Assembly: GCA_964349165.1 (NCBI GenBank)
Contig: CAYGFL010000002.1
Span: 1 to 39,975 of the forward strand
DNA from: an uncultured Candidatus Saccharibacteria bacterium
GTDB lineage: Bacteria > Patescibacteriota > Minisyncoccia > Phycocordibacterales > PALSA-1337
DNA: 39,975 nucleotides
Direction: 5' to 3'
Shown here: piece by piece, positions 1-39,975 of the stretch
Position numbering within the stretch: the first letter of the stretch is position 1
Layout of the letters: each line of letters begins with the position of its first letter
The notes under the pieces: model-generated
Databases searched by the model: none
Told to the model about the DNA's origin: nothing
What the model saw: only the letters and a program-made list of their open reading frames with translations
Made by a program: the position numbers and the translations under genes

Positions 1-822
1 AACCCCTGCTGCAATCCCTTCGAGCACCACCTTATCCACTCCTCCTGTCGGCGCAAGATTAATATTAAAATCACTCTTCCAATAAAATTCTTTGATTTTT
101 TCACCAGTCACACCTCCAGTGAATCTTACCTTATCTTCTATACCTCTATCTTTCACAAGCCTTTGTAGTTCATGGAAATACACAGTATCATCTGGAGTAA
201 CTTGTGGCCCGACAATATCACACACAACCTCCATGCCTCCTTTTGATAAAATTGAGACAGCCTCGATCAATGTATCTAGATTTTTTATACGAGTAATCCT
301 ACCAACACTTAATAGAATAATGTTGTTATGTGGGTAATTTTCTTTTTTAACAAACCTTTCGATATTTATACCATGCCCCACAATATGTAATTTTTTTGTG
401 GGTATATTGAAACTCTCTTTGGACGCTGTGAATATATCGTGGGACAGCATAGTCGCTACACGGAGTGTCCAATCCACCGCTCGGTGTGTATACCAGAGAC
501 CGATTCTCTTTCCAAAAAGTCTCCATAGAAGACCTCCAAGAACGACGTAAATCTGGTTCATGTGAACGAAGACTGTATCGTATTTTTTACGTTCATGAAT
601 AATAAACCAATAAAAATGGATTATGTATTGTATCCTCGATTGTCGTTCTTCTTTTCCTAGAGAAAAGACTCTTACATTGTCTGGTAAGTCATATTCACCC
701 TTAAAAAGACATATGACACTCACAGTCTCACAATGCTTGGAAAATTCATGTACCCAATCGTGAAAAAACCCTAGGATAGGATCATTTTTATCGAGTTTCT
801 GGGTGGTGATGAGGAGGTTCAT
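1..822 (-). CDS. Glycosyltransferase, GT4/GT1-fold; the C-terminal end runs off the left edge of the window
   Basis: Own translation of the minus strand from the ATG at 822-820 gives MNLLITTQKLDKNDPILGFFHDWVHEF...HIVGHGINIERF...LLSVGRITRIKNLDTLIEA...RFTGGV. The frame stays open to base 1. It is absent from the ORF track because it has no stop in the window. Confidence 0.75.
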   Translation of the reverse strand, partial: MNLLITTQKLDKNDPILGFFHDWVHEFSKHCETVSVICLFKGEYDLPDNVRVFSLGKEERQSRIQYIIHFYWFIIHERKKYDTVFVHMNQIYVVLGGLLWRLFGKRIGLWYTHRAVDWTLRVATMLSHDIFTASKESFNIPTKKLHIVGHGINIERFVKKENYPHNNIILLSVGRITRIKNLDTLIEAVSILSKGGMEVVCDIVGPQVTPDDTVYFHELQRLVKDRGIEDKVRFTGGVTGEKIKEFYWKSDFNINLAPTGGVDKVVLEGIAAGV

Positions 823-830
823 TCCGGCAA

Positions 831-1259
831 TTATACCTTAAAAACAAAAAATTTATAGGCGAAGTAACTCCAGAAGGCAATGACCCCAGAAGAGAGAATT
901 TGCGCTAATACATAATACACTCCCAACTTTTCCACAAGAAAATAGAGGAGAAGTGTATTTATACAAAGATTCACGATTGCAATTAGAGTAAAAGTGGCGA
1001 ACTTTTTATGTATATCATGAGCTGTAGTATCTTTAAAGGTTAATCTTTTCTGTAAAAAAAAGGTTACGGAGATAGATAGGGTAAAGGATATTATTCCAGA
1101 AATAATATAATAGATACCAAAATAATGAGTGAGAATGAACAGGAGACCGATATTCGTCACAGCCCCCATACCACCTGAGAATATGAAGTGAACAGCTTTT
1201 ATATGTTTAGGATATTTCTGTTCAGTGGTTCGGTAAAGTGTTGCTAGTATATGAATCAT
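831..1259 (-). CDS. GtrA-like membrane protein (polysaccharide-synthesis-associated)
   Basis: 142 aa with four hydrophobic helices. The N-terminal FIFSGGMGAVTNIGLLFIL and the C-terminal FWSYFAYKFFVFK are typical of the GtrA family. It lies inside the glycosyltransferase cluster. Confidence 0.7.
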   Translation of the reverse strand: MIHILATLYRTTEQKYPKHIKAVHFIFSGGMGAVTNIGLLFILTHYFGIYYIISGIISFTLSISVTFFLQKRLTFKDTTAHDIHKKFATFTLIAIVNLCINTLLLYFLVEKLGVYYVLAQILSSGVIAFWSYFAYKFFVFKV

Positions 1260-1273
1260 GAATCCGTATTAAT

Positions 1274-2188
1274 TTATTTAATCCCCCACATCTCCCTAAG
1301 CTCTCCAATCCCCTCCTCAAGAGAAACGGACGGTGTCCATCCCAATAATCTCTTTGCCAGTGAATTATCCGCCAGAGTGTCTTTTGGCTCTAGTCTCGCA
1401 GGAATATGTTCAATCTCTCCACCGATAAGTTCTGCAATCTTTAGGATTGATGCGTTATTACCTGCCCCGATATTTATCGTCTCACCTTTTCCCACATTAT
1501 CATTTATCGCTGCGAGTAAGTTCGCCCTAGCAACATCTGTAACATGAGTAAAATCTCTAGTTTGTGTGCCATCACCAGTTATTGTCATGGCTTGCCCCAG
1601 ACTGCGTTGTTTGAGGAATTTACCTATCACCAGAGCATAAGCGCCTTCTGGGTCAAGCCCTGGACCATATACATTGAAATAACGCAGACAAACAGTCGGC
1701 AGAGCATACACCTCACTGTACAACCTACACATCAATTCACCTTCATATTTTTGCAATCCATACGGGCTTTTTGGATGAGTCGACATCGTTTCTACCAATG
1801 GCATGACAGATTGGTCTCCATATGCAGAACTAGAGGCAGAATAGACGGCTCTAGACATTTTCGCTCGACGAGCAGATTCCAACACATTCAGAGTACCTTT
1901 AGTATTAACCTCAAAAGATTCTAGAGGATGCTCGATAGAATATTGGACACGTGGAACTGCAGCAAAATGAAATACATATTGGGCTCCAATAAAAATAGAT
2001 TCGATCTCTTGAATATTTCTAATATCTTTTATATGCAAAATCGCATGCTTGTGAACTTTTTCTTTTTTACCACCAGACAAGTTATCAATAATATGAACTT
2101 CTGCACCTTCTTTTATAAGTGCATTCGATACATGCGTCCCTATGAAGCCAGCTCCTCCAGTCACAACAACTTTTTTATCTTTAAACAT
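1274..2188 (-). CDS. NAD-dependent epimerase/dehydratase (extended SDR; UDP-sugar 4-epimerase or decarboxylase-like)
   Basis: Rossmann motif VVVTGGAGFIGTHV and catalytic motif SPYGLQKYEGE (YxxxK). The track ORF starts at a TTG (2206); the ATG at 2188 (MFKDKKVVVTGG) is the more likely start. Confidence 0.85.
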   Translation of the reverse strand: MFKDKKVVVTGGAGFIGTHVSNALIKEGAEVHIIDNLSGGKKEKVHKHAILHIKDIRNIQEIESIFIGAQYVFHFAAVPRVQYSIEHPLESFEVNTKGTLNVLESARRAKMSRAVYSASSSAYGDQSVMPLVETMSTHPKSPYGLQKYEGELMCRLYSEVYALPTVCLRYFNVYGPGLDPEGAYALVIGKFLKQRSLGQAMTITGDGTQTRDFTHVTDVARANLLAAINDNVGKGETINIGAGNNASILKIAELIGGEIEHIPARLEPKDTLADNSLAKRLLGWTPSVSLEEGIGELREMWGIK

Positions 2189-2208
2189 AGTCCACATTCT
2201 ATACAACT

Positions 2209-3060
2209 CTAAGGTTTTTTACCATACACACCATCGAGAAGGTCTGTATCTTTCCCACTTGTCCTAAGTAATTCAATATTTTTATCACGGAGAGCTTTGA
2301 GGACCTCGATACCTTTTTTGTCACGTACATCATTCTGAAAAAATTCTATAAACGCCTCAAAATCCTTGATGAAACATGCCCCGCCTGCCCCTCTTCCGCA
2401 TTTATGAATAGGATTTAAATATGTGGATGACATCATAGGATCATGTTCAAAGGCTTCCTTGAGTACACTCCAATCAGCTCCCAATTTTTGGGTGGCATCG
2501 TAAAGAATATTTGAAAGAATGATCTGAAAATAGCCGTTGATGTTGTGCGAATATTTTATAAGCTCGGCTTCTTCGTACGAGCAGAGCAGAGTATGTGGGG
2601 CCTTAGGTAAAACACTTAGAATTAGTTCCGCTATTTTGAGATTATCTTCTGTACGTTCTACAAGACCTATAATATTTCTCGATGGATGAGATGCGTCATA
2701 AGCGGCTGTATTGATACAGAGAAATTCTGGAGAGTTTACGATAGTAATGGTCGGATTTTCAGCTTGCAATTTACGAACAGTACCCATAAGTGTCGTGGAT
2801 TTTATCACCGCGATCTTACCCTTACCCACGAGAGACAGCACTCCACTCAAAATACTTGCATCAAATCCTTTCGGAGTCGTTGGTGTAGGTACCGCAATAA
2901 ATACAATATCGCACTCACGGATAGTGTCTTTGTTATTTTCGTAAGGTGCCTCTTTGGCATAGCGAGTCACATCGAAACCGCGCTGTTCCATATCATCAGC
3001 ATAATTTTTCCCAATCCACCCCTGACCGATAAAACCGATTTTTGTATTTCTTTTATCCAT
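2209..3060 (-). CDS. UDP-glucose/GDP-mannose dehydrogenase family protein; short form lacking the C-terminal UDP-binding domain
   Basis: KIGFIGQGWIGKN (NAD fold), IVFIAVPTP, VIKSTTLMGT, NSPEFL, and the catalytic-Cys motif GAGGACFIKD. The ATG at 3060 (MDKRNTK) lies 2 nt after the upstream gene's stop. The longer track ORF (to 3237) overlaps that upstream gene and is rejected. Confidence 0.75.
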   Translation of the reverse strand: MDKRNTKIGFIGQGWIGKNYADDMEQRGFDVTRYAKEAPYENNKDTIRECDIVFIAVPTPTTPKGFDASILSGVLSLVGKGKIAVIKSTTLMGTVRKLQAENPTITIVNSPEFLCINTAAYDASHPSRNIIGLVERTEDNLKIAELILSVLPKAPHTLLCSYEEAELIKYSHNINGYFQIILSNILYDATQKLGADWSVLKEAFEHDPMMSSTYLNPIHKCGRGAGGACFIKDFEAFIEFFQNDVRDKKGIEVLKALRDKNIELLRTSGKDTDLLDGVYGKKP

Positions 3061-3062
3061 AA

Positions 3063-4046
3063 TTATGAAGTTATTTCTGTAATTTTCTTTGAAACCTCTC
3101 CCGGTGAATACCCGACTATTTCCGCCCCCACCTCCCTCGCCACCCCGACGTCTGTGGAAACTATTTTCGCACCGACAGCATGAGCTTCGATTATCGACAT
3201 ACCGTATCCCTCGTACCAAGAAGTCACGAGAAAACAATCACAAGTTTTGTAGTATGAGGCCGTATCATTCTGCCAACCTTCGAATATCACTGATCGTTCT
3301 AGACCAAGATTCTTAGTCAAATTTTTTAATTTACTTTCTTCACTTCCAGAACCGACTACTATGAGCCCAACTTTCGGTATTTCTTTCACGATCATTTTAA
3401 AAGATTCTATCGCCATCTCAATATTTTTCTCCTTTTCTAATCTAGAAACCATGAGAATTATTTTTGAAAATTGCGGATATTTCTGATGTAGATCCGTCGT
3501 GACTGGTGCATTTTTTATCTTTTCAACATCGACTGCGATGGGTCGCACTTCTATACGTGATGGTTCTATGAATGTACTTAAATATTCTTGTATACGATAC
3601 GAGACAGCGCGTATATGATCTGCTCTTGGTAGCGCGTATCTCGAAATCAAAGTTCGCACTCTATTTAAAAATGTAAATGTCTGAAAATATGGACTGCCGA
3701 TATCTGTATGGATCTGCAATTCTAGCGAGACTGGCTCACGGTTTTTTATGAGCGCACCAACAAGTCCCGTCTCAAAAGGATCTTGGCAGGTCACATCGCC
3801 AATCTTTCTTTTTTCTACGATGAATCTTCCTAGTCTCAATGCATCGAAAACATATAACCATCGAGAAAGTGATCTCGTAGGATATATAAAAATATTCGAA
3901 CCGAGACTAGTCTCATTAAAATCTCTATTGGAAAATATGATGATATGCACTTCCTCGTATTTTTTTGCATACTCTATCTGCCTCTGCGCCACCGCGCTGT
4001 TTTTATCGAATATATTCCTATCTGTAGATATCATTAGAAGTTTCAT
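3063..4046 (-). CDS. Glycosyltransferase family 4
   Basis: C-terminal GT1 signature SWYEGYGMSIIEAHAVGAKIVSTDVGVAREV, with a GT4-like N-terminal domain. Confidence 0.8.
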   Translation of the reverse strand: MKLLMISTDRNIFDKNSAVAQRQIEYAKKYEEVHIIIFSNRDFNETSLGSNIFIYPTRSLSRWLYVFDALRLGRFIVEKRKIGDVTCQDPFETGLVGALIKNREPVSLELQIHTDIGSPYFQTFTFLNRVRTLISRYALPRADHIRAVSYRIQEYLSTFIEPSRIEVRPIAVDVEKIKNAPVTTDLHQKYPQFSKIILMVSRLEKEKNIEMAIESFKMIVKEIPKVGLIVVGSGSEESKLKNLTKNLGLERSVIFEGWQNDTASYYKTCDCFLVTSWYEGYGMSIIEAHAVGAKIVSTDVGVAREVGAEIVGYSPGEVSKKITEITS

Positions 4047-4059
4047 GGTGCGATTATAA

Positions 4060-5079
4060 TTATTTTATTTTTTCATAAATATCGACAATCTCAAGGGCAA
4101 TCTCAGACCAAGAATGAGTGGAACTAAAATTCATTATCTTCTCGACCTGCTTATCATAATTTTCTTTCACACATAGCCAGAGAACTTTTTCTCTTATATC
4201 TTCGACATTTTGGGGATCTACAGTGATTGCTATGTCACCGATACGATCCATGAGTCCGTTTTCTTTTGTAATTATGAAGGGTTTATTAAATTTAATAGAT
4301 TCGAGGATCATATTGGGACTGATATCACCGAGAGAGACGAGGATAGTAGCGTAACATTCCGACATTTTTTTCATAAACTCTTCGTGTCTATAATTACCGA
4401 GGTCGAGCGATACCTCTCTCATATTTTCAAAAGCTTGTTTTAATACATCGAGATTTTTCCATTTCAATTTACGTGTGCCAGCAATAAAATCTTTCTTTGT
4501 CGGAACAGAGCTTGGTAGTTTAGAGCCGTAGTGATTTTCTACAATGCAGATATTTTCTGGGTTCAAATCATATTCTTTTATAAAAATATCTCTCTGCCAG
4601 GATGTAGAAAAAACAAGAGTGGAGACATTCTGTAGAGTCCATTTAGTAATTTTAAAAATCAAGCGTTCTTTTCTAGACCATTTTTCTGGTGTCGTCTCGT
4701 AAAAATTCTTTAATAGAACCATGTCGTGAGTCCTCTCTACATATCCCTCCCAGAGGAAATCTCCACCAGTGCGCATTATTATTTTCTTTCCGAATATCTT
4801 CGCAGCGACGGTAGCTGGAGTGCCTACACTGAAAGTATCTAGAGCGAAAATAAAATCTGCAGATAGCACAGAGGGCAGTATTTTGAAAAAATAATATAAG
4901 TGTCGAAGACCAGATGGCAACATGTGCTCAACCTGTGTAAAAGTCTTTATCCTCACGTTATGCCCAGCTTTTCCCCACTCTATCCCCAGTTCTTGGGCAT
5001 ATTTCATAGGTCCACCTATAGCTGGCGGATATATACCTGTTGCAATGAGGATATTCAATCTAACCTTATTTTGATTCAT
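4060..5079 (-). CDS. Glycosyltransferase (divergent GT4-like)
   Basis: N-terminus LNILIATGIYPPAIGGPMKYAQEL is typical of the GT4 N-domain. ATGA overlap with the upstream GT gene. Confidence 0.65.
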   Translation of the reverse strand: MNQNKVRLNILIATGIYPPAIGGPMKYAQELGIEWGKAGHNVRIKTFTQVEHMLPSGLRHLYYFFKILPSVLSADFIFALDTFSVGTPATVAAKIFGKKIIMRTGGDFLWEGYVERTHDMVLLKNFYETTPEKWSRKERLIFKITKWTLQNVSTLVFSTSWQRDIFIKEYDLNPENICIVENHYGSKLPSSVPTKKDFIAGTRKLKWKNLDVLKQAFENMREVSLDLGNYRHEEFMKKMSECYATILVSLGDISPNMILESIKFNKPFIITKENGLMDRIGDIAITVDPQNVEDIREKVLWLCVKENYDKQVEKIMNFSSTHSWSEIALEIVDIYEKIK

Positions 5080-6254
5080 AGTTTCTCAAATATACCCCTC
5101 ATCTTACCCACTGTGAAGTCCCAATCATATTTATCTTTTACCATTTCTTGAGCATTTCGTATGATGTATTCACGCAATTCTCTATCCCTCATCAATAGAT
5201 CTATTTTTTCTGCGATACTTTTCGGATTTTCTACTTCGCAGAATAGTCCTGTCTTTTTATCAAAAAGAAAATCTGGAATACCTCCGACTGGAGTAGCGAT
5301 CACGGGCAATCCCGCAGCCATCGCTTCTATGAATGAATTCCCCATTCCTTCAGATAGAGAAGGTCTCACGAAAATGTGCGAGGCATGTAGATAGAGTGGT
5401 ATCTCGCGATGTGGAACGAAACCTACGAACTTTACCCGATTCTCCAATTTTAATAACCGAACTTTCTCTATCAAGAATTTTTCCAGAGGCCCAGTGCCGA
5501 GGATGACAAGCTTCACCTCACCTGTGGACGTAGCTGGAAAAAAGGTCAGTGCGTCTATAATATCTCCGACTCCGTTCTTGTGCACTAGCCGAGAAGTGGT
5601 TATGAGTACAGTATCGAAAGCATCTATTTCCAATTCATGGAGAAGTGCTTTGACCTGACTTTGTAAAGGATTTGTAGAGAATGTTTTGAAATCAACGCCG
5701 TTTGGAACGACTGATGCTGGACATGTCGCACCCATTTTTATCCCATAATCTTTTAGGAAATGTGAGATGGCTTGTATATAATCTGCTTTTTTAAATATTT
5801 GTATGTATAGAGGATACATTTTACCCAACGACTTCTTGATATGCTCTATGGAATCCCCTTCCTGCAGAGTTAAGAGAAATGGAATTTTCGGATGCACAAG
5901 TTTAAAGAAAAGATTTGAAAACGCATTGAAGCTCGCCATAATAGACAAAGTGAGATCATAATGGTTTTTATAATGAAGTGAAAGAGATTTAAAAAAAGCA
6001 AAAGCTACATATTGAAATTTTATGAAATGTGAAATAGAAGGAACTGCAGATCCTCTAATATTTATCTTAGGACCGACTCGATACACATTCACATTACCTA
6101 TACGTTCGAAACGGGATTTACCTGCGTAGAGAGTGACCATGTCAAATTCCATATCACTACCTATTCTGTCAGTGATTTCTTTGACTGCAACCTCTGCCCC
6201 ACCCACGAGGTGAGGATAGTATGCGAGTGAAAATATGAGGACTTTTCTTGCCAT
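5076..6254 (-). CDS. Glycosyltransferase family 4
   Basis: KVLIFSLAYYPHLVGGAEVAV at the N-terminus and SLSEGMGNSFIEAMAAGLPVIATPVGGIPDF (E-x7-E-type GT1 motif). Confidence 0.85.
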   Translation of the reverse strand: MARKVLIFSLAYYPHLVGGAEVAVKEITDRIGSDMEFDMVTLYAGKSRFERIGNVNVYRVGPKINIRGSAVPSISHFIKFQYVAFAFFKSLSLHYKNHYDLTLSIMASFNAFSNLFFKLVHPKIPFLLTLQEGDSIEHIKKSLGKMYPLYIQIFKKADYIQAISHFLKDYGIKMGATCPASVVPNGVDFKTFSTNPLQSQVKALLHELEIDAFDTVLITTSRLVHKNGVGDIIDALTFFPATSTGEVKLVILGTGPLEKFLIEKVRLLKLENRVKFVGFVPHREIPLYLHASHIFVRPSLSEGMGNSFIEAMAAGLPVIATPVGGIPDFLFDKKTGLFCEVENPKSIAEKIDLLMRDRELREYIIRNAQEMVKDKYDWDFTVGKMRGIFEKL

Positions 6255-6275
6255 ATATGCCGAAATTAGGCTCTT

Positions 6276-8042
6276 TTAGTCTACCTTGAGAACACCTTTT
6301 AGTACATCTTCAGAAACTTCTTGGGTATCTGCCTTCGAAGTAATATTCGGTGCAGGAGGTTTCTGATCTATTTTTGGTATCTCTTTTCCAGGAGGTCTTT
6401 GATTACCTAGGACAGAAGCCAGAGCATTGCGAAGCTCGTTCACATGCTCTGGTGATGCTTCTTTGGAATTTACTTTAGTCACAACCTTCGGTTCTAGTTT
6501 CGCTAGTGGAACAGTCTCTGGAGGATTTGGTTTAGAAATGACTTTTGGTATTACTGCTTTAAATGGTTGGTGAGTCTGTTGAGGTGGAGGAGATGGTGGT
6601 GGAGGTGTGGGAGGTTTAGGTGTAGGCGAGGTTGCTGGTGCAGGTGTAGATTGAGGAATAGGTTTCGGCTGGGACATCACTTTCAGCTTCGGAGGTACGA
6701 TGATCGGTTCCATCCAGTCAGAAATTGCTTTTTCTACTTCATCGCGAGTATGAGCGAACTGTTGTCGAGACATCGCTATCGCTTCTACTGCACTAGATGT
6801 TTCTGGTTGGGCTATTGGAGGAAGAGTCATTGCGGAAAAAGGTTGCGAACTGATACCATCAATCATGAGTTTTAAGTATATTTGTGTATAACCTAGATTT
6901 ACAATATCTTCTGCTGTAAATTGTGGCATAAATTCTTTTTCCAAAACCTCTGCATCATATGCACCTACACGAAAAACTATCATCGTACCGACGTTACCGA
7001 AGACTGCAGCTCTCACCTCTTCTTCCATCTGCTCTATATATTGATGAGCCATCGTCAGATTTAATTTATATTTTCTCGCTTCAGATAAGATGTCTGCAAA
7101 AGATTCATTGGCAAAAGATTGGAACTCGTCTACAAAAAGATAGAAATTTGGCATTCCTTTGAGTACTCGATCTGGGACATCGGCACGTGATAGAGCTGCA
7201 AGGTAGATCTTTGTGATGAGCATTCCGCCGAGGAGATTGGCGTTTGTCTCTCCTATTCTACCCTTCGACAGGTTGATTATCATTATCTTTTTACTATCCA
7301 TGATTTCACGGATATTAAAAGAAGATTTCGACTGACCTATCATATTTCTGATCAGCGCATTGGCTGTAAATTGCCCTATCTTGTTCTGTATCGCAGGCAC
7401 AGCTTCTGCCGCCATTCTTTCTGTATAGTTTGCAAATTCTTCTACCCAGAAAGATCTCACAGCTGGATCTGTAACATTTGCTACTACTTTTTCACGGAAC
7501 TTTTTATCAGAAAGCATACGATTTACACCGAGTAGAGTAGCTTCTGGATATTCTAGTAGTGCGAGTAGAGTGTTCGTTAAAATATATTCCATTCTGGCAG
7601 ACCATGCATCTTGCCAGATTTTTTTAAAGGTACTCATGAGTCCAGAGACGACGAGATGACGCTTGTCTGGATCGACACTTTCGAGAACGTTAAAAGATAT
7701 CGGGTGATCTGTATCGAACGGTGCAAAATATATTACATCTTTCACCCTCTCCGGTGGGATATATTCTAGTAGAAGATCTGCGGTCTTACCGTGAGGATCG
7801 ATGAATGCCATTCCCTCTCCATTTTTAATATCCTGCACTGCCATGTTTTCAAGAAGAGTGGATTTTCCCATTCCTGTTTTTCCGATGATGTAGACATGGC
7901 GTGTGCGATCTTTTGCCTTAATACCAAAAGTTACTTTTTTATTTCGAGCGTCAGTTTGAGCAAAATATGTGACTCTTTCTTCGTTCATATAAATATGGAG
8001 AATGTTTGGGTATATTTTATCATAGAAAATCCCCAAGTGCAT
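6276..8042 (-). CDS. TraD/TraG/VirD4-like (type IV coupling-protein-like) P-loop NTPase; soluble, with a Pro-rich disordered C-terminal tail
   Basis: Walker A IIGKTGMGKSTLLENM, Walker B FYLFVDEFQSF, and LTMAHQYIEQM. No N-terminal TM helices. The last ~140 aa are low complexity (PKPPTPPPPSPPPQQ). An alternative, probably better, start is the ATG at 7988 (MNEERVTYFAQTD). Confidence 0.75.
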   Translation of the reverse strand: MHLGIFYDKIYPNILHIYMNEERVTYFAQTDARNKKVTFGIKAKDRTRHVYIIGKTGMGKSTLLENMAVQDIKNGEGMAFIDPHGKTADLLLEYIPPERVKDVIYFAPFDTDHPISFNVLESVDPDKRHLVVSGLMSTFKKIWQDAWSARMEYILTNTLLALLEYPEATLLGVNRMLSDKKFREKVVANVTDPAVRSFWVEEFANYTERMAAEAVPAIQNKIGQFTANALIRNMIGQSKSSFNIREIMDSKKIMIINLSKGRIGETNANLLGGMLITKIYLAALSRADVPDRVLKGMPNFYLFVDEFQSFANESFADILSEARKYKLNLTMAHQYIEQMEEEVRAAVFGNVGTMIVFRVGAYDAEVLEKEFMPQFTAEDIVNLGYTQIYLKLMIDGISSQPFSAMTLPPIAQPETSSAVEAIAMSRQQFAHTRDEVEKAISDWMEPIIVPPKLKVMSQPKPIPQSTPAPATSPTPKPPTPPPPSPPPQQTHQPFKAVIPKVISKPNPPETVPLAKLEPKVVTKVNSKEASPEHVNELRNALASVLGNQRPPGKEIPKIDQKPPAPNITSKADTQEVSEDVLKGVLKVD

Positions 8043-8084
8043 TGCACACTCGGGGACTTCGAAACCATTTTGTCATCTTGAATC

Positions 8085-8400
8085 ACTGGGGCCGCGATGA
8101 AGGCCCGCGAGGGAGGAGCATTGGGCGTGACATTCCAGGGGGATAGTCGGGGCGCCAGTGATTGTTGATATCAGCGGAAGGAGGTCGTTGACTGCGACTG
8201 AGCAGGTTGAGAAGATCCGAACCAGAACGAACAGGAGCAATAGTGGAACCTGTGGCTACTTTATTTTTGGCCATACTGTGTGGAGTTGTTGCTGTTGTTT
8301 TCCTACCATGAGAGTGCGTGGATCGCCTACAACAAGTAGACGTACACCTTCATTTACCGTGGGAACAGCACGTTGCTGTCTGGAGTATTATAATACTACG
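8085..8400. ncRNA. Candidate structured non-coding RNA or long leader of unknown class (GC-rich island)
   Basis: The region is markedly more GC-rich than its surroundings. The only ORFs have Arg/Ser/Pro/Cys-rich junk composition. A 9-bp long-range helix (AATCACTGG...CCAGTGATT, about 8083-8091 with 8157-8165) encloses the GGGCC-n8-GGCCC hairpin. More hairpins lie at 8330-8395, and a minus-strand TATAAT sits near 8386-8391. Strand and class are not determined. Confidence 0.3.
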
Positions 8401-8405
8401 ATTAT

Positions 8406-9620
8406 TTAATTTTGCAAGCCCTTGTCCACAGTAGTTGTGGATACGCGATTCAGAGCCGACGCTGTGTACCTATTCGAAGCATTCCACATCATCCAACTAG
8501 TGAGACCTACATCATAAGTTGCAGTGATCTGCGCGCGCACCATCTCTTTAGTGTATGTGGTTCCACCGATACTGAAGTCTTGCAACCATGGTCGTAATTT
8601 CGAAGGAGTTGTACTTGCTGCGATAGCTCTCTCCACACCCTTACCCATAGCATACGAAATAACTTCATATGGTTTCTCTGCCGGCTTTTTGTATCCATTA
8701 AAGTTTGGTGGGTAGTGAGATGGGTAGACCATCGGAGCAACATAGTCGAAATGTGTTAGAGCATCTTCTAGAATCTGCCCGATTCCCAGATCATCTTTAT
8801 TCGAAGTCGTCATACCGAAAAGGTCGGCAGAGATCGGCACACCTTTTGTACGAAAAACATTGTCTATGTATGCAAAAAACTCTTTTAACACTTGCGATTT
8901 TATTTTACCCTGACTATACGGATACGCGATGTCTTCCATATTTCCATCTGATGGAAAACGTATGTAGTCAAAATTCAATTCATCAAATCCTACAGAATAT
9001 GCTTCGTCACCTATAGCAACTAGATAATCCCAGACAGGTTTTGCGCCAGCATCGAGCCAACTTACACCCTTGTGATCTTTCCACACTGCCCCCGCCTTAT
9101 CTTTCACAGCATGTTCTGGATGAGTTTTGACCAAGTATGAGTCTTGAAAAGCAGAGATACGACCTATGACATATATATTTTTATCATGAAGTTCTCCGAT
9201 AAATTCTTTTATATCTGTGATGCGTCTCTCCGATGAACCGAACTTCGCCAATTCCGGATCTTCCACTTCAAAAGCGATCCGACCGGTATAATCTTTTATA
9301 TCTATCACGACAGCATTGAGCTCTGTGTCGTCGATTATTTTGACTAGAGCATCGCGAAGTTTTATATTTCCACCAACCCAACTAGTCATATATAGAGCCT
9401 TGAGAGGTTCAGGAGTCTTCACATGAGTCACGACAAAAGGAGGTGGGCCATCGATGACTGCCGCGAGATGATCTGTTGTAGTGCTGGTATATAGAAGTTG
9501 TTCTCCGTAGGAGATGGCATTATGAATAGATATTCTATTGAAATTAATGATGATAGTGAAAAGAACAAGCACGCCTATTGTACTCCAAGCCAATTTTCTT
9601 ATCGTCCTCCGTATCTTCAT
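8406..9620 (-). CDS. Membrane-anchored putative glycoside hydrolase (DUF4015-type TIM barrel)
   Basis: N-terminal TM (LAWSTIGVLVLFTIIINF). Motifs LNAVVIDIKDYTGRIAF, IYVIGRISAFQD and GFDELNFDYIRFP match the DUF4015 putative glycosyl hydrolase family. Confidence 0.7.
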   Translation of the reverse strand: MKIRRTIRKLAWSTIGVLVLFTIIINFNRISIHNAISYGEQLLYTSTTTDHLAAVIDGPPPFVVTHVKTPEPLKALYMTSWVGGNIKLRDALVKIIDDTELNAVVIDIKDYTGRIAFEVEDPELAKFGSSERRITDIKEFIGELHDKNIYVIGRISAFQDSYLVKTHPEHAVKDKAGAVWKDHKGVSWLDAGAKPVWDYLVAIGDEAYSVGFDELNFDYIRFPSDGNMEDIAYPYSQGKIKSQVLKEFFAYIDNVFRTKGVPISADLFGMTTSNKDDLGIGQILEDALTHFDYVAPMVYPSHYPPNFNGYKKPAEKPYEVISYAMGKGVERAIAASTTPSKLRPWLQDFSIGGTTYTKEMVRAQITATYDVGLTSWMMWNASNRYTASALNRVSTTTVDKGLQN

Positions 9621-9621
9621 G

Positions 9622-9786
9622 CTAATTCAGTTTATTGTCTACATCAGCAGGAAAACGATACGCGATAACTATAATGAGTAGCCCAGATGCAAGAGCGATG
9701 ATCTTGTGCCACATGGACGGCAGTCCGAGAAAAAGAAAGAACATTATCCATATACCGAGCACACACAGCCATTGTCGTTTTGACAT
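9622..9786 (-). CDS. Small (54 aa) two-helix membrane protein, hypothetical
   Basis: Own translation: MSKRQWLCVLGIWIMFFLFLGLPSMWHKIIALASGLLIIVIAYRFPADVDNKLN*. It fills the gap between rsmI and the hydrolase, with its stop 1 nt before the next ATG. It is below the ORF-track size cutoff. Confidence 0.4.
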   Translation of the reverse strand: MSKRQWLCVLGIWIMFFLFLGLPSMWHKIIALASGLLIIVIAYRFPADVDNKLN

Positions 9787-9817
9787 ATATTATTTAATTT
9801 AAAAAATTACCTCACCA

Positions 9818-10501
9818 TTATATCACAGAGACGATGACCACAAACTCTCCTTTCTGTTTTTCTGGAGTTGTCGTGAGTCTTTCAAGGACTTCTTCTGCGC
9901 TACCTTGTATCACTTCCTCATAAATTTTCGTTATCTCTCTGACGATCGTGACCTTTTTTTCTGTTTGATTTAAATGTTCCTTCAGAGACTCTAGAGTTTT
10001 CATAATCCTATGTGTTGATTCGTAGAAAACCATAGTCCTTTCTGATATCGCGATCTCTTTAAAAAGAGTTTCTCTTCCCTTCTTGTGTGGCATGAAACCT
10101 AGAAAAATAAATTCATGAGTAGGAACTCCCGCGATGGAAAGTGCGGATGTCAGAGCAGATGCTCCAGGCACAGACTCGATTTTCAGATCTGGATATTCTT
10201 GTCTGATTTTAGAAATCAAAAGTGAACCTGGATCAGAGATGCCAGGAGTTCCAGCATCAGTGACTAGTGCAATGTTTTTTCCTTTGGCAATTTCTTCGAG
10301 AATTATTTCAACCTTCGCCTCACCGCTCTGGGCATGATAGCTCATGGTCTGAGTAGAGATAGCATGCTTTTCGAAAAGTTTGCGGGTGACTCTAGTATCC
10401 TCGCACAGCACCAGATCCACTTCTTTGAGAATACGAATAGCCCGGAGAGTGATGTCTTCGAGGTTGCCGATAGGTGTAGAAATCACATAAAATATACTCA
10501 T
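9818..10501 (-). CDS. rsmI: 16S rRNA (cytidine1402-2'-O)-methyltransferase RsmI
   Basis: IFYVISTPIGNLEDITLRAIRILKEVDLVLCEDTRVTRKL and DAGTPGISDPG (tetrapyrrole-methylase fold, RsmI family). Confidence 0.9.
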   Translation of the reverse strand: MSIFYVISTPIGNLEDITLRAIRILKEVDLVLCEDTRVTRKLFEKHAISTQTMSYHAQSGEAKVEIILEEIAKGKNIALVTDAGTPGISDPGSLLISKIRQEYPDLKIESVPGASALTSALSIAGVPTHEFIFLGFMPHKKGRETLFKEIAISERTMVFYESTHRIMKTLESLKEHLNQTEKKVTIVREITKIYEEVIQGSAEEVLERLTTTPEKQKGEFVVIVSVI

Positions 10502-10529
10502 ATGATATAGTTATCAGACTATCACATAT

Positions 10530-11633
10530 ATGGCGAAAAACTCAATAATCTACATCACAAAAGATAGAGAAAGGGCAGAAGGAATGCTCGAAAGTTCGAC
10601 ATATTCTATCCTATCCGGCGATGGGTCATCAGACACATTGGAGCTTCTTTCTGGTGTTAAAAATATCGGAGAATCCTCAATCTTGGTATTTAAAAATACA
10701 AAACAGATAGAGGAAATTGCTAAAAAAAATAACTGGAATCTTTTGAATCCCAGCGCCGAACTCGCAGAAAAGATTGAGAACAAAATAACTCAAGTAGAGT
10801 GGTTGGGCGAACTCGCGAGACTCCTCCCTCCTCACTCTGTCATGTTAACCAAGGATATAAAAAATATTCCTTGCGTAGTCCAGTGGGCTCATAGTCATAC
10901 CGGAGAAGGAACACTGCATATTCAGAACGAAAATTCTTTAAAAGAAATTCAGGCAAGGTTTCCGGATCGTGAAGCTCGGGTGACCGAATATATAAAAGGA
11001 CCAATGTTCACTGTAAATATTGTAGTGGCGAAAGACAAGATTCTTGTGGGTAATATCAGTTATCAGATCACAGGTCTTGCTCCTTTCACAGACAATCCAT
11101 TTAGCACTATAGGTAATGACTGGAGTGTGCCTCCTACTATTCTTACAGAGAGTCATCTCGTAGATTTTCATAATATATCTAGTCTCATTGGAAAAAAATT
11201 GCAGGACGATGGTTGGAAAGGACTCTTCGGTATCGATGTTATATATGATGAAGAAAGAGATAAGTTATTTTTAATTGAAATAAATGCTCGACAACCCGCA
11301 TCTACAACTTATGAATCTCAATTGCAGATGAAAGCTCGAGAAAAAGGAGTTGCGGGTATGACTACATTCGAAGCCCATTTGTCTGCACTTACAGACAAAG
11401 ATGTTGATTCTCTTATTGTTATCAACGATGGTGCACAGATAATACAGAGAGTTACTGCTAGTGTAAAAAAAATAAATACCGAATCTTTACAGAAAGCTGG
11501 TTACAAAGTTATGGAATATAAAAATACAAAATTAAATAGTGACTTAGTTCGTATTCAAAGTGAGAGAGGGATAATGGAGACGCATAATAAGTTTAATGGG
11601 AGAGGAAAGGAAATAGAAAAAGATATTATATGA
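10530..11633 (+). CDS. ATP-grasp domain ligase of unknown specificity
   Basis: C-terminal ATP-grasp core GLFGIDVIYDEERDKLFLIEINARQPAST, with a pre-ATP-grasp N-domain. No clear Ddl, RimK or PurK subfamily signature is visible by eye. Confidence 0.7.
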   Translation: MAKNSIIYITKDRERAEGMLESSTYSILSGDGSSDTLELLSGVKNIGESSILVFKNTKQIEEIAKKNNWNLLNPSAELAEKIENKITQVEWLGELARLLPPHSVMLTKDIKNIPCVVQWAHSHTGEGTLHIQNENSLKEIQARFPDREARVTEYIKGPMFTVNIVVAKDKILVGNISYQITGLAPFTDNPFSTIGNDWSVPPTILTESHLVDFHNISSLIGKKLQDDGWKGLFGIDVIYDEERDKLFLIEINARQPASTTYESQLQMKAREKGVAGMTTFEAHLSALTDKDVDSLIVINDGAQIIQRVTASVKKINTESLQKAGYKVMEYKNTKLNSDLVRIQSERGIMETHNKFNGRGKEIEKDII

Positions 11634-12391
11634 AACAAATGCCAACCAAACTCCTTTCAGAAAAAGCTCTCTCTGTCATAGGTCAGTACATGAATTTCCA
11701 CATTGGTGGAGCTGTTTGCTCTATTCCCTACTACAACAATCGTCATTTACGGGCACGTGCGAAACTCAAAGTCCAGATTGGAAAAGGTAGTCCAGAAAAT
11801 ATTCAGGACGAAGTGGAAAATACTGCGCTTTTACAGAAAATAAATTTGAAAGCTATCGACTCTGTAAGTCTCAAGAAATTTCTTGTAGAAAATAATATCG
11901 GCATCGACTGCTCTGGGCTCGCATACTACATTCTTAAATCAGAATATGAACATCTCAAACTCTCATTCCCTTTTCAAAAAGGATTACTCGGAAAACTGCG
12001 TGCCAGATTTCGTCCGATAGAAAATGCTGACGTGGCTACACTTGCTCATGATAAAAATAGTATGACGATCGATCTTAAAAATATTTCTCAAGGAGATATG
12101 ATCACCATGCTCGGTGGATTGGAAAATAAAGATAGAGACCATGTTCTGCTAATTCACAAAGTTGATTATACAGACTCGACACCATCTACTATCTACTACA
12201 CACACACCATCGCATGGCCGACTGATGGAGAATATGGACATGGTGTGAGACAAGGAATAATAAAAATCACTGATTTAGAAAAATCTCTCACAGAACAAGA
12301 ATGGATCGAGGTAGAAAAGACAGCAGAGGAAAACTATACTCTCCTGCGAGCCCTGAAATCCAAGACTGAGATTAGGCGCTTGAGGCTGTAA
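11630..12391 (+). CDS. NlpC/P60 (C40)-like cysteine peptidase/amidase-fold protein
   Basis: IGIDCSGLAYYIL (catalytic Cys motif), GDMITMLGG...DHVLLIHKV (His motif) and a later His in YYTHTIAW. ATGA overlap with the ATP-grasp gene. Confidence 0.5.
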   Translation: MKQMPTKLLSEKALSVIGQYMNFHIGGAVCSIPYYNNRHLRARAKLKVQIGKGSPENIQDEVENTALLQKINLKAIDSVSLKKFLVENNIGIDCSGLAYYILKSEYEHLKLSFPFQKGLLGKLRARFRPIENADVATLAHDKNSMTIDLKNISQGDMITMLGGLENKDRDHVLLIHKVDYTDSTPSTIYYTHTIAWPTDGEYGHGVRQGIIKITDLEKSLTEQEWIEVEKTAEENYTLLRALKSKTEIRRLRL

Positions 12392-12421
12392 TTTACTGCA
12401 TTTTATGCTAAAGTATGCGAT

Positions 12422-13549
12422 ATGATAAGCATACTAGAAGGAACGGCTGATTTGGGCTATATCCTCGGCTTTTCTGTTTTCGCCTGTGCAGTCGCTTTCC
12501 TATGGTCACCTCTGCTCATTCACCTTTTGAACCGTTTCCATATTATGAAAACGGCCAAGGTCGAACTAGCTTCCATAGAGTCTCGTAAGGGAAAAGACAA
12601 CACCCCTATCATGGGAGGTCTCCTCATCATCGTAACTGTAGGAGTTATCAGTCTTCTCTTCAATTGGTCTCGTAGCTTCACATGGGTGCCACTCGGAGTT
12701 ATGTTTCTAGCCGCAATACTTGGTGGACTGGATGACCTTTTAAATATTTTTGGAGCAGAGAGACGATCTAGAAAACTGACTCATATTATTACACTTATAA
12801 AAGTCCACAAGGATTGGAAGATGCGTCTCTGGTATATAGTCACCTTTCCTTGGACTATATTTAAAAGAACTTCGGTATGGCTTGGTTCTAGACCTGGAAA
12901 AGGTATCCATGTGCACGAGAAACTACTCCTACAGTTCGTAGCGGGCACCATCACAGCTTGGTGGGTGTATAGCAAGCTGGGTCAAGCTTGGCACTACATT
13001 TACCTTCCTTTTGGTATTGATATTTTTGCAGGCTGGTTCATTATCCCGATTATTATTTTCATAGTTATGTTCACAGCGAATGCCGTCAACATCGCAGACG
13101 GTATGGATGGTCTGGCTGGAGGCATGCTCATCACGACATTCAGTGCTCTCACACTATTGAGTTGGATAAATGGATTCGGAGAGATTTCTGTACTCAATGC
13201 TACAGCTGTAGGTGCTCTAGTCGCCTATACATATTTCAATATCAAACCCGCGCGGTTCATGATGGGAGACGTGGGATCTCTCGGCCTCGGTGCTCTATTT
13301 GCAGTGAACACTCTCGCCATCGGTGAGATCGGTTCGATCTTTTTCCTTGGTTTTCTTTTTTATATAGAAGCTGTAACTGTGGTTATACAAGTCCTCGGTC
13401 GCTATATCCTAGGTCGTCGCATATTCCGAATGGCGCCACTGCATCATCATTTTGAACTCATAGGTTGGAGTGAAGAGAAGACAATCATGCGTTTTTGGAT
13501 TGTTCATTTCATTTTCGTGGTCTTCGGTATCTGGTTAGCTCTACACTAA
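12422..13549 (+). CDS. mraY: Phospho-N-acetylmuramoyl-pentapeptide transferase MraY
   Basis: NAVNIADGMDGLAGG, MGDVGSLGLGA and APLHHHFE motifs, with about 10 TM helices. Confidence 0.92.
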   Translation: MISILEGTADLGYILGFSVFACAVAFLWSPLLIHLLNRFHIMKTAKVELASIESRKGKDNTPIMGGLLIIVTVGVISLLFNWSRSFTWVPLGVMFLAAILGGLDDLLNIFGAERRSRKLTHIITLIKVHKDWKMRLWYIVTFPWTIFKRTSVWLGSRPGKGIHVHEKLLLQFVAGTITAWWVYSKLGQAWHYIYLPFGIDIFAGWFIIPIIIFIVMFTANAVNIADGMDGLAGGMLITTFSALTLLSWINGFGEISVLNATAVGALVAYTYFNIKPARFMMGDVGSLGLGALFAVNTLAIGEIGSIFFLGFLFYIEAVTVVIQVLGRYILGRRIFRMAPLHHHFELIGWSEEKTIMRFWIVHFIFVVFGIWLALH

Positions 13550-13550
13550 T

Positions 13551-14183
13551 ATGGAATATCTTCATTGGAAAGAAGAAAAGGTTACAGATTTTTCTGAATC
13601 AAATATTTCGGAGATGTATGGTAATGGATTTGTTTTTACGAGAATAGATAAAGGGAAGATGCATCAGACGAGAAGTGTGCGAATCGATCTTTCCAAATTT
13701 GAATTATCTAGTGAGAATAGAAGGGTGTTAAAGAAAACCGAAAGTATAGAACTCAAAGAAAACAAAATCCCCTTTTCCGAATACACTTGGGAGATAGGTA
13801 AAATCGCAAAAGATTTTTATGATAAAAAAGCCGGAGGCGCTTTTTCTGCAAACAAAATAAAAGAAATAATAACTACTGATCATAATTTCAATACTTTATT
13901 TAATTTTTTAGATCTAGGATACGCGATATGTTATATGAATAAAAATATTCTGCACTACTCCTACCCTTTCTATGATTTAGAAAAGTCTCCGAAGGACATA
14001 GGGCTCGGCATGATGATCAAGGCTGTGGTGTGGGCAAAAGATAAAGGATTAAAATATGTTTATCTCGGTTCATTACAGAGACCTGGTGATGTGTATAAGT
14101 TGCAGTTCGAAGGGTTGGAGTGGTTCGATGGGAAGGAGTGGAGTAAAGATTTGGAAAAGGTTAAAATAATACTTCATGAATAA
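13551..14183 (+). CDS. Arginyl/leucyl-tRNA-protein transferase-like protein (ATE/Bpt family, GNAT/Fem-like fold), lacking the Cys-rich N-domain
   Basis: GFVFTR...RIDLSKFELSSENRRVLKK, ILHYSYPFYDLEKSPKDIGLGMMIKAVVWAKDKGLKYVYLGS and YKLQFEGLEWFDGKEW align by eye to Bpt/ATE_C motifs (SAVYTFYDP..SLG...YLGYWI...YK..F.P.E.L..G.W). It starts 1 nt after the mraY stop and overlaps mpl by 8 nt. Confidence 0.6.
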   Translation: MEYLHWKEEKVTDFSESNISEMYGNGFVFTRIDKGKMHQTRSVRIDLSKFELSSENRRVLKKTESIELKENKIPFSEYTWEIGKIAKDFYDKKAGGAFSANKIKEIITTDHNFNTLFNFLDLGYAICYMNKNILHYSYPFYDLEKSPKDIGLGMMIKAVVWAKDKGLKYVYLGSLQRPGDVYKLQFEGLEWFDGKEWSKDLEKVKIILHE

Positions 14184-15531
14184 CCAGCAACATATCCACA
14201 TCGTAGGCATTTGTGGCGTAGCCACTAGCGCCCTGGCTATCGCCTTCAAGAATAGAGGTTGGAAGGTCACAGGAAGTGATAAGGGTTTCTTCCCTCCTGT
14301 CTCTACAGAACTAGAGAGAAATGATATTGCTTTCTATGCTGGTTGGCATCCAGAAAAAATGGGTATGCCAGACTATGTCATAGTCGGAACTGCGTCAGGT
14401 TCTACGAATCCAGAAACTCAATATGCTAGAGAAAAAAATATCCCAATATACTCTTTTGCAGAAGCCATCGGTGAATTCTTGGTGAAAGAAAATTCTATAG
14501 TCTGCGTTGGTACATGGGGAAAAACGAGTTCCTCTGCGCTTCTTTCATATATTCTAGAAAAAGCAGATTTCAATCCATCATATATGTTCGGCGGTGTTTC
14601 TCTTTCACACGAATCGTCTGGAAAAATAACAGATAGTAAGTGGAGTGTCTGTGAAGGTGATGAATACAAAAGTGGTCCGACAGATCCGACTCCAAAGTTT
14701 CAGTACTACAAGCCCACTCACCTATTGCTCACAGCCGTGTCATGGGATCATGCCGATCTTTACCCAACAGAAGAATCTTTTATAAAGACTTTCGAAAAAC
14801 TTGTCGCTTCTGTCGGTTTCATTGTCGCTTGTAGAGATAATGAGAAAGTTGTGCAAGTGGTCGGTGATAAAAAAGTGGTATGGTATGGTAAAGAAAATGC
14901 GGACTATATATACAGTGACATCATACAGACAAAAGACGGATTGGATTTTAAGATAAATGATATAAAAATACATTCACCTATGATCGGCACTTTTCAAGCC
15001 GAAAATATTACTGGTTGTTTCGCCATAGCTCATACGCTAGGTATAGATGCAAAAATAATTGTTGAGGCTGTTGCAGGATTCAAAGGTTTGAAGCGTCGTC
15101 TAGAGAAACGTCTGGATGGAGATATAGTTGTCTTCGATGACATTGCCCACTCTCCAGAAAAAGCCTCTTTTGTATTAAAAAATCTAAGGTCTATCTATAC
15201 CGGAAAGATCATTACAATTTTCGAACCGAATATCGGTGGTCGTAGTCGCGAATCGATAGGTAAATATGATAATGCTTTCAGAGACTCTGACACTGTATTT
15301 ATAGCTAGACTTACAAAATTAAAAATAGGAGAGAGTGACAGACCAATGGAAGGCAACGAACTAACAGAAATTATTGCAAAAACTCATTCGGATGTGAGAT
15401 ACATCGAAGATGATGATAGACTTGTCCAAGAAATAAAAGCCATGGTAAAAGACGGCGATGTCGTAGCTTTCCTTGGCTCCCACGGATTCCGTGGAATGAT
15501 AGAGGCGGTGATTACTTCCCTTCGTCGATAA
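14176..15531 (+). CDS. mpl: Mur ligase, Mpl-type (UDP-MurNAc:L-Ala-gamma-D-Glu-meso-DAP ligase-like) or divergent MurC
   Basis: IHIVGICGVATSALAIAF..GWKVTGSDKGFFPPVSTEL (Mpl-type GICG/YPPMS pattern), P-loop GTWGKTSSSA, and EGDEYKSGPTDPTPKFQYYKPTHLLLTAVSWDHADLY (compare Mpl ADEYDxAFFDKRSKFxHY). Confidence 0.8.
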   Translation: MNNQQHIHIVGICGVATSALAIAFKNRGWKVTGSDKGFFPPVSTELERNDIAFYAGWHPEKMGMPDYVIVGTASGSTNPETQYAREKNIPIYSFAEAIGEFLVKENSIVCVGTWGKTSSSALLSYILEKADFNPSYMFGGVSLSHESSGKITDSKWSVCEGDEYKSGPTDPTPKFQYYKPTHLLLTAVSWDHADLYPTEESFIKTFEKLVASVGFIVACRDNEKVVQVVGDKKVVWYGKENADYIYSDIIQTKDGLDFKINDIKIHSPMIGTFQAENITGCFAIAHTLGIDAKIIVEAVAGFKGLKRRLEKRLDGDIVVFDDIAHSPEKASFVLKNLRSIYTGKIITIFEPNIGGRSRESIGKYDNAFRDSDTVFIARLTKLKIGESDRPMEGNELTEIIAKTHSDVRYIEDDDRLVQEIKAMVKDGDVVAFLGSHGFRGMIEAVITSLRR

Positions 15532-15676
15532 TCTCGGTAGTGAGAGTATCGTCTTGTATCATCTTTATCAACAGTGTAATACCACAATGATTGCACTCTA
15601 TGACCATACCTTCTTTAAGTGAAGGATAATTTGAAAGATTTATATTGTTTTTGCATTCTGGACAGTATGATTTCAT
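15512..15676 (-). CDS. LysW-like zinc-ribbon mini-protein (54 aa)
   Basis: Own translation: MKSYCPECKNNINLSNYPSLKEGMVIECNHCGITLLIKMIQDDTLTTEIIDEGK*. It has CPEC...CNHC spacing and an acidic tail, like the LysW/amino-group carrier family. It is not in the ORF track; the track's 15384..15596 ORF is in another frame and looks like junk. Confidence 0.5.
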   Translation of the reverse strand: MKSYCPECKNNINLSNYPSLKEGMVIECNHCGITLLIKMIQDDTLTTEIIDEGK

Positions 15677-15726
15677 ATATTTTCTGTATACTTCTAATAG
15701 TACCTGAAACGTTGTAGTATATCAAT

Positions 15727-16590
15727 ATGATAACCCCACACGAGAAACATGACGAATTAGCCAAGGAACTGGGTCTTTCTTCTCCTGTCTTCTTTAAAAG
15801 AGAGGATCTGCACCCATATGGGTCTCATAAGGGCAGATCGATCCCACATATGATAGATGAGAAGATTGCAAAAGGTTGCAAGCATTTTGTCATCTCTTCT
15901 TCAGGCAATGCCGCCTTGGCTGCTGGACTCTATGTTGAAAAGTTGAACTCCGAAGGTAAAAATATCACTTTAGAAATATTCGCTGGAAAAAACATATCTC
16001 CGAAAAAACTTGAAAAACTAGAGGCTCTAAAAAGTGAAAATATTCTAGTATCTTTACAAGACAGACCTCTGCAAGCCCTCTTCATGAAGACTCAAGATCC
16101 TTCGATCGAGAGTCTACGTCAGTCCAATGATGATATCGCTCTTGTAGGATACGAATCTCTTGCAAAAGAACTCCTCGAGATCCCAGATCTCTCTGCAGTC
16201 TTCATGGGGACTTCCTCTGGTACCACGGCGCAGGCCATCGCAGAATATTTTAGAAAAAATGATAAAAAAATAGAAGTCCATATTGTCCAGACTTCGTCTT
16301 GCCACTCGATAGCCGATGCTTTCGTCGATAATTATAGTAGTGAAGAGAAATCGATCGCAGACGCCATAGTCGATCAGACAGCGTTACGCAAAGATACTTT
16401 GGTACCCCTCATAACCTCTGGTTGGATCGCCTCGAATGAACAGATAATATCTGCGCAAGAAATAGTTCAAAAAAATACAGATCTTGATATATCGACCAAT
16501 AGCGCCCTCTCAGTTGCTGGACTTATGCAAGCGGTATATACAGGTAAAACATGGAGAGGGCCTCTCGTCTGCATGATCTGTGGGGACTAG
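15727..16590 (+). CDS. PLP-dependent enzyme, fold type II (Trp-synthase-beta/threonine-synthase-like superfamily)
   Basis: REDLHPYGSHKGRS (PLP-lysine motif, compare xPTGSFKDRG), ISSSGNAALAAGLY and GTSSGTTAQ (phosphate-binding loop). Confidence 0.65.
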   Translation: MITPHEKHDELAKELGLSSPVFFKREDLHPYGSHKGRSIPHMIDEKIAKGCKHFVISSSGNAALAAGLYVEKLNSEGKNITLEIFAGKNISPKKLEKLEALKSENILVSLQDRPLQALFMKTQDPSIESLRQSNDDIALVGYESLAKELLEIPDLSAVFMGTSSGTTAQAIAEYFRKNDKKIEVHIVQTSSCHSIADAFVDNYSSEEKSIADAIVDQTALRKDTLVPLITSGWIASNEQIISAQEIVQKNTDLDISTNSALSVAGLMQAVYTGKTWRGPLVCMICGD

Positions 16591-17867
16591 AGAGACCTCA
16601 CCGCTTTTACGAACTTCTCACCTCGATCTTTCCTTGAGATATGTATACCCACAGCTTCGAAAGCTGGGCTGAAGATTACCTTATCACCTTTTCTACTTTC
16701 TCCTTTAGACATGATGACCGCATCTTCGAGTGTAGGTGCTTGCAAGAAACGTATACCTCTCATCGTTTCTAGACTCTCACGCAATCCTAGACTACCAGTG
16801 CCAGGTAAAAGAATCACAGAAGAAACGTATCTGGAAAGTAGAGAGATGAGCTCAGAATAATCGTGTTTTGTATATGCCCCACCCAAGATGAGCACAATAT
16901 TTTTCGCATCAGCACTTTGTAATGTCTGAAGTGCAAAAACTGTAGCAAGAGGTGTCACAGAAGCTGAGTCATTGTAAAATTCTACTCCATCTATTTTCTT
17001 TACTAGTTCCTGATGACTACGTAGTCCTGTAAAATTATCGATTATACCCTGCGCCGTTTCTACAGGTACTTTGAAAAGCTCTGCAGTCTGGATCGCTAGA
17101 GCTTGGTTGGTAGAACGGGTCCTGAGCATTTTAGCCTTGGTGGTGAAATTCGATTTAGATTTTATATTATCGATCACAATATCTGTAGCCACGATGAAGT
17201 TGTTGTAAGTCTGATGTTCTAGGATAGCAAAAGCTGTCGGTACACCCTCCATAGCAGATGATGTGAGAGACGTGATCACTGCGACATGTGGACTGATACG
17301 TGCCTCGTGATATTCACCCAGCATTTCCTCTGTGATGCGAGCGAGGATAACATCTCCTTGTTTTATTTTTTTTAGATGAGTCAGAGCTCCATTCGGAAGA
17401 TCTGGATCGATAAAATATAGACCTTGAGCTTCATAATCCTTGAAAGATTGCTTCAGTACAGCGTACAGCATATGTGCGACTGTACTCTTGCCACATTGAC
17501 CCATGATGCCGATGAGAGTGATCGGTGGAGCTAATTTTAAAAAAAGTACATCTGGATATTCTATACGTATGCCTGCATTATAGACTTTCTTGAGAAATAG
17601 AGAATCTTTTGGAATTTCTTGTGACAGAATGATCAATTCTGATTGCAATAGACTCTCACCTGGCGGTGTACCCAATTCATATCTTGTAAGCCCCGCAGTC
17701 CTAAGCACAGAGAGTGGCCCCTGCATCCTATTTTCACTACGTATATCATATAGAGAAACAAGAGCTCCTGTCTTCAAGAGAAATTTAATGTCTGCTACCA
17801 TTTCGCCATGTGGACCTAGTCCCACTACAGCTATATGCTTACCCTTGAAGAAAGTCTTGTAGTTCAC
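16587..17867 (-). CDS. murD: UDP-N-acetylmuramoylalanine-D-glutamate ligase MurD
   Basis: GKHIAVVGLGPHGEMVA (N-terminal Rossmann), IGIMGQCGKSTVAHML (P-loop) and the Mur ligase C-domain. GTG start at 17867, overlapping the upstream stop (GTGA). Confidence 0.85.
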   Translation of the reverse strand: MNYKTFFKGKHIAVVGLGPHGEMVADIKFLLKTGALVSLYDIRSENRMQGPLSVLRTAGLTRYELGTPPGESLLQSELIILSQEIPKDSLFLKKVYNAGIRIEYPDVLFLKLAPPITLIGIMGQCGKSTVAHMLYAVLKQSFKDYEAQGLYFIDPDLPNGALTHLKKIKQGDVILARITEEMLGEYHEARISPHVAVITSLTSSAMEGVPTAFAILEHQTYNNFIVATDIVIDNIKSKSNFTTKAKMLRTRSTNQALAIQTAELFKVPVETAQGIIDNFTGLRSHQELVKKIDGVEFYNDSASVTPLATVFALQTLQSADAKNIVLILGGAYTKHDYSELISLLSRYVSSVILLPGTGSLGLRESLETMRGIRFLQAPTLEDAVIMSKGESRKGDKVIFSPAFEAVGIHISRKDRGEKFVKAVRSL

Positions 17868-18178
17868 TCTCTCATTATATCTGCCTTTGGAGCATTTTCA
17901 ATGAGGTCCTTCACTTTTATCATTTCTTGTAGAAGAGCTTGTAGTTTCAGAGATTCTGCATTATCAATATTATTGTCGATGAAATCTCCCAGTTTTTTCA
18001 TAAAAAGTTGGTGTATGTCATCTAGATATTGTTCTAGAATAATAATATTTCCTCTACCCACAGTGCCACTGTCTCGTACAGTGAAAAATGCAGGTGGTCT
18101 GCGTATACCTTCGAAGTACAGACAGTCGTCTGATATGACCCCTTCGATCGAAGGAGATGTGATCGTGTATGTATTCAT
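17864..18178 (-). CDS. Hypothetical protein (104 aa), no recognisable family
   Basis: Clean ATG ORF packed between radC and murD, with a GTGA overlap with murD. The N-terminal half looks beta-rich and the C-terminal half helical and acidic. Confidence 0.5.
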   Translation of the reverse strand: MNTYTITSPSIEGVISDDCLYFEGIRRPPAFFTVRDSGTVGRGNIIILEQYLDDIHQLFMKKLGDFIDNNIDNAESLKLQALLQEMIKVKDLIENAPKADIMRE

Positions 18179-18189
18179 TGTAGAAAAAA

Positions 18190-18930
18190 CTAATAGTTAC
18201 CTTTTATACTCGTGAATGTATCTTTCGTGATGATGATATGATCCAAGACATTTATACCTAGTATTTTGCCAGCGTGTATGAGTTGTTCGGTGATCTCTAT
18301 ATCTTGCGCACTAGGCATGGCTGTGCCAGATGGATGGTTGTGCGCCAACACAAGAGCGACTGCACTGTACTCTATCGCTGGTCGAAAGACTTCGCGTGGG
18401 TGCACGATATTTGTATTTATAGTGCCTATAGAGATAACCTCATCGTGTATTATCCTATTGTGACTATTGAGATATAACCCTCGCAAGTGTTCTTTCGGCA
18501 GGTTTTGCATATCACGTAGATACTCATAGGCATCTTTTGCAGTACGGATCACGGTGAACCCCGATGAATTTTTTTCAAAAAATCTCTTGCCGAGCTCTCC
18601 ACATGCCACGATCTGACAGGCTTTGATGAGTGGGATGTTCAGATCTTCTGCAAGTTTCTCCGGATTTTTCTCTGAAAAGATGCTCCTCTCACCATATTCT
18701 TTGACTATACGATTTGCAAGTTCCATTATTCCCTCATTTTTACTACCTACGTTCAAAACTACCGCCAGGAGTTCTGGCAGAGAGAGGATCTGTGGACCTT
18801 GTTTGATCAATTTTTCCCGTGGCTGACTATCGTGTGGCAGATCTCTGATCTTCAATACATATTCCTTTATGGAATTGTCTAGAAAAAGATCTGTATCTTT
18901 TAAATTGTATTTTTTGGTAATCGTGTTCAC
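18190..18930 (-). CDS. radC: RadC-like JAB/MPN domain protein
   Basis: SLPELLAVVLNVGSKNEG (HhH region) and the JAMM motif LVLAHNHPSGTAMPSAQD. GTG start in the track. Confidence 0.88.
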   Translation of the reverse strand: MNTITKKYNLKDTDLFLDNSIKEYVLKIRDLPHDSQPREKLIKQGPQILSLPELLAVVLNVGSKNEGIMELANRIVKEYGERSIFSEKNPEKLAEDLNIPLIKACQIVACGELGKRFFEKNSSGFTVIRTAKDAYEYLRDMQNLPKEHLRGLYLNSHNRIIHDEVISIGTINTNIVHPREVFRPAIEYSAVALVLAHNHPSGTAMPSAQDIEITEQLIHAGKILGINVLDHIIITKDTFTSIKGNY

Positions 18931-18962
18931 GACACCATTATACCATTTTCAAAAATACGCTA

Positions 18963-19130
18963 CTAGGGAATGAAAACACTCACAAATAGGAAAAGGATTA
19001 TAATAAAAGCAGAGACGAACGGTATCAGGAATAGCCGATTTTTCGGGTCTTCTCCCTTACCTCCTTCCAGGGCTATTCCGATTATATAATTGCGCACTTC
19101 GATAACCACTTCCTTTTTGAACTTTTCCAT
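18963..19130 (-). CDS. Small (55 aa) C-terminally anchored membrane protein, hypothetical
   Basis: Own translation: MEKFKKEVVIEVRNYIIGIALEGGKGEDPKNRLFLIPFVSAFIIILFLFVSVFIP*. It starts 9 nt after the pyk stop and is below the track cutoff. Confidence 0.35.
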   Translation of the reverse strand: MEKFKKEVVIEVRNYIIGIALEGGKGEDPKNRLFLIPFVSAFIIILFLFVSVFIP

Positions 19131-19139
19131 AATGTGAAT

Positions 19140-20555
19140 CTAAATCGTCTCGACCAATACCATGTTCGTCTCCTTCATCTGGCCGAAAGGCATGCCAGTC
19201 AAGATCACAACCTTATCTCCTTTCACAGCGAGTTTCTCTTTTAATGCGATTTTCTTTACAAGAGGCATGATCTCGTCTGTATTGGAAAGTTTTGGAATGA
19301 TGATCGGATAACAACCGAATGACAGTGCTAGTTGGTTCGCCACAACATCAGAAAATGTTAGGGCTATGATGCGTTCTGCTGGATGGTATCTCGCAACCAT
19401 GCGCGCGGTACGTCCAGATGCAGTGAGAGCGACTAGGAATCTCGCCTCGAGTTCATGTGACGCTAGAACTGCAGATCTAGAGACTACATCGGTCACACCA
19501 TGAGAATTATCGTATTCTGCTATATTTTCGTTGGTATATATATCTTTTTCAACTCGTAGAGCGACACGAGTCATCATCTCTACAGCCTCTAGTGGATAGT
19601 CGCCTAGAGTAGTCTCTTCAGAGAGCATGATAGCATCTGTACCATCGATGATAGCGTTCGCAACATCGGAGACTTCGGCGCGAGTAGGCACTGGACTCTT
19701 TATCATAGACTCTAGCATCTGTGTGGCGGTGATGACAGGTTTGCCTAGGGCATTACACTTCTGTATGAGCATCTTCTGCACGAGAGGCACTTCTTCGACA
19801 GGAATCTCTACAGCAAGATCTCCTCTTGCAACCATGATAGCATCTGTGAGATTTATGATCTCATCTATATTTTCTAGAGCCTCTGGAGTCTCTATCTTGG
19901 CGATGATCTTGGCTTTTGATTTTGCATTTTTAAGTATTTCTCTTAGCTCGACAATATCTGATGGGCGACGGACGAAAGAGATCGCTACAAAATCTACTTT
20001 ATTTTTTATACCGAACTCTATATCTTTTTTATCTTTTTCTGTTATCGAACTTATGGAAAGATATGCTCCAGGCAGATTTACCCCTCTCTTATTCTTTATC
20101 TCTCCACCAACTATGACTTTTGTAACTACTTCATTGCCTTTTATAGCGGTGATCTGGAGTTTCTTTTTTCCATCGTGGAGGAGTATGTATCCTCCTACCT
20201 TTACTTCCTTCGGCAGAAGAGGATAATTTATAAAAACCTTCTTATCATTCCCCATCATCGGCTCTGTAGTGAGGGTAAATGTCTGACCCACTTTTAGGAT
20301 CGCGACCCCCCCTTCGAATTCCCCTATGCGGATCTTCGGACCAGATAGGTCTTGGAGAACTGCGACAGTCTTGCCTGTAGTTGCGCGGACTTTTTTCAGG
20401 TTGTCCACTCTGTTCTGGTGCTCTGCGAAGTCGCCATGGGAGAAGTTCAGGCGCATAACATTCATACCTGCGTTTACTAGCGAAGTGAGTTTCTCGACAC
20501 TTTCAGTCGCCGGACCTATAGTACAGACGATCTTGGTTTTCTTTCCGATATTCAT
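19140..20555 (-). CDS. pyk: Pyruvate kinase
   Basis: KTKIVCTIGPATES, MNVMRLNFSHG, MVARGDLAVEIP and a full-length 471 aa. Confidence 0.95.
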   Translation of the reverse strand: MNIGKKTKIVCTIGPATESVEKLTSLVNAGMNVMRLNFSHGDFAEHQNRVDNLKKVRATTGKTVAVLQDLSGPKIRIGEFEGGVAILKVGQTFTLTTEPMMGNDKKVFINYPLLPKEVKVGGYILLHDGKKKLQITAIKGNEVVTKVIVGGEIKNKRGVNLPGAYLSISSITEKDKKDIEFGIKNKVDFVAISFVRRPSDIVELREILKNAKSKAKIIAKIETPEALENIDEIINLTDAIMVARGDLAVEIPVEEVPLVQKMLIQKCNALGKPVITATQMLESMIKSPVPTRAEVSDVANAIIDGTDAIMLSEETTLGDYPLEAVEMMTRVALRVEKDIYTNENIAEYDNSHGVTDVVSRSAVLASHELEARFLVALTASGRTARMVARYHPAERIIALTFSDVVANQLALSFGCYPIIIPKLSNTDEIMPLVKKIALKEKLAVKGDKVVILTGMPFGQMKETNMVLVETI

Positions 20556-20636
20556 AATGGGGGGGATTAATTTGGTAATATTAAAGTTGCACAGGAATGT
20601 ATGATACCCCAGATATGGCTTAAAATCAATCTTATA

Positions 20637-21587
20637 CTAGTACTTCAGAGGCTTGTTCGGAGGATATCTCTCTGGATCTATCGTGCGAGTGAAGCAGATA
20701 TTGCCGGCATCATGTTTCCAATTATCATTCATTCCGTCTCCACCATAACTAGGATATGTCGTCATCATGTCGTACGAATAGCTGGCACCCCTTCCCTTTG
20801 TATCCTCTACCTTTAGTGCAAAAGTTGCGCATAGCTCGAAGCTCTTCGCACTCTTCACAGTATATGTGTATTCTTTTTTACTCTCTGGATCTGTAGGAAT
20901 AGTCGTGTTGGAGATAGGGTCACTCAAGTCTGCAAGAGATGCTGGCAACTTCTCTTTCTGTTGCCAATAGTTCACTATCTGGTACTGGATATTCTGCAGG
21001 TCACCGACTCGCTGATTATCGATACGGATATTGCGCTGTTTCGATGGAGAACCGACGATGATGAAACCTCCGACAATGCTTGCGAGAACTATCAGGATTC
21101 CAGCCCAAGTCAATATTTTCTGTACATTTTTCTTTATATTTATTCTCTCGAGAAGGTAGTAGGCAAAAATAACTCCAGATATAAGTAGAATGGCTAAGAA
21201 TTTGTAGATGAATCTCTCGGATATCTCTCCATTTATATATGTATTGATCAGCACTATGATATCTCCGATGAGAGTCGCTCCAGTGAGGAAAAGTGTGAGG
21301 AAAGTTCTCCATTTTCTGATCCAGAGATTACCCTTTTCTGGTATCGTAGCAATATCTTTTTTTATCAACCATTCGATAACATAGAGTACTGGTATAAGGA
21401 CGATGAGCATAGAGATCGGCCATGCCACAGAGGTTGAATAGAAATATTGAGCTAGAACATCCGGAAATGCGTAATTTATAATACTAAAGGATAGGTTTAT
21501 GACGGAGATAGCTGATACGTATAATACTATAGTCGCTGTTAAATGAAGGAAAAAGTCCTTGGGTGTTGTTTGATTTGTTTGATTCAT
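20637..21587 (-). CDS. DUF5671-type integral membrane protein with an extracytoplasmic C-terminal domain
   Basis: The N-terminal DFFLHLTATIVLYVSAISVINLSFSIINYAFPD pattern and multiple TM helices. The track start at 21593 is a GTG; the ATG is at 21587. Confidence 0.6.
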   Translation of the reverse strand: MNQTNQTTPKDFFLHLTATIVLYVSAISVINLSFSIINYAFPDVLAQYFYSTSVAWPISMLIVLIPVLYVIEWLIKKDIATIPEKGNLWIRKWRTFLTLFLTGATLIGDIIVLINTYINGEISERFIYKFLAILLISGVIFAYYLLERINIKKNVQKILTWAGILIVLASIVGGFIIVGSPSKQRNIRIDNQRVGDLQNIQYQIVNYWQQKEKLPASLADLSDPISNTTIPTDPESKKEYTYTVKSAKSFELCATFALKVEDTKGRGASYSYDMMTTYPSYGGDGMNDNWKHDAGNICFTRTIDPERYPPNKPLKY

Positions 21588-21595
21588 AGACACAC

Positions 21596-21604
21596 ATTAT
21601 ACCA
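21596..21604 (-). promoter_or_regulatory. Extended -10 promoter (TGGTATAAT) for the DUF5671 gene
   Basis: The minus strand reads CATGGTATAATGTGTGTCTATG. The -10 ends 8 nt before the ATG, implying a leaderless or near-leaderless mRNA. Confidence 0.35.
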
Positions 21605-21638
21605 TGCCCGCAATATCCATGTGTGAGAATCTGTGTTG

Positions 21639-21714
21639 TGGTGCGCGCGCTTGGGGTCGAACCAAGGACCTTTCGAGTATCAGTCGAATGCTCTACCAGC
21701 TGAGCTACGCGCGC
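21639..21714 (-). tRNA. tRNA-Ile (anticodon GAT), CCA encoded
   Basis: The minus strand reads GCGCGCGTAGCTCAGCTGGTAGAGCATTCGACTGATACTCGAAAGGTCCTTGGTTCGACCCCAAGCGCGCGCACCA. It has a 7-bp acceptor stem, a D-loop AGCTCAGCTGGTAGAGC, an anticodon loop CTGATAC and a T-arm CTTGG-TTCGACC-CCAAG. Confidence 0.92.
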
Positions 21715-21723
21715 ATTAGGGAA

Positions 21724-21732
21724 AATATAGCA
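21724..21732 (-). promoter_or_regulatory. Extended -10 promoter (TGCTATATT) for tRNA-Ile
   Basis: The minus strand reads TTTTTGCTATATTTTCCCTAAT, followed directly by the tRNA 5' end about 9 nt downstream of the -10. Confidence 0.35.
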
Positions 21733-21762
21733 AAAATCCACCAAAAAGCAATCGGTGGGCGA

Positions 21763-22062
21763 TCAGTCTTGTGCGATTATTTTCTTCACAGCGATGAAAT
21801 CTCCTTCTCTCTGTGGGGCTTCTTTCAATAATGCTTCACGATCTTCTGGAGAAGTTGTGACTGCGATATCTTCACGGAAGACATTGTGTACAGCCCCTGC
21901 GATGGGAGTGTGGTCTATATTTACAGTTGCTTCTTTTATTTGATCTATGTATGTCAAAATCGAGGATATCTCTTTTGTGAGTTCTTTTTTCTCCGAATCT
22001 TCAACTTTGATACGCGCAAGTTCTGCAAGTTTTTCTATATCTTTTACTTCTATCATAGACAT
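21763..22062 (-). CDS. gatC: Asp-tRNA(Asn)/Glu-tRNA(Gln) amidotransferase subunit C
   Basis: 99 aa. IEVKDIEKLAELARIKVEDSEKKELTKEISSILTYIDQIKE is typical of GatC. Confidence 0.85.
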   Translation of the reverse strand: MSMIEVKDIEKLAELARIKVEDSEKKELTKEISSILTYIDQIKEATVNIDHTPIAGAVHNVFREDIAVTTSPEDREALLKEAPQREGDFIAVKKIIAQD

Positions 22063-22083
22063 GAGTGTATCATAGAATATCCC

Positions 22084-24099
<2,016 letters not shown>

Positions 24100-24108
24100 T
24101 CATAAAAG

Positions 24109-24621
24109 TTAGTATTTATACGAGTAGCGGATGGCACGCTCGACTCTCTTGGGGCTTGCAACATTGCATGTCTTATTGACGCTATCCCAACCAGTATTGT
24201 ATCCACGAGATTCGATAGTTTTTGTAGTCTCACCGCTTGTTGTAATTTCTGTGACAGTCACTCTTGCACAAGAGTTCCCTTCACTACCAAACTTGGCATG
24301 AAAGATAAAAGTTCCACCAGCAGGAGGGTGTGTTGTTGAGAAAGCCATGGAAGGATTGCAACTTAGCAGGTTTGTTTTATCGGTACTTATATTGAAAGCA
24401 TCGATATTATCGCCTAGCAACGCACATTCGAATCCCCCGTCGGCAGCGTAGAATGCAAGAGATGAATCTCGCGCAGAAGTAGAGAGTAAAAATTCTTTTT
24501 TACTAATATTTAATATTGAAATACCGATACTTAATACAAGTGAAGATACTAGCACAGCGAATAGTAGTGTGTATCCCCTATTTGTTTTTATATCTTTATT
24601 TTTGTACATTGTATATAACAT
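24109..24621 (-). CDS. PilX-like pilus-associated protein (PilX_N-type hydrophobic N-terminus; no E5)
   Basis: NRGYTLLFAVLVSSLVLSIGISILNISKKEFLLSTSARDSSLAFYAADGGFECAL resembles the PilX N-domain. It is the last gene of the minor-pilin block. Confidence 0.55.
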   Translation of the reverse strand: MLYTMYKNKDIKTNRGYTLLFAVLVSSLVLSIGISILNISKKEFLLSTSARDSSLAFYAADGGFECALLGDNIDAFNISTDKTNLLSCNPSMAFSTTHPPAGGTFIFHAKFGSEGNSCARVTVTEITTSGETTKTIESRGYNTGWDSVNKTCNVASPKRVERAIRYSYKY

Positions 24622-25147
24622 TTTCGTATTTTACCTGATTTGTTACAGTTCCATTTTTCCATTCGACAATTACGACGATAGTTGCATCCTTGGAAATGTC
24701 ACCACCTGGGATATAGTAGAAATATCTGGAAAATTTTGTGAGTTCTGTACCACTGCTATCATCGCTGTATCCACCACTACTCTTATATATCTTACAAGTA
24801 GTAGATGGTACACATGGAGAGAGACCATTCGTTGGTAAAGTTGTGCCCGGAGCAGTGCTAGGATTTCCTGTTAAAGTATTCACAGAACATTTCTGGCCAT
24901 CCGAACATAGATTTATTCCATCAGTCCAATCTCTCCCCTCTATGATATTTATATCCCTAACATTCTTCAGATACTCCATCGCATCTTGAGCTAGGTACGA
25001 AGCTGTGACTTGGTCGTGAGCCAGAAGAGCAGATCTCAAACCTTTGTGAGCGATAGTCAATGGTCCTGCGATAGAGATCATGAGAATACCGATAGCGACA
25101 AGCGTCTCTACTATAGTGAATCCTTTTTGTGTGATGTGTTTTGACAT
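24596..25147 (-). CDS. Minor pilin, PilV-like (prepilin-type N-terminal cleavage/methylation domain)
   Basis: The class III signal QKGFTIVETLVAIGILMISIAG has the G at -1 and E at +5. Confidence 0.7.
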   Translation of the reverse strand: MSKHITQKGFTIVETLVAIGILMISIAGPLTIAHKGLRSALLAHDQVTASYLAQDAMEYLKNVRDINIIEGRDWTDGINLCSDGQKCSVNTLTGNPSTAPGTTLPTNGLSPCVPSTTCKIYKSSGGYSDDSSGTELTKFSRYFYYIPGGDISKDATIVVIVEWKNGTVTNQVKYENVIYNVQK

Positions 25148-25152
25148 ATTAT

Positions 25153-25875
25153 TTAATCTCTAATTCGCTGTGATACAGTAGTCTGCATATCGAACAAAGT
25201 TTTCGACTTTTCTTTTACACCAGCAGAGCCGACGAAATGGAATTGGGCGTAGGATGGATATTTTTCAGTAGGGCTTTTTTCACCAGTCACGACGCGCACG
25301 GTAGCTTTGGAGAAGGTGATGAAGGAGTCGAATTTGCCTGCATTAACGTTAATTGAATCGTCCGAATCATCCTTAGTAGATATTAGAGTTGCAAATGACA
25401 TACTATTAGATTCACAATCTTCTTGTTCTGCTTTTCGAATATCGGTCCCTGTAAAATCATAAGCTTTGGCTAAATTACACGTTTCATCTTGAGTATCTTT
25501 TGATGTATCAGAAGATATAAAAGCTATAGTCCATGGCCCTCCTGTAGTAGTACCACACCCTTGAGGTGGGAATAATTTATATCTAATCAAATTACCGTCA
25601 TCATCATTAATAGGGTTGAAATGATCTTCGAGACTGGCAGTACCAGTCAAACAATAATAATTTGATCCTACTCTCATTTCACGAGACATTGCCTCAAGTG
25701 CAAAGTTTAAATTATTTATAGAAGTCTCTAATGTGTGGGCTTTTTTATTTGCATCTATTATTTTCAATAGAGCTCCGACCGCAACCAGAGCAACAATAGT
25801 AAATAGACCTATGGAAACAATCATTTCTACTAGAGTGAATCCTTTTTGAGATGAATTATGTGAAGAAAGATGCAT
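25153..25875 (-). CDS. Minor pilin, PilW-like (prepilin-type N-terminus)
   Basis: SQKGFTLVEMIVSIGLFTIVALVAVGAL. The track start (25899) is a TTG; the ATG at 25875 (MHLSSHNSSQKGFTLVEM) avoids overlap with the upstream gene. Confidence 0.7.
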   Translation of the reverse strand: MHLSSHNSSQKGFTLVEMIVSIGLFTIVALVAVGALLKIIDANKKAHTLETSINNLNFALEAMSREMRVGSNYYCLTGTASLEDHFNPINDDDGNLIRYKLFPPQGCGTTTGGPWTIAFISSDTSKDTQDETCNLAKAYDFTGTDIRKAEQEDCESNSMSFATLISTKDDSDDSINVNAGKFDSFITFSKATVRVVTGEKSPTEKYPSYAQFHFVGSAGVKEKSKTLFDMQTTVSQRIRD

Positions 25876-25882
25876 TTTATTT

Positions 25883-26461
25883 TTAATTAACAACACCAAT
25901 TTGTCCTGTATTTCTCACGTAAATCTTTTTTGTCGAACCATCTGAAGTCTTGAGTTCAATTGTAGCAACGTCGTTATTAACATCATTATGTATCATGGCT
26001 TTCGGATCAGGGCGCTTGAATACCAGATCGAGAGTTGACTTAGAAGTCGCAAGTACTGTTAACTCACTCACCACACTCCCCCTCTTTATATTATACGTCG
26101 ACATTATTACATCTTCAGTGTCATATGAATTAGCAACTGTACCAACATCCGCAAATAAAATTATCTGTGTATTCTTCGCTGGTGAACCTGATGCAGTTTT
26201 ATCAAAATGCACTCCGAAAGAACCTTCGAACTCATCTGCCGTTCTCGACTTACTCTTCACATTCAACCCATACGACTGTGCTGTGCGTATAGTGAGCGCC
26301 ACATCATATGCCAAGTTGGTAAGCAATATTCCCTGATTGAAACTTCCATATTTCGATAGCAACAAAGCAGTCATGAAAACGAAAATACTAACAGAAACCA
26401 GTAGCTCCACCAGAGTGAACCCTTTTCCACTATCTATTTTCTTTTTAAAAGAAGAGTACAT
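25883..26461 (-). CDS. Minor pilin, GspH/FimT-like (prepilin-type N-terminus)
   Basis: GKGFTLVELLVSVSIFVFMTALLL. The track start (26482) is a TTG; the ATG is at 26461 (MYSSFKKKIDSGKGFTLVEL). Confidence 0.7.
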   Translation of the reverse strand: MYSSFKKKIDSGKGFTLVELLVSVSIFVFMTALLLSKYGSFNQGILLTNLAYDVALTIRTAQSYGLNVKSKSRTADEFEGSFGVHFDKTASGSPAKNTQIILFADVGTVANSYDTEDVIMSTYNIKRGSVVSELTVLATSKSTLDLVFKRPDPKAMIHNDVNNDVATIELKTSDGSTKKIYVRNTGQIGVVN

Positions 26462-27194
26462 TGTAATGAAAGAACAACACAAGATACATACCTAGGATAA
26501 GATATGGTCCGAAAGGTATCTCGTATCTAGTCTTGAACTTTCTGAAGACCACCCACATCCATAGCACACTTATTATAGCACCTATCCAAAAGGCTAGGAT
26601 AACTGCAGAGATGGCGGGTATGAGTCCTAGAGTCCAACCGATGCCTAGTAGGAGTTTCGCATCACCTAGTCCCATCCATTTTCCTTTAGATACGAGCCAG
26701 ATTAGGAAAAATGGTAAGGCAATGATAGGGCCAGCTAGGAAATCGTAGATCGATGGCGAGAGGAGGATATGTAGTAAAGCTATCGCATCGAATGTATATA
26801 CCCATGCATTCGGTATTATTTTATGCTTTGCATCATATATTGTGATGACGATAAGTATAGAAGTGATGATGAGATAGAAAAAAGTCTCGATGCCTGCCGC
26901 TATAGAAAAAGGTGGAAAGTAGTAGAAAATCATAGCGAACAAAACTCCAGTTACCATCTCCACTATTGGATACTGCCAAGATATTTTGCTTTTGCACTTT
27001 TTACATGCACCTTTTTGTAAAATAAAGCTTAGAACTGGAAAGAGCTCTGTCCAAGTGAGAGTCTTGTTGCAAGAGAAACATTTCGATCTGCCACCGAGAG
27101 TCATCCCTGTCTTATAACGATATGCGACGACGTTGAGGAAACTTCCTATCAGTGTGCCGAAGATGAAGGAGAAGACGAGGGAGATGGTGGGCAT
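26445..27194 (-). CDS. pilD: Prepilin peptidase (A24 family) PilD
   Basis: Cys-rich loop CFSCNKTL...CKKCKSKISWQYPIVE, polytopic membrane topology and the active-site region MGLGDAKLL. Confidence 0.9.
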   Translation of the reverse strand: MPTISLVFSFIFGTLIGSFLNVVAYRYKTGMTLGGRSKCFSCNKTLTWTELFPVLSFILQKGACKKCKSKISWQYPIVEMVTGVLFAMIFYYFPPFSIAAGIETFFYLIITSILIVITIYDAKHKIIPNAWVYTFDAIALLHILLSPSIYDFLAGPIIALPFFLIWLVSKGKWMGLGDAKLLLGIGWTLGLIPAISAVILAFWIGAIISVLWMWVVFRKFKTRYEIPFGPYLILGMYLVLFFHYNVLFF

Positions 27195-27206
27195 TTAGTT
27201 TTTGAT

Positions 27207-27752
27207 CTAGCGCGGTTGTATACAATAGTAGTATACGCCAGTAGAGTTGTCGCAACGAGCTGCGAGATTACTGCTGGATATTGGAGTTATGACTCCATTA
27301 TCTATATACAAAGGTGCATCTATATCATCAGATAGTCCAGCTGATGCAGTCTCTACCTTGGCTTGTAGGATATAATCTGTCGCATTATTGTTTGATGTAA
27401 GACTGTCATTTACGACATATGCATAGTCATAAGCTACAGGAGGGACTGGTATTTTACTTATAAAGTCAGTTAATTTTATAGTTCCAGACAGACATGTATC
27501 TGTAATATCTGGTATTGATGCAACACCAGATGACTGTTTTTCTTTGGGATACCTCCCACATCTATCATAGAACATTTCAAGTGCTGCTTGCATAGAATTG
27601 ATGTCCGTAATGCGCTTAGAGTCTCGAGCTTTAGCTTTCGATTGAGCGAAGTTGGATGTGACAATAGCAGTGAGTATCGCCATGATGGCGACAGTGACCA
27701 TGAGTTCGATGAGGGTGAAGCCAGTCTTTTTTTGGTCGAATAGATTAAGCAT
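27207..27752 (-). CDS. Type IV pilin / GspG-like pseudopilin
   Basis: KTGFTLIELMVTVAIMAILTAIV...SKAKARDSKRITDINSMQAALEMFYDRCGRYP, ending with the Cys pair ...ARCDNSTGVYYYC. Confidence 0.8.
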   Translation of the reverse strand: MLNLFDQKKTGFTLIELMVTVAIMAILTAIVTSNFAQSKAKARDSKRITDINSMQAALEMFYDRCGRYPKEKQSSGVASIPDITDTCLSGTIKLTDFISKIPVPPVAYDYAYVVNDSLTSNNNATDYILQAKVETASAGLSDDIDAPLYIDNGVITPISSSNLAARCDNSTGVYYYCIQPR

Positions 27753-27774
27753 AGTATGGAATAATTATAACACG

Positions 27775-28350
27775 CTATTGGGAACCCAGACAGTAATAAT
27801 ATGTAGATGATTCATTACAGTCTATGGTGGGAGATGTGGGGGAAAGGTTTGTTATGCTAGATGTATTTCCGTCTATATCTTCATCCAACACCTTATTCTT
27901 TGTTTCAAGTCTAGCACGTAGATAATATACTGACGGGGTCGGGTTAGGTGGAGGAGTTGGTATGGGGCTGGGTGCTGGATCTGCGTTTATCCAATATCTA
28001 TAGTCTCCTGAAGTAGATGGTGATGGCAATTTACTTATAAAAGTCTCTAATGTAACTCCTGTAGGACATCCATTTAATGAATCTTTCAATTTTGGCATAT
28101 GTGTCCAATAGTTTGGAGATTGCTGTACACTTTCTATTGTAGGATACCTTCCACATCTATCAAAAAAGAGTTCTAGTGCAACCTTAAGCTGATTTGCATC
28201 CGATATCCTCTTCGCATCCCTACTTCTCTTTCTCGATTCACTTAGACCAGATAGGATCAACGATGACAAAATAGCTATGATTATGACAGTGACCATTATC
28301 TCGATTAGGGTGAAGGCTTTGGTGTTGTTTTTTCTAGAGAAGATATTCAT
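27775..28350 (-). CDS. Type IV pilin / GspG-like pseudopilin, a paralog of 27207..27752 with a Pro-rich insertion
   Basis: TKAFTLIEIMVTVIIIAILSSL...SRKRSRDAKRISDANQLKVALELFFDRCGRYP, the insert PAPSPIPTPPPNPTPS, and the C-terminal CNESSTYYYC. Confidence 0.8.
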   Translation of the reverse strand: MNIFSRKNNTKAFTLIEIMVTVIIIAILSSLILSGLSESRKRSRDAKRISDANQLKVALELFFDRCGRYPTIESVQQSPNYWTHMPKLKDSLNGCPTGVTLETFISKLPSPSTSGDYRYWINADPAPSPIPTPPPNPTPSVYYLRARLETKNKVLDEDIDGNTSSITNLSPTSPTIDCNESSTYYYCLGSQ

Positions 28351-28393
28351 TATTATTATAAGTGTACCATGTAACTCCCCTTCTCCTCAAAAC

Positions 28394-28426
28394 AAAACCT
28401 CCCCGGGAGGGGGGAGGTTTTGAGAT
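28394..28426 (-). terminator. Strong intrinsic terminator after the major pilin genes; palindromic, so usable on both strands
   Basis: AAAACCTCCCC-(6 nt loop)-GGGGAGGTTTT forms an 11-bp stem and is followed on the minus strand by GTTTTG. It lies about 15 nt downstream of the stop at 28441. Confidence 0.8.
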
Positions 28427-28440
28427 AGGTATGTGATCTA

Positions 28441-28935
28441 TTAGCTACAAGTGATCCATCCAGATACCATAATAGATGGTTCTATTTCTTTTGATGCTCC
28501 CTTATAATCCACACACCAGAAATTTCCTGGTGCTAATGAGGGATTTTTCATTGGGGCTGCGGCTGCCCAGCCAACATTGGTGTCGTGACATGCTGCTGTA
28601 GTGCCAGACGGTACTACAGTATCTCCAACAGTATAAGTACCTCCGGTAGCTTGAGCGGCCGCAGTAATACCGTCACCTATAACATTGGTACCAGTAATCG
28701 CACATACACCTTCATAAGTTGATCCGATTTCATAGAATATCTCTGCTTCTGCACGTTGATTAGCTAAATTTGATTTAACCGCTGCATCCACCCCCTTTGT
28801 TCGCGCCGTATTCAAACTCGCCAATACCACCGATGACAATATTCCAATAATAGCAATAACCACAAGCAACTCGATAAGTGTGAATCCCTTACTTGCAGGG
28901 ATGTCGGACAATATACTTTTTTTATTTTTATTCAT
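28441..28935 (-). CDS. Major type IV pilin, copy A
   Basis: SKGFTLIELLVVIAIIGILSSVVLASLNTARTKG, a C-terminal Cys pair (FWCVDYKG...WITCS), and a strong terminator immediately downstream. Confidence 0.85.
   Translation of the reverse strand: MNKNKKSILSDIPASKGFTLIELLVVIAIIGILSSVVLASLNTARTKGVDAAVKSNLANQRAEAEIFYEIGSTYEGVCAITGTNVIGDGITAAAQATGGTYTVGDTVVPSGTTAACHDTNVGWAAAAPMKNPSLAPGNFWCVDYKGASKEIEPSIMVSGWITCS
28621..28851. repeat. 231-nt perfect direct repeat, copy 1 (inside pilin A)
   Basis: Base-by-base comparison shows it is identical to 29118..29348. After one mismatch, 14 further identical nt follow. Confidence 0.95.
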
Positions 28936-28949
28936 ACTAAACTAAATAA

Positions 28950-29408
28950 TTAGTCACATGCTATATCAGCGTTAGTATCAAGAGCAGTAAGAGCGACTTG
29001 TTTTGAAGCCCCGGTTGAATCTACACACCAAGCAGAAACATTTTTCATTGGAGCTACTGCTGCCCAGCCAGCAGATGTGTCATGACAAACGGCTACATTA
29101 GAGGCAGCATTTGTATCATCTCCAACAGTATAAGTACCTCCGGTAGCTTGAGCGGCCGCAGTAATACCGTCACCTATAACATTGGTACCAGTAATCGCAC
29201 ATACACCTTCATAAGTTGATCCGATTTCATAGAATATCTCTGCTTCTGCACGTTGATTAGCTAAATTTGATTTAACCGCTGCATCCACCCCCTTTGTTCG
29301 CGCCGTATTCAAACTCGCCAATACCACCGATGACAATATTCCAATAATCGCAATAACCACAAGAAGTTCTATCAATGTGAATCCTTTTTGTAAATATGTT
29401 TTCTTCAT
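28950..29408 (-). CDS. Major type IV pilin, copy B
   Basis: QKGFTLIELLVVIAIIGILSSVVLASLNTARTKG. About 88 aa are identical to copy A and the C-terminal region diverges (AWCVDSTG...ADIACD). It is the first gene after the promoter at ~29460. Confidence 0.85.
   Translation of the reverse strand: MKKTYLQKGFTLIELLVVIAIIGILSSVVLASLNTARTKGVDAAVKSNLANQRAEAEIFYEIGSTYEGVCAITGTNVIGDGITAAAQATGGTYTVGDDTNAASNVAVCHDTSAGWAAVAPMKNVSAWCVDSTGASKQVALTALDTNADIACD
29118..29348. repeat. 231-nt perfect direct repeat, copy 2 (inside pilin B)
   Basis: Identical to 28621..28851. The flanks diverge abruptly on the C-terminal-coding side and carry only synonymous changes on the N-terminal-coding side. Confidence 0.95.
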
Positions 29409-29458
29409 ACGAATAAATTAACTTAATAAAAACAATTAATAATTAAACTTATAGACGT

Positions 29459-29469
29459 TATTATAGCAA
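29459..29469 (-). promoter_or_regulatory. Extended -10 promoter (TGCTATAAT) of the major pilin transcription unit
   Basis: The minus strand reads GGGATTTGCTATAATAACG, about 50 nt upstream of the pilin B ATG. The -35 position reads CCACCT, which is a poor match. Confidence 0.5.
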
Positions 29470-29486
29470 ATCCCTAGGAAATAGGT

Positions 29487-29522
29487 GGTGGATAACTTTG
29501 TGGATAACTTGGGGAATAACTC
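29487..29522 (-). promoter_or_regulatory. Three tandem 12-bp direct repeats containing DnaA-box-like 9-mers (putative operator/activator site)
   Basis: The minus strand reads GAGTTATTCCCC / AAGTTATCCACA / AAGTTATCCACC. The middle unit contains a perfect TTATCCACA and the proximal unit TTATCCACC. The proximal unit abuts or overlaps the -35 position. Confidence 0.5.
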
Positions 29523-30730
29523 TACTGACTCGAAGCTATATTATAGATAGGTATCAGCACTGAAGCGAGCAATACCGCCACTCCTAGTCCCAACAACACT
29601 ATCATCGCTGGCTCTATGATATCCACCACTGCATCCACCGCCACCTTAACCTCGCGAGCATAGAACGAAGCTAGAGTCTTCAAGATATTACCGAGCTCTC
29701 CTGTCTCTTCCCCCACTTTCATCATCTGGATCATGATACCTGGTATCTCGCCATTACCAGAGAGGGCCTCTGATAGAGCTTTACCCGCCTTCACATCATC
29801 TACGGCTTTTACAATAATTGCATTGTATATACTGTTATTAATCACTGAAGAAGTGAGCTCTAGAGCGCGGATCATAGGGATACCAGATATGAGCATGGTA
29901 TTCATATTGTCGGCTATGCGAGAGAGGTAGAGCTTGCGAAATAGGGTGCTGATGTATGGAATGCTCAATTTGAACTGATCGAATACCACACGACCACTAG
30001 GCGTACGTATATATTTGACTAATAGGAATCCTCCGACGATGACCACACCGAGCATGATGAATCCGTAACTTACGAAGAAATTGCTGATACCGAGCACAAT
30101 CTTCGTATATATCGGCACTTCTTGACCAGAGTCGACGAGTATAGCGCTGATCTTCGGTATGACCATGGTGAACATGAGCACCATAACAGTAACGAAAGTC
30201 ATGATAACAAAAGATGGGTAAATGAGGGCTCCACGGGCTTTCGTGACGAGCTCATAAGTGCGATCGAGATAATCTGCGAGATAGTTGAAAGTTTCGTCTA
30301 GCTTTCCAGATTCTTCACCAGACTTGACCATGTTCACATAGAATTCCGAGAAGACTTTCGGATGTTTCGCGAGAGAAGCGGAGATGGTGCTACCACTCTG
30401 TAGATCATTTGCGATCTCTGCGAGCTGGCGACCTAGGACCTTGTTCTCTGCTTCGTCTGAAAGGAGGCGGAATATTCGTAGAGCGGAGACTTGAGCTTGG
30501 AAAAGTGTGGCGAGCTGACGAGAGAGGATGACGACGTCCTTGTTCGATACTCGATCTAGAAAAGAAATATTTATATTTAAAATGGACTTGCCTTCATGCT
30601 CCTCGTGGATAGATGTGATGACGAATCCTCGTCTCTGTAAAGATGTGATCGCCACGTCTACATTGACAGCATCTATAGAGCCGTTCTTCTGCGCACCTGT
30701 GTTGTCGACTGCTTGATAGTTAAAAAGCAT
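29522..30730 (-). CDS. pilC: Type IV pilus platform protein PilC (GspF family)
   Basis: 402 aa with two T2SSF repeats (LATLFQAQVSALRIFRLL.. / MLISGIPMIRALELT..) and 3 TM segments. Confidence 0.9.
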   Translation of the reverse strand: MLFNYQAVDNTGAQKNGSIDAVNVDVAITSLQRRGFVITSIHEEHEGKSILNINISFLDRVSNKDVVILSRQLATLFQAQVSALRIFRLLSDEAENKVLGRQLAEIANDLQSGSTISASLAKHPKVFSEFYVNMVKSGEESGKLDETFNYLADYLDRTYELVTKARGALIYPSFVIMTFVTVMVLMFTMVIPKISAILVDSGQEVPIYTKIVLGISNFFVSYGFIMLGVVIVGGFLLVKYIRTPSGRVVFDQFKLSIPYISTLFRKLYLSRIADNMNTMLISGIPMIRALELTSSVINNSIYNAIIVKAVDDVKAGKALSEALSGNGEIPGIMIQMMKVGEETGELGNILKTLASFYAREVKVAVDAVVDIIEPAMIVLLGLGVAVLLASVLIPIYNIASSQ

Positions 30731-30736
30731 ATTGTT

Positions 30737-31795
30737 TTATATCATGCGCTCCAAGTTCTTCGGATGGAGAGAGTGGAGATACGCATTTTCCACTGTTATC
30801 TCCCCCGCCCTCACGAGTTCGGCTAGTGAGCGGTTCAGATCTATCATACCATCTACAGAGCTAGTTTCAATAACAGTATTGACTTCATGCACACGTTTTT
30901 CACGTATGAGATTCGACACCGCGCTGTTGTTGATAAGGAGTTCATAAGCAGGTATAAGTCCGCCAGATATACGAGGGATGAGACGTTGAGAAAATATACC
31001 TGTGAGACTAGAGGCGAGCTGTAGACGTATCTGATCCTGTTGTCCTGGTGGAAAAGAGTCTAATATGCGGTCGATAGTCTGTGAAGCATTGTTGGTATGA
31101 AGTGTGGATAATACTAGGTGTCCAGTCTCGGCGGCAGTCACAGCTGTAGCTATAGTATTCGAATCACGCATTTCTCCTAGTAGACAAACGTTGATATCCT
31201 CACGGAACATCGAGATGAGTGCGCTGGTAAAATCTGGAGTATCTATACCGACCTCTCTCTGATCGATGATAGACTTCTTGGAATCATAAACGAACTCTAT
31301 AGGGTCCTCGATAGTCATGATATGCGCGGCACGAGTCTGATTTATTATCTCCACCATTGTAGCGAGAGTTGTCGTTTTGCCCTGACCTATAGGACCTACG
31401 CAGAGGAAGAATCCTTGCTCTTTTCTTGCAAAAGTCTCAAGTATTGGAGGAAGATTCAGCTCTGCGAGAGTACGTATATCCTTCGGAATAAGTCGTAGAG
31501 CTATGGAGATGCCACCATGTCGATAGAAGGCGTTGCCTCGGAAACGAGCGGTGCTCAATCCGTATGAAAAGTCCACCTCTTTATCTCTCTCGAAATCCGC
31601 CGCATTCTTTTCTGATAGAAATTCTTTCAAAAATCCTTGTATATCGAGCTTCGTCAATACTGATTTCTTTACTAGAGGTATGAGGATGCCGAGCACTCTA
31701 ACCGCAGGAGTACGGCCTTCGGCAAGATGTAGGTCAGAAGCGTTTTCTTTTATAACCAGTGATACGAGATCTTCGATTTCTTTTTTATAGTCCAT
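30737..31795 (-). CDS. pilT: Type IV pilus retraction ATPase PilT
   Basis: ASDLHL, Walker A GPIGQGKTTTLATM, AHIMTIEDPIEFVY, LLGEMRD and TGHLVLSTLHTN. The ~350 aa length is typical of PilT. Confidence 0.88.
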   Translation of the reverse strand: MDYKKEIEDLVSLVIKENASDLHLAEGRTPAVRVLGILIPLVKKSVLTKLDIQGFLKEFLSEKNAADFERDKEVDFSYGLSTARFRGNAFYRHGGISIALRLIPKDIRTLAELNLPPILETFARKEQGFFLCVGPIGQGKTTTLATMVEIINQTRAAHIMTIEDPIEFVYDSKKSIIDQREVGIDTPDFTSALISMFREDINVCLLGEMRDSNTIATAVTAAETGHLVLSTLHTNNASQTIDRILDSFPPGQQDQIRLQLASSLTGIFSQRLIPRISGGLIPAYELLINNSAVSNLIREKRVHEVNTVIETSSVDGMIDLNRSLAELVRAGEITVENAYLHSLHPKNLERMI

Positions 31796-31825
31796 ATTAT
31801 TTAAAAAAATTACTTATACTTTTAT

Positions 31826-32218
31826 TTATACTTTTTTTGACTCCGTATATATCCTCTGAACTTCCGATAAAACTTCCGAAGGAATCGTGGTAGCCTTGAT
31901 TATGTATCCATCGACATTGAGCTTTTTTGCTCTAGCGATGTCGTCTGGCAGACCTTGATTCGTGAGCATTATGACCACAGCTTTCTTTATCAACTCCTCC
32001 TTTCTCAATATCCCGAGGAACTCCACACCATCCATGCCAGGCATGACAACATCTATGAGGAGGATATCTGGGATGAAGCCACCGCGGATAATCTTCAAAG
32101 CATCCTCTGAACCCTGGGCAGTATTGACCTCGAAACCGTTCTTCGAAAATTTTAGTGCATACATCTCGAGGAGAAACTTGTCATCATCTACAAATAGTAT
32201 TTTTTTGGTGCCTTCCAT
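31826..32218 (-). CDS. Stand-alone response-regulator receiver domain (CheY/PilH-like)
   Basis: KILFVDDDKFLLEMY, phospho-acceptor context ILLIDVVMPGMDG, and VIMLTNQG...KATT (conserved T and K). Confidence 0.85.
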   Translation of the reverse strand: MEGTKKILFVDDDKFLLEMYALKFSKNGFEVNTAQGSEDALKIIRGGFIPDILLIDVVMPGMDGVEFLGILRKEELIKKAVVIMLTNQGLPDDIARAKKLNVDGYIIKATTIPSEVLSEVQRIYTESKKV

Positions 32219-32235
32219 GTCGATATTATATCACA

Positions 32236-33963
32236 CTAGAGCTTGTTAACTTCTTCGAATGGTATGACTTTCTGGAATGCTTTTATCATGGCATCTTCTT
32301 TCATCGTGAGCATTCCCTTTTGTCGTAGAAGTTTGCTCAAGTCGAGCTCTGTAGGACTCTTCAGAATAACAGACTCGATCTCTTTATCCATTTTAAAGGC
32401 TTCGAAGACTGCCATACGACCTCGGATACCCTTCGGACATTCTGGCGAAGGCTCGATCTGATATACAGTGTCGGAAAATGGGATATCTTTTTTAAATTGC
32501 GGAGGAAGATCCGAGAATTCTTTATCTATCATGATTTTTATACTTCCATCGACTGGTAATGGCTTGCCTGTGCCAGGACATAGCATACCGACGAGACGTT
32601 GTGCCATGCCGAGGATGAGTGTCGGAGCGATGAGGTAAGGGTCGACACCCATGTCGATGAGGCGAGGGATGACTCCTGCGGCACTGTTCGTGTGGAGTGT
32701 AGAGAACACGAGGTGACCTGTGAGCGCTGCTTGCACGGCGAGCGCCGCCGTCTCCTTGTCTCGGATCTCACCCACCATTATCACATCTGGGTCCTGACGA
32801 AGTGTCGTGCGAAGTCCAGAGGCGAAAGTATAGCCGATCTCTGGATGCACTTGTGATTGACTGACACCTTCCATGTTGTACTCGATAGGGTCTTCGAGAG
32901 AGAGCACGTTCGAACCTTCTTTATCTATCTCATTTAACATCGAGTAAAGTGTCGTAGACTTTCCAGATCCTGTAGGACCGGTGATGAGGATGAGTCCGTA
33001 TGGTCGCTGTATCGCCTCTTTTATGAGTGCGAGATTCTGTGGGGTCAGTCCTAGTTGATCTAGTTTCTTCACCCCTTTTTCTTGATCGAGGATACGCATC
33101 ACGATCTTCTCACCGTAGTATGTTGGGAAAGTGGATACACGGAAATCGATCTTTCTACCATCGATGCGAGCAGAAAAGCGTCCGTCCTGAGGTTTGCGAC
33201 GCTCATCGAGCTTCATATTCGAAAGTACTTTGATACGCGCCACTACGGCACTGTGCACTTGTGGTGGTAGCTCGAGACTAGTGTTCAAGACTCCATCTAC
33301 ACGGAAACGCACACGGACTTTCTCATGAAGATGCTCGATGTGAACGTCTGATGCATTACCTTCTGTGGCATAGCGCACAATAGTCGCCACTATTTTTACA
33401 ACTGGCGCGTCTTCGATGATGAACGCTTCAGATTTTGGATCTTTTGGATCTCCACCTTCCTTTTTTTGCAGCTCTGCCGCGCTAGTGATATCTACAGAGA
33501 GCTCACTTTCTAGCTCGGAGAGTGCTTTGGAAACTTCTCCAGAAATACCTTTATACGATTCTATGACCTTATTATAGTCTTCGATACTTATGATGAAAAT
33601 CTTATAAGGAATATTTTTCTTCGCAGCGATAAAGCTTAGGGCATCTCGCGCTTCTATATTGTCTGGATCTACTATACCGACTTCGAGGACTCCGTCTTTG
33701 AAGCCTAGTGGTACGAATTTGTAGTGAGCTGCAGATTCCTCTGGGATATAGTCTAGGACTTCATATGGCACTGTGGTCTCACCGAGATTCCTGGTTGGAA
33801 TATTGAGAAACTCTCCTCTCGCGACGAGGATATCTTCCATCTTTACTCCACGTTCCATAAGGACTTGATCCAGAGGATCACCCTTCGAAGTGCGTAGCTT
33901 CACTTCTTTTATATCGTCTTTTGATAGAAGATTTTTTTTAACAAGTATATCTATGACGCTCAT
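32236..33963 (-). CDS. pilB: Type IV pilus assembly ATPase PilB (GspE family)
   Basis: N-terminal GSPII domain, Walker A GPTGSGKSTTLYSM, VGEIRD, TGHLVFSTLHTN and a C-terminal Cys cluster region. Confidence 0.9.
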   Translation of the reverse strand: MSVIDILVKKNLLSKDDIKEVKLRTSKGDPLDQVLMERGVKMEDILVARGEFLNIPTRNLGETTVPYEVLDYIPEESAAHYKFVPLGFKDGVLEVGIVDPDNIEARDALSFIAAKKNIPYKIFIISIEDYNKVIESYKGISGEVSKALSELESELSVDITSAAELQKKEGGDPKDPKSEAFIIEDAPVVKIVATIVRYATEGNASDVHIEHLHEKVRVRFRVDGVLNTSLELPPQVHSAVVARIKVLSNMKLDERRKPQDGRFSARIDGRKIDFRVSTFPTYYGEKIVMRILDQEKGVKKLDQLGLTPQNLALIKEAIQRPYGLILITGPTGSGKSTTLYSMLNEIDKEGSNVLSLEDPIEYNMEGVSQSQVHPEIGYTFASGLRTTLRQDPDVIMVGEIRDKETAALAVQAALTGHLVFSTLHTNSAAGVIPRLIDMGVDPYLIAPTLILGMAQRLVGMLCPGTGKPLPVDGSIKIMIDKEFSDLPPQFKKDIPFSDTVYQIEPSPECPKGIRGRMAVFEAFKMDKEIESVILKSPTELDLSKLLRQKGMLTMKEDAMIKAFQKVIPFEEVNKL

Positions 33964-33990
33964 ACAGAAAAAATATTAAGAAACGTGCAC

Positions 33991-34290
33991 TCAATTCTGA
34001 AATGGATTTTCTTTTCCGACATTCTGGGGCAAGACTTCGACAGTATGGTCGACGAGAGATTGGTATATCGGGGAATTGAAAAAATCCTTGTCGATCTTGA
34101 GTGAATTTATTTGATTTAGCAGAGTGAGAACCTTGGTCGCGGCGAGGTTCGCCTCGCTAGTCGTAGGATCACTGACTTCTACGAGACTAGCGTCATCTGT
34201 CGGTGTACCAGAGAAGTAGAAATATACGAGTCCTAGGACTATGACGACTGCGACTATTATTAGAATGTTTTTTGAAGATGATTTTTGCAT
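33991..34290 (-). CDS. Small membrane-anchored pilus-locus protein, hypothetical
   Basis: 99 aa with an N-terminal TM (ILIIVAVVIVLGLVYFYF). It sits between pilO and pilB. Confidence 0.5.
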   Translation of the reverse strand: MQKSSSKNILIIVAVVIVLGLVYFYFSGTPTDDASLVEVSDPTTSEANLAATKVLTLLNQINSLKIDKDFFNSPIYQSLVDHTVEVLPQNVGKENPFQN

Positions 34291-34302
34291 ACTATTTTTA
34301 TA

Positions 34303-34884
34303 TTATTGTTTCAACCAGTATGTTTTTAACTCTATTGAAAAATCATACACTCCACCCTCTCCTGCAGTGACAGTAAGCTTGGAGATATCCATGATACGCA
34401 GACTTCCCTCTAGCTCTCGGAGGAAAGCTAGGAATGTGTCGTAAGATGATGTGACGGAAAACGAGACTGTGACTACTCCATACTTTGCCCCACTTCCAGC
34501 CACTTGCTCTCCAGCATCAACTTTTGTATTTATGGTCTTCGAAGTCTGTGGTTGTACTTCGGGAGAGCTGGTCTTGATATTCTTGAGAGAGAGACCGTGG
34601 CGCGCCGCGATGTCGTCCTTCAAGTCGATGATGAGACGAACATTGTCGACATTGTCTGGCACGAGCTTATTCAATTTTTCTTTATCTTCTACAGAGATCT
34701 CGTTATATGCCTGAAGAACAGAATCTCTGACCTTTATCAATTTGACAGAGTTATCGATCGCCTCGCTGTATTGAGCATTGACGACACGTATCTCTCTTAT
34801 CTCAGCCATCTTGGCTTGTGTAAAAGTGAAGTATATGCCGATGGCTAGGACTATGAGTATTAGAGCTGTGAAGTTTTTGTTCAT
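34303..34884 (-). CDS. pilO: PilO-like pilus assembly protein
   Basis: An N-terminal TM, a coiled-coil and then a ferredoxin-like C-domain (YDTFLAFLRELEGSLRIMDISKLTV). Its position after pilM-pilN fits. Confidence 0.6.
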   Translation of the reverse strand: MNKNFTALILIVLAIGIYFTFTQAKMAEIREIRVVNAQYSEAIDNSVKLIKVRDSVLQAYNEISVEDKEKLNKLVPDNVDNVRLIIDLKDDIAARHGLSLKNIKTSSPEVQPQTSKTINTKVDAGEQVAGSGAKYGVVTVSFSVTSSYDTFLAFLRELEGSLRIMDISKLTVTAGEGGVYDFSIELKTYWLKQ

Positions 34885-34890
34885 ATTTTT

Positions 34891-35559
34891 TTAATTTTCA
34901 GGCGCTAGGACTTCTTCTTGTGGCGCGACTTCGCCAGAGAGACCTTTTTCATAGGAAATATCTGGTAGAGTAAGCTCTGCAGAAAAATTGAAACCGACAT
35001 TGCCGTTCGCATCGACTGCGAGATCAGAGAGTATTGGATTCTTTATGACTTTATTCGTGCCGTATTGTTGAGATTTACCGAGAACATCGGATTGGAAAGC
35101 CACTGTATTGAAACTGTTGGCAATACCTTTCATATTTATCTTGAAAGTCTGTGTATCCGAGTTAGCATTCGATGAGAAGTCGGGAGCGCTGAAGCTGAAA
35201 CTGGTGAAACGTACTCTCTCGGCTGTGAGGCCTCCTATTATCTTGAAGGTTTCAGAAACAGCTACGTGATTTTTCAAGAGATGTGTCGCAAGATCTATTT
35301 TTATATTTGCCTTTTTCAATTCTTCGATGAGAGGGACATTGAAACGCTTTTCACTCTCGGCTAGAGCTATTTTCGACTGTTCCTGAGCGCGTATGAGTAG
35401 AGTCTTCGCTACAAACATGAAAGCAGCTCCACTGATAGAGGCGATGAAGAGGATCGTAGCGAAAACCATGAAAAAACTATTACCCGAATGAGAGTGTGCA
35501 TTCTCTACAGGTATGAAAGATTTTTTGGGTATGAAAGATGTTTGGAACTTTGTCTCCAT
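34891..35559 (-). CDS. pilN: PilN-like pilus assembly protein
   Basis: A short cytoplasmic N-terminus, a single TM (FFMVFATILFIASISGAAFMFV) and a coiled-coil. It lies immediately downstream of pilM. Confidence 0.5.
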   Translation of the reverse strand: METKFQTSFIPKKSFIPVENAHSHSGNSFFMVFATILFIASISGAAFMFVAKTLLIRAQEQSKIALAESEKRFNVPLIEELKKANIKIDLATHLLKNHVAVSETFKIIGGLTAERVRFTSFSFSAPDFSSNANSDTQTFKINMKGIANSFNTVAFQSDVLGKSQQYGTNKVIKNPILSDLAVDANGNVGFNFSAELTLPDISYEKGLSGEVAPQEEVLAPEN

Positions 35560-35618
35560 TTTCTCTTATATTATACAAGAAGAACGGTGAGAAGGCACGA
35601 TGAAATATGTGTATATCT

Positions 35619-36758
35619 TTATTGTGTCTCCGATAGACGGCGCAATGCTATACCTATGGCCACAGCGAACTCTGGACCTGCTGTGTTTAGCTGTTCTGTC
35701 AGGAATGCTGGGGTCTCTAGCTTGGCAAAAGGATTCGCATACACTATCTCTGTCTGGAAACTTATCTTCGCTAGATCCACCAACCCCTTCAGAAGAACGC
35801 CTCCACCGGTCAATATTATTTTTGAAATGTTTTTATTATATTTCTTCTGATAGTTTAGTAGAGTCGCATTGGCTTCGTAGAATATATAGTCGAGATTGAC
35901 CGTGATTATCTCTGTGAGCTCCTTGAACTCTGGACCCCCTTTTAATCCATAGACTCTTTTCATATTTTCTGCTTCATTTATACCAATACTCAGAGCTTTC
36001 GACAGGGCGAGAGTGATGTCTTGTGAGCCTTTGTTGAGAATATGAGATGAACGCAAGATTCCTCTTTCTACTATATATAGTTTCGTAGCCTTTGCACCCA
36101 TATCGATGATCATCACAGCTTGTATACCCTGCTCGACAACAGCGCGTATCGAGCTGAAAAGCTCTATCTCGTAAAAAGAGGTTTTCACGAGTGCCTGATT
36201 CATTATGCTTTGATAATTATTTATATATTCATTCAATATCGCGACAATCAGAATATTCTGGTATTGAGTAGCTGGAACATTCGTCGTCGGAGCACCTTTT
36301 ATCGGAGCTTTTTCTTCATTTTCTTCATCGAGTTGCGAATCTTCTTTTGGTATGAGAGACCAGTCGAGCATGACTTCGTTCATTGGTACAGGTATATATT
36401 TGCGAGCTTCGAGAGAGATCATCTCTGCAAGTTGCTTCTCCTCTACTTGAGGTAGACTGACGAAAGATATGAGACTAGATGATAGAGGTAGAGCCACTCC
36501 CGCGTCTGTGGTTGTGGTTTTCGCTTCTTTGAGAATATCTTTTAGAGCTTCTGCGAGCTTTTCTGGAGTGAGACTTGTCGATCTACCGATCTCGATACCT
36601 GCATAGCGACCAAGGGAAAGTTCACCATAAGTCTCTAGCACGACTCTTCCGCGCTTTTTCTTTATCTGAACTATTTTTATCGCAGAAGAACCAATGTCTA
36701 TACCTAGGACACTCTGATCCTTCGATGAGAAAAAAGACACTAGTCCGCTTAGATTCAT
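35619..36758 (-). CDS. pilM: PilM, actin-like ATPase of the pilus alignment complex
   Basis: VLGIDIGSSAIKIVQIKKK.., IIDMGAKATKLYIV and ILTGGGVLLKGL (ASKHA fold motifs). Confidence 0.85.
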   Translation of the reverse strand: MNLSGLVSFFSSKDQSVLGIDIGSSAIKIVQIKKKRGRVVLETYGELSLGRYAGIEIGRSTSLTPEKLAEALKDILKEAKTTTTDAGVALPLSSSLISFVSLPQVEEKQLAEMISLEARKYIPVPMNEVMLDWSLIPKEDSQLDEENEEKAPIKGAPTTNVPATQYQNILIVAILNEYINNYQSIMNQALVKTSFYEIELFSSIRAVVEQGIQAVMIIDMGAKATKLYIVERGILRSSHILNKGSQDITLALSKALSIGINEAENMKRVYGLKGGPEFKELTEIITVNLDYIFYEANATLLNYQKKYNKNISKIILTGGGVLLKGLVDLAKISFQTEIVYANPFAKLETPAFLTEQLNTAGPEFAVAIGIALRRLSETQ

Positions 36759-36764
36759 TCATAT

Positions 36765-36782
36765 AGTATAGCATGCTAGAAT
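36765..36782. promoter_or_regulatory. Back-to-back divergent extended -10 promoters (pilM: TGCTATACT on the minus strand; comFC: TGCTAGAAT on the plus strand)
   Basis: The 37-bp intergenic region contains the 10-bp palindrome TAGCATGCTA, formed by the two TGC extensions. The -10 of pilM ends 6 nt before its ATG, and that of comFC ends 13 nt before its ATG. Confidence 0.4.
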
Positions 36783-36795
36783 ATCGCCACGCCAG

Positions 36796-37395
36796 ATGAA
36801 CAGACTTCTCACATCCATCTTAGACTTCCTTTTTCCTCCTACAAAAGAGGCTCTAGAACTTCGCACAATCGATACTACGAATATATTTGCGAAGTTACCA
36901 CCCGCATCTCACACTTCCTTGTTTGCATATCAGAATCCTCTGGTGAAAGAGTTGGTGTGGAGTATAAAATATAAAAAGGATAGGCACGCTCTGCGGTGTG
37001 GAGGTTATGCTCTATATACACGGATGAGAGAAATGGGATACGAAGGCACTTTGATACCGATTCCGATATCGAAAAAGAGGAGAAAGGAGCGTGGATACAA
37101 TCAATGTGAGTTGTTGATAGAGGAAATATTAAAATTGGATACAGAAAAAAAATTTTCTAAAAATTTTGATTTACTTATCAGGACAAAGCACACCGAGAGA
37201 CAGACTATGAAAAATAGAGAAGAAAGGTTGGAAGGTGCTCTGAATATATTTGGTGTGAAAATTACAATCCCTTTAGACTCACGCATAATCATCATAGACG
37301 ATGTCACTACTACAGGCAGTACTCTAAGAGAGGCAAAAAAGTCGCTAAATGAAGCTGGTTATATGCATGTAGAGACTCTAACGCTGGCTCATTAG
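36796..37395 (+). CDS. comFC: ComF-family phosphoribosyltransferase-fold competence protein (ComFC)
   Basis: RGYNQCELL and the PRTase motif RIIIIDDVTTTGSTLREA. Confidence 0.85.
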   Translation: MNRLLTSILDFLFPPTKEALELRTIDTTNIFAKLPPASHTSLFAYQNPLVKELVWSIKYKKDRHALRCGGYALYTRMREMGYEGTLIPIPISKKRRKERGYNQCELLIEEILKLDTEKKFSKNFDLLIRTKHTERQTMKNREERLEGALNIFGVKITIPLDSRIIIIDDVTTTGSTLREAKKSLNEAGYMHVETLTLAH

Positions 37396-37485
37396 ACAAT
37401 ATATTTGAAATGTGGACAAAAGTTCATAAGTCATGTTACTATATCACTGAGGAGTAAGACCTCTCGTCTTGGGGTACCGAATGGC

Positions 37486-37515
37486 GCCCCGTCAAAGCGA
37501 GGGGCTTTCTCATTT
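37486..37515 (+). terminator. Intrinsic terminator downstream of comFC
   Basis: GCCCC-GTCAAAGCGA-GGGGC followed by TTTCTCATTT. It shares its 5' arm with an alternative upstream hairpin, GGGGTACC-GAAT-GGCGCCCC. Confidence 0.55.
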
Positions 37516-38143
37516 ATGGAAAGAGTAATTTTTCATCAATTATCTTTTCCTTAATAATTTCATAGAACTCGTAGTCATCTCTTTCATATTTTCGAAAAAT
37601 AGCCCAAGATATGAAATCTACCGCTTGCAGTGATTTATTTTCATGCGAAGAGTGTAGTGCTACAGAAAATTCACCATCTCGACGACTTTTCATGGATGTT
37701 GTGAGATAGTCTATAAAATTTTCTCGCAACTTTTTCTTTGTATCCTTTCTGTCTATGTATACGTTAATAGGTTCGTTTACGCCGAGTAATTTCTGGGAAT
37801 GTAGACGTTCCAAGAGAATATTTGCTGTATAATTATACAAATAATTTTTCTGATTTTGTAGATCTATATATACTTTCTCTTTATTTAATACAACACACTG
37901 TATTTTCAAATCTGCTATCTCACTAATTTTTTTCAATACCCTTGTACGCGTATGGCTGTCTGCATGATATGCATGTAATTCACCCAAACTTTTATGTTTT
38001 GTCTTGAGATATTTCCATACCTTTTTAATGACCCGCTCTAGAGCTCTGGCATCAGAAATAATAGCAATTGTGATAACAAACCATCTACTGGATGATTTTT
38101 TAAAACCCAAGTCACCTGATTCATCTAAAAATACGTATATCAT
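37514..38143 (-). CDS. DUF3800 family protein
   Basis: MIYVFLDESGDLGF (DESG motif) and the C-terminal SHENKSLQAVDFISWAIF (LQxAD motif). The ATG at 38143 is preferred; the track extension to 38308 overlaps ung and is Ser-rich junk. Confidence 0.75.
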   Translation of the reverse strand: MIYVFLDESGDLGFKKSSSRWFVITIAIISDARALERVIKKVWKYLKTKHKSLGELHAYHADSHTRTRVLKKISEIADLKIQCVVLNKEKVYIDLQNQKNYLYNYTANILLERLHSQKLLGVNEPINVYIDRKDTKKKLRENFIDYLTTSMKSRRDGEFSVALHSSHENKSLQAVDFISWAIFRKYERDDYEFYEIIKEKIIDEKLLFP

Positions 38144-38177
38144 TCGCGGTATTCTATCACAATGATACAATAAGAGA

Positions 38178-38840
38178 ATGGTAAAGATAGAACCCTCTTG
38201 GAAAGTGGCGCTCGAAGAAGAATTCGGCAAGCTATATTTTGAAACTCTTTCGAAATTCGTGAAAGACGAATATATGTCAGGCAAAGTATACCCTCTGCCG
38301 AAAGACATTTTCCGCGCTTTCGAGCTCTGTCCATTCGATGACGTGAAAGTCGTGATCCTCGGTCAAGACCCGTATCATGGGATGAAACAGGCTAATGGTC
38401 TCTGTTTTGCAGTACACGGTGGAGTCGCGATCCCTCCTTCTCTTCAGAACATTTTCAAAGAAATCGAGAGCGATCTCGGTATGATCCCAGAGAAAAATGG
38501 CGATCTCTCTCGTTGGGCAGAACAAGGTGTACTCCTCTTAAATAGCACGCTCACTGTACGTTCTGCTAGTCCTGGTTCACATCAGAAAAAAGGTTGGGAG
38601 ATATTTACAGATGCGGTGATACAGAAGCTCTCATCTCAAAGAAAAAATATTGTCTTCATACTCTGGGGAAATTATGCGAAAAACAAGGGGTTGGTGATAG
38701 ATAGGGAAAAGCATCTGGTATTAGAATCCGCTCACCCATCCCCTTTTTCGGCATATAACGGATTCTTTGGTTGCAAGCATTTCAGCAAAACAAATGCATA
38801 TTTAAAGAAAAATGGATTGAAGGAGATGGACTGGAGGTAA
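38178..38840 (+). CDS. ung: Uracil-DNA glycosylase, family 1
   Basis: VVILGQDPYHG, GVLLLN and ESAHPSPFSAYNGFFG (HPSPLSA motif). Confidence 0.93.
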   Translation: MVKIEPSWKVALEEEFGKLYFETLSKFVKDEYMSGKVYPLPKDIFRAFELCPFDDVKVVILGQDPYHGMKQANGLCFAVHGGVAIPPSLQNIFKEIESDLGMIPEKNGDLSRWAEQGVLLLNSTLTVRSASPGSHQKKGWEIFTDAVIQKLSSQRKNIVFILWGNYAKNKGLVIDREKHLVLESAHPSPFSAYNGFFGCKHFSKTNAYLKKNGLKEMDWR

Positions 38841-38889
38841 TCACTTATACACACCCCCTTTACTTCTCTATCAATTTTTTTGTTACAAT

Positions 38890-39177
38890 ATGGTGTATAT
38901 GGATCCACAAGCTCAAGAGAAACATCATACATCTTTATTCATCATCCTCGGCATCTGTGTCATCGGTGGTCTATATTTCTGGTGGACACAGTACAGTGGA
39001 CAGCCAGAGACTCCTTCAGATTCACTAACAGAGCGTGTCACGTTAACTCCAGCAGAGAGAAAAGCGAAAGAAGAGTTCTATGCAGACCCTGCACTTAGCG
39101 AAAAAGTACAGCTGACACCAGCGGAAGCGGATGCGAAAAGGAAAGCGATGGAAGAATTATACAAAGTTAATCAATAA
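38890..39177 (+). CDS. Small membrane-anchored protein with a duplicated LTPAE-x-AK motif, hypothetical
   Basis: TM segment SLFIILGICVIGGLYFWW, then VTLTPAERKAKEEFY / VQLTPAEADAKRKAMEELY. The ATG at 38899 may be the true start, because the TGTTACAAT -10 box directly abuts 38890. Confidence 0.45.
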   Translation: MVYMDPQAQEKHHTSLFIILGICVIGGLYFWWTQYSGQPETPSDSLTERVTLTPAERKAKEEFYADPALSEKVQLTPAEADAKRKAMEELYKVNQ

Positions 39178-39188
39178 TTTATTTAAAA

Positions 39189-39950
39189 ATGAAAAGCAAT
39201 CTAAATTTGCTCCTCAAAAACCTTATATTCACAACAGCATTCTTTTTTGTAGGTGTGGCAGTCATCTATGCGGCGACAACATGGTCACCAGCTCCAGCTA
39301 CGGCTCCAAATCAAAATGTGGATGCGCCGATAAATGTGGGGGGTACAGCTCAAACAAGAGAAGGGCTCTTGAATTTAAAAGGTCAATTGAATGTTAATAC
39401 TGCTAGTCCAATACAAAACGCTGTCGGATTTACTACTTGGGGATTGAGTGTGTTCAATGGTCAAGTTCAAATACAAGGGGGGAGTCCTGGAATTGGAAGA
39501 GTTTTGACGTCTAGCGATTCAGTTGGTTCGGCATATTGGCAGGAATTGACGATTGGTACAAATCAAGCTATAGGTTCTACTCAAGGTACACATTACAATT
39601 ATGATACTTCAGGATGGAATGATGCATACGTATGGGGTAGTATAACCCCAACATCCAACTCATCAAAAATATTAATAAATGCCAGTGTGGTTGCATCTTC
39701 ACCTGAAAGTGGTAACAACTGTCGTCTTGGTCTTTTTAGAGATGATACGCAGCTAGTCGCACCTTTTGCGACTATAAAAACCACTCATGGTCAAGACGCA
39801 AGAACATCTTCTGTGACGTATGTTGATACTAATTCTGGTACATCAGCACGTACATATAAAATAAAAGCTAATGGTGTCTGTAGAGTTAATTCTTCATATA
39901 CTGGAACTGAGGGGGGTTCATCTACTATCACTGTAGTTGAATTCAAATAA
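39189..39950 (+). CDS. Secreted or surface protein with an N-terminal signal anchor, hypothetical
   Basis: IFTTAFFFVGVAVIYAATTW, then PAPATAPNQNVDAPINVGGTAQTREGLLNLKG. The rest is a Gly/Ser/Thr-rich, probably beta-rich domain. It has no pilin G-F-T-L-x-E motif. Confidence 0.5.
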   Translation: MKSNLNLLLKNLIFTTAFFFVGVAVIYAATTWSPAPATAPNQNVDAPINVGGTAQTREGLLNLKGQLNVNTASPIQNAVGFTTWGLSVFNGQVQIQGGSPGIGRVLTSSDSVGSAYWQELTIGTNQAIGSTQGTHYNYDTSGWNDAYVWGSITPTSNSSKILINASVVASSPESGNNCRLGLFRDDTQLVAPFATIKTTHGQDARTSSVTYVDTNSGTSARTYKIKANGVCRVNSSYTGTEGGSSTITVVEFK

Positions 39951-39975
39951 TTAATTATCCCTTATCAATTACTAC

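What the first reader, a model, noticed from the sequence alone, without database searches (positions are those of the whole stretch)
10530..17867. System-level hypothesis: a non-canonical peptidoglycan stem-peptide salvage/tailoring module built around mraY
A normal dcw/mur cluster is not what surrounds mraY here. The plus-strand run is ATP-grasp ligase, then an NlpC/P60-fold protein (ATGA-coupled), then mraY, then an ATE/Bpt-like aminoacyl-tRNA transferase (1-nt gap), then an Mpl-type recycling ligase (8-nt overlap). These face a LysW-like zinc ribbon, a fold-type-II PLP enzyme and murD. No murE, murF, ddl, alr, murI or fem genes are visible in the window. Taken together the parts suggest a route with four steps. 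First, an imported or host-derived stem peptide is trimmed by the C40 enzyme. Second, it is loaded onto UDP-MurNAc by the Mpl-type ligase. Third, it is extended by the ATP-grasp ligase and/or the tRNA-dependent transferase. Fourth, it is handed to MraY. I do not know of this gene combination having been described as a unit.
Basis: partly seen in the sequence, partly recalled or inferred. Interest (0 to 1): 0.72.

Follow-up and report, generated by a model that had tools for sequence, protein, structure and literature searches.

The report
Conserved Patescibacteria cell-wall precursor gene module
In this ultra-small (CPR/Patescibacteria) bacterium the cell-wall genes mraY, murC and murD sit among five unusual partner genes, and this set recurs in hundreds of related species and is sometimes physically fused, which points to an undescribed way of building or editing the wall's peptide stem rather than to salvage.

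Summary
The gene inventory is real, with two corrections. The PLP gene is on the + strand. The "Mpl-type" ligase scores better as MurC (241 vs 193 bits).

The arrangement is strongly conserved. Across 82 loci from GTDB species representatives, counting only loci with enough flank:
- MraY lies next to the ATE-like gene in 79/79.
- MurC follows in 67/67.
- The zinc ribbon is present in 63/64, the PLP enzyme in 62/63, the ATP-grasp in 65/68 and the NlpC/P60-like gene in 70/73.

The core persists where flanking synteny is lost.

Gene fusions link the parts:
- ATP-grasp with NlpC/P60 (at least 60 protein clusters).
- ATP-grasp with NUDIX.
- In a deep sister lineage, ATE-like with MurC, inside a canonical mraZ-rsmH-ftsL-ftsI-murE-…-murA cluster.

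Canonical MurE or MurF sit beside the module in relatives. That argues for de novo synthesis with extra tailoring or editing, not Mpl-based salvage.

Component assignments:
- The ATE-like protein has an ATE1/MprF/FemX-type fold (pLDDT 92). It is most likely a tRNA-dependent aminoacyl transferase acting on a peptidoglycan precursor.
- The 54-aa LysW-type zinc ribbon has an invariant acidic tail ending in Lys (…DEGK). It is unexplained and may be a new carrier type.

I found no published description. Biochemical roles are inferred, not shown.

The parts
10530..11633 (+). A: ATP-grasp ligase (367 aa), first gene of the plus-strand run
   Evidence: Pfam ATP-grasp_3 scores 28.3 bits, above GA. Weak NCBIfam hits go to PRK06524 'biotin carboxylase' (60 bits) and to the archaeal pseudomurein Ddl-like ATP-grasp (28 bits). 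It is present in 65/68 loci with enough flank. It is fused to B in L051 and L071 and in at least 60 protein clusters, and alternatively to NUDIX.
11630..12391 (+). B: cytoplasmic NlpC/P60-like (papain-fold) cysteine amidase/peptidase (253 aa)
   Evidence: The ATGA overlap with A is confirmed. GIDCSG and RDH[IV]L are invariant or nearly so. NLPC_P60 hits 28/30 homologues but scores 16 bits, below GA, for this protein. The AF2 model has pLDDT 88.5. Foldseek matches are weak only: IdeS/Mac-1, E. coli Gsp amidase (CHAP) and CHAP endolysins, all E >= 0.02. The N-terminus is not hydrophobic. It is present in 70/73 loci.
12422..13549 (+). C: MraY, phospho-MurNAc-pentapeptide translocase (375 aa)
   Evidence: Glycos_transf_4 scores 84.5 bits and TIGR00445 166.5 bits. 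The catalytic motifs are readable. It lies next to D in 79/79 loci.
13551..14183 (+). D: ATE/Bpt-fold aminoacyl-tRNA transferase-like protein (210 aa), no ATE_N domain hit and no N-terminal Cys
   Evidence: NCBIfam arginyltransferase models give E 2e-10, and ATE_C scores 20 bits, below GA. The AF2 model has pLDDT 91.6. The best Foldseek match is human ATE1 (E 5e-7, TMq 0.65). K. lactis/yeast ATE1 reaches TMq 0.68, followed by MprF aa-PG synthase domains and FemX. There are 1853 homologues, with the top 120 at 66-77% identity. More than 527 GTDB species carry it. A relative is fused to MurC (P0379).
14176..15531 (+). E: MurC-type (MurC/Mpl family) UDP-MurNAc amino-acid ligase (451 aa)
   Evidence: All three Mur ligase domains are present. 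murC scores 241 bits against 193 for mpl. The top PDB hits are MurC structures. The P-loop GTWGKTS is readable. It follows D in 67/67 loci and in 5 of 9 sampled sister-family contexts.
15512..15676 (-). F: 54-aa LysW-type zinc ribbon with an invariant acidic C-terminal tail ending in Lys (…EIIDEGK)
   Evidence: Zn_ribbon_LysW scores 28.7 bits, above GA 27. LysW equivalog models score below cut-off. The pairwise match to T. thermophilus LysW is only E 0.2. An alignment of about 70 species shows invariant CPECKN…EC..CG and a C-terminal (E/D)I(V/I)DEGK. It is always on the minus strand, divergent from G. The counterpart in L092 ends …EILEEEK.
15727..16590 (+). G: fold-type-II PLP enzyme (287 aa), ThrC/SDH/IlvA/racemase-like, divergently transcribed with F
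   Evidence: PALP scores 116.8 bits. The family profile against PDB ranks threonine synthases at 1e-15, Ser/Thr dehydratases at 1e-10, aspartate racemase at 7e-9 and serine racemase at 2e-6. GSHKGRS, SSSGNAA and TSSGTTAQ are invariant or nearly so. It is present in 62/63 loci. A homologue with 32% identity occurs in L092.
16587..17867 (-). H: MurD (426 aa); part of the cluster in Paceibacteria-type genomes only
   Evidence: MurD-like_N and Mur_ligase_C are found, and TIGR01087 scores 127.9 bits. The P-loop GQCGKST is readable. It is present in 43/55 loci and absent from the region in Magasanikbacteria-type loci.
17864..18178 (-). I: conserved 104-aa hypothetical protein immediately upstream of murD on the minus strand (membership uncertain)
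   Evidence: It has no family hit. It is co-conserved with MurD in 42/54 loci.

Best explanation
This is the core of a Patescibacteria-wide gene cluster for de novo synthesis of the peptidoglycan nucleotide/lipid precursor. It carries lineage-specific tailoring or quality-control enzymes.

Supported by family assignment and context (no biochemistry was done):
- E, H and C are the organism's MurC, MurD and MraY.
- D, A, B, F and G travel with murC/mraY across hundreds of species and several deep lineages, and they are linked to these genes and to each other by gene fusions.

Inferred:
1. D is a FemX-like but ATE-family enzyme. It transfers an amino acid from an aminoacyl-tRNA to a free amine of a soluble precursor (UDP-MurNAc-peptide), for example a branch on residue 3, before MraY makes lipid I.
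2. A is an ATP-dependent amide ligase of the Ddl / D-Asp-ligase kind. It works on the same UDP-linked substrate.
3. B (a cysteine amidase) and, in other lineages, a fused NUDIX hydrolase undo or edit A's product or mis-made precursors. This parallels the ATP-grasp plus CHAP pair in glutathionylspermidine synthetase/amidase and the editing factor PgeF.
4. G supplies a D- or otherwise non-standard amino acid.
5. F is G's small partner or carrier.
For: Conservation:
- Counting only loci with enough flank among the 82 loci: MraY 79/79, MurC 67/67, F 63/64, G 62/63, A 65/68 and B 70/73.
- The A-G core is kept in Magasanikbacteria-type loci that have lost TrwB, DUF4015, RsmI, MurD, RadC and PK synteny.

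Fusions:
- A-B occurs in L051, L071 and at least 60 clusters, at identities down to 38% and including a Wolfebacteria record.
- A-NUDIX occurs in about 20 clusters.
- D-like::MurC (P0379, 645 aa) lies in mraZ-rsmH-ftsL-ftsI-murE-[fusion]-murA.

Deep sister lineages:
- The order MurE-D-MurC is seen in L089, L092 and L094, and D-MurC-PgeF-like/MurB/MurA in L090.
- L092 also keeps two B-like genes, a G-like gene and an F-like gene ending in EEEK.
- L079 has FtsI-MurF-MraY-D-MurC-F-G.

Fold:
- D matches ATE1, MprF aa-PG synthase domains and FemX, all of which are aminoacyl-tRNA transferases.

Translational coupling:
- ATGA overlap, 1-nt gap and 8-nt overlap.

Background:
- ATP-grasp ligases make D-Ala-D-Ala and D-amino-acid cross-links. 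Fem GNAT-fold ligases use aa-tRNA and are related to the Arg- and Leu/Phe-tRNA protein transferases (PMC2922099).
- Mur chimeras often join non-sequential steps of the pathway (PMC10214165).
Against: - There is no biochemical or muropeptide evidence. The acceptor, the donor tRNA and the amino acid are all unknown.
- D passes no curated family cut-off itself (ATE_C 20 bits against GA 25).
- A fusion to MurC does not place D after MurE/MurF, and UDP-MurNAc and UDP-MurNAc-L-Ala have no free amine.
- Part of the synteny is simply the strong general synteny of Paceibacteria, since RsmI, RadC and PK are also conserved.
- B's fold match is weak (E >= 0.02).
- G is closest to threonine synthases, not racemases.
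- F's role is unexplained.
- The three contigs carrying the D::MurC fusion may be re-assemblies of the same groundwater data.
- Whether ddl, alr, murI or femX exist elsewhere in this genome could not be checked.
Confidence: 0.55

Rival explanations
1. Carrier-protein route. F is a LysW-like carrier. An amino acid is ligated to or near F's acidic C-terminal tail (…DEGK) by the ATP-grasp A. In A-less lineages an extra MurE paralogue does this. The amino acid is then modified by the PLP enzyme G and released by the cysteine amidase B. This supplies a D- or non-standard amino acid, or a preformed peptide, to the MurC-type ligase. The scheme overlaps with the best explanation for D, E and MraY and differs in what A, B, F and G do.
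For: - F passes the Pfam LysW zinc-ribbon gathering score and is the same size as LysW, 54 aa.
- Its tail is invariant over about 70 species.
- The acidic-plus-terminal-Lys pattern recurs in the deep lineage L092.
- F is always divergently paired with G.
- A and B are fused, as expected for a load/unload pair.
- L092 lacks A but has a second bona fide MurE next to a B-like gene.
Against: - The defining LysW tail (EDWGE, terminal Glu) is not present.
- LysW equivalog models score far below cut-off.
- A is not a RimK/LysX-type ATP-grasp, since it gives only ATP-grasp_3 and PRK06524 hits.
- No LysZ/Y/J/K homologues are found.
- A fold-type-II PLP enzyme needs a free alpha-amine, which ordinary amino-group carrier chemistry would block.
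- The A-NUDIX fusion points to a nucleotide-linked substrate, not a protein-linked one.
- There is no direct evidence that F contacts A or B.
Confidence: 0.17
2. An imported or host-derived stem peptide is trimmed by B. It is loaded onto UDP-MurNAc by E acting as an Mpl-type ligase, extended by A and/or D, and passed to MraY.
For: - E belongs to the MurC/Mpl family and reaches neither curated cut-off.
- In sister lineages the two scores are nearly equal or reversed: L090 253 vs 241, and L092 mpl 211 vs murC 204.
- B is cytoplasmic and NlpC/P60-like, as are the YkfC-type recycling peptidases (own knowledge).
- CPR bacteria are scavengers.
Against: - E scores MurC above Mpl by 48 bits here and by 59 bits in the fusion.
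- E is the only MurC/Mpl-type ligase detected in the fetched flanks of these loci, and it sits beside MurD, which needs MurC's product.
- Bona fide MurE and a MurF-type ligase flank the module in relatives, inside canonical dcw clusters with MurA and MurB. That indicates stepwise de novo assembly.
- No peptide transporter or LdcA-type gene was seen in any fetched locus.
Confidence: 0.1
3. Precursor proofreading module. Because these organisms scavenge amino acids, B, the NUDIX domain and possibly D exist mainly to destroy or correct mis-built UDP-MurNAc-peptides. This would be functionally like PgeF. A would re-ligate the correct residue.
For: - The ligase A is fused to two different hydrolases, B or NUDIX.
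- In L092 a B-like gene overlaps the 3' end of the MurC-type gene.
- In L090 a PgeF-like gene (62 bits, below cut-off) follows D-MurC.
- NUDIX genes sit in the module in Magasanikbacteria-type loci, L092 and L095.
Against: - No substrate evidence exists.
- The PgeF-like hit is well below its cut-off.
- An aminoacyl-tRNA transferase has no obvious editing role.
- This reading does not explain F and G.
Confidence: 0.12
4. Coincidental neighbours. D is an ordinary Bpt-type N-degron transferase acting on proteins. A, B, F and G are unrelated housekeeping genes kept beside mur genes only by the generally rigid synteny of these small genomes.
For: - D's nearest sequence models are bacterial arginyl/leucyl transferases.
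- Many clearly unrelated genes (RsmI, RadC, pyruvate kinase, DUF4015) are also syntenic in Paceibacteria.
Against: - The core survives where that general synteny is lost.
- D-like genes sit next to or are fused with Mur ligases in at least five further diverged contexts.
- The A-B and A-NUDIX fusions exist.
- D has no ATE_N domain hit and no N-terminal Cys.
- D is a small, tight family: only 433 representatives at E <= 1e-3 among 1.84 billion.
Confidence: 0.05

Closest known systems
FemX/FemA/FemB/MurM aminoacyl-tRNA-dependent peptidoglycan branch transferases
   Same: - D's predicted fold is in the same GNAT-derived aminoacyl-tRNA transferase superfamily (FemX at E 1e-4).
- D is genomically tied to Mur ligases and MraY.
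- Weissella FemX also acts on the soluble UDP-MurNAc-pentapeptide, just before MraY (PMC2175331 abstract).
   Different: - D is half the size, with a single GNAT-like unit of 210 aa, and has no FemAB Pfam hit.
- By sequence and best structural match it belongs to the ATE/Bpt clade.
- Its acceptor and donor are unknown.
ATE1 / bacterial Bpt arginyl- or leucyl-tRNA protein transferases (N-degron pathway)
   Same: - These give D's best sequence models (NCBIfam arginyltransferase, E 2e-10) and best structural match (human ATE1 E 5e-7; K. lactis ATE1 TMq 0.68).
- The SENRR, YLG and YK motifs are conserved across D and its sister families.
   Different: - D scores below the curated cut-offs.
- It has no ATE_N domain hit and no N-terminal Cys.
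- It forms a small CPR-restricted family embedded in dcw clusters and is fused to MurC in one lineage.
- No link to Clp or N-degron machinery was seen.
LysW/ArgW amino-group carrier proteins with LysX (ATP-grasp)
   Same: - F is a 54-aa zinc ribbon that passes the Pfam LysW-domain threshold.
- It has a flexible acidic C-terminal tail.
- An ATP-grasp ligase belongs to the same conserved module.
   Different: - The tail ends …DEGK/…EEEK (terminal Lys) rather than …EDWGE (terminal Glu).
- The ATP-grasp is not RimK/LysX-type.
- No kinase, reductase, aminotransferase or M20 hydrolase partners are present.
- The context is peptidoglycan synthesis, not lysine or arginine synthesis.
Glutathionylspermidine synthetase/amidase (ATP-grasp synthetase fused to a CHAP cysteine amidase)
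   Same: - A and B form the same kind of pair, an ATP-grasp amide ligase plus a papain-fold Cys amidase, and are fused in many relatives.
- E. coli Gsp amidase is among B's few structural matches.
   Different: - The domain order is reversed, with ATP-grasp at the N-terminus here.
- There is no significant sequence similarity.
- The substrate is presumably a wall precursor, not a polyamine thiol.
Ddl and D-aspartate ligase (Aslfm): ATP-grasp ligases of peptidoglycan synthesis
   Same: - Same superfamily and same pathway context.
- Aslfm adds a D-amino acid to UDP-MurNAc-pentapeptide and is paired with a racemase (PMC2922099; own knowledge). This is analogous to A plus G.
   Different: - A gave no hit to bacterial Ddl models in either library.
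- Its only related hit is the archaeal pseudomurein Ddl-like model at 28 bits.
- G is fold-type II and ThrC-like, not a known Asp or Ala racemase.
Mpl murein-peptide ligase recycling pathway
   Same: E is in the MurC/Mpl family, and a cytoplasmic NlpC/P60-like peptidase is adjacent.
   Different: - E scores higher as MurC here.
- MurD, MurE, MurF, MurA and MurB accompany the module.
- No import or LdcA-type recycling genes were seen.

Membership tests
ATE/Bpt aminoacyl-tRNA protein transferase (Pfam ATE_C PF04377, ATE_N PF04376) | Sequence match to ATE_C above the curated threshold | tested here: inconclusive
   The window protein scores 20.2 bits, below GA 25. NCBIfam arginyltransferase models give E 2e-10 but score far below cut-off. 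Sister-family members reach 27-41 bits, above GA.
ATE/Bpt aminoacyl-tRNA protein transferase (Pfam ATE_C PF04377, ATE_N PF04376) | GNAT-derived aminoacyl-tRNA transferase fold | tested here: met
   The AF2 model has pLDDT 91.6. Foldseek finds human ATE1 at E 5e-7 (TMq 0.65) and K. lactis ATE1 at TMq up to 0.68.
ATE/Bpt aminoacyl-tRNA protein transferase (Pfam ATE_C PF04377, ATE_N PF04376) | N-terminal ATE_N domain with conserved cysteines | tested here: not met
   There is no ATE_N hit. No Cys is present in residues 1-120 of D or its homologues. The NCBIfam alignment starts at model position about 73.
ATE/Bpt aminoacyl-tRNA protein transferase (Pfam ATE_C PF04377, ATE_N PF04376) | Transfers Arg/Leu from tRNA to N-terminal Asp/Glu of proteins | not testable with these tools
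   This needs an enzyme assay.
FemABX peptidoglycan aminoacyl transferases (PF02388) | Sequence membership in the FemAB family | tested here: not met
   There is no FemAB hit in Pfam or NCBIfam at E <= 0.01.
FemABX peptidoglycan aminoacyl transferases (PF02388) | Fold related to FemX | tested here: met
   Weissella FemX structures match at E about 1e-4 and TMq 0.47-0.49. This is similarity at superfamily level only.
FemABX peptidoglycan aminoacyl transferases (PF02388) | Acts on a peptidoglycan precursor (genomic proxy: linkage to mur/mraY genes) | tested here: met
   The proxy is met: 79/79 loci have D next to MraY and 67/67 have MurC following. A D::MurC fusion sits in a dcw cluster. The order MurE-D-MurC is seen in L089, L092 and L094. 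The activity itself was not tested.
NlpC/P60 (C40) cysteine peptidases | Sequence match to NLPC_P60 above the curated threshold | tested here: inconclusive
   The window protein scores 16.2 bits, below GA 23. 28 of 30 homologues match at E <= 1, with the best at 5e-6. Two homologues carry a precomputed PF00877 hit.
NlpC/P60 (C40) cysteine peptidases | Catalytic Cys in a DCSG-type motif plus a downstream His | tested here: met
   G91, C94 and S95 (within GIDCSG) and H171 (within RDH[IV]L) are invariant, and D93 and H192 nearly so, in 30 sequences.
NlpC/P60 (C40) cysteine peptidases | Papain-like alpha+beta fold | tested here: inconclusive
   The model has pLDDT 88.5. Only weak Foldseek matches were found (E 0.02-0.7), though all are papain-fold enzymes: IdeS, Gsp amidase, CHAP endolysins and USPs.
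LysW/ArgW amino-group carrier protein | LysW-type zinc-ribbon globular domain | tested here: met
   PF21344 scores 28.7 bits, above GA 27. The four Cys are invariant.
LysW/ArgW amino-group carrier protein | C-terminal …EDWGE tail with a terminal Glu as the attachment site | tested here: not met
   The tail is an invariant …(E/D)I(V/I)DEGK and …EILEEEK in L092. TIGR01206 scores 19 bits against cut-off 53, and the archaeal carrier model 25 against 75.
LysW/ArgW amino-group carrier protein | Partner enzymes LysX (RimK-type ATP-grasp), LysZ, LysY, LysJ and LysK in the cluster | tested here: not met
   None was found in the window or the loci. A is ATP-grasp_3, not RimK-type.
MurC (TIGR01082) versus Mpl (TIGR01081) | Higher score to one equivalog model, above its cut-off | tested here: inconclusive
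   Window E scores murC 241 against mpl 193, both below their cut-offs of 335 and 389. The fusion P0379 scores 209 against 150. L090 scores 253 against 241, and L092 scores 204 against 211.
MurC (TIGR01082) versus Mpl (TIGR01081) | Only MurC/Mpl-type ligase in a genome that has murD, murE and murF | not testable with these tools
   Only up to ±10 kb around each hit could be read, and no second copy was detected in any of 83 loci. Whole genomes are needed.
ATP-grasp superfamily | ATP-grasp domain above the curated threshold | tested here: met
   PF02655 scores 28.3 bits, above GA 23.2, and 38 bits in the L071 fusion.
Fold-type-II PLP enzymes (PF00291) | PALP domain with the PLP-binding Lys and the phosphate loop | tested here: met
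   The domain scores 116.8 bits. K35 in GSHKGRS, SSSGNAA and TSSGTTAQ are invariant or nearly so.

The most novel reading that the evidence does not exclude
Patescibacteria build part of their wall peptide by a route not known in other bacteria. An ATE-family enzyme, working physically with the MurC-type ligase, makes a stem-peptide or branch bond from an aminoacyl-tRNA. A new class of LysW-like carrier, with an acidic tail ending in Lys, serves as the platform. On that platform an ATP-grasp ligase (or an extra MurE paralogue), a PLP enzyme and an NlpC/P60 amidase make and release a non-standard or D-amino acid, or a peptide, for the wall.
Probability: 0.15. Interest if true: 0.9.

Novelty: new variant of a known kind. 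Interest (0 to 1): 0.68.

Why it matters
Patescibacteria/CPR make up a large share of bacterial diversity, yet their wall chemistry is essentially uncharacterised. One review states that most CPR genomes lack reliable cell-wall information (PMC8871954).

This module gives five concrete, highly conserved candidates that sit inside the wall-precursor operon. D is about 70% identical across more than 100 clusters.
- If D is a Fem-like enzyme recruited from the ATE/Bpt clade, that would be an independent origin of tRNA-dependent wall synthesis.
- If F is a carrier, it would extend the LysW paradigm to a new chemistry.

Either way, the composition of the CPR stem peptide becomes directly testable with a handful of recombinant proteins. 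The genes could also serve as markers or targets specific to this radiation.

Tried and rejected
1. Single-sequence and profile searches of A, B, D and F against PDB sequences gave nothing useful. Only E and G had real hits.
2. Foldseek on the B model gave only sub-threshold papain-fold hits.
3. Literature searches found no description of this module. They covered CPR + peptidoglycan + mur genes, arginyltransferase + peptidoglycan, LysW + ATP-grasp + peptidoglycan, PF04377, and dcw + Patescibacteria. One query was rejected for syntax. The survey of Mur chimeras lists no ATE-MurC fusion and excluded unidentified species.
4. A whole-genome inventory of murE, murF, ddl, alr and murI for this organism was not possible. 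The window is a whole 39,975-bp contig, and only up to ±10 kb around hits can be fetched. I used neighbouring genes in relatives as a proxy.
5. The promoter/terminator scan of 9700-18300 gave no clear operon boundaries.
6. Rfam and tRNA scans found only tRNA-Ile(GAT) at 21639-21714 and no dedicated tRNA next to D.
7. A being a LysX/RimK-type or bacterial Ddl-type enzyme is not supported by the family scans.
8. G being assignable to a specific activity (racemase, dehydratase or threonine synthase) is rejected as undecidable from sequence.

Full report
**1. What is in the window**

The window looks like a Patescibacteria (CPR) contig. It has about 40% GC, a large type IV pilus cluster, DUF5671, a TrwB-like ATPase and sugar-nucleotide and glycosyltransferase genes. 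The database record of one of its proteins gives a longest contig of 39,975 bp, which suggests the window is a whole contig.

The finding's eight ORFs are all present.
- A and B overlap by ATGA.
- There is a 30-nt gap before mraY.
- There is a 1-nt gap between mraY and D.
- D and E overlap by 8 nt.
- F converges on E with a 20-nt overlap.
- F and G are divergent across 50 nt.
- G and H converge with a 4-nt overlap.

Two details are wrong. G, the PLP enzyme, is on the + strand. The 'Mpl-type' ligase E scores higher as MurC.

**2. Family assignments**

- A is an ATP-grasp protein (PF02655, above GA). Its only other hits are weak: PRK06524 'biotin carboxylase', the archaeal pseudomurein Ddl-like model and PylC.
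- B has no hit at default thresholds. Its family does carry the NlpC/P60 hallmark GIDCSG[FL]AYY and a conserved His in RDH[IV]L. 28 of 30 members hit NLPC_P60 at E <= 1. A confident AF2 model (pLDDT 88.5) finds only weak matches, but all are papain-fold enzymes, including E. coli Gsp amidase. B has no hydrophobic N-terminus, so it is probably cytoplasmic.
- C is MraY.
- D hits bacterial arginyltransferase models (E 2e-10) but is below the Pfam ATE_C threshold. Its AF2 model (pLDDT 91.6) matches ATE1 best (E 5e-7, TMq 0.65-0.68). MprF aminoacyl-PG synthase domains and FemX follow. All of these are aminoacyl-tRNA transferases.
- D has no ATE_N domain hit and no N-terminal Cys.
- E has all three Mur-ligase domains and scores murC 241 bits against mpl 193. 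Its top PDB hits are MurC structures.
- F passes the Pfam LysW zinc-ribbon threshold at 28.7 bits but not the LysW equivalog models.
- G is a fold-type-II PLP enzyme. A family profile ranks threonine synthases at 1e-15, Ser/Thr dehydratases at 1e-10, aspartate racemase at 7e-9 and serine racemase at 2e-6. Its activity cannot be assigned.
- H is MurD.

**3. Conservation**

D has 1853 homologues, and the best 120 are 66-77% identical. Three long relatives showed the same neighbourhood.

A scan of one genome per GTDB species found at least 527 species with a D relative, and 80 loci were fetched. tblastn of the window's proteins against all loci, counting only loci with enough flank, gave:

| Gene | Loci with the gene |
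|---|---|
| MraY next to D | 79/79 |
| MurC after D | 67/67 |
| F (always on the minus strand) | 63/64 |
| G | 62/63 |
| A | 65/68 |
| B | 70/73 |

Paceibacteria-type loci also conserve unrelated flanks (TrwB, DUF4015, RsmI, MurD, a 104-aa ORF, RadC and PK), so part of this is general synteny. Magasanikbacteria-type loci (L050, L051, L056, L058, L068, L071, L075, L079, L082) have lost those flanks and still keep the core, A to G in most of them and MraY to G in L058 and L079, where A and B were not detected. In six of them MurB lies divergently upstream of A. In L079 the order is FtsI-…-MurF-MraY-D-MurC-F-G, with MurF at 266 bits.

**4. Fusions**

- A and B form one ORF in L051 and L071.
- A search with the L071 fusion found at least 60 clusters of 615-720 aa covering the whole query, at identities down to 38%. 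One carries both PF02655 and PF00877, and one comes from a Wolfebacteria record.
- The same search found about 20 clusters in which A is instead fused to a NUDIX domain.

**5. Deep relatives of D**

A profile search of 1.84 billion representatives found only 433 proteins at E <= 1e-3. They comprise the tight D family plus a sister group of 235-275 aa. Many sister-group members pass the ATE_C threshold, and they share the invariant SENRR, YLG and YK motifs.

- P0379 (645 aa) is a D-like domain fused to a MurC-type ligase (murC 209 bits, mpl 150). It lies in mraZ-rsmH-ftsL-ftsI-murE(365 bits)-[fusion]-murA. The three contigs that carry it may derive from the same groundwater data.
- The order MurE-D-MurC also occurs unfused in L089, L092 and L094. 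L090 has D-MurC-PgeF-like/MurB/MurA.
- L092 additionally has two bona fide MurE paralogues, two B-like genes (one overlapping the end of the MurC-type gene) and a G-like PLP gene.
- Hidden inside the mis-called 5' end of that PLP gene is a 50-aa F-like zinc ribbon on the opposite strand, ending …EILEEEK.
- Of nine sampled sister contexts, five have a MurC-type ligase immediately downstream or fused. Three show no such link (L087, L088, L096).
- P0367 is a D-like domain fused to PPDK_N and PEP-utilizer domains.

**6. The zinc ribbon**

An alignment of about 70 F proteins shows invariant CPECKN…EC..CG and an invariant C-terminus (E/D)I(V/I)DEGK. Characterised LysW carriers end in EDWGE and are loaded on the terminal Glu (own knowledge). 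The pairwise match of F to T. thermophilus LysW is only E 0.2. An acidic tail with a terminal Lys, conserved into a lineage where D is under 30% identical, argues that the tail is functional. What it does is unknown.

**7. Interpretation**

The data show that this is a real, deeply conserved, peptidoglycan-linked module. They argue against salvage for four reasons:
- E behaves as the cluster's MurC.
- MurD lies adjacent.
- MurE, MurF, MurA and MurB accompany the module in relatives.
- No import or LdcA-type genes were seen.

One caveat remains. In L090 and L092 the MurC and Mpl scores are about equal, and a whole-genome inventory was not possible.

The most economical mechanism is de novo precursor synthesis with extra tailoring or editing:
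- D acts as a Fem-like, tRNA-dependent transferase.
- A acts as a Ddl/Asl-like ligase on a UDP-linked substrate, which the NUDIX fusion suggests.
- B and NUDIX act as the hydrolytic counterpart, as in Gsp synthetase/amidase or PgeF.
- G acts as the supplier of an unusual amino acid.
- F acts as G's partner or as a carrier.

All of these roles are inferred. Background on ATP-grasp and Fem-type ligases in wall synthesis, and on their kinship to the Arg- and Leu/Phe-tRNA protein transferases, comes from PMC2922099. The point that Mur chimeras often join non-sequential steps comes from PMC10214165.

**8. Novelty and verdict**

I found no description of this module in eight successful literature searches. 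The published survey of Mur chimeras lists MurE-MurF, MurG-MurC, MurC-MurB, MurC-Ddl and MurD-FtsW, but no ATE-MurC fusion.

I rate this a new variant of a known kind: a peptidoglycan precursor cluster with undescribed accessory enzymes. Interest is 0.68. There is a 0.15 chance that it hides new chemistry, either a tRNA-dependent stem-peptide step or a Lys-tailed LysW-like carrier.

Noticed in passing
window 24109-36758 (minus strand): A large type IV pilus cluster. It has seven or more prepilin-like genes with N_methyl motifs, an A24 prepilin peptidase, T2SSF, two T2SSE ATPases, a response regulator and PilM. This is typical of CPR episymbionts.
   Followed up: no
window 6276-8042 (minus): A TrwB/VirD4-like coupling ATPase (588 aa) with a long Pro-rich C-terminal tail. 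It is syntenic upstream of the module in most Paceibacteria-type loci.
   Followed up: partly
window 17864-18178 (minus): A 104-aa ORF with no family hit. It overlaps the murD start by 4 nt and is co-conserved with murD in 42/54 loci. It could be a further module member.
   Followed up: partly
window 13551-13613: The public gene call for D (P0001, 189 aa) starts 21 codons too late. The N-terminus MEYLHWKEEK is conserved in all homologues.
   Followed up: yes
between D and MurC in relatives, e.g. L001 10637-12515, L003 10168-10719, L015, L018: The D-MurC junction is an insertion hotspot. Zero to about 3 kb of variable, often minus-strand genes, including a Bro-N protein, are inserted in many species, whereas the window has an 8-nt overlap.
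   Followed up: partly
L092 6436-10004 and 7903-8697, 12103-12807: A deep sister lineage has two bona fide MurE paralogues (452 and 445 bits) and two B-like genes in one dcw cluster, but no ATP-grasp A.
   Followed up: partly
P0457, P0462-P0509 (Magasanikbacteria-type proteins, 541-581 aa): The ATP-grasp A is fused to a NUDIX hydrolase domain in about 20 clusters. Free-standing NUDIX genes sit inside the module in L056, L071, L092 and L095.
   Followed up: partly
L088 10001-12430 (P0367, 809 aa): A D-like domain is fused to PPDK_N (an ATP-grasp-type nucleotide-binding domain) and a PEP-utilizer swivel domain. A MurE-like ligase lies 4.4 kb upstream.
   Followed up: partly
L084 1601-2947 and L092 1-967: A class-II aminoacyl-tRNA synthetase lies just upstream of mraZ in two sister-lineage dcw clusters. 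It is GlyRS-like in L092, and in L084 it carries tRNA-synt_2b and HGTP_anticodon domains. This may be a coincidence, but glycyl-tRNA is the classic Fem donor.
   Followed up: no
L090 3355-4179: A Cu-oxidase_4 / PgeF-like gene (TIGR00726, 62 bits, below cut-off 141) directly follows the D-MurC pair.
   Followed up: partly
window 21639-21714 (minus): tRNA-Ile(GAT) is the only RNA gene detected in the window.
   Followed up: yes
L075 9638-11053: My ORF caller gives a 471-aa ORF spanning the D homologue, which suggests a C-terminal extension or read-through in this species. I did not check it against a gene call.
   Followed up: no

Follow-up and report, generated by a model that had tools for sequence, protein, structure and literature searches.

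A divergent, cysteine-less relative of arginyl-tRNA-protein transferases encoded beside MurC is a candidate aminoacyl-tRNA-dependent enzyme of peptidoglycan precursor synthesis

The window, a stretch of 39,975 nucleotides from an uncultured Candidatus Saccharibacteria bacterium, carries a gene resembling those for the arginyl- and leucyl-tRNA-protein transferases (ATE/Bpt) between mraY and a Mur ligase gene, which raises the question of what an enzyme of this family would do among genes for cell-wall precursor synthesis. An earlier note, made from the letters of the DNA, had suggested a Fem-analogous enzyme recruited from the ATE family, to be checked by profile scans, by structure prediction and by a census of homologous loci. 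The features on which the argument draws are as follows.

10530 to 11633, + strand: ATP-grasp enzyme encoded by the first gene of the operon (Pfam ATP-grasp_3, E 2e-6; NCBIfam matches weak); a clade-specific partner.
11630 to 12391, + strand: NlpC/P60-like protein (Pfam NLPC_P60, E 0.011, weak); a clade-specific partner.
12422 to 13549, + strand: mraY, directly upstream of the ATE-like gene (TIGR00445, E 1e-48; Glycos_transf_4).
13551 to 14183, + strand: ATE/Bpt-like, Cys-less, aminoacyl-tRNA-transferase-like gene of 210 aa (ORF, NCBIfam Bpt matches, AlphaFold2, Foldseek).
13626 to 13736, + strand: degenerate remnant of ATE_N, G26–K62 (aligned with ATE1 from human, yeast and K. lactis; helix 54–62 in the model).
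13887 to 14126, + strand: GNAT-type catalytic core, approximately residues 113–192, with HYSYPFYD, G151, YLGSLQR and EWF (ATE_C, invariant columns, secondary structure).
14094 to 14099, + strand: catalytic pair Y182–K183 (ATE1 alignment; invariant in every subgroup).
14176 to 15531, + strand: MurC-type Mur ligase (TIGR01082, murC), the evolutionarily conserved partner of the ATE-like gene.
15727 to 16590, + strand: PLP fold-type II enzyme, downstream of the MurC gene (Pfam PALP, E 1.5e-33); a clade-specific partner.
16587 to 17867, − strand: MurD-like ligase, convergent with the operon (TIGR01087, murD, E 5e-37; MurD-like_N).

Recomputation from the sequence returned the 210-residue ORF of the earlier note, wedged between its neighbours as had been described: a spacer of 1 nt separates it from the mraY stop (13549), and its 3′ end overlaps the start of the ligase gene (14176) by 8 nt (ATGAATAA). 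The gene is translationally coupled with both neighbours, mraY and the MurC-type ligase, and Rfam, promoter and terminator scans found neither an RNA element nor an internal terminator in the operon. The product proposed by the gene caller has 189 residues and starts at M22; this start is too late, as residues 1–21 are conserved in more than 100 homologues with a length of about 210 aa. In a 33-sequence family alignment, most residues of the motifs FTR (29–31), QTR (39–41), SENRR (54–58), HYxYPFY (135–141), YLGSLQR (171–177), YKLQ (182–185) and EWF (190–192) are invariant or nearly so. The motifs quoted in the earlier note are all present in the protein and mostly share this degree of conservation.

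Six NCBIfam models of Bpt (‘arginyltransferase’, PRK01305) match residues 38–200 of the protein with E values from 2e-10 to 1.5e-4, making Bpt, which is also of similar size, its closest sequence family. The score is about 40 bits, however, and the curated equivalog cutoffs of 170–358 bits are not reached; all members of the ATE-like family score 35–50 bits, and the distant members P0280, P0309 and P0363 likewise lie under the cutoffs. Pfam ATE_C aligns with residues 125–175 of the window protein at E 9e-4 and 20.2 bits (gathering score 25), and relatives of the protein exceed the gathering score. ATE_N matched neither the protein nor the relatives scanned, and there was no match of the protein to FemAB (PF02388) or to Leu_Phe_trans (PF03588, the Aat family) at E ≤ 1. 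Neither the protein nor the family profile matched ATE1 in sequence searches of the PDB; ATE1 was found by fold search only. For the AlphaFold2 model built from the family alignment (pLDDT 92.9, pTM 0.90), the best Foldseek matches in the PDB are the ATE1 enzymes of human, yeast and K. lactis (8tzv, 7wg4, 7tif and 8j6v; E 2e-7, TM 0.66–0.70, probability 1.0). Among the 50 matches listed, these are followed by A-PGS, L-PGS and MprF, by Weissella FemX (TM 0.46–0.48) and by Sbb17/Sba18, all of them aminoacyl-tRNA transferases, and Aat is absent. Both the profile scan and the fold comparison thus uphold the ATE/Bpt homology claimed in the earlier note, and we conclude that the protein is genuinely homologous to Bpt and ATE1, though highly divergent. 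The duplicated GNAT-like fold, which the same note saw as shared by L/F- and R-transferases and the Fem enzymes, is not that of the model, in which one GNAT core is joined to a small N-terminal subdomain.

More than 1850 proteins of about 210 aa match the ATE-like protein at E < 1e-3. When 1.84 billion representatives were searched exhaustively with the profile, only 419 clusters came back; the family thus forms a compact clade, separate from the bulk of canonical Bpt. A sister subfamily of 250–270 aa shares the signature and is longer by 16 residues at the N-terminus; it numbers 3936 proteins at E < 1e-5, including some from cultured Bacteroidota, which rules out a family restricted to the CPR. 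The names given to these proteins at source are ‘arginyl-tRNA--protein-N-Asp/Glu arginylyltransferase’ (JGI), ‘GNAT family N-acetyltransferase’ (NCBI) and ‘hypothetical protein’. Marinilongibacter aquaticus and Lacihabitans soyangensis (KCTC 23259) are among the culturable carriers of the gene. The taxon labels of many of the MAGs (‘Saccharibacteria’, ‘Gammaproteobacteria’, ‘Roseobacteraceae’, ‘Acetobacteraceae’) look unreliable.

Residues of the protein were mapped onto the ATE1 sequences of the PDB entries, in alignments that are weak but mutually consistent. Y182–K183 aligns with Tyr303–Lys304 of K. lactis Ate1, and with them with FemX Lys305; in the human enzyme, the profile segment ‘YLGTcYge..kalYK’ aligns with ‘YYMGFYIHScpKMKYK’. 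The K. lactis Ate1 study describes Tyr303–Lys304 as essential (the K304A mutant is inactive, and Lys305 is the FemX equivalent), a basic α3 helix that docks the tRNA, and R80, the first Arg of GFRRSG, as essential for recognising the acidic N-terminal residue of the acceptor (PMC9351520). The basic helix S54–K62 (SENRRVLKK) corresponds to the tRNA-docking α3 helix, and HYSYPFYD corresponds to the ‘VYLYYDP’ strand of ATE1. All subgroups conserve the SENRR helix, HYxYPFYD and Y182–K183. With Bpt, the protein has in common the GNAT core, an SxxRR basic helix motif and the YK catalytic dyad, and with eukaryotic ATE1, its best structural match, the Tyr–Lys dyad, the α3 helix and the ‘YYDP’-like strand.

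All four ATE_N cysteines are absent, the aligned positions being occupied by other residues, and the only Cys of the protein is C127. The earlier note had described the protein as lacking the Cys-rich ATE_N region, which is correct for the Cys signature, but a degenerate, Cys-free second half of the domain survives, in which GFVFTR...QTRSVRIDLSKFELSSENRR aligns with GFRRSG...CCxxYTIRxxxxxFxxSKxxKK. At the position of Arg80 the window protein has Val (GFVFTR), and the other subgroups all have Leu (GF/YLP..). The ATE-like protein therefore differs from Bpt in having neither the ATE_N Cys motif nor the GFRRSG Arg, and from eukaryotic ATE1 (about 500 aa against 210) in the Val at the Arg80 position and in the absence of the Zn/Fe–S cysteines and of the C-terminal domain. 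The Arg-binding Glu277 of ATE1 aligns with an Ala in a region where the alignment is weak, and Ala may thus have taken its place. Since the Tyr–Lys pair and the basic helix are kept while the ATE_N cysteines and Arg80 are lost, the half of the enzyme concerned with the donor and with catalysis has been retained, and the half that engages a protein acceptor has changed. The protein very probably has the chemistry of an aminoacyl-tRNA transferase.

The genomic setting of the gene was surveyed in a census of 67 species-level genomes with proteins 49–73% identical to that of the window, counts being limited to loci with enough flanking sequence. In the window clade, MurC is encoded downstream of the ATE-like gene on the same strand at 54 of 55 loci, and MraY upstream at 56 of 57. 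Gene order is largely kept as ATP-grasp, NlpC-like, MraY, ATE-like, MurC, PLP enzyme and, on the reverse strand, MurD; the lone exception in the census is a Dojkabacteria locus where the ATE-like gene is convergent with MurE-MurA-FtsI. The association extends to distant CPR lineages, where the gene lies between MurE and MurC in complete dcw clusters (L071, L076, L079 from Microgenomates, and L080 from Shapirobacteria), stands with MurC as an isolated pair in Jorgensenbacteria, or follows MurC in inverted order (L078, L082, L083 from Yanofskybacteria, L086, L088 and L089). In one protein, P0267, the ATE-like sequence is joined to MurC through a Pro/Ser linker. This fusion is seen in three independent assemblies, in the order MraZ-RsmH-FtsL-FtsI-MurE-[ATE-like::MurC]-MurA. 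A search with the fusion protein found no second fusion lineage, so that a recurrent Rosetta-stone fusion is ruled out in favour of a single one.

Outside the CPR, six genomes of Spirosomataceae (Bacteroidota) have the gene in the order FtsW-MurG-ATE-like-(FtsQ-like)-FtsA-FtsZ; the dcw position between murG and ftsQ is usually occupied by murC. At one Saprospiraceae locus the gene is divergent from mreB...pbp2, and at two further loci a Mur ligase is encoded just upstream. The neighbours are unrelated in Catalinimonas and at three other loci. The linkage of homologues to mur genes, on which the earlier note had made its case depend, is thus borne out by the near-constant MurC and MraY neighbours, by the distant CPR pairs and by one natural fusion to MurC.

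The ligase downstream of the ATE-like gene had been taken for an Mpl-type enzyme, an assignment that did not survive scoring: in the window it reaches 241 bits with murC (TIGR01082) and 193 bits with mpl. Eight other MurC-type ligases of the CPR, six of them linked to the ATE-like gene and including the fused one, also score higher with MurC than with Mpl, by 3–59 bits, and all lie under both equivalog cutoffs. At L076 the ATE-linked ligase is the sole MurC candidate within a complete dcw cluster. These scores, together with L076, rule out an Mpl-type identity, and the neighbour is a divergent ligase of MurC type. The earlier reading as a whole therefore stands as regards ATE/Bpt homology and mur linkage, to which the MurC fusion adds, and falls as regards the Mpl partner and the duplicated GNAT fold; its Fem-like function stays a proposal.

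Taken with the retained catalytic residues, this conserved setting indicates that the protein probably acts in the synthesis of wall precursors. Most likely, it is an analogue of the Fem enzymes with its origin in the ATE/Bpt branch, acting on a peptidoglycan precursor: a soluble aminoacyl-tRNA-dependent transferase of Bpt/ATE1 descent, redirected from protein N-termini and working alongside MurC. We infer the use of aminoacyl-tRNA and the identities of the acceptor and of the amino acid. In the proposed mechanism, the basic helix S54–K62 and the GNAT loop near G151 would dock the acceptor end of the charged tRNA, and an amine of a cytoplasmic (UDP-MurNAc-peptide) or lipid-linked precursor would attack the aminoacyl ester. 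The likeliest attacking amine would be the free amino group of the diamino acid at position 3. Y182–K183 would stabilise the tetrahedral intermediate, and the product would be a stem peptide with one additional residue, similar to a Fem branch. The chance that the stem peptide is branched in this Fem-like way is somewhat below even.

Several observations weigh against this picture. The tight partner of the gene is MurC, the product of which has no free amine, while the products of MurE and MurF have one. Some carriers are Gram-negative Bacteroidota, in which one would not expect branched stems. A number of the Bacteroidota homologues lie among unrelated genes, and the fusion is confined to one lineage. 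The two MurE proteins examined next to the ATE-like gene (L068 and L076) have (E/D)DPR, keeping the Arg of the DAP-type DNPR motif. In view of this Arg and of the Gram-negative carriers, the product need not be an interpeptide bridge of the classical Lys type, which is not the obvious outcome, and a Lys-type stem with such a Fem bridge is unsupported. Stems of the DAP type can be branched, as in the LL-DAP-Gly (A3γ) walls.

How far does the protein resemble enzymes that carry out this kind of reaction? With FemX, FemA, FemB and MurM it shares the predicted role, aminoacyl-tRNA-dependent addition to a peptidoglycan precursor, and a place among cell-wall genes; FemX has the GNAT catalytic domain and a Lys in the same place (K305). 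They differ in having a double rather than a single GNAT domain, there is no FemAB sequence match, the structural similarity is low (TM 0.46–0.48), and the ATE-like protein belongs to another branch of the superfamily. The peptide synthases of the Sbb17/Sba18/Orf11 type are also small, soluble, aminoacyl-tRNA-dependent GNAT transferases, which act on small-molecule amines, but they are of Fem rather than ATE type and are encoded in secondary-metabolite clusters instead of dcw clusters.

The protein might alternatively remain an N-terminal aminoacyl transferase of proteins, acting like Bpt in an N-degron or in maturation, with wall or division proteins as substrates or with the proximity to MurC being no more than inherited operon packing. 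Its nearest relatives in sequence and structure, Bpt and ATE1, all modify protein N-termini, and some Bacteroidota members have no cell-wall neighbours. Against this, every member has lost both the Arg80 equivalent and the Cys cluster of ATE_N, the scores are far under the Bpt equivalog cutoffs, and adjacency to MurC outlasts inversion of gene order, break-up of the cluster in Jorgensenbacteria, and fusion. The gene also differs from Bpt in being embedded among mur and dcw genes, with no Clp, Aat or ClpS among the labelled neighbours, although the search in most loci was confined to homologues of the cell-wall genes of the window. We consider retention of a protein substrate unlikely.

A second alternative starts from the identity of the partner. 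If the enzyme transferred an amino acid from aminoacyl-tRNA onto the α-amine of a scavenged peptide or amino acid, the MurC/Mpl-family ligase could then join the resulting peptide to UDP-MurNAc; L-Ala added to host-derived γ-D-Glu-DAP would be an example. It would account for a specific partnership with a MurC/Mpl-family ligase rather than with MurE or MurF, and for partner ligases that are divergent and under both the MurC and the Mpl cutoffs. The acceptors of ATE/Bpt enzymes are N-terminal Glu and Asp, and CPR bacteria are host-dependent scavengers, a lifestyle that suits such salvage. Yet the partner ligases always score higher with MurC than with Mpl, and the Arg that reads an acidic acceptor has been lost. 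MurD, MurE, MurF and Ddl are encoded in the same clusters, and the stepwise pathway therefore looks intact. Peptide salvage is accordingly a quite improbable function.

It is similarly doubtful that the protein is an acyl-CoA-dependent GNAT acyltransferase of a cell-wall precursor, as the NCBI name ‘GNAT family N-acetyltransferase’ would have it. Relatives do match Pfam Acetyltransf_6 and Acetyltransf_1, and the profile of the distant subfamily (A2) matches the acetyltransferase 3d8p with an E value of 9e-6, better by sequence than ATE1. Residues K148-D-I-G-L-G153 of the window protein form a K-x-x-G-x-G-like loop resembling the CoA-pyrophosphate loop of GNAT motif A (Q/R-x-x-G-x-G/A), but conservation is restricted to K148 and G151 and does not extend to the second Gly of this putative CoA loop. 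Over its full length, including the N-terminal subdomain, the fold is that of ATE1, and the invariant SENRR basic helix and YK dyad are hallmarks of aminoacyl-tRNA transferases.

An MprF-like O-aminoacylase, forming not a peptide bond but an ester, with the hydroxyl of a membrane lipid, a lipid-linked intermediate or a wall polymer, is highly improbable: the synthase domains of A-PGS (4v35), L-PGS (4v36) and MprF are the second-best structural matches and likewise aminoacyl-tRNA-dependent GNAT enzymes with non-protein acceptors, and the window gene directly follows mraY, a membrane step, but those enzymes are double-GNAT, attached to a membrane flippase, esterify lipid head groups and have no sequence similarity to the ATE-like protein, which has no membrane domain, is fused to the cytoplasmic MurC and matches ATE1 clearly better over its full length.

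The relationship of ATE1 to the Fem superfamily was already known, and the K. lactis Ate1 study cites earlier work on it (PMC9351520). Full-text searches of the literature, and papers on the structure of ATE1, on protein families of the CPR, on the evolution of dcw clusters, on the lipocone superfamily and on aminoacyl-tRNA-dependent enzymes, gave no account of the ATE-like family or of its linkage to MurC, and peptidoglycan synthesis appears to be a new setting for a member of the ATE/Bpt lineage. On a nearly even judgement, this could be the first enzyme of the lineage with a non-protein acceptor, and a CPR-wide, dcw-encoded, tRNA-dependent transferase that adds a residue to the stem peptide.

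Should aminoacylation of the precursor be the reaction, tRNA-dependent wall branching would have two separate origins in a single superfamily, one among the Fem enzymes and the other within the ATE/Bpt lineage. The walls of Patescibacteria and some Spirosomataceae would then be chemically modified or branched by an enzyme that evolved independently of the Fem family; in a bolder variant, stem peptides would be rebuilt from host-derived fragments for the MurC/Mpl-like ligase. The substrate range of the ATE/Bpt lineage would reach beyond proteins, and automatic names would need correcting. Patescibacteria account for much of bacterial diversity, and we know of no experimental work on their peptidoglycan chemistry; the presence of a conserved enzyme among the mur and dcw genes of the CPR suggests that their synthesis of wall precursors includes a step so far unrecognised. 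Spirosomataceae that can be cultured carry the gene in their dcw cluster, and the prediction is therefore directly testable.

The remaining genes of the window operon accompany the ATE-like gene over a narrower range. The ATP-grasp partner is co-conserved in about 50 loci and had no match in a sequence search of the PDB. The NlpC/P60-like partner is co-conserved on either strand. The PLP enzyme is co-conserved too, and its equivalog and PDB matches are weak (Ser/Thr-dehydratase- and Thr-synthase-like). The MurD-like ligase is co-conserved in the closer relatives.

The public gene call for the ATE-like ORF of the window (P0001) is 189 aa long and begins at Met22 (13614). Since homologues of the protein conserve residues 1–21, comparison with them shows the true start to be at 13551 and not at 13614.

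In approximately 50 species loci, MraY, the ATE-like protein and MurC are conserved together with three genes that are poorly characterised. In the window these three lie as follows:

10530–12391, + strand: the ATP-grasp enzyme and, second of the three partners, the NlpC/P60-like protein
15727–16590, + strand: a PLP fold-II enzyme that is Ser/Thr dehydratase-, Thr synthase- or SbnA-like

The ATP-grasp enzyme of the window matched biotin-carboxylase-like PRK06524, an archaeal pseudomurein Ddl-like protein and PylC, all weakly, and a PDB sequence search with it returned no match. All three partner genes are missing from distant CPR division/cell-wall (dcw) clusters in which an ordinary Ddl is encoded. 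The ATP-grasp, NlpC/P60-like and PLP enzymes may be the source of a non-canonical D-amino acid or dipeptide.

The junction between the ATE-like gene and MurC is interrupted in 24 of 54 related loci (L003, L008, L010–L014, L020, L029, L048, L052 and L054, among others) by a heterogeneous insert of approximately 0.5–3 kb. Among the contents of these inserts are toxin-antitoxin pairs of the RelE/ParE type, ORFs resembling reverse transcriptases, and small membrane proteins. Because the gene order flanking the inserts is unchanged, the junction resembles a hot spot for insertions. On the − strand (6276–10501), upstream of the cell-wall operon, the window encodes a VirD4/TrwB-like type IV coupling protein, a DUF4015 putative glycosyl hydrolase and RsmI. 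In distant CPR loci with a rearranged operon (L078 and L089), the same trio precedes the MurC/ATE-like pair.

Two MurE-like ligases that adjoin the ATE-like gene (L076, 5769–7004; L068, 6673–8004) are short, at 411–443 aa, have EDPR/DDPR in place of DNPR, and the Pfam N-terminal Mur_ligase domain was not found in them. In six Spirosomataceae loci (L087, L090–L093 and L101) the dcw cluster is split and the ATE-like gene occupies the murG/ftsQ junction, the normal position of murC, with no murC within these loci; Marinilongibacter aquaticus and Lacihabitans soyangensis are cultured carriers of the gene. In an 809-aa protein (P0250; L074, 7001–9430) the same ATE-like domain is joined to a PEP-synthase-like ATP-grasp phosphotransfer module made up of PPDK_N and PEP-utilizers domains, and 4.4 kb upstream of its gene there is a Mur ligase.

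Other genes of the window, all on the − strand, are:

2209–3237: UDP-glucose dehydrogenase-like ORF, TTG start
3063–4046: GT4 glycosyltransferase ORF
17864–18178: 104-aa ORF between MurD and RadC
24109–36758: large type IV pilus cluster

The first two overlap by approximately 175 nt, and the start of the dehydrogenase-like ORF is therefore probably mis-assigned. The 104-aa ORF matches no Pfam or NCBIfam family and is kept in most related loci at 33–56% identity. The pilus cluster comprises seven or more prepilin-like genes whose products bear an N-terminal methylation motif, together with a PilD-type A24 peptidase, PilC (T2SSF), two T2SSE ATPases, PilM and a stand-alone response regulator.
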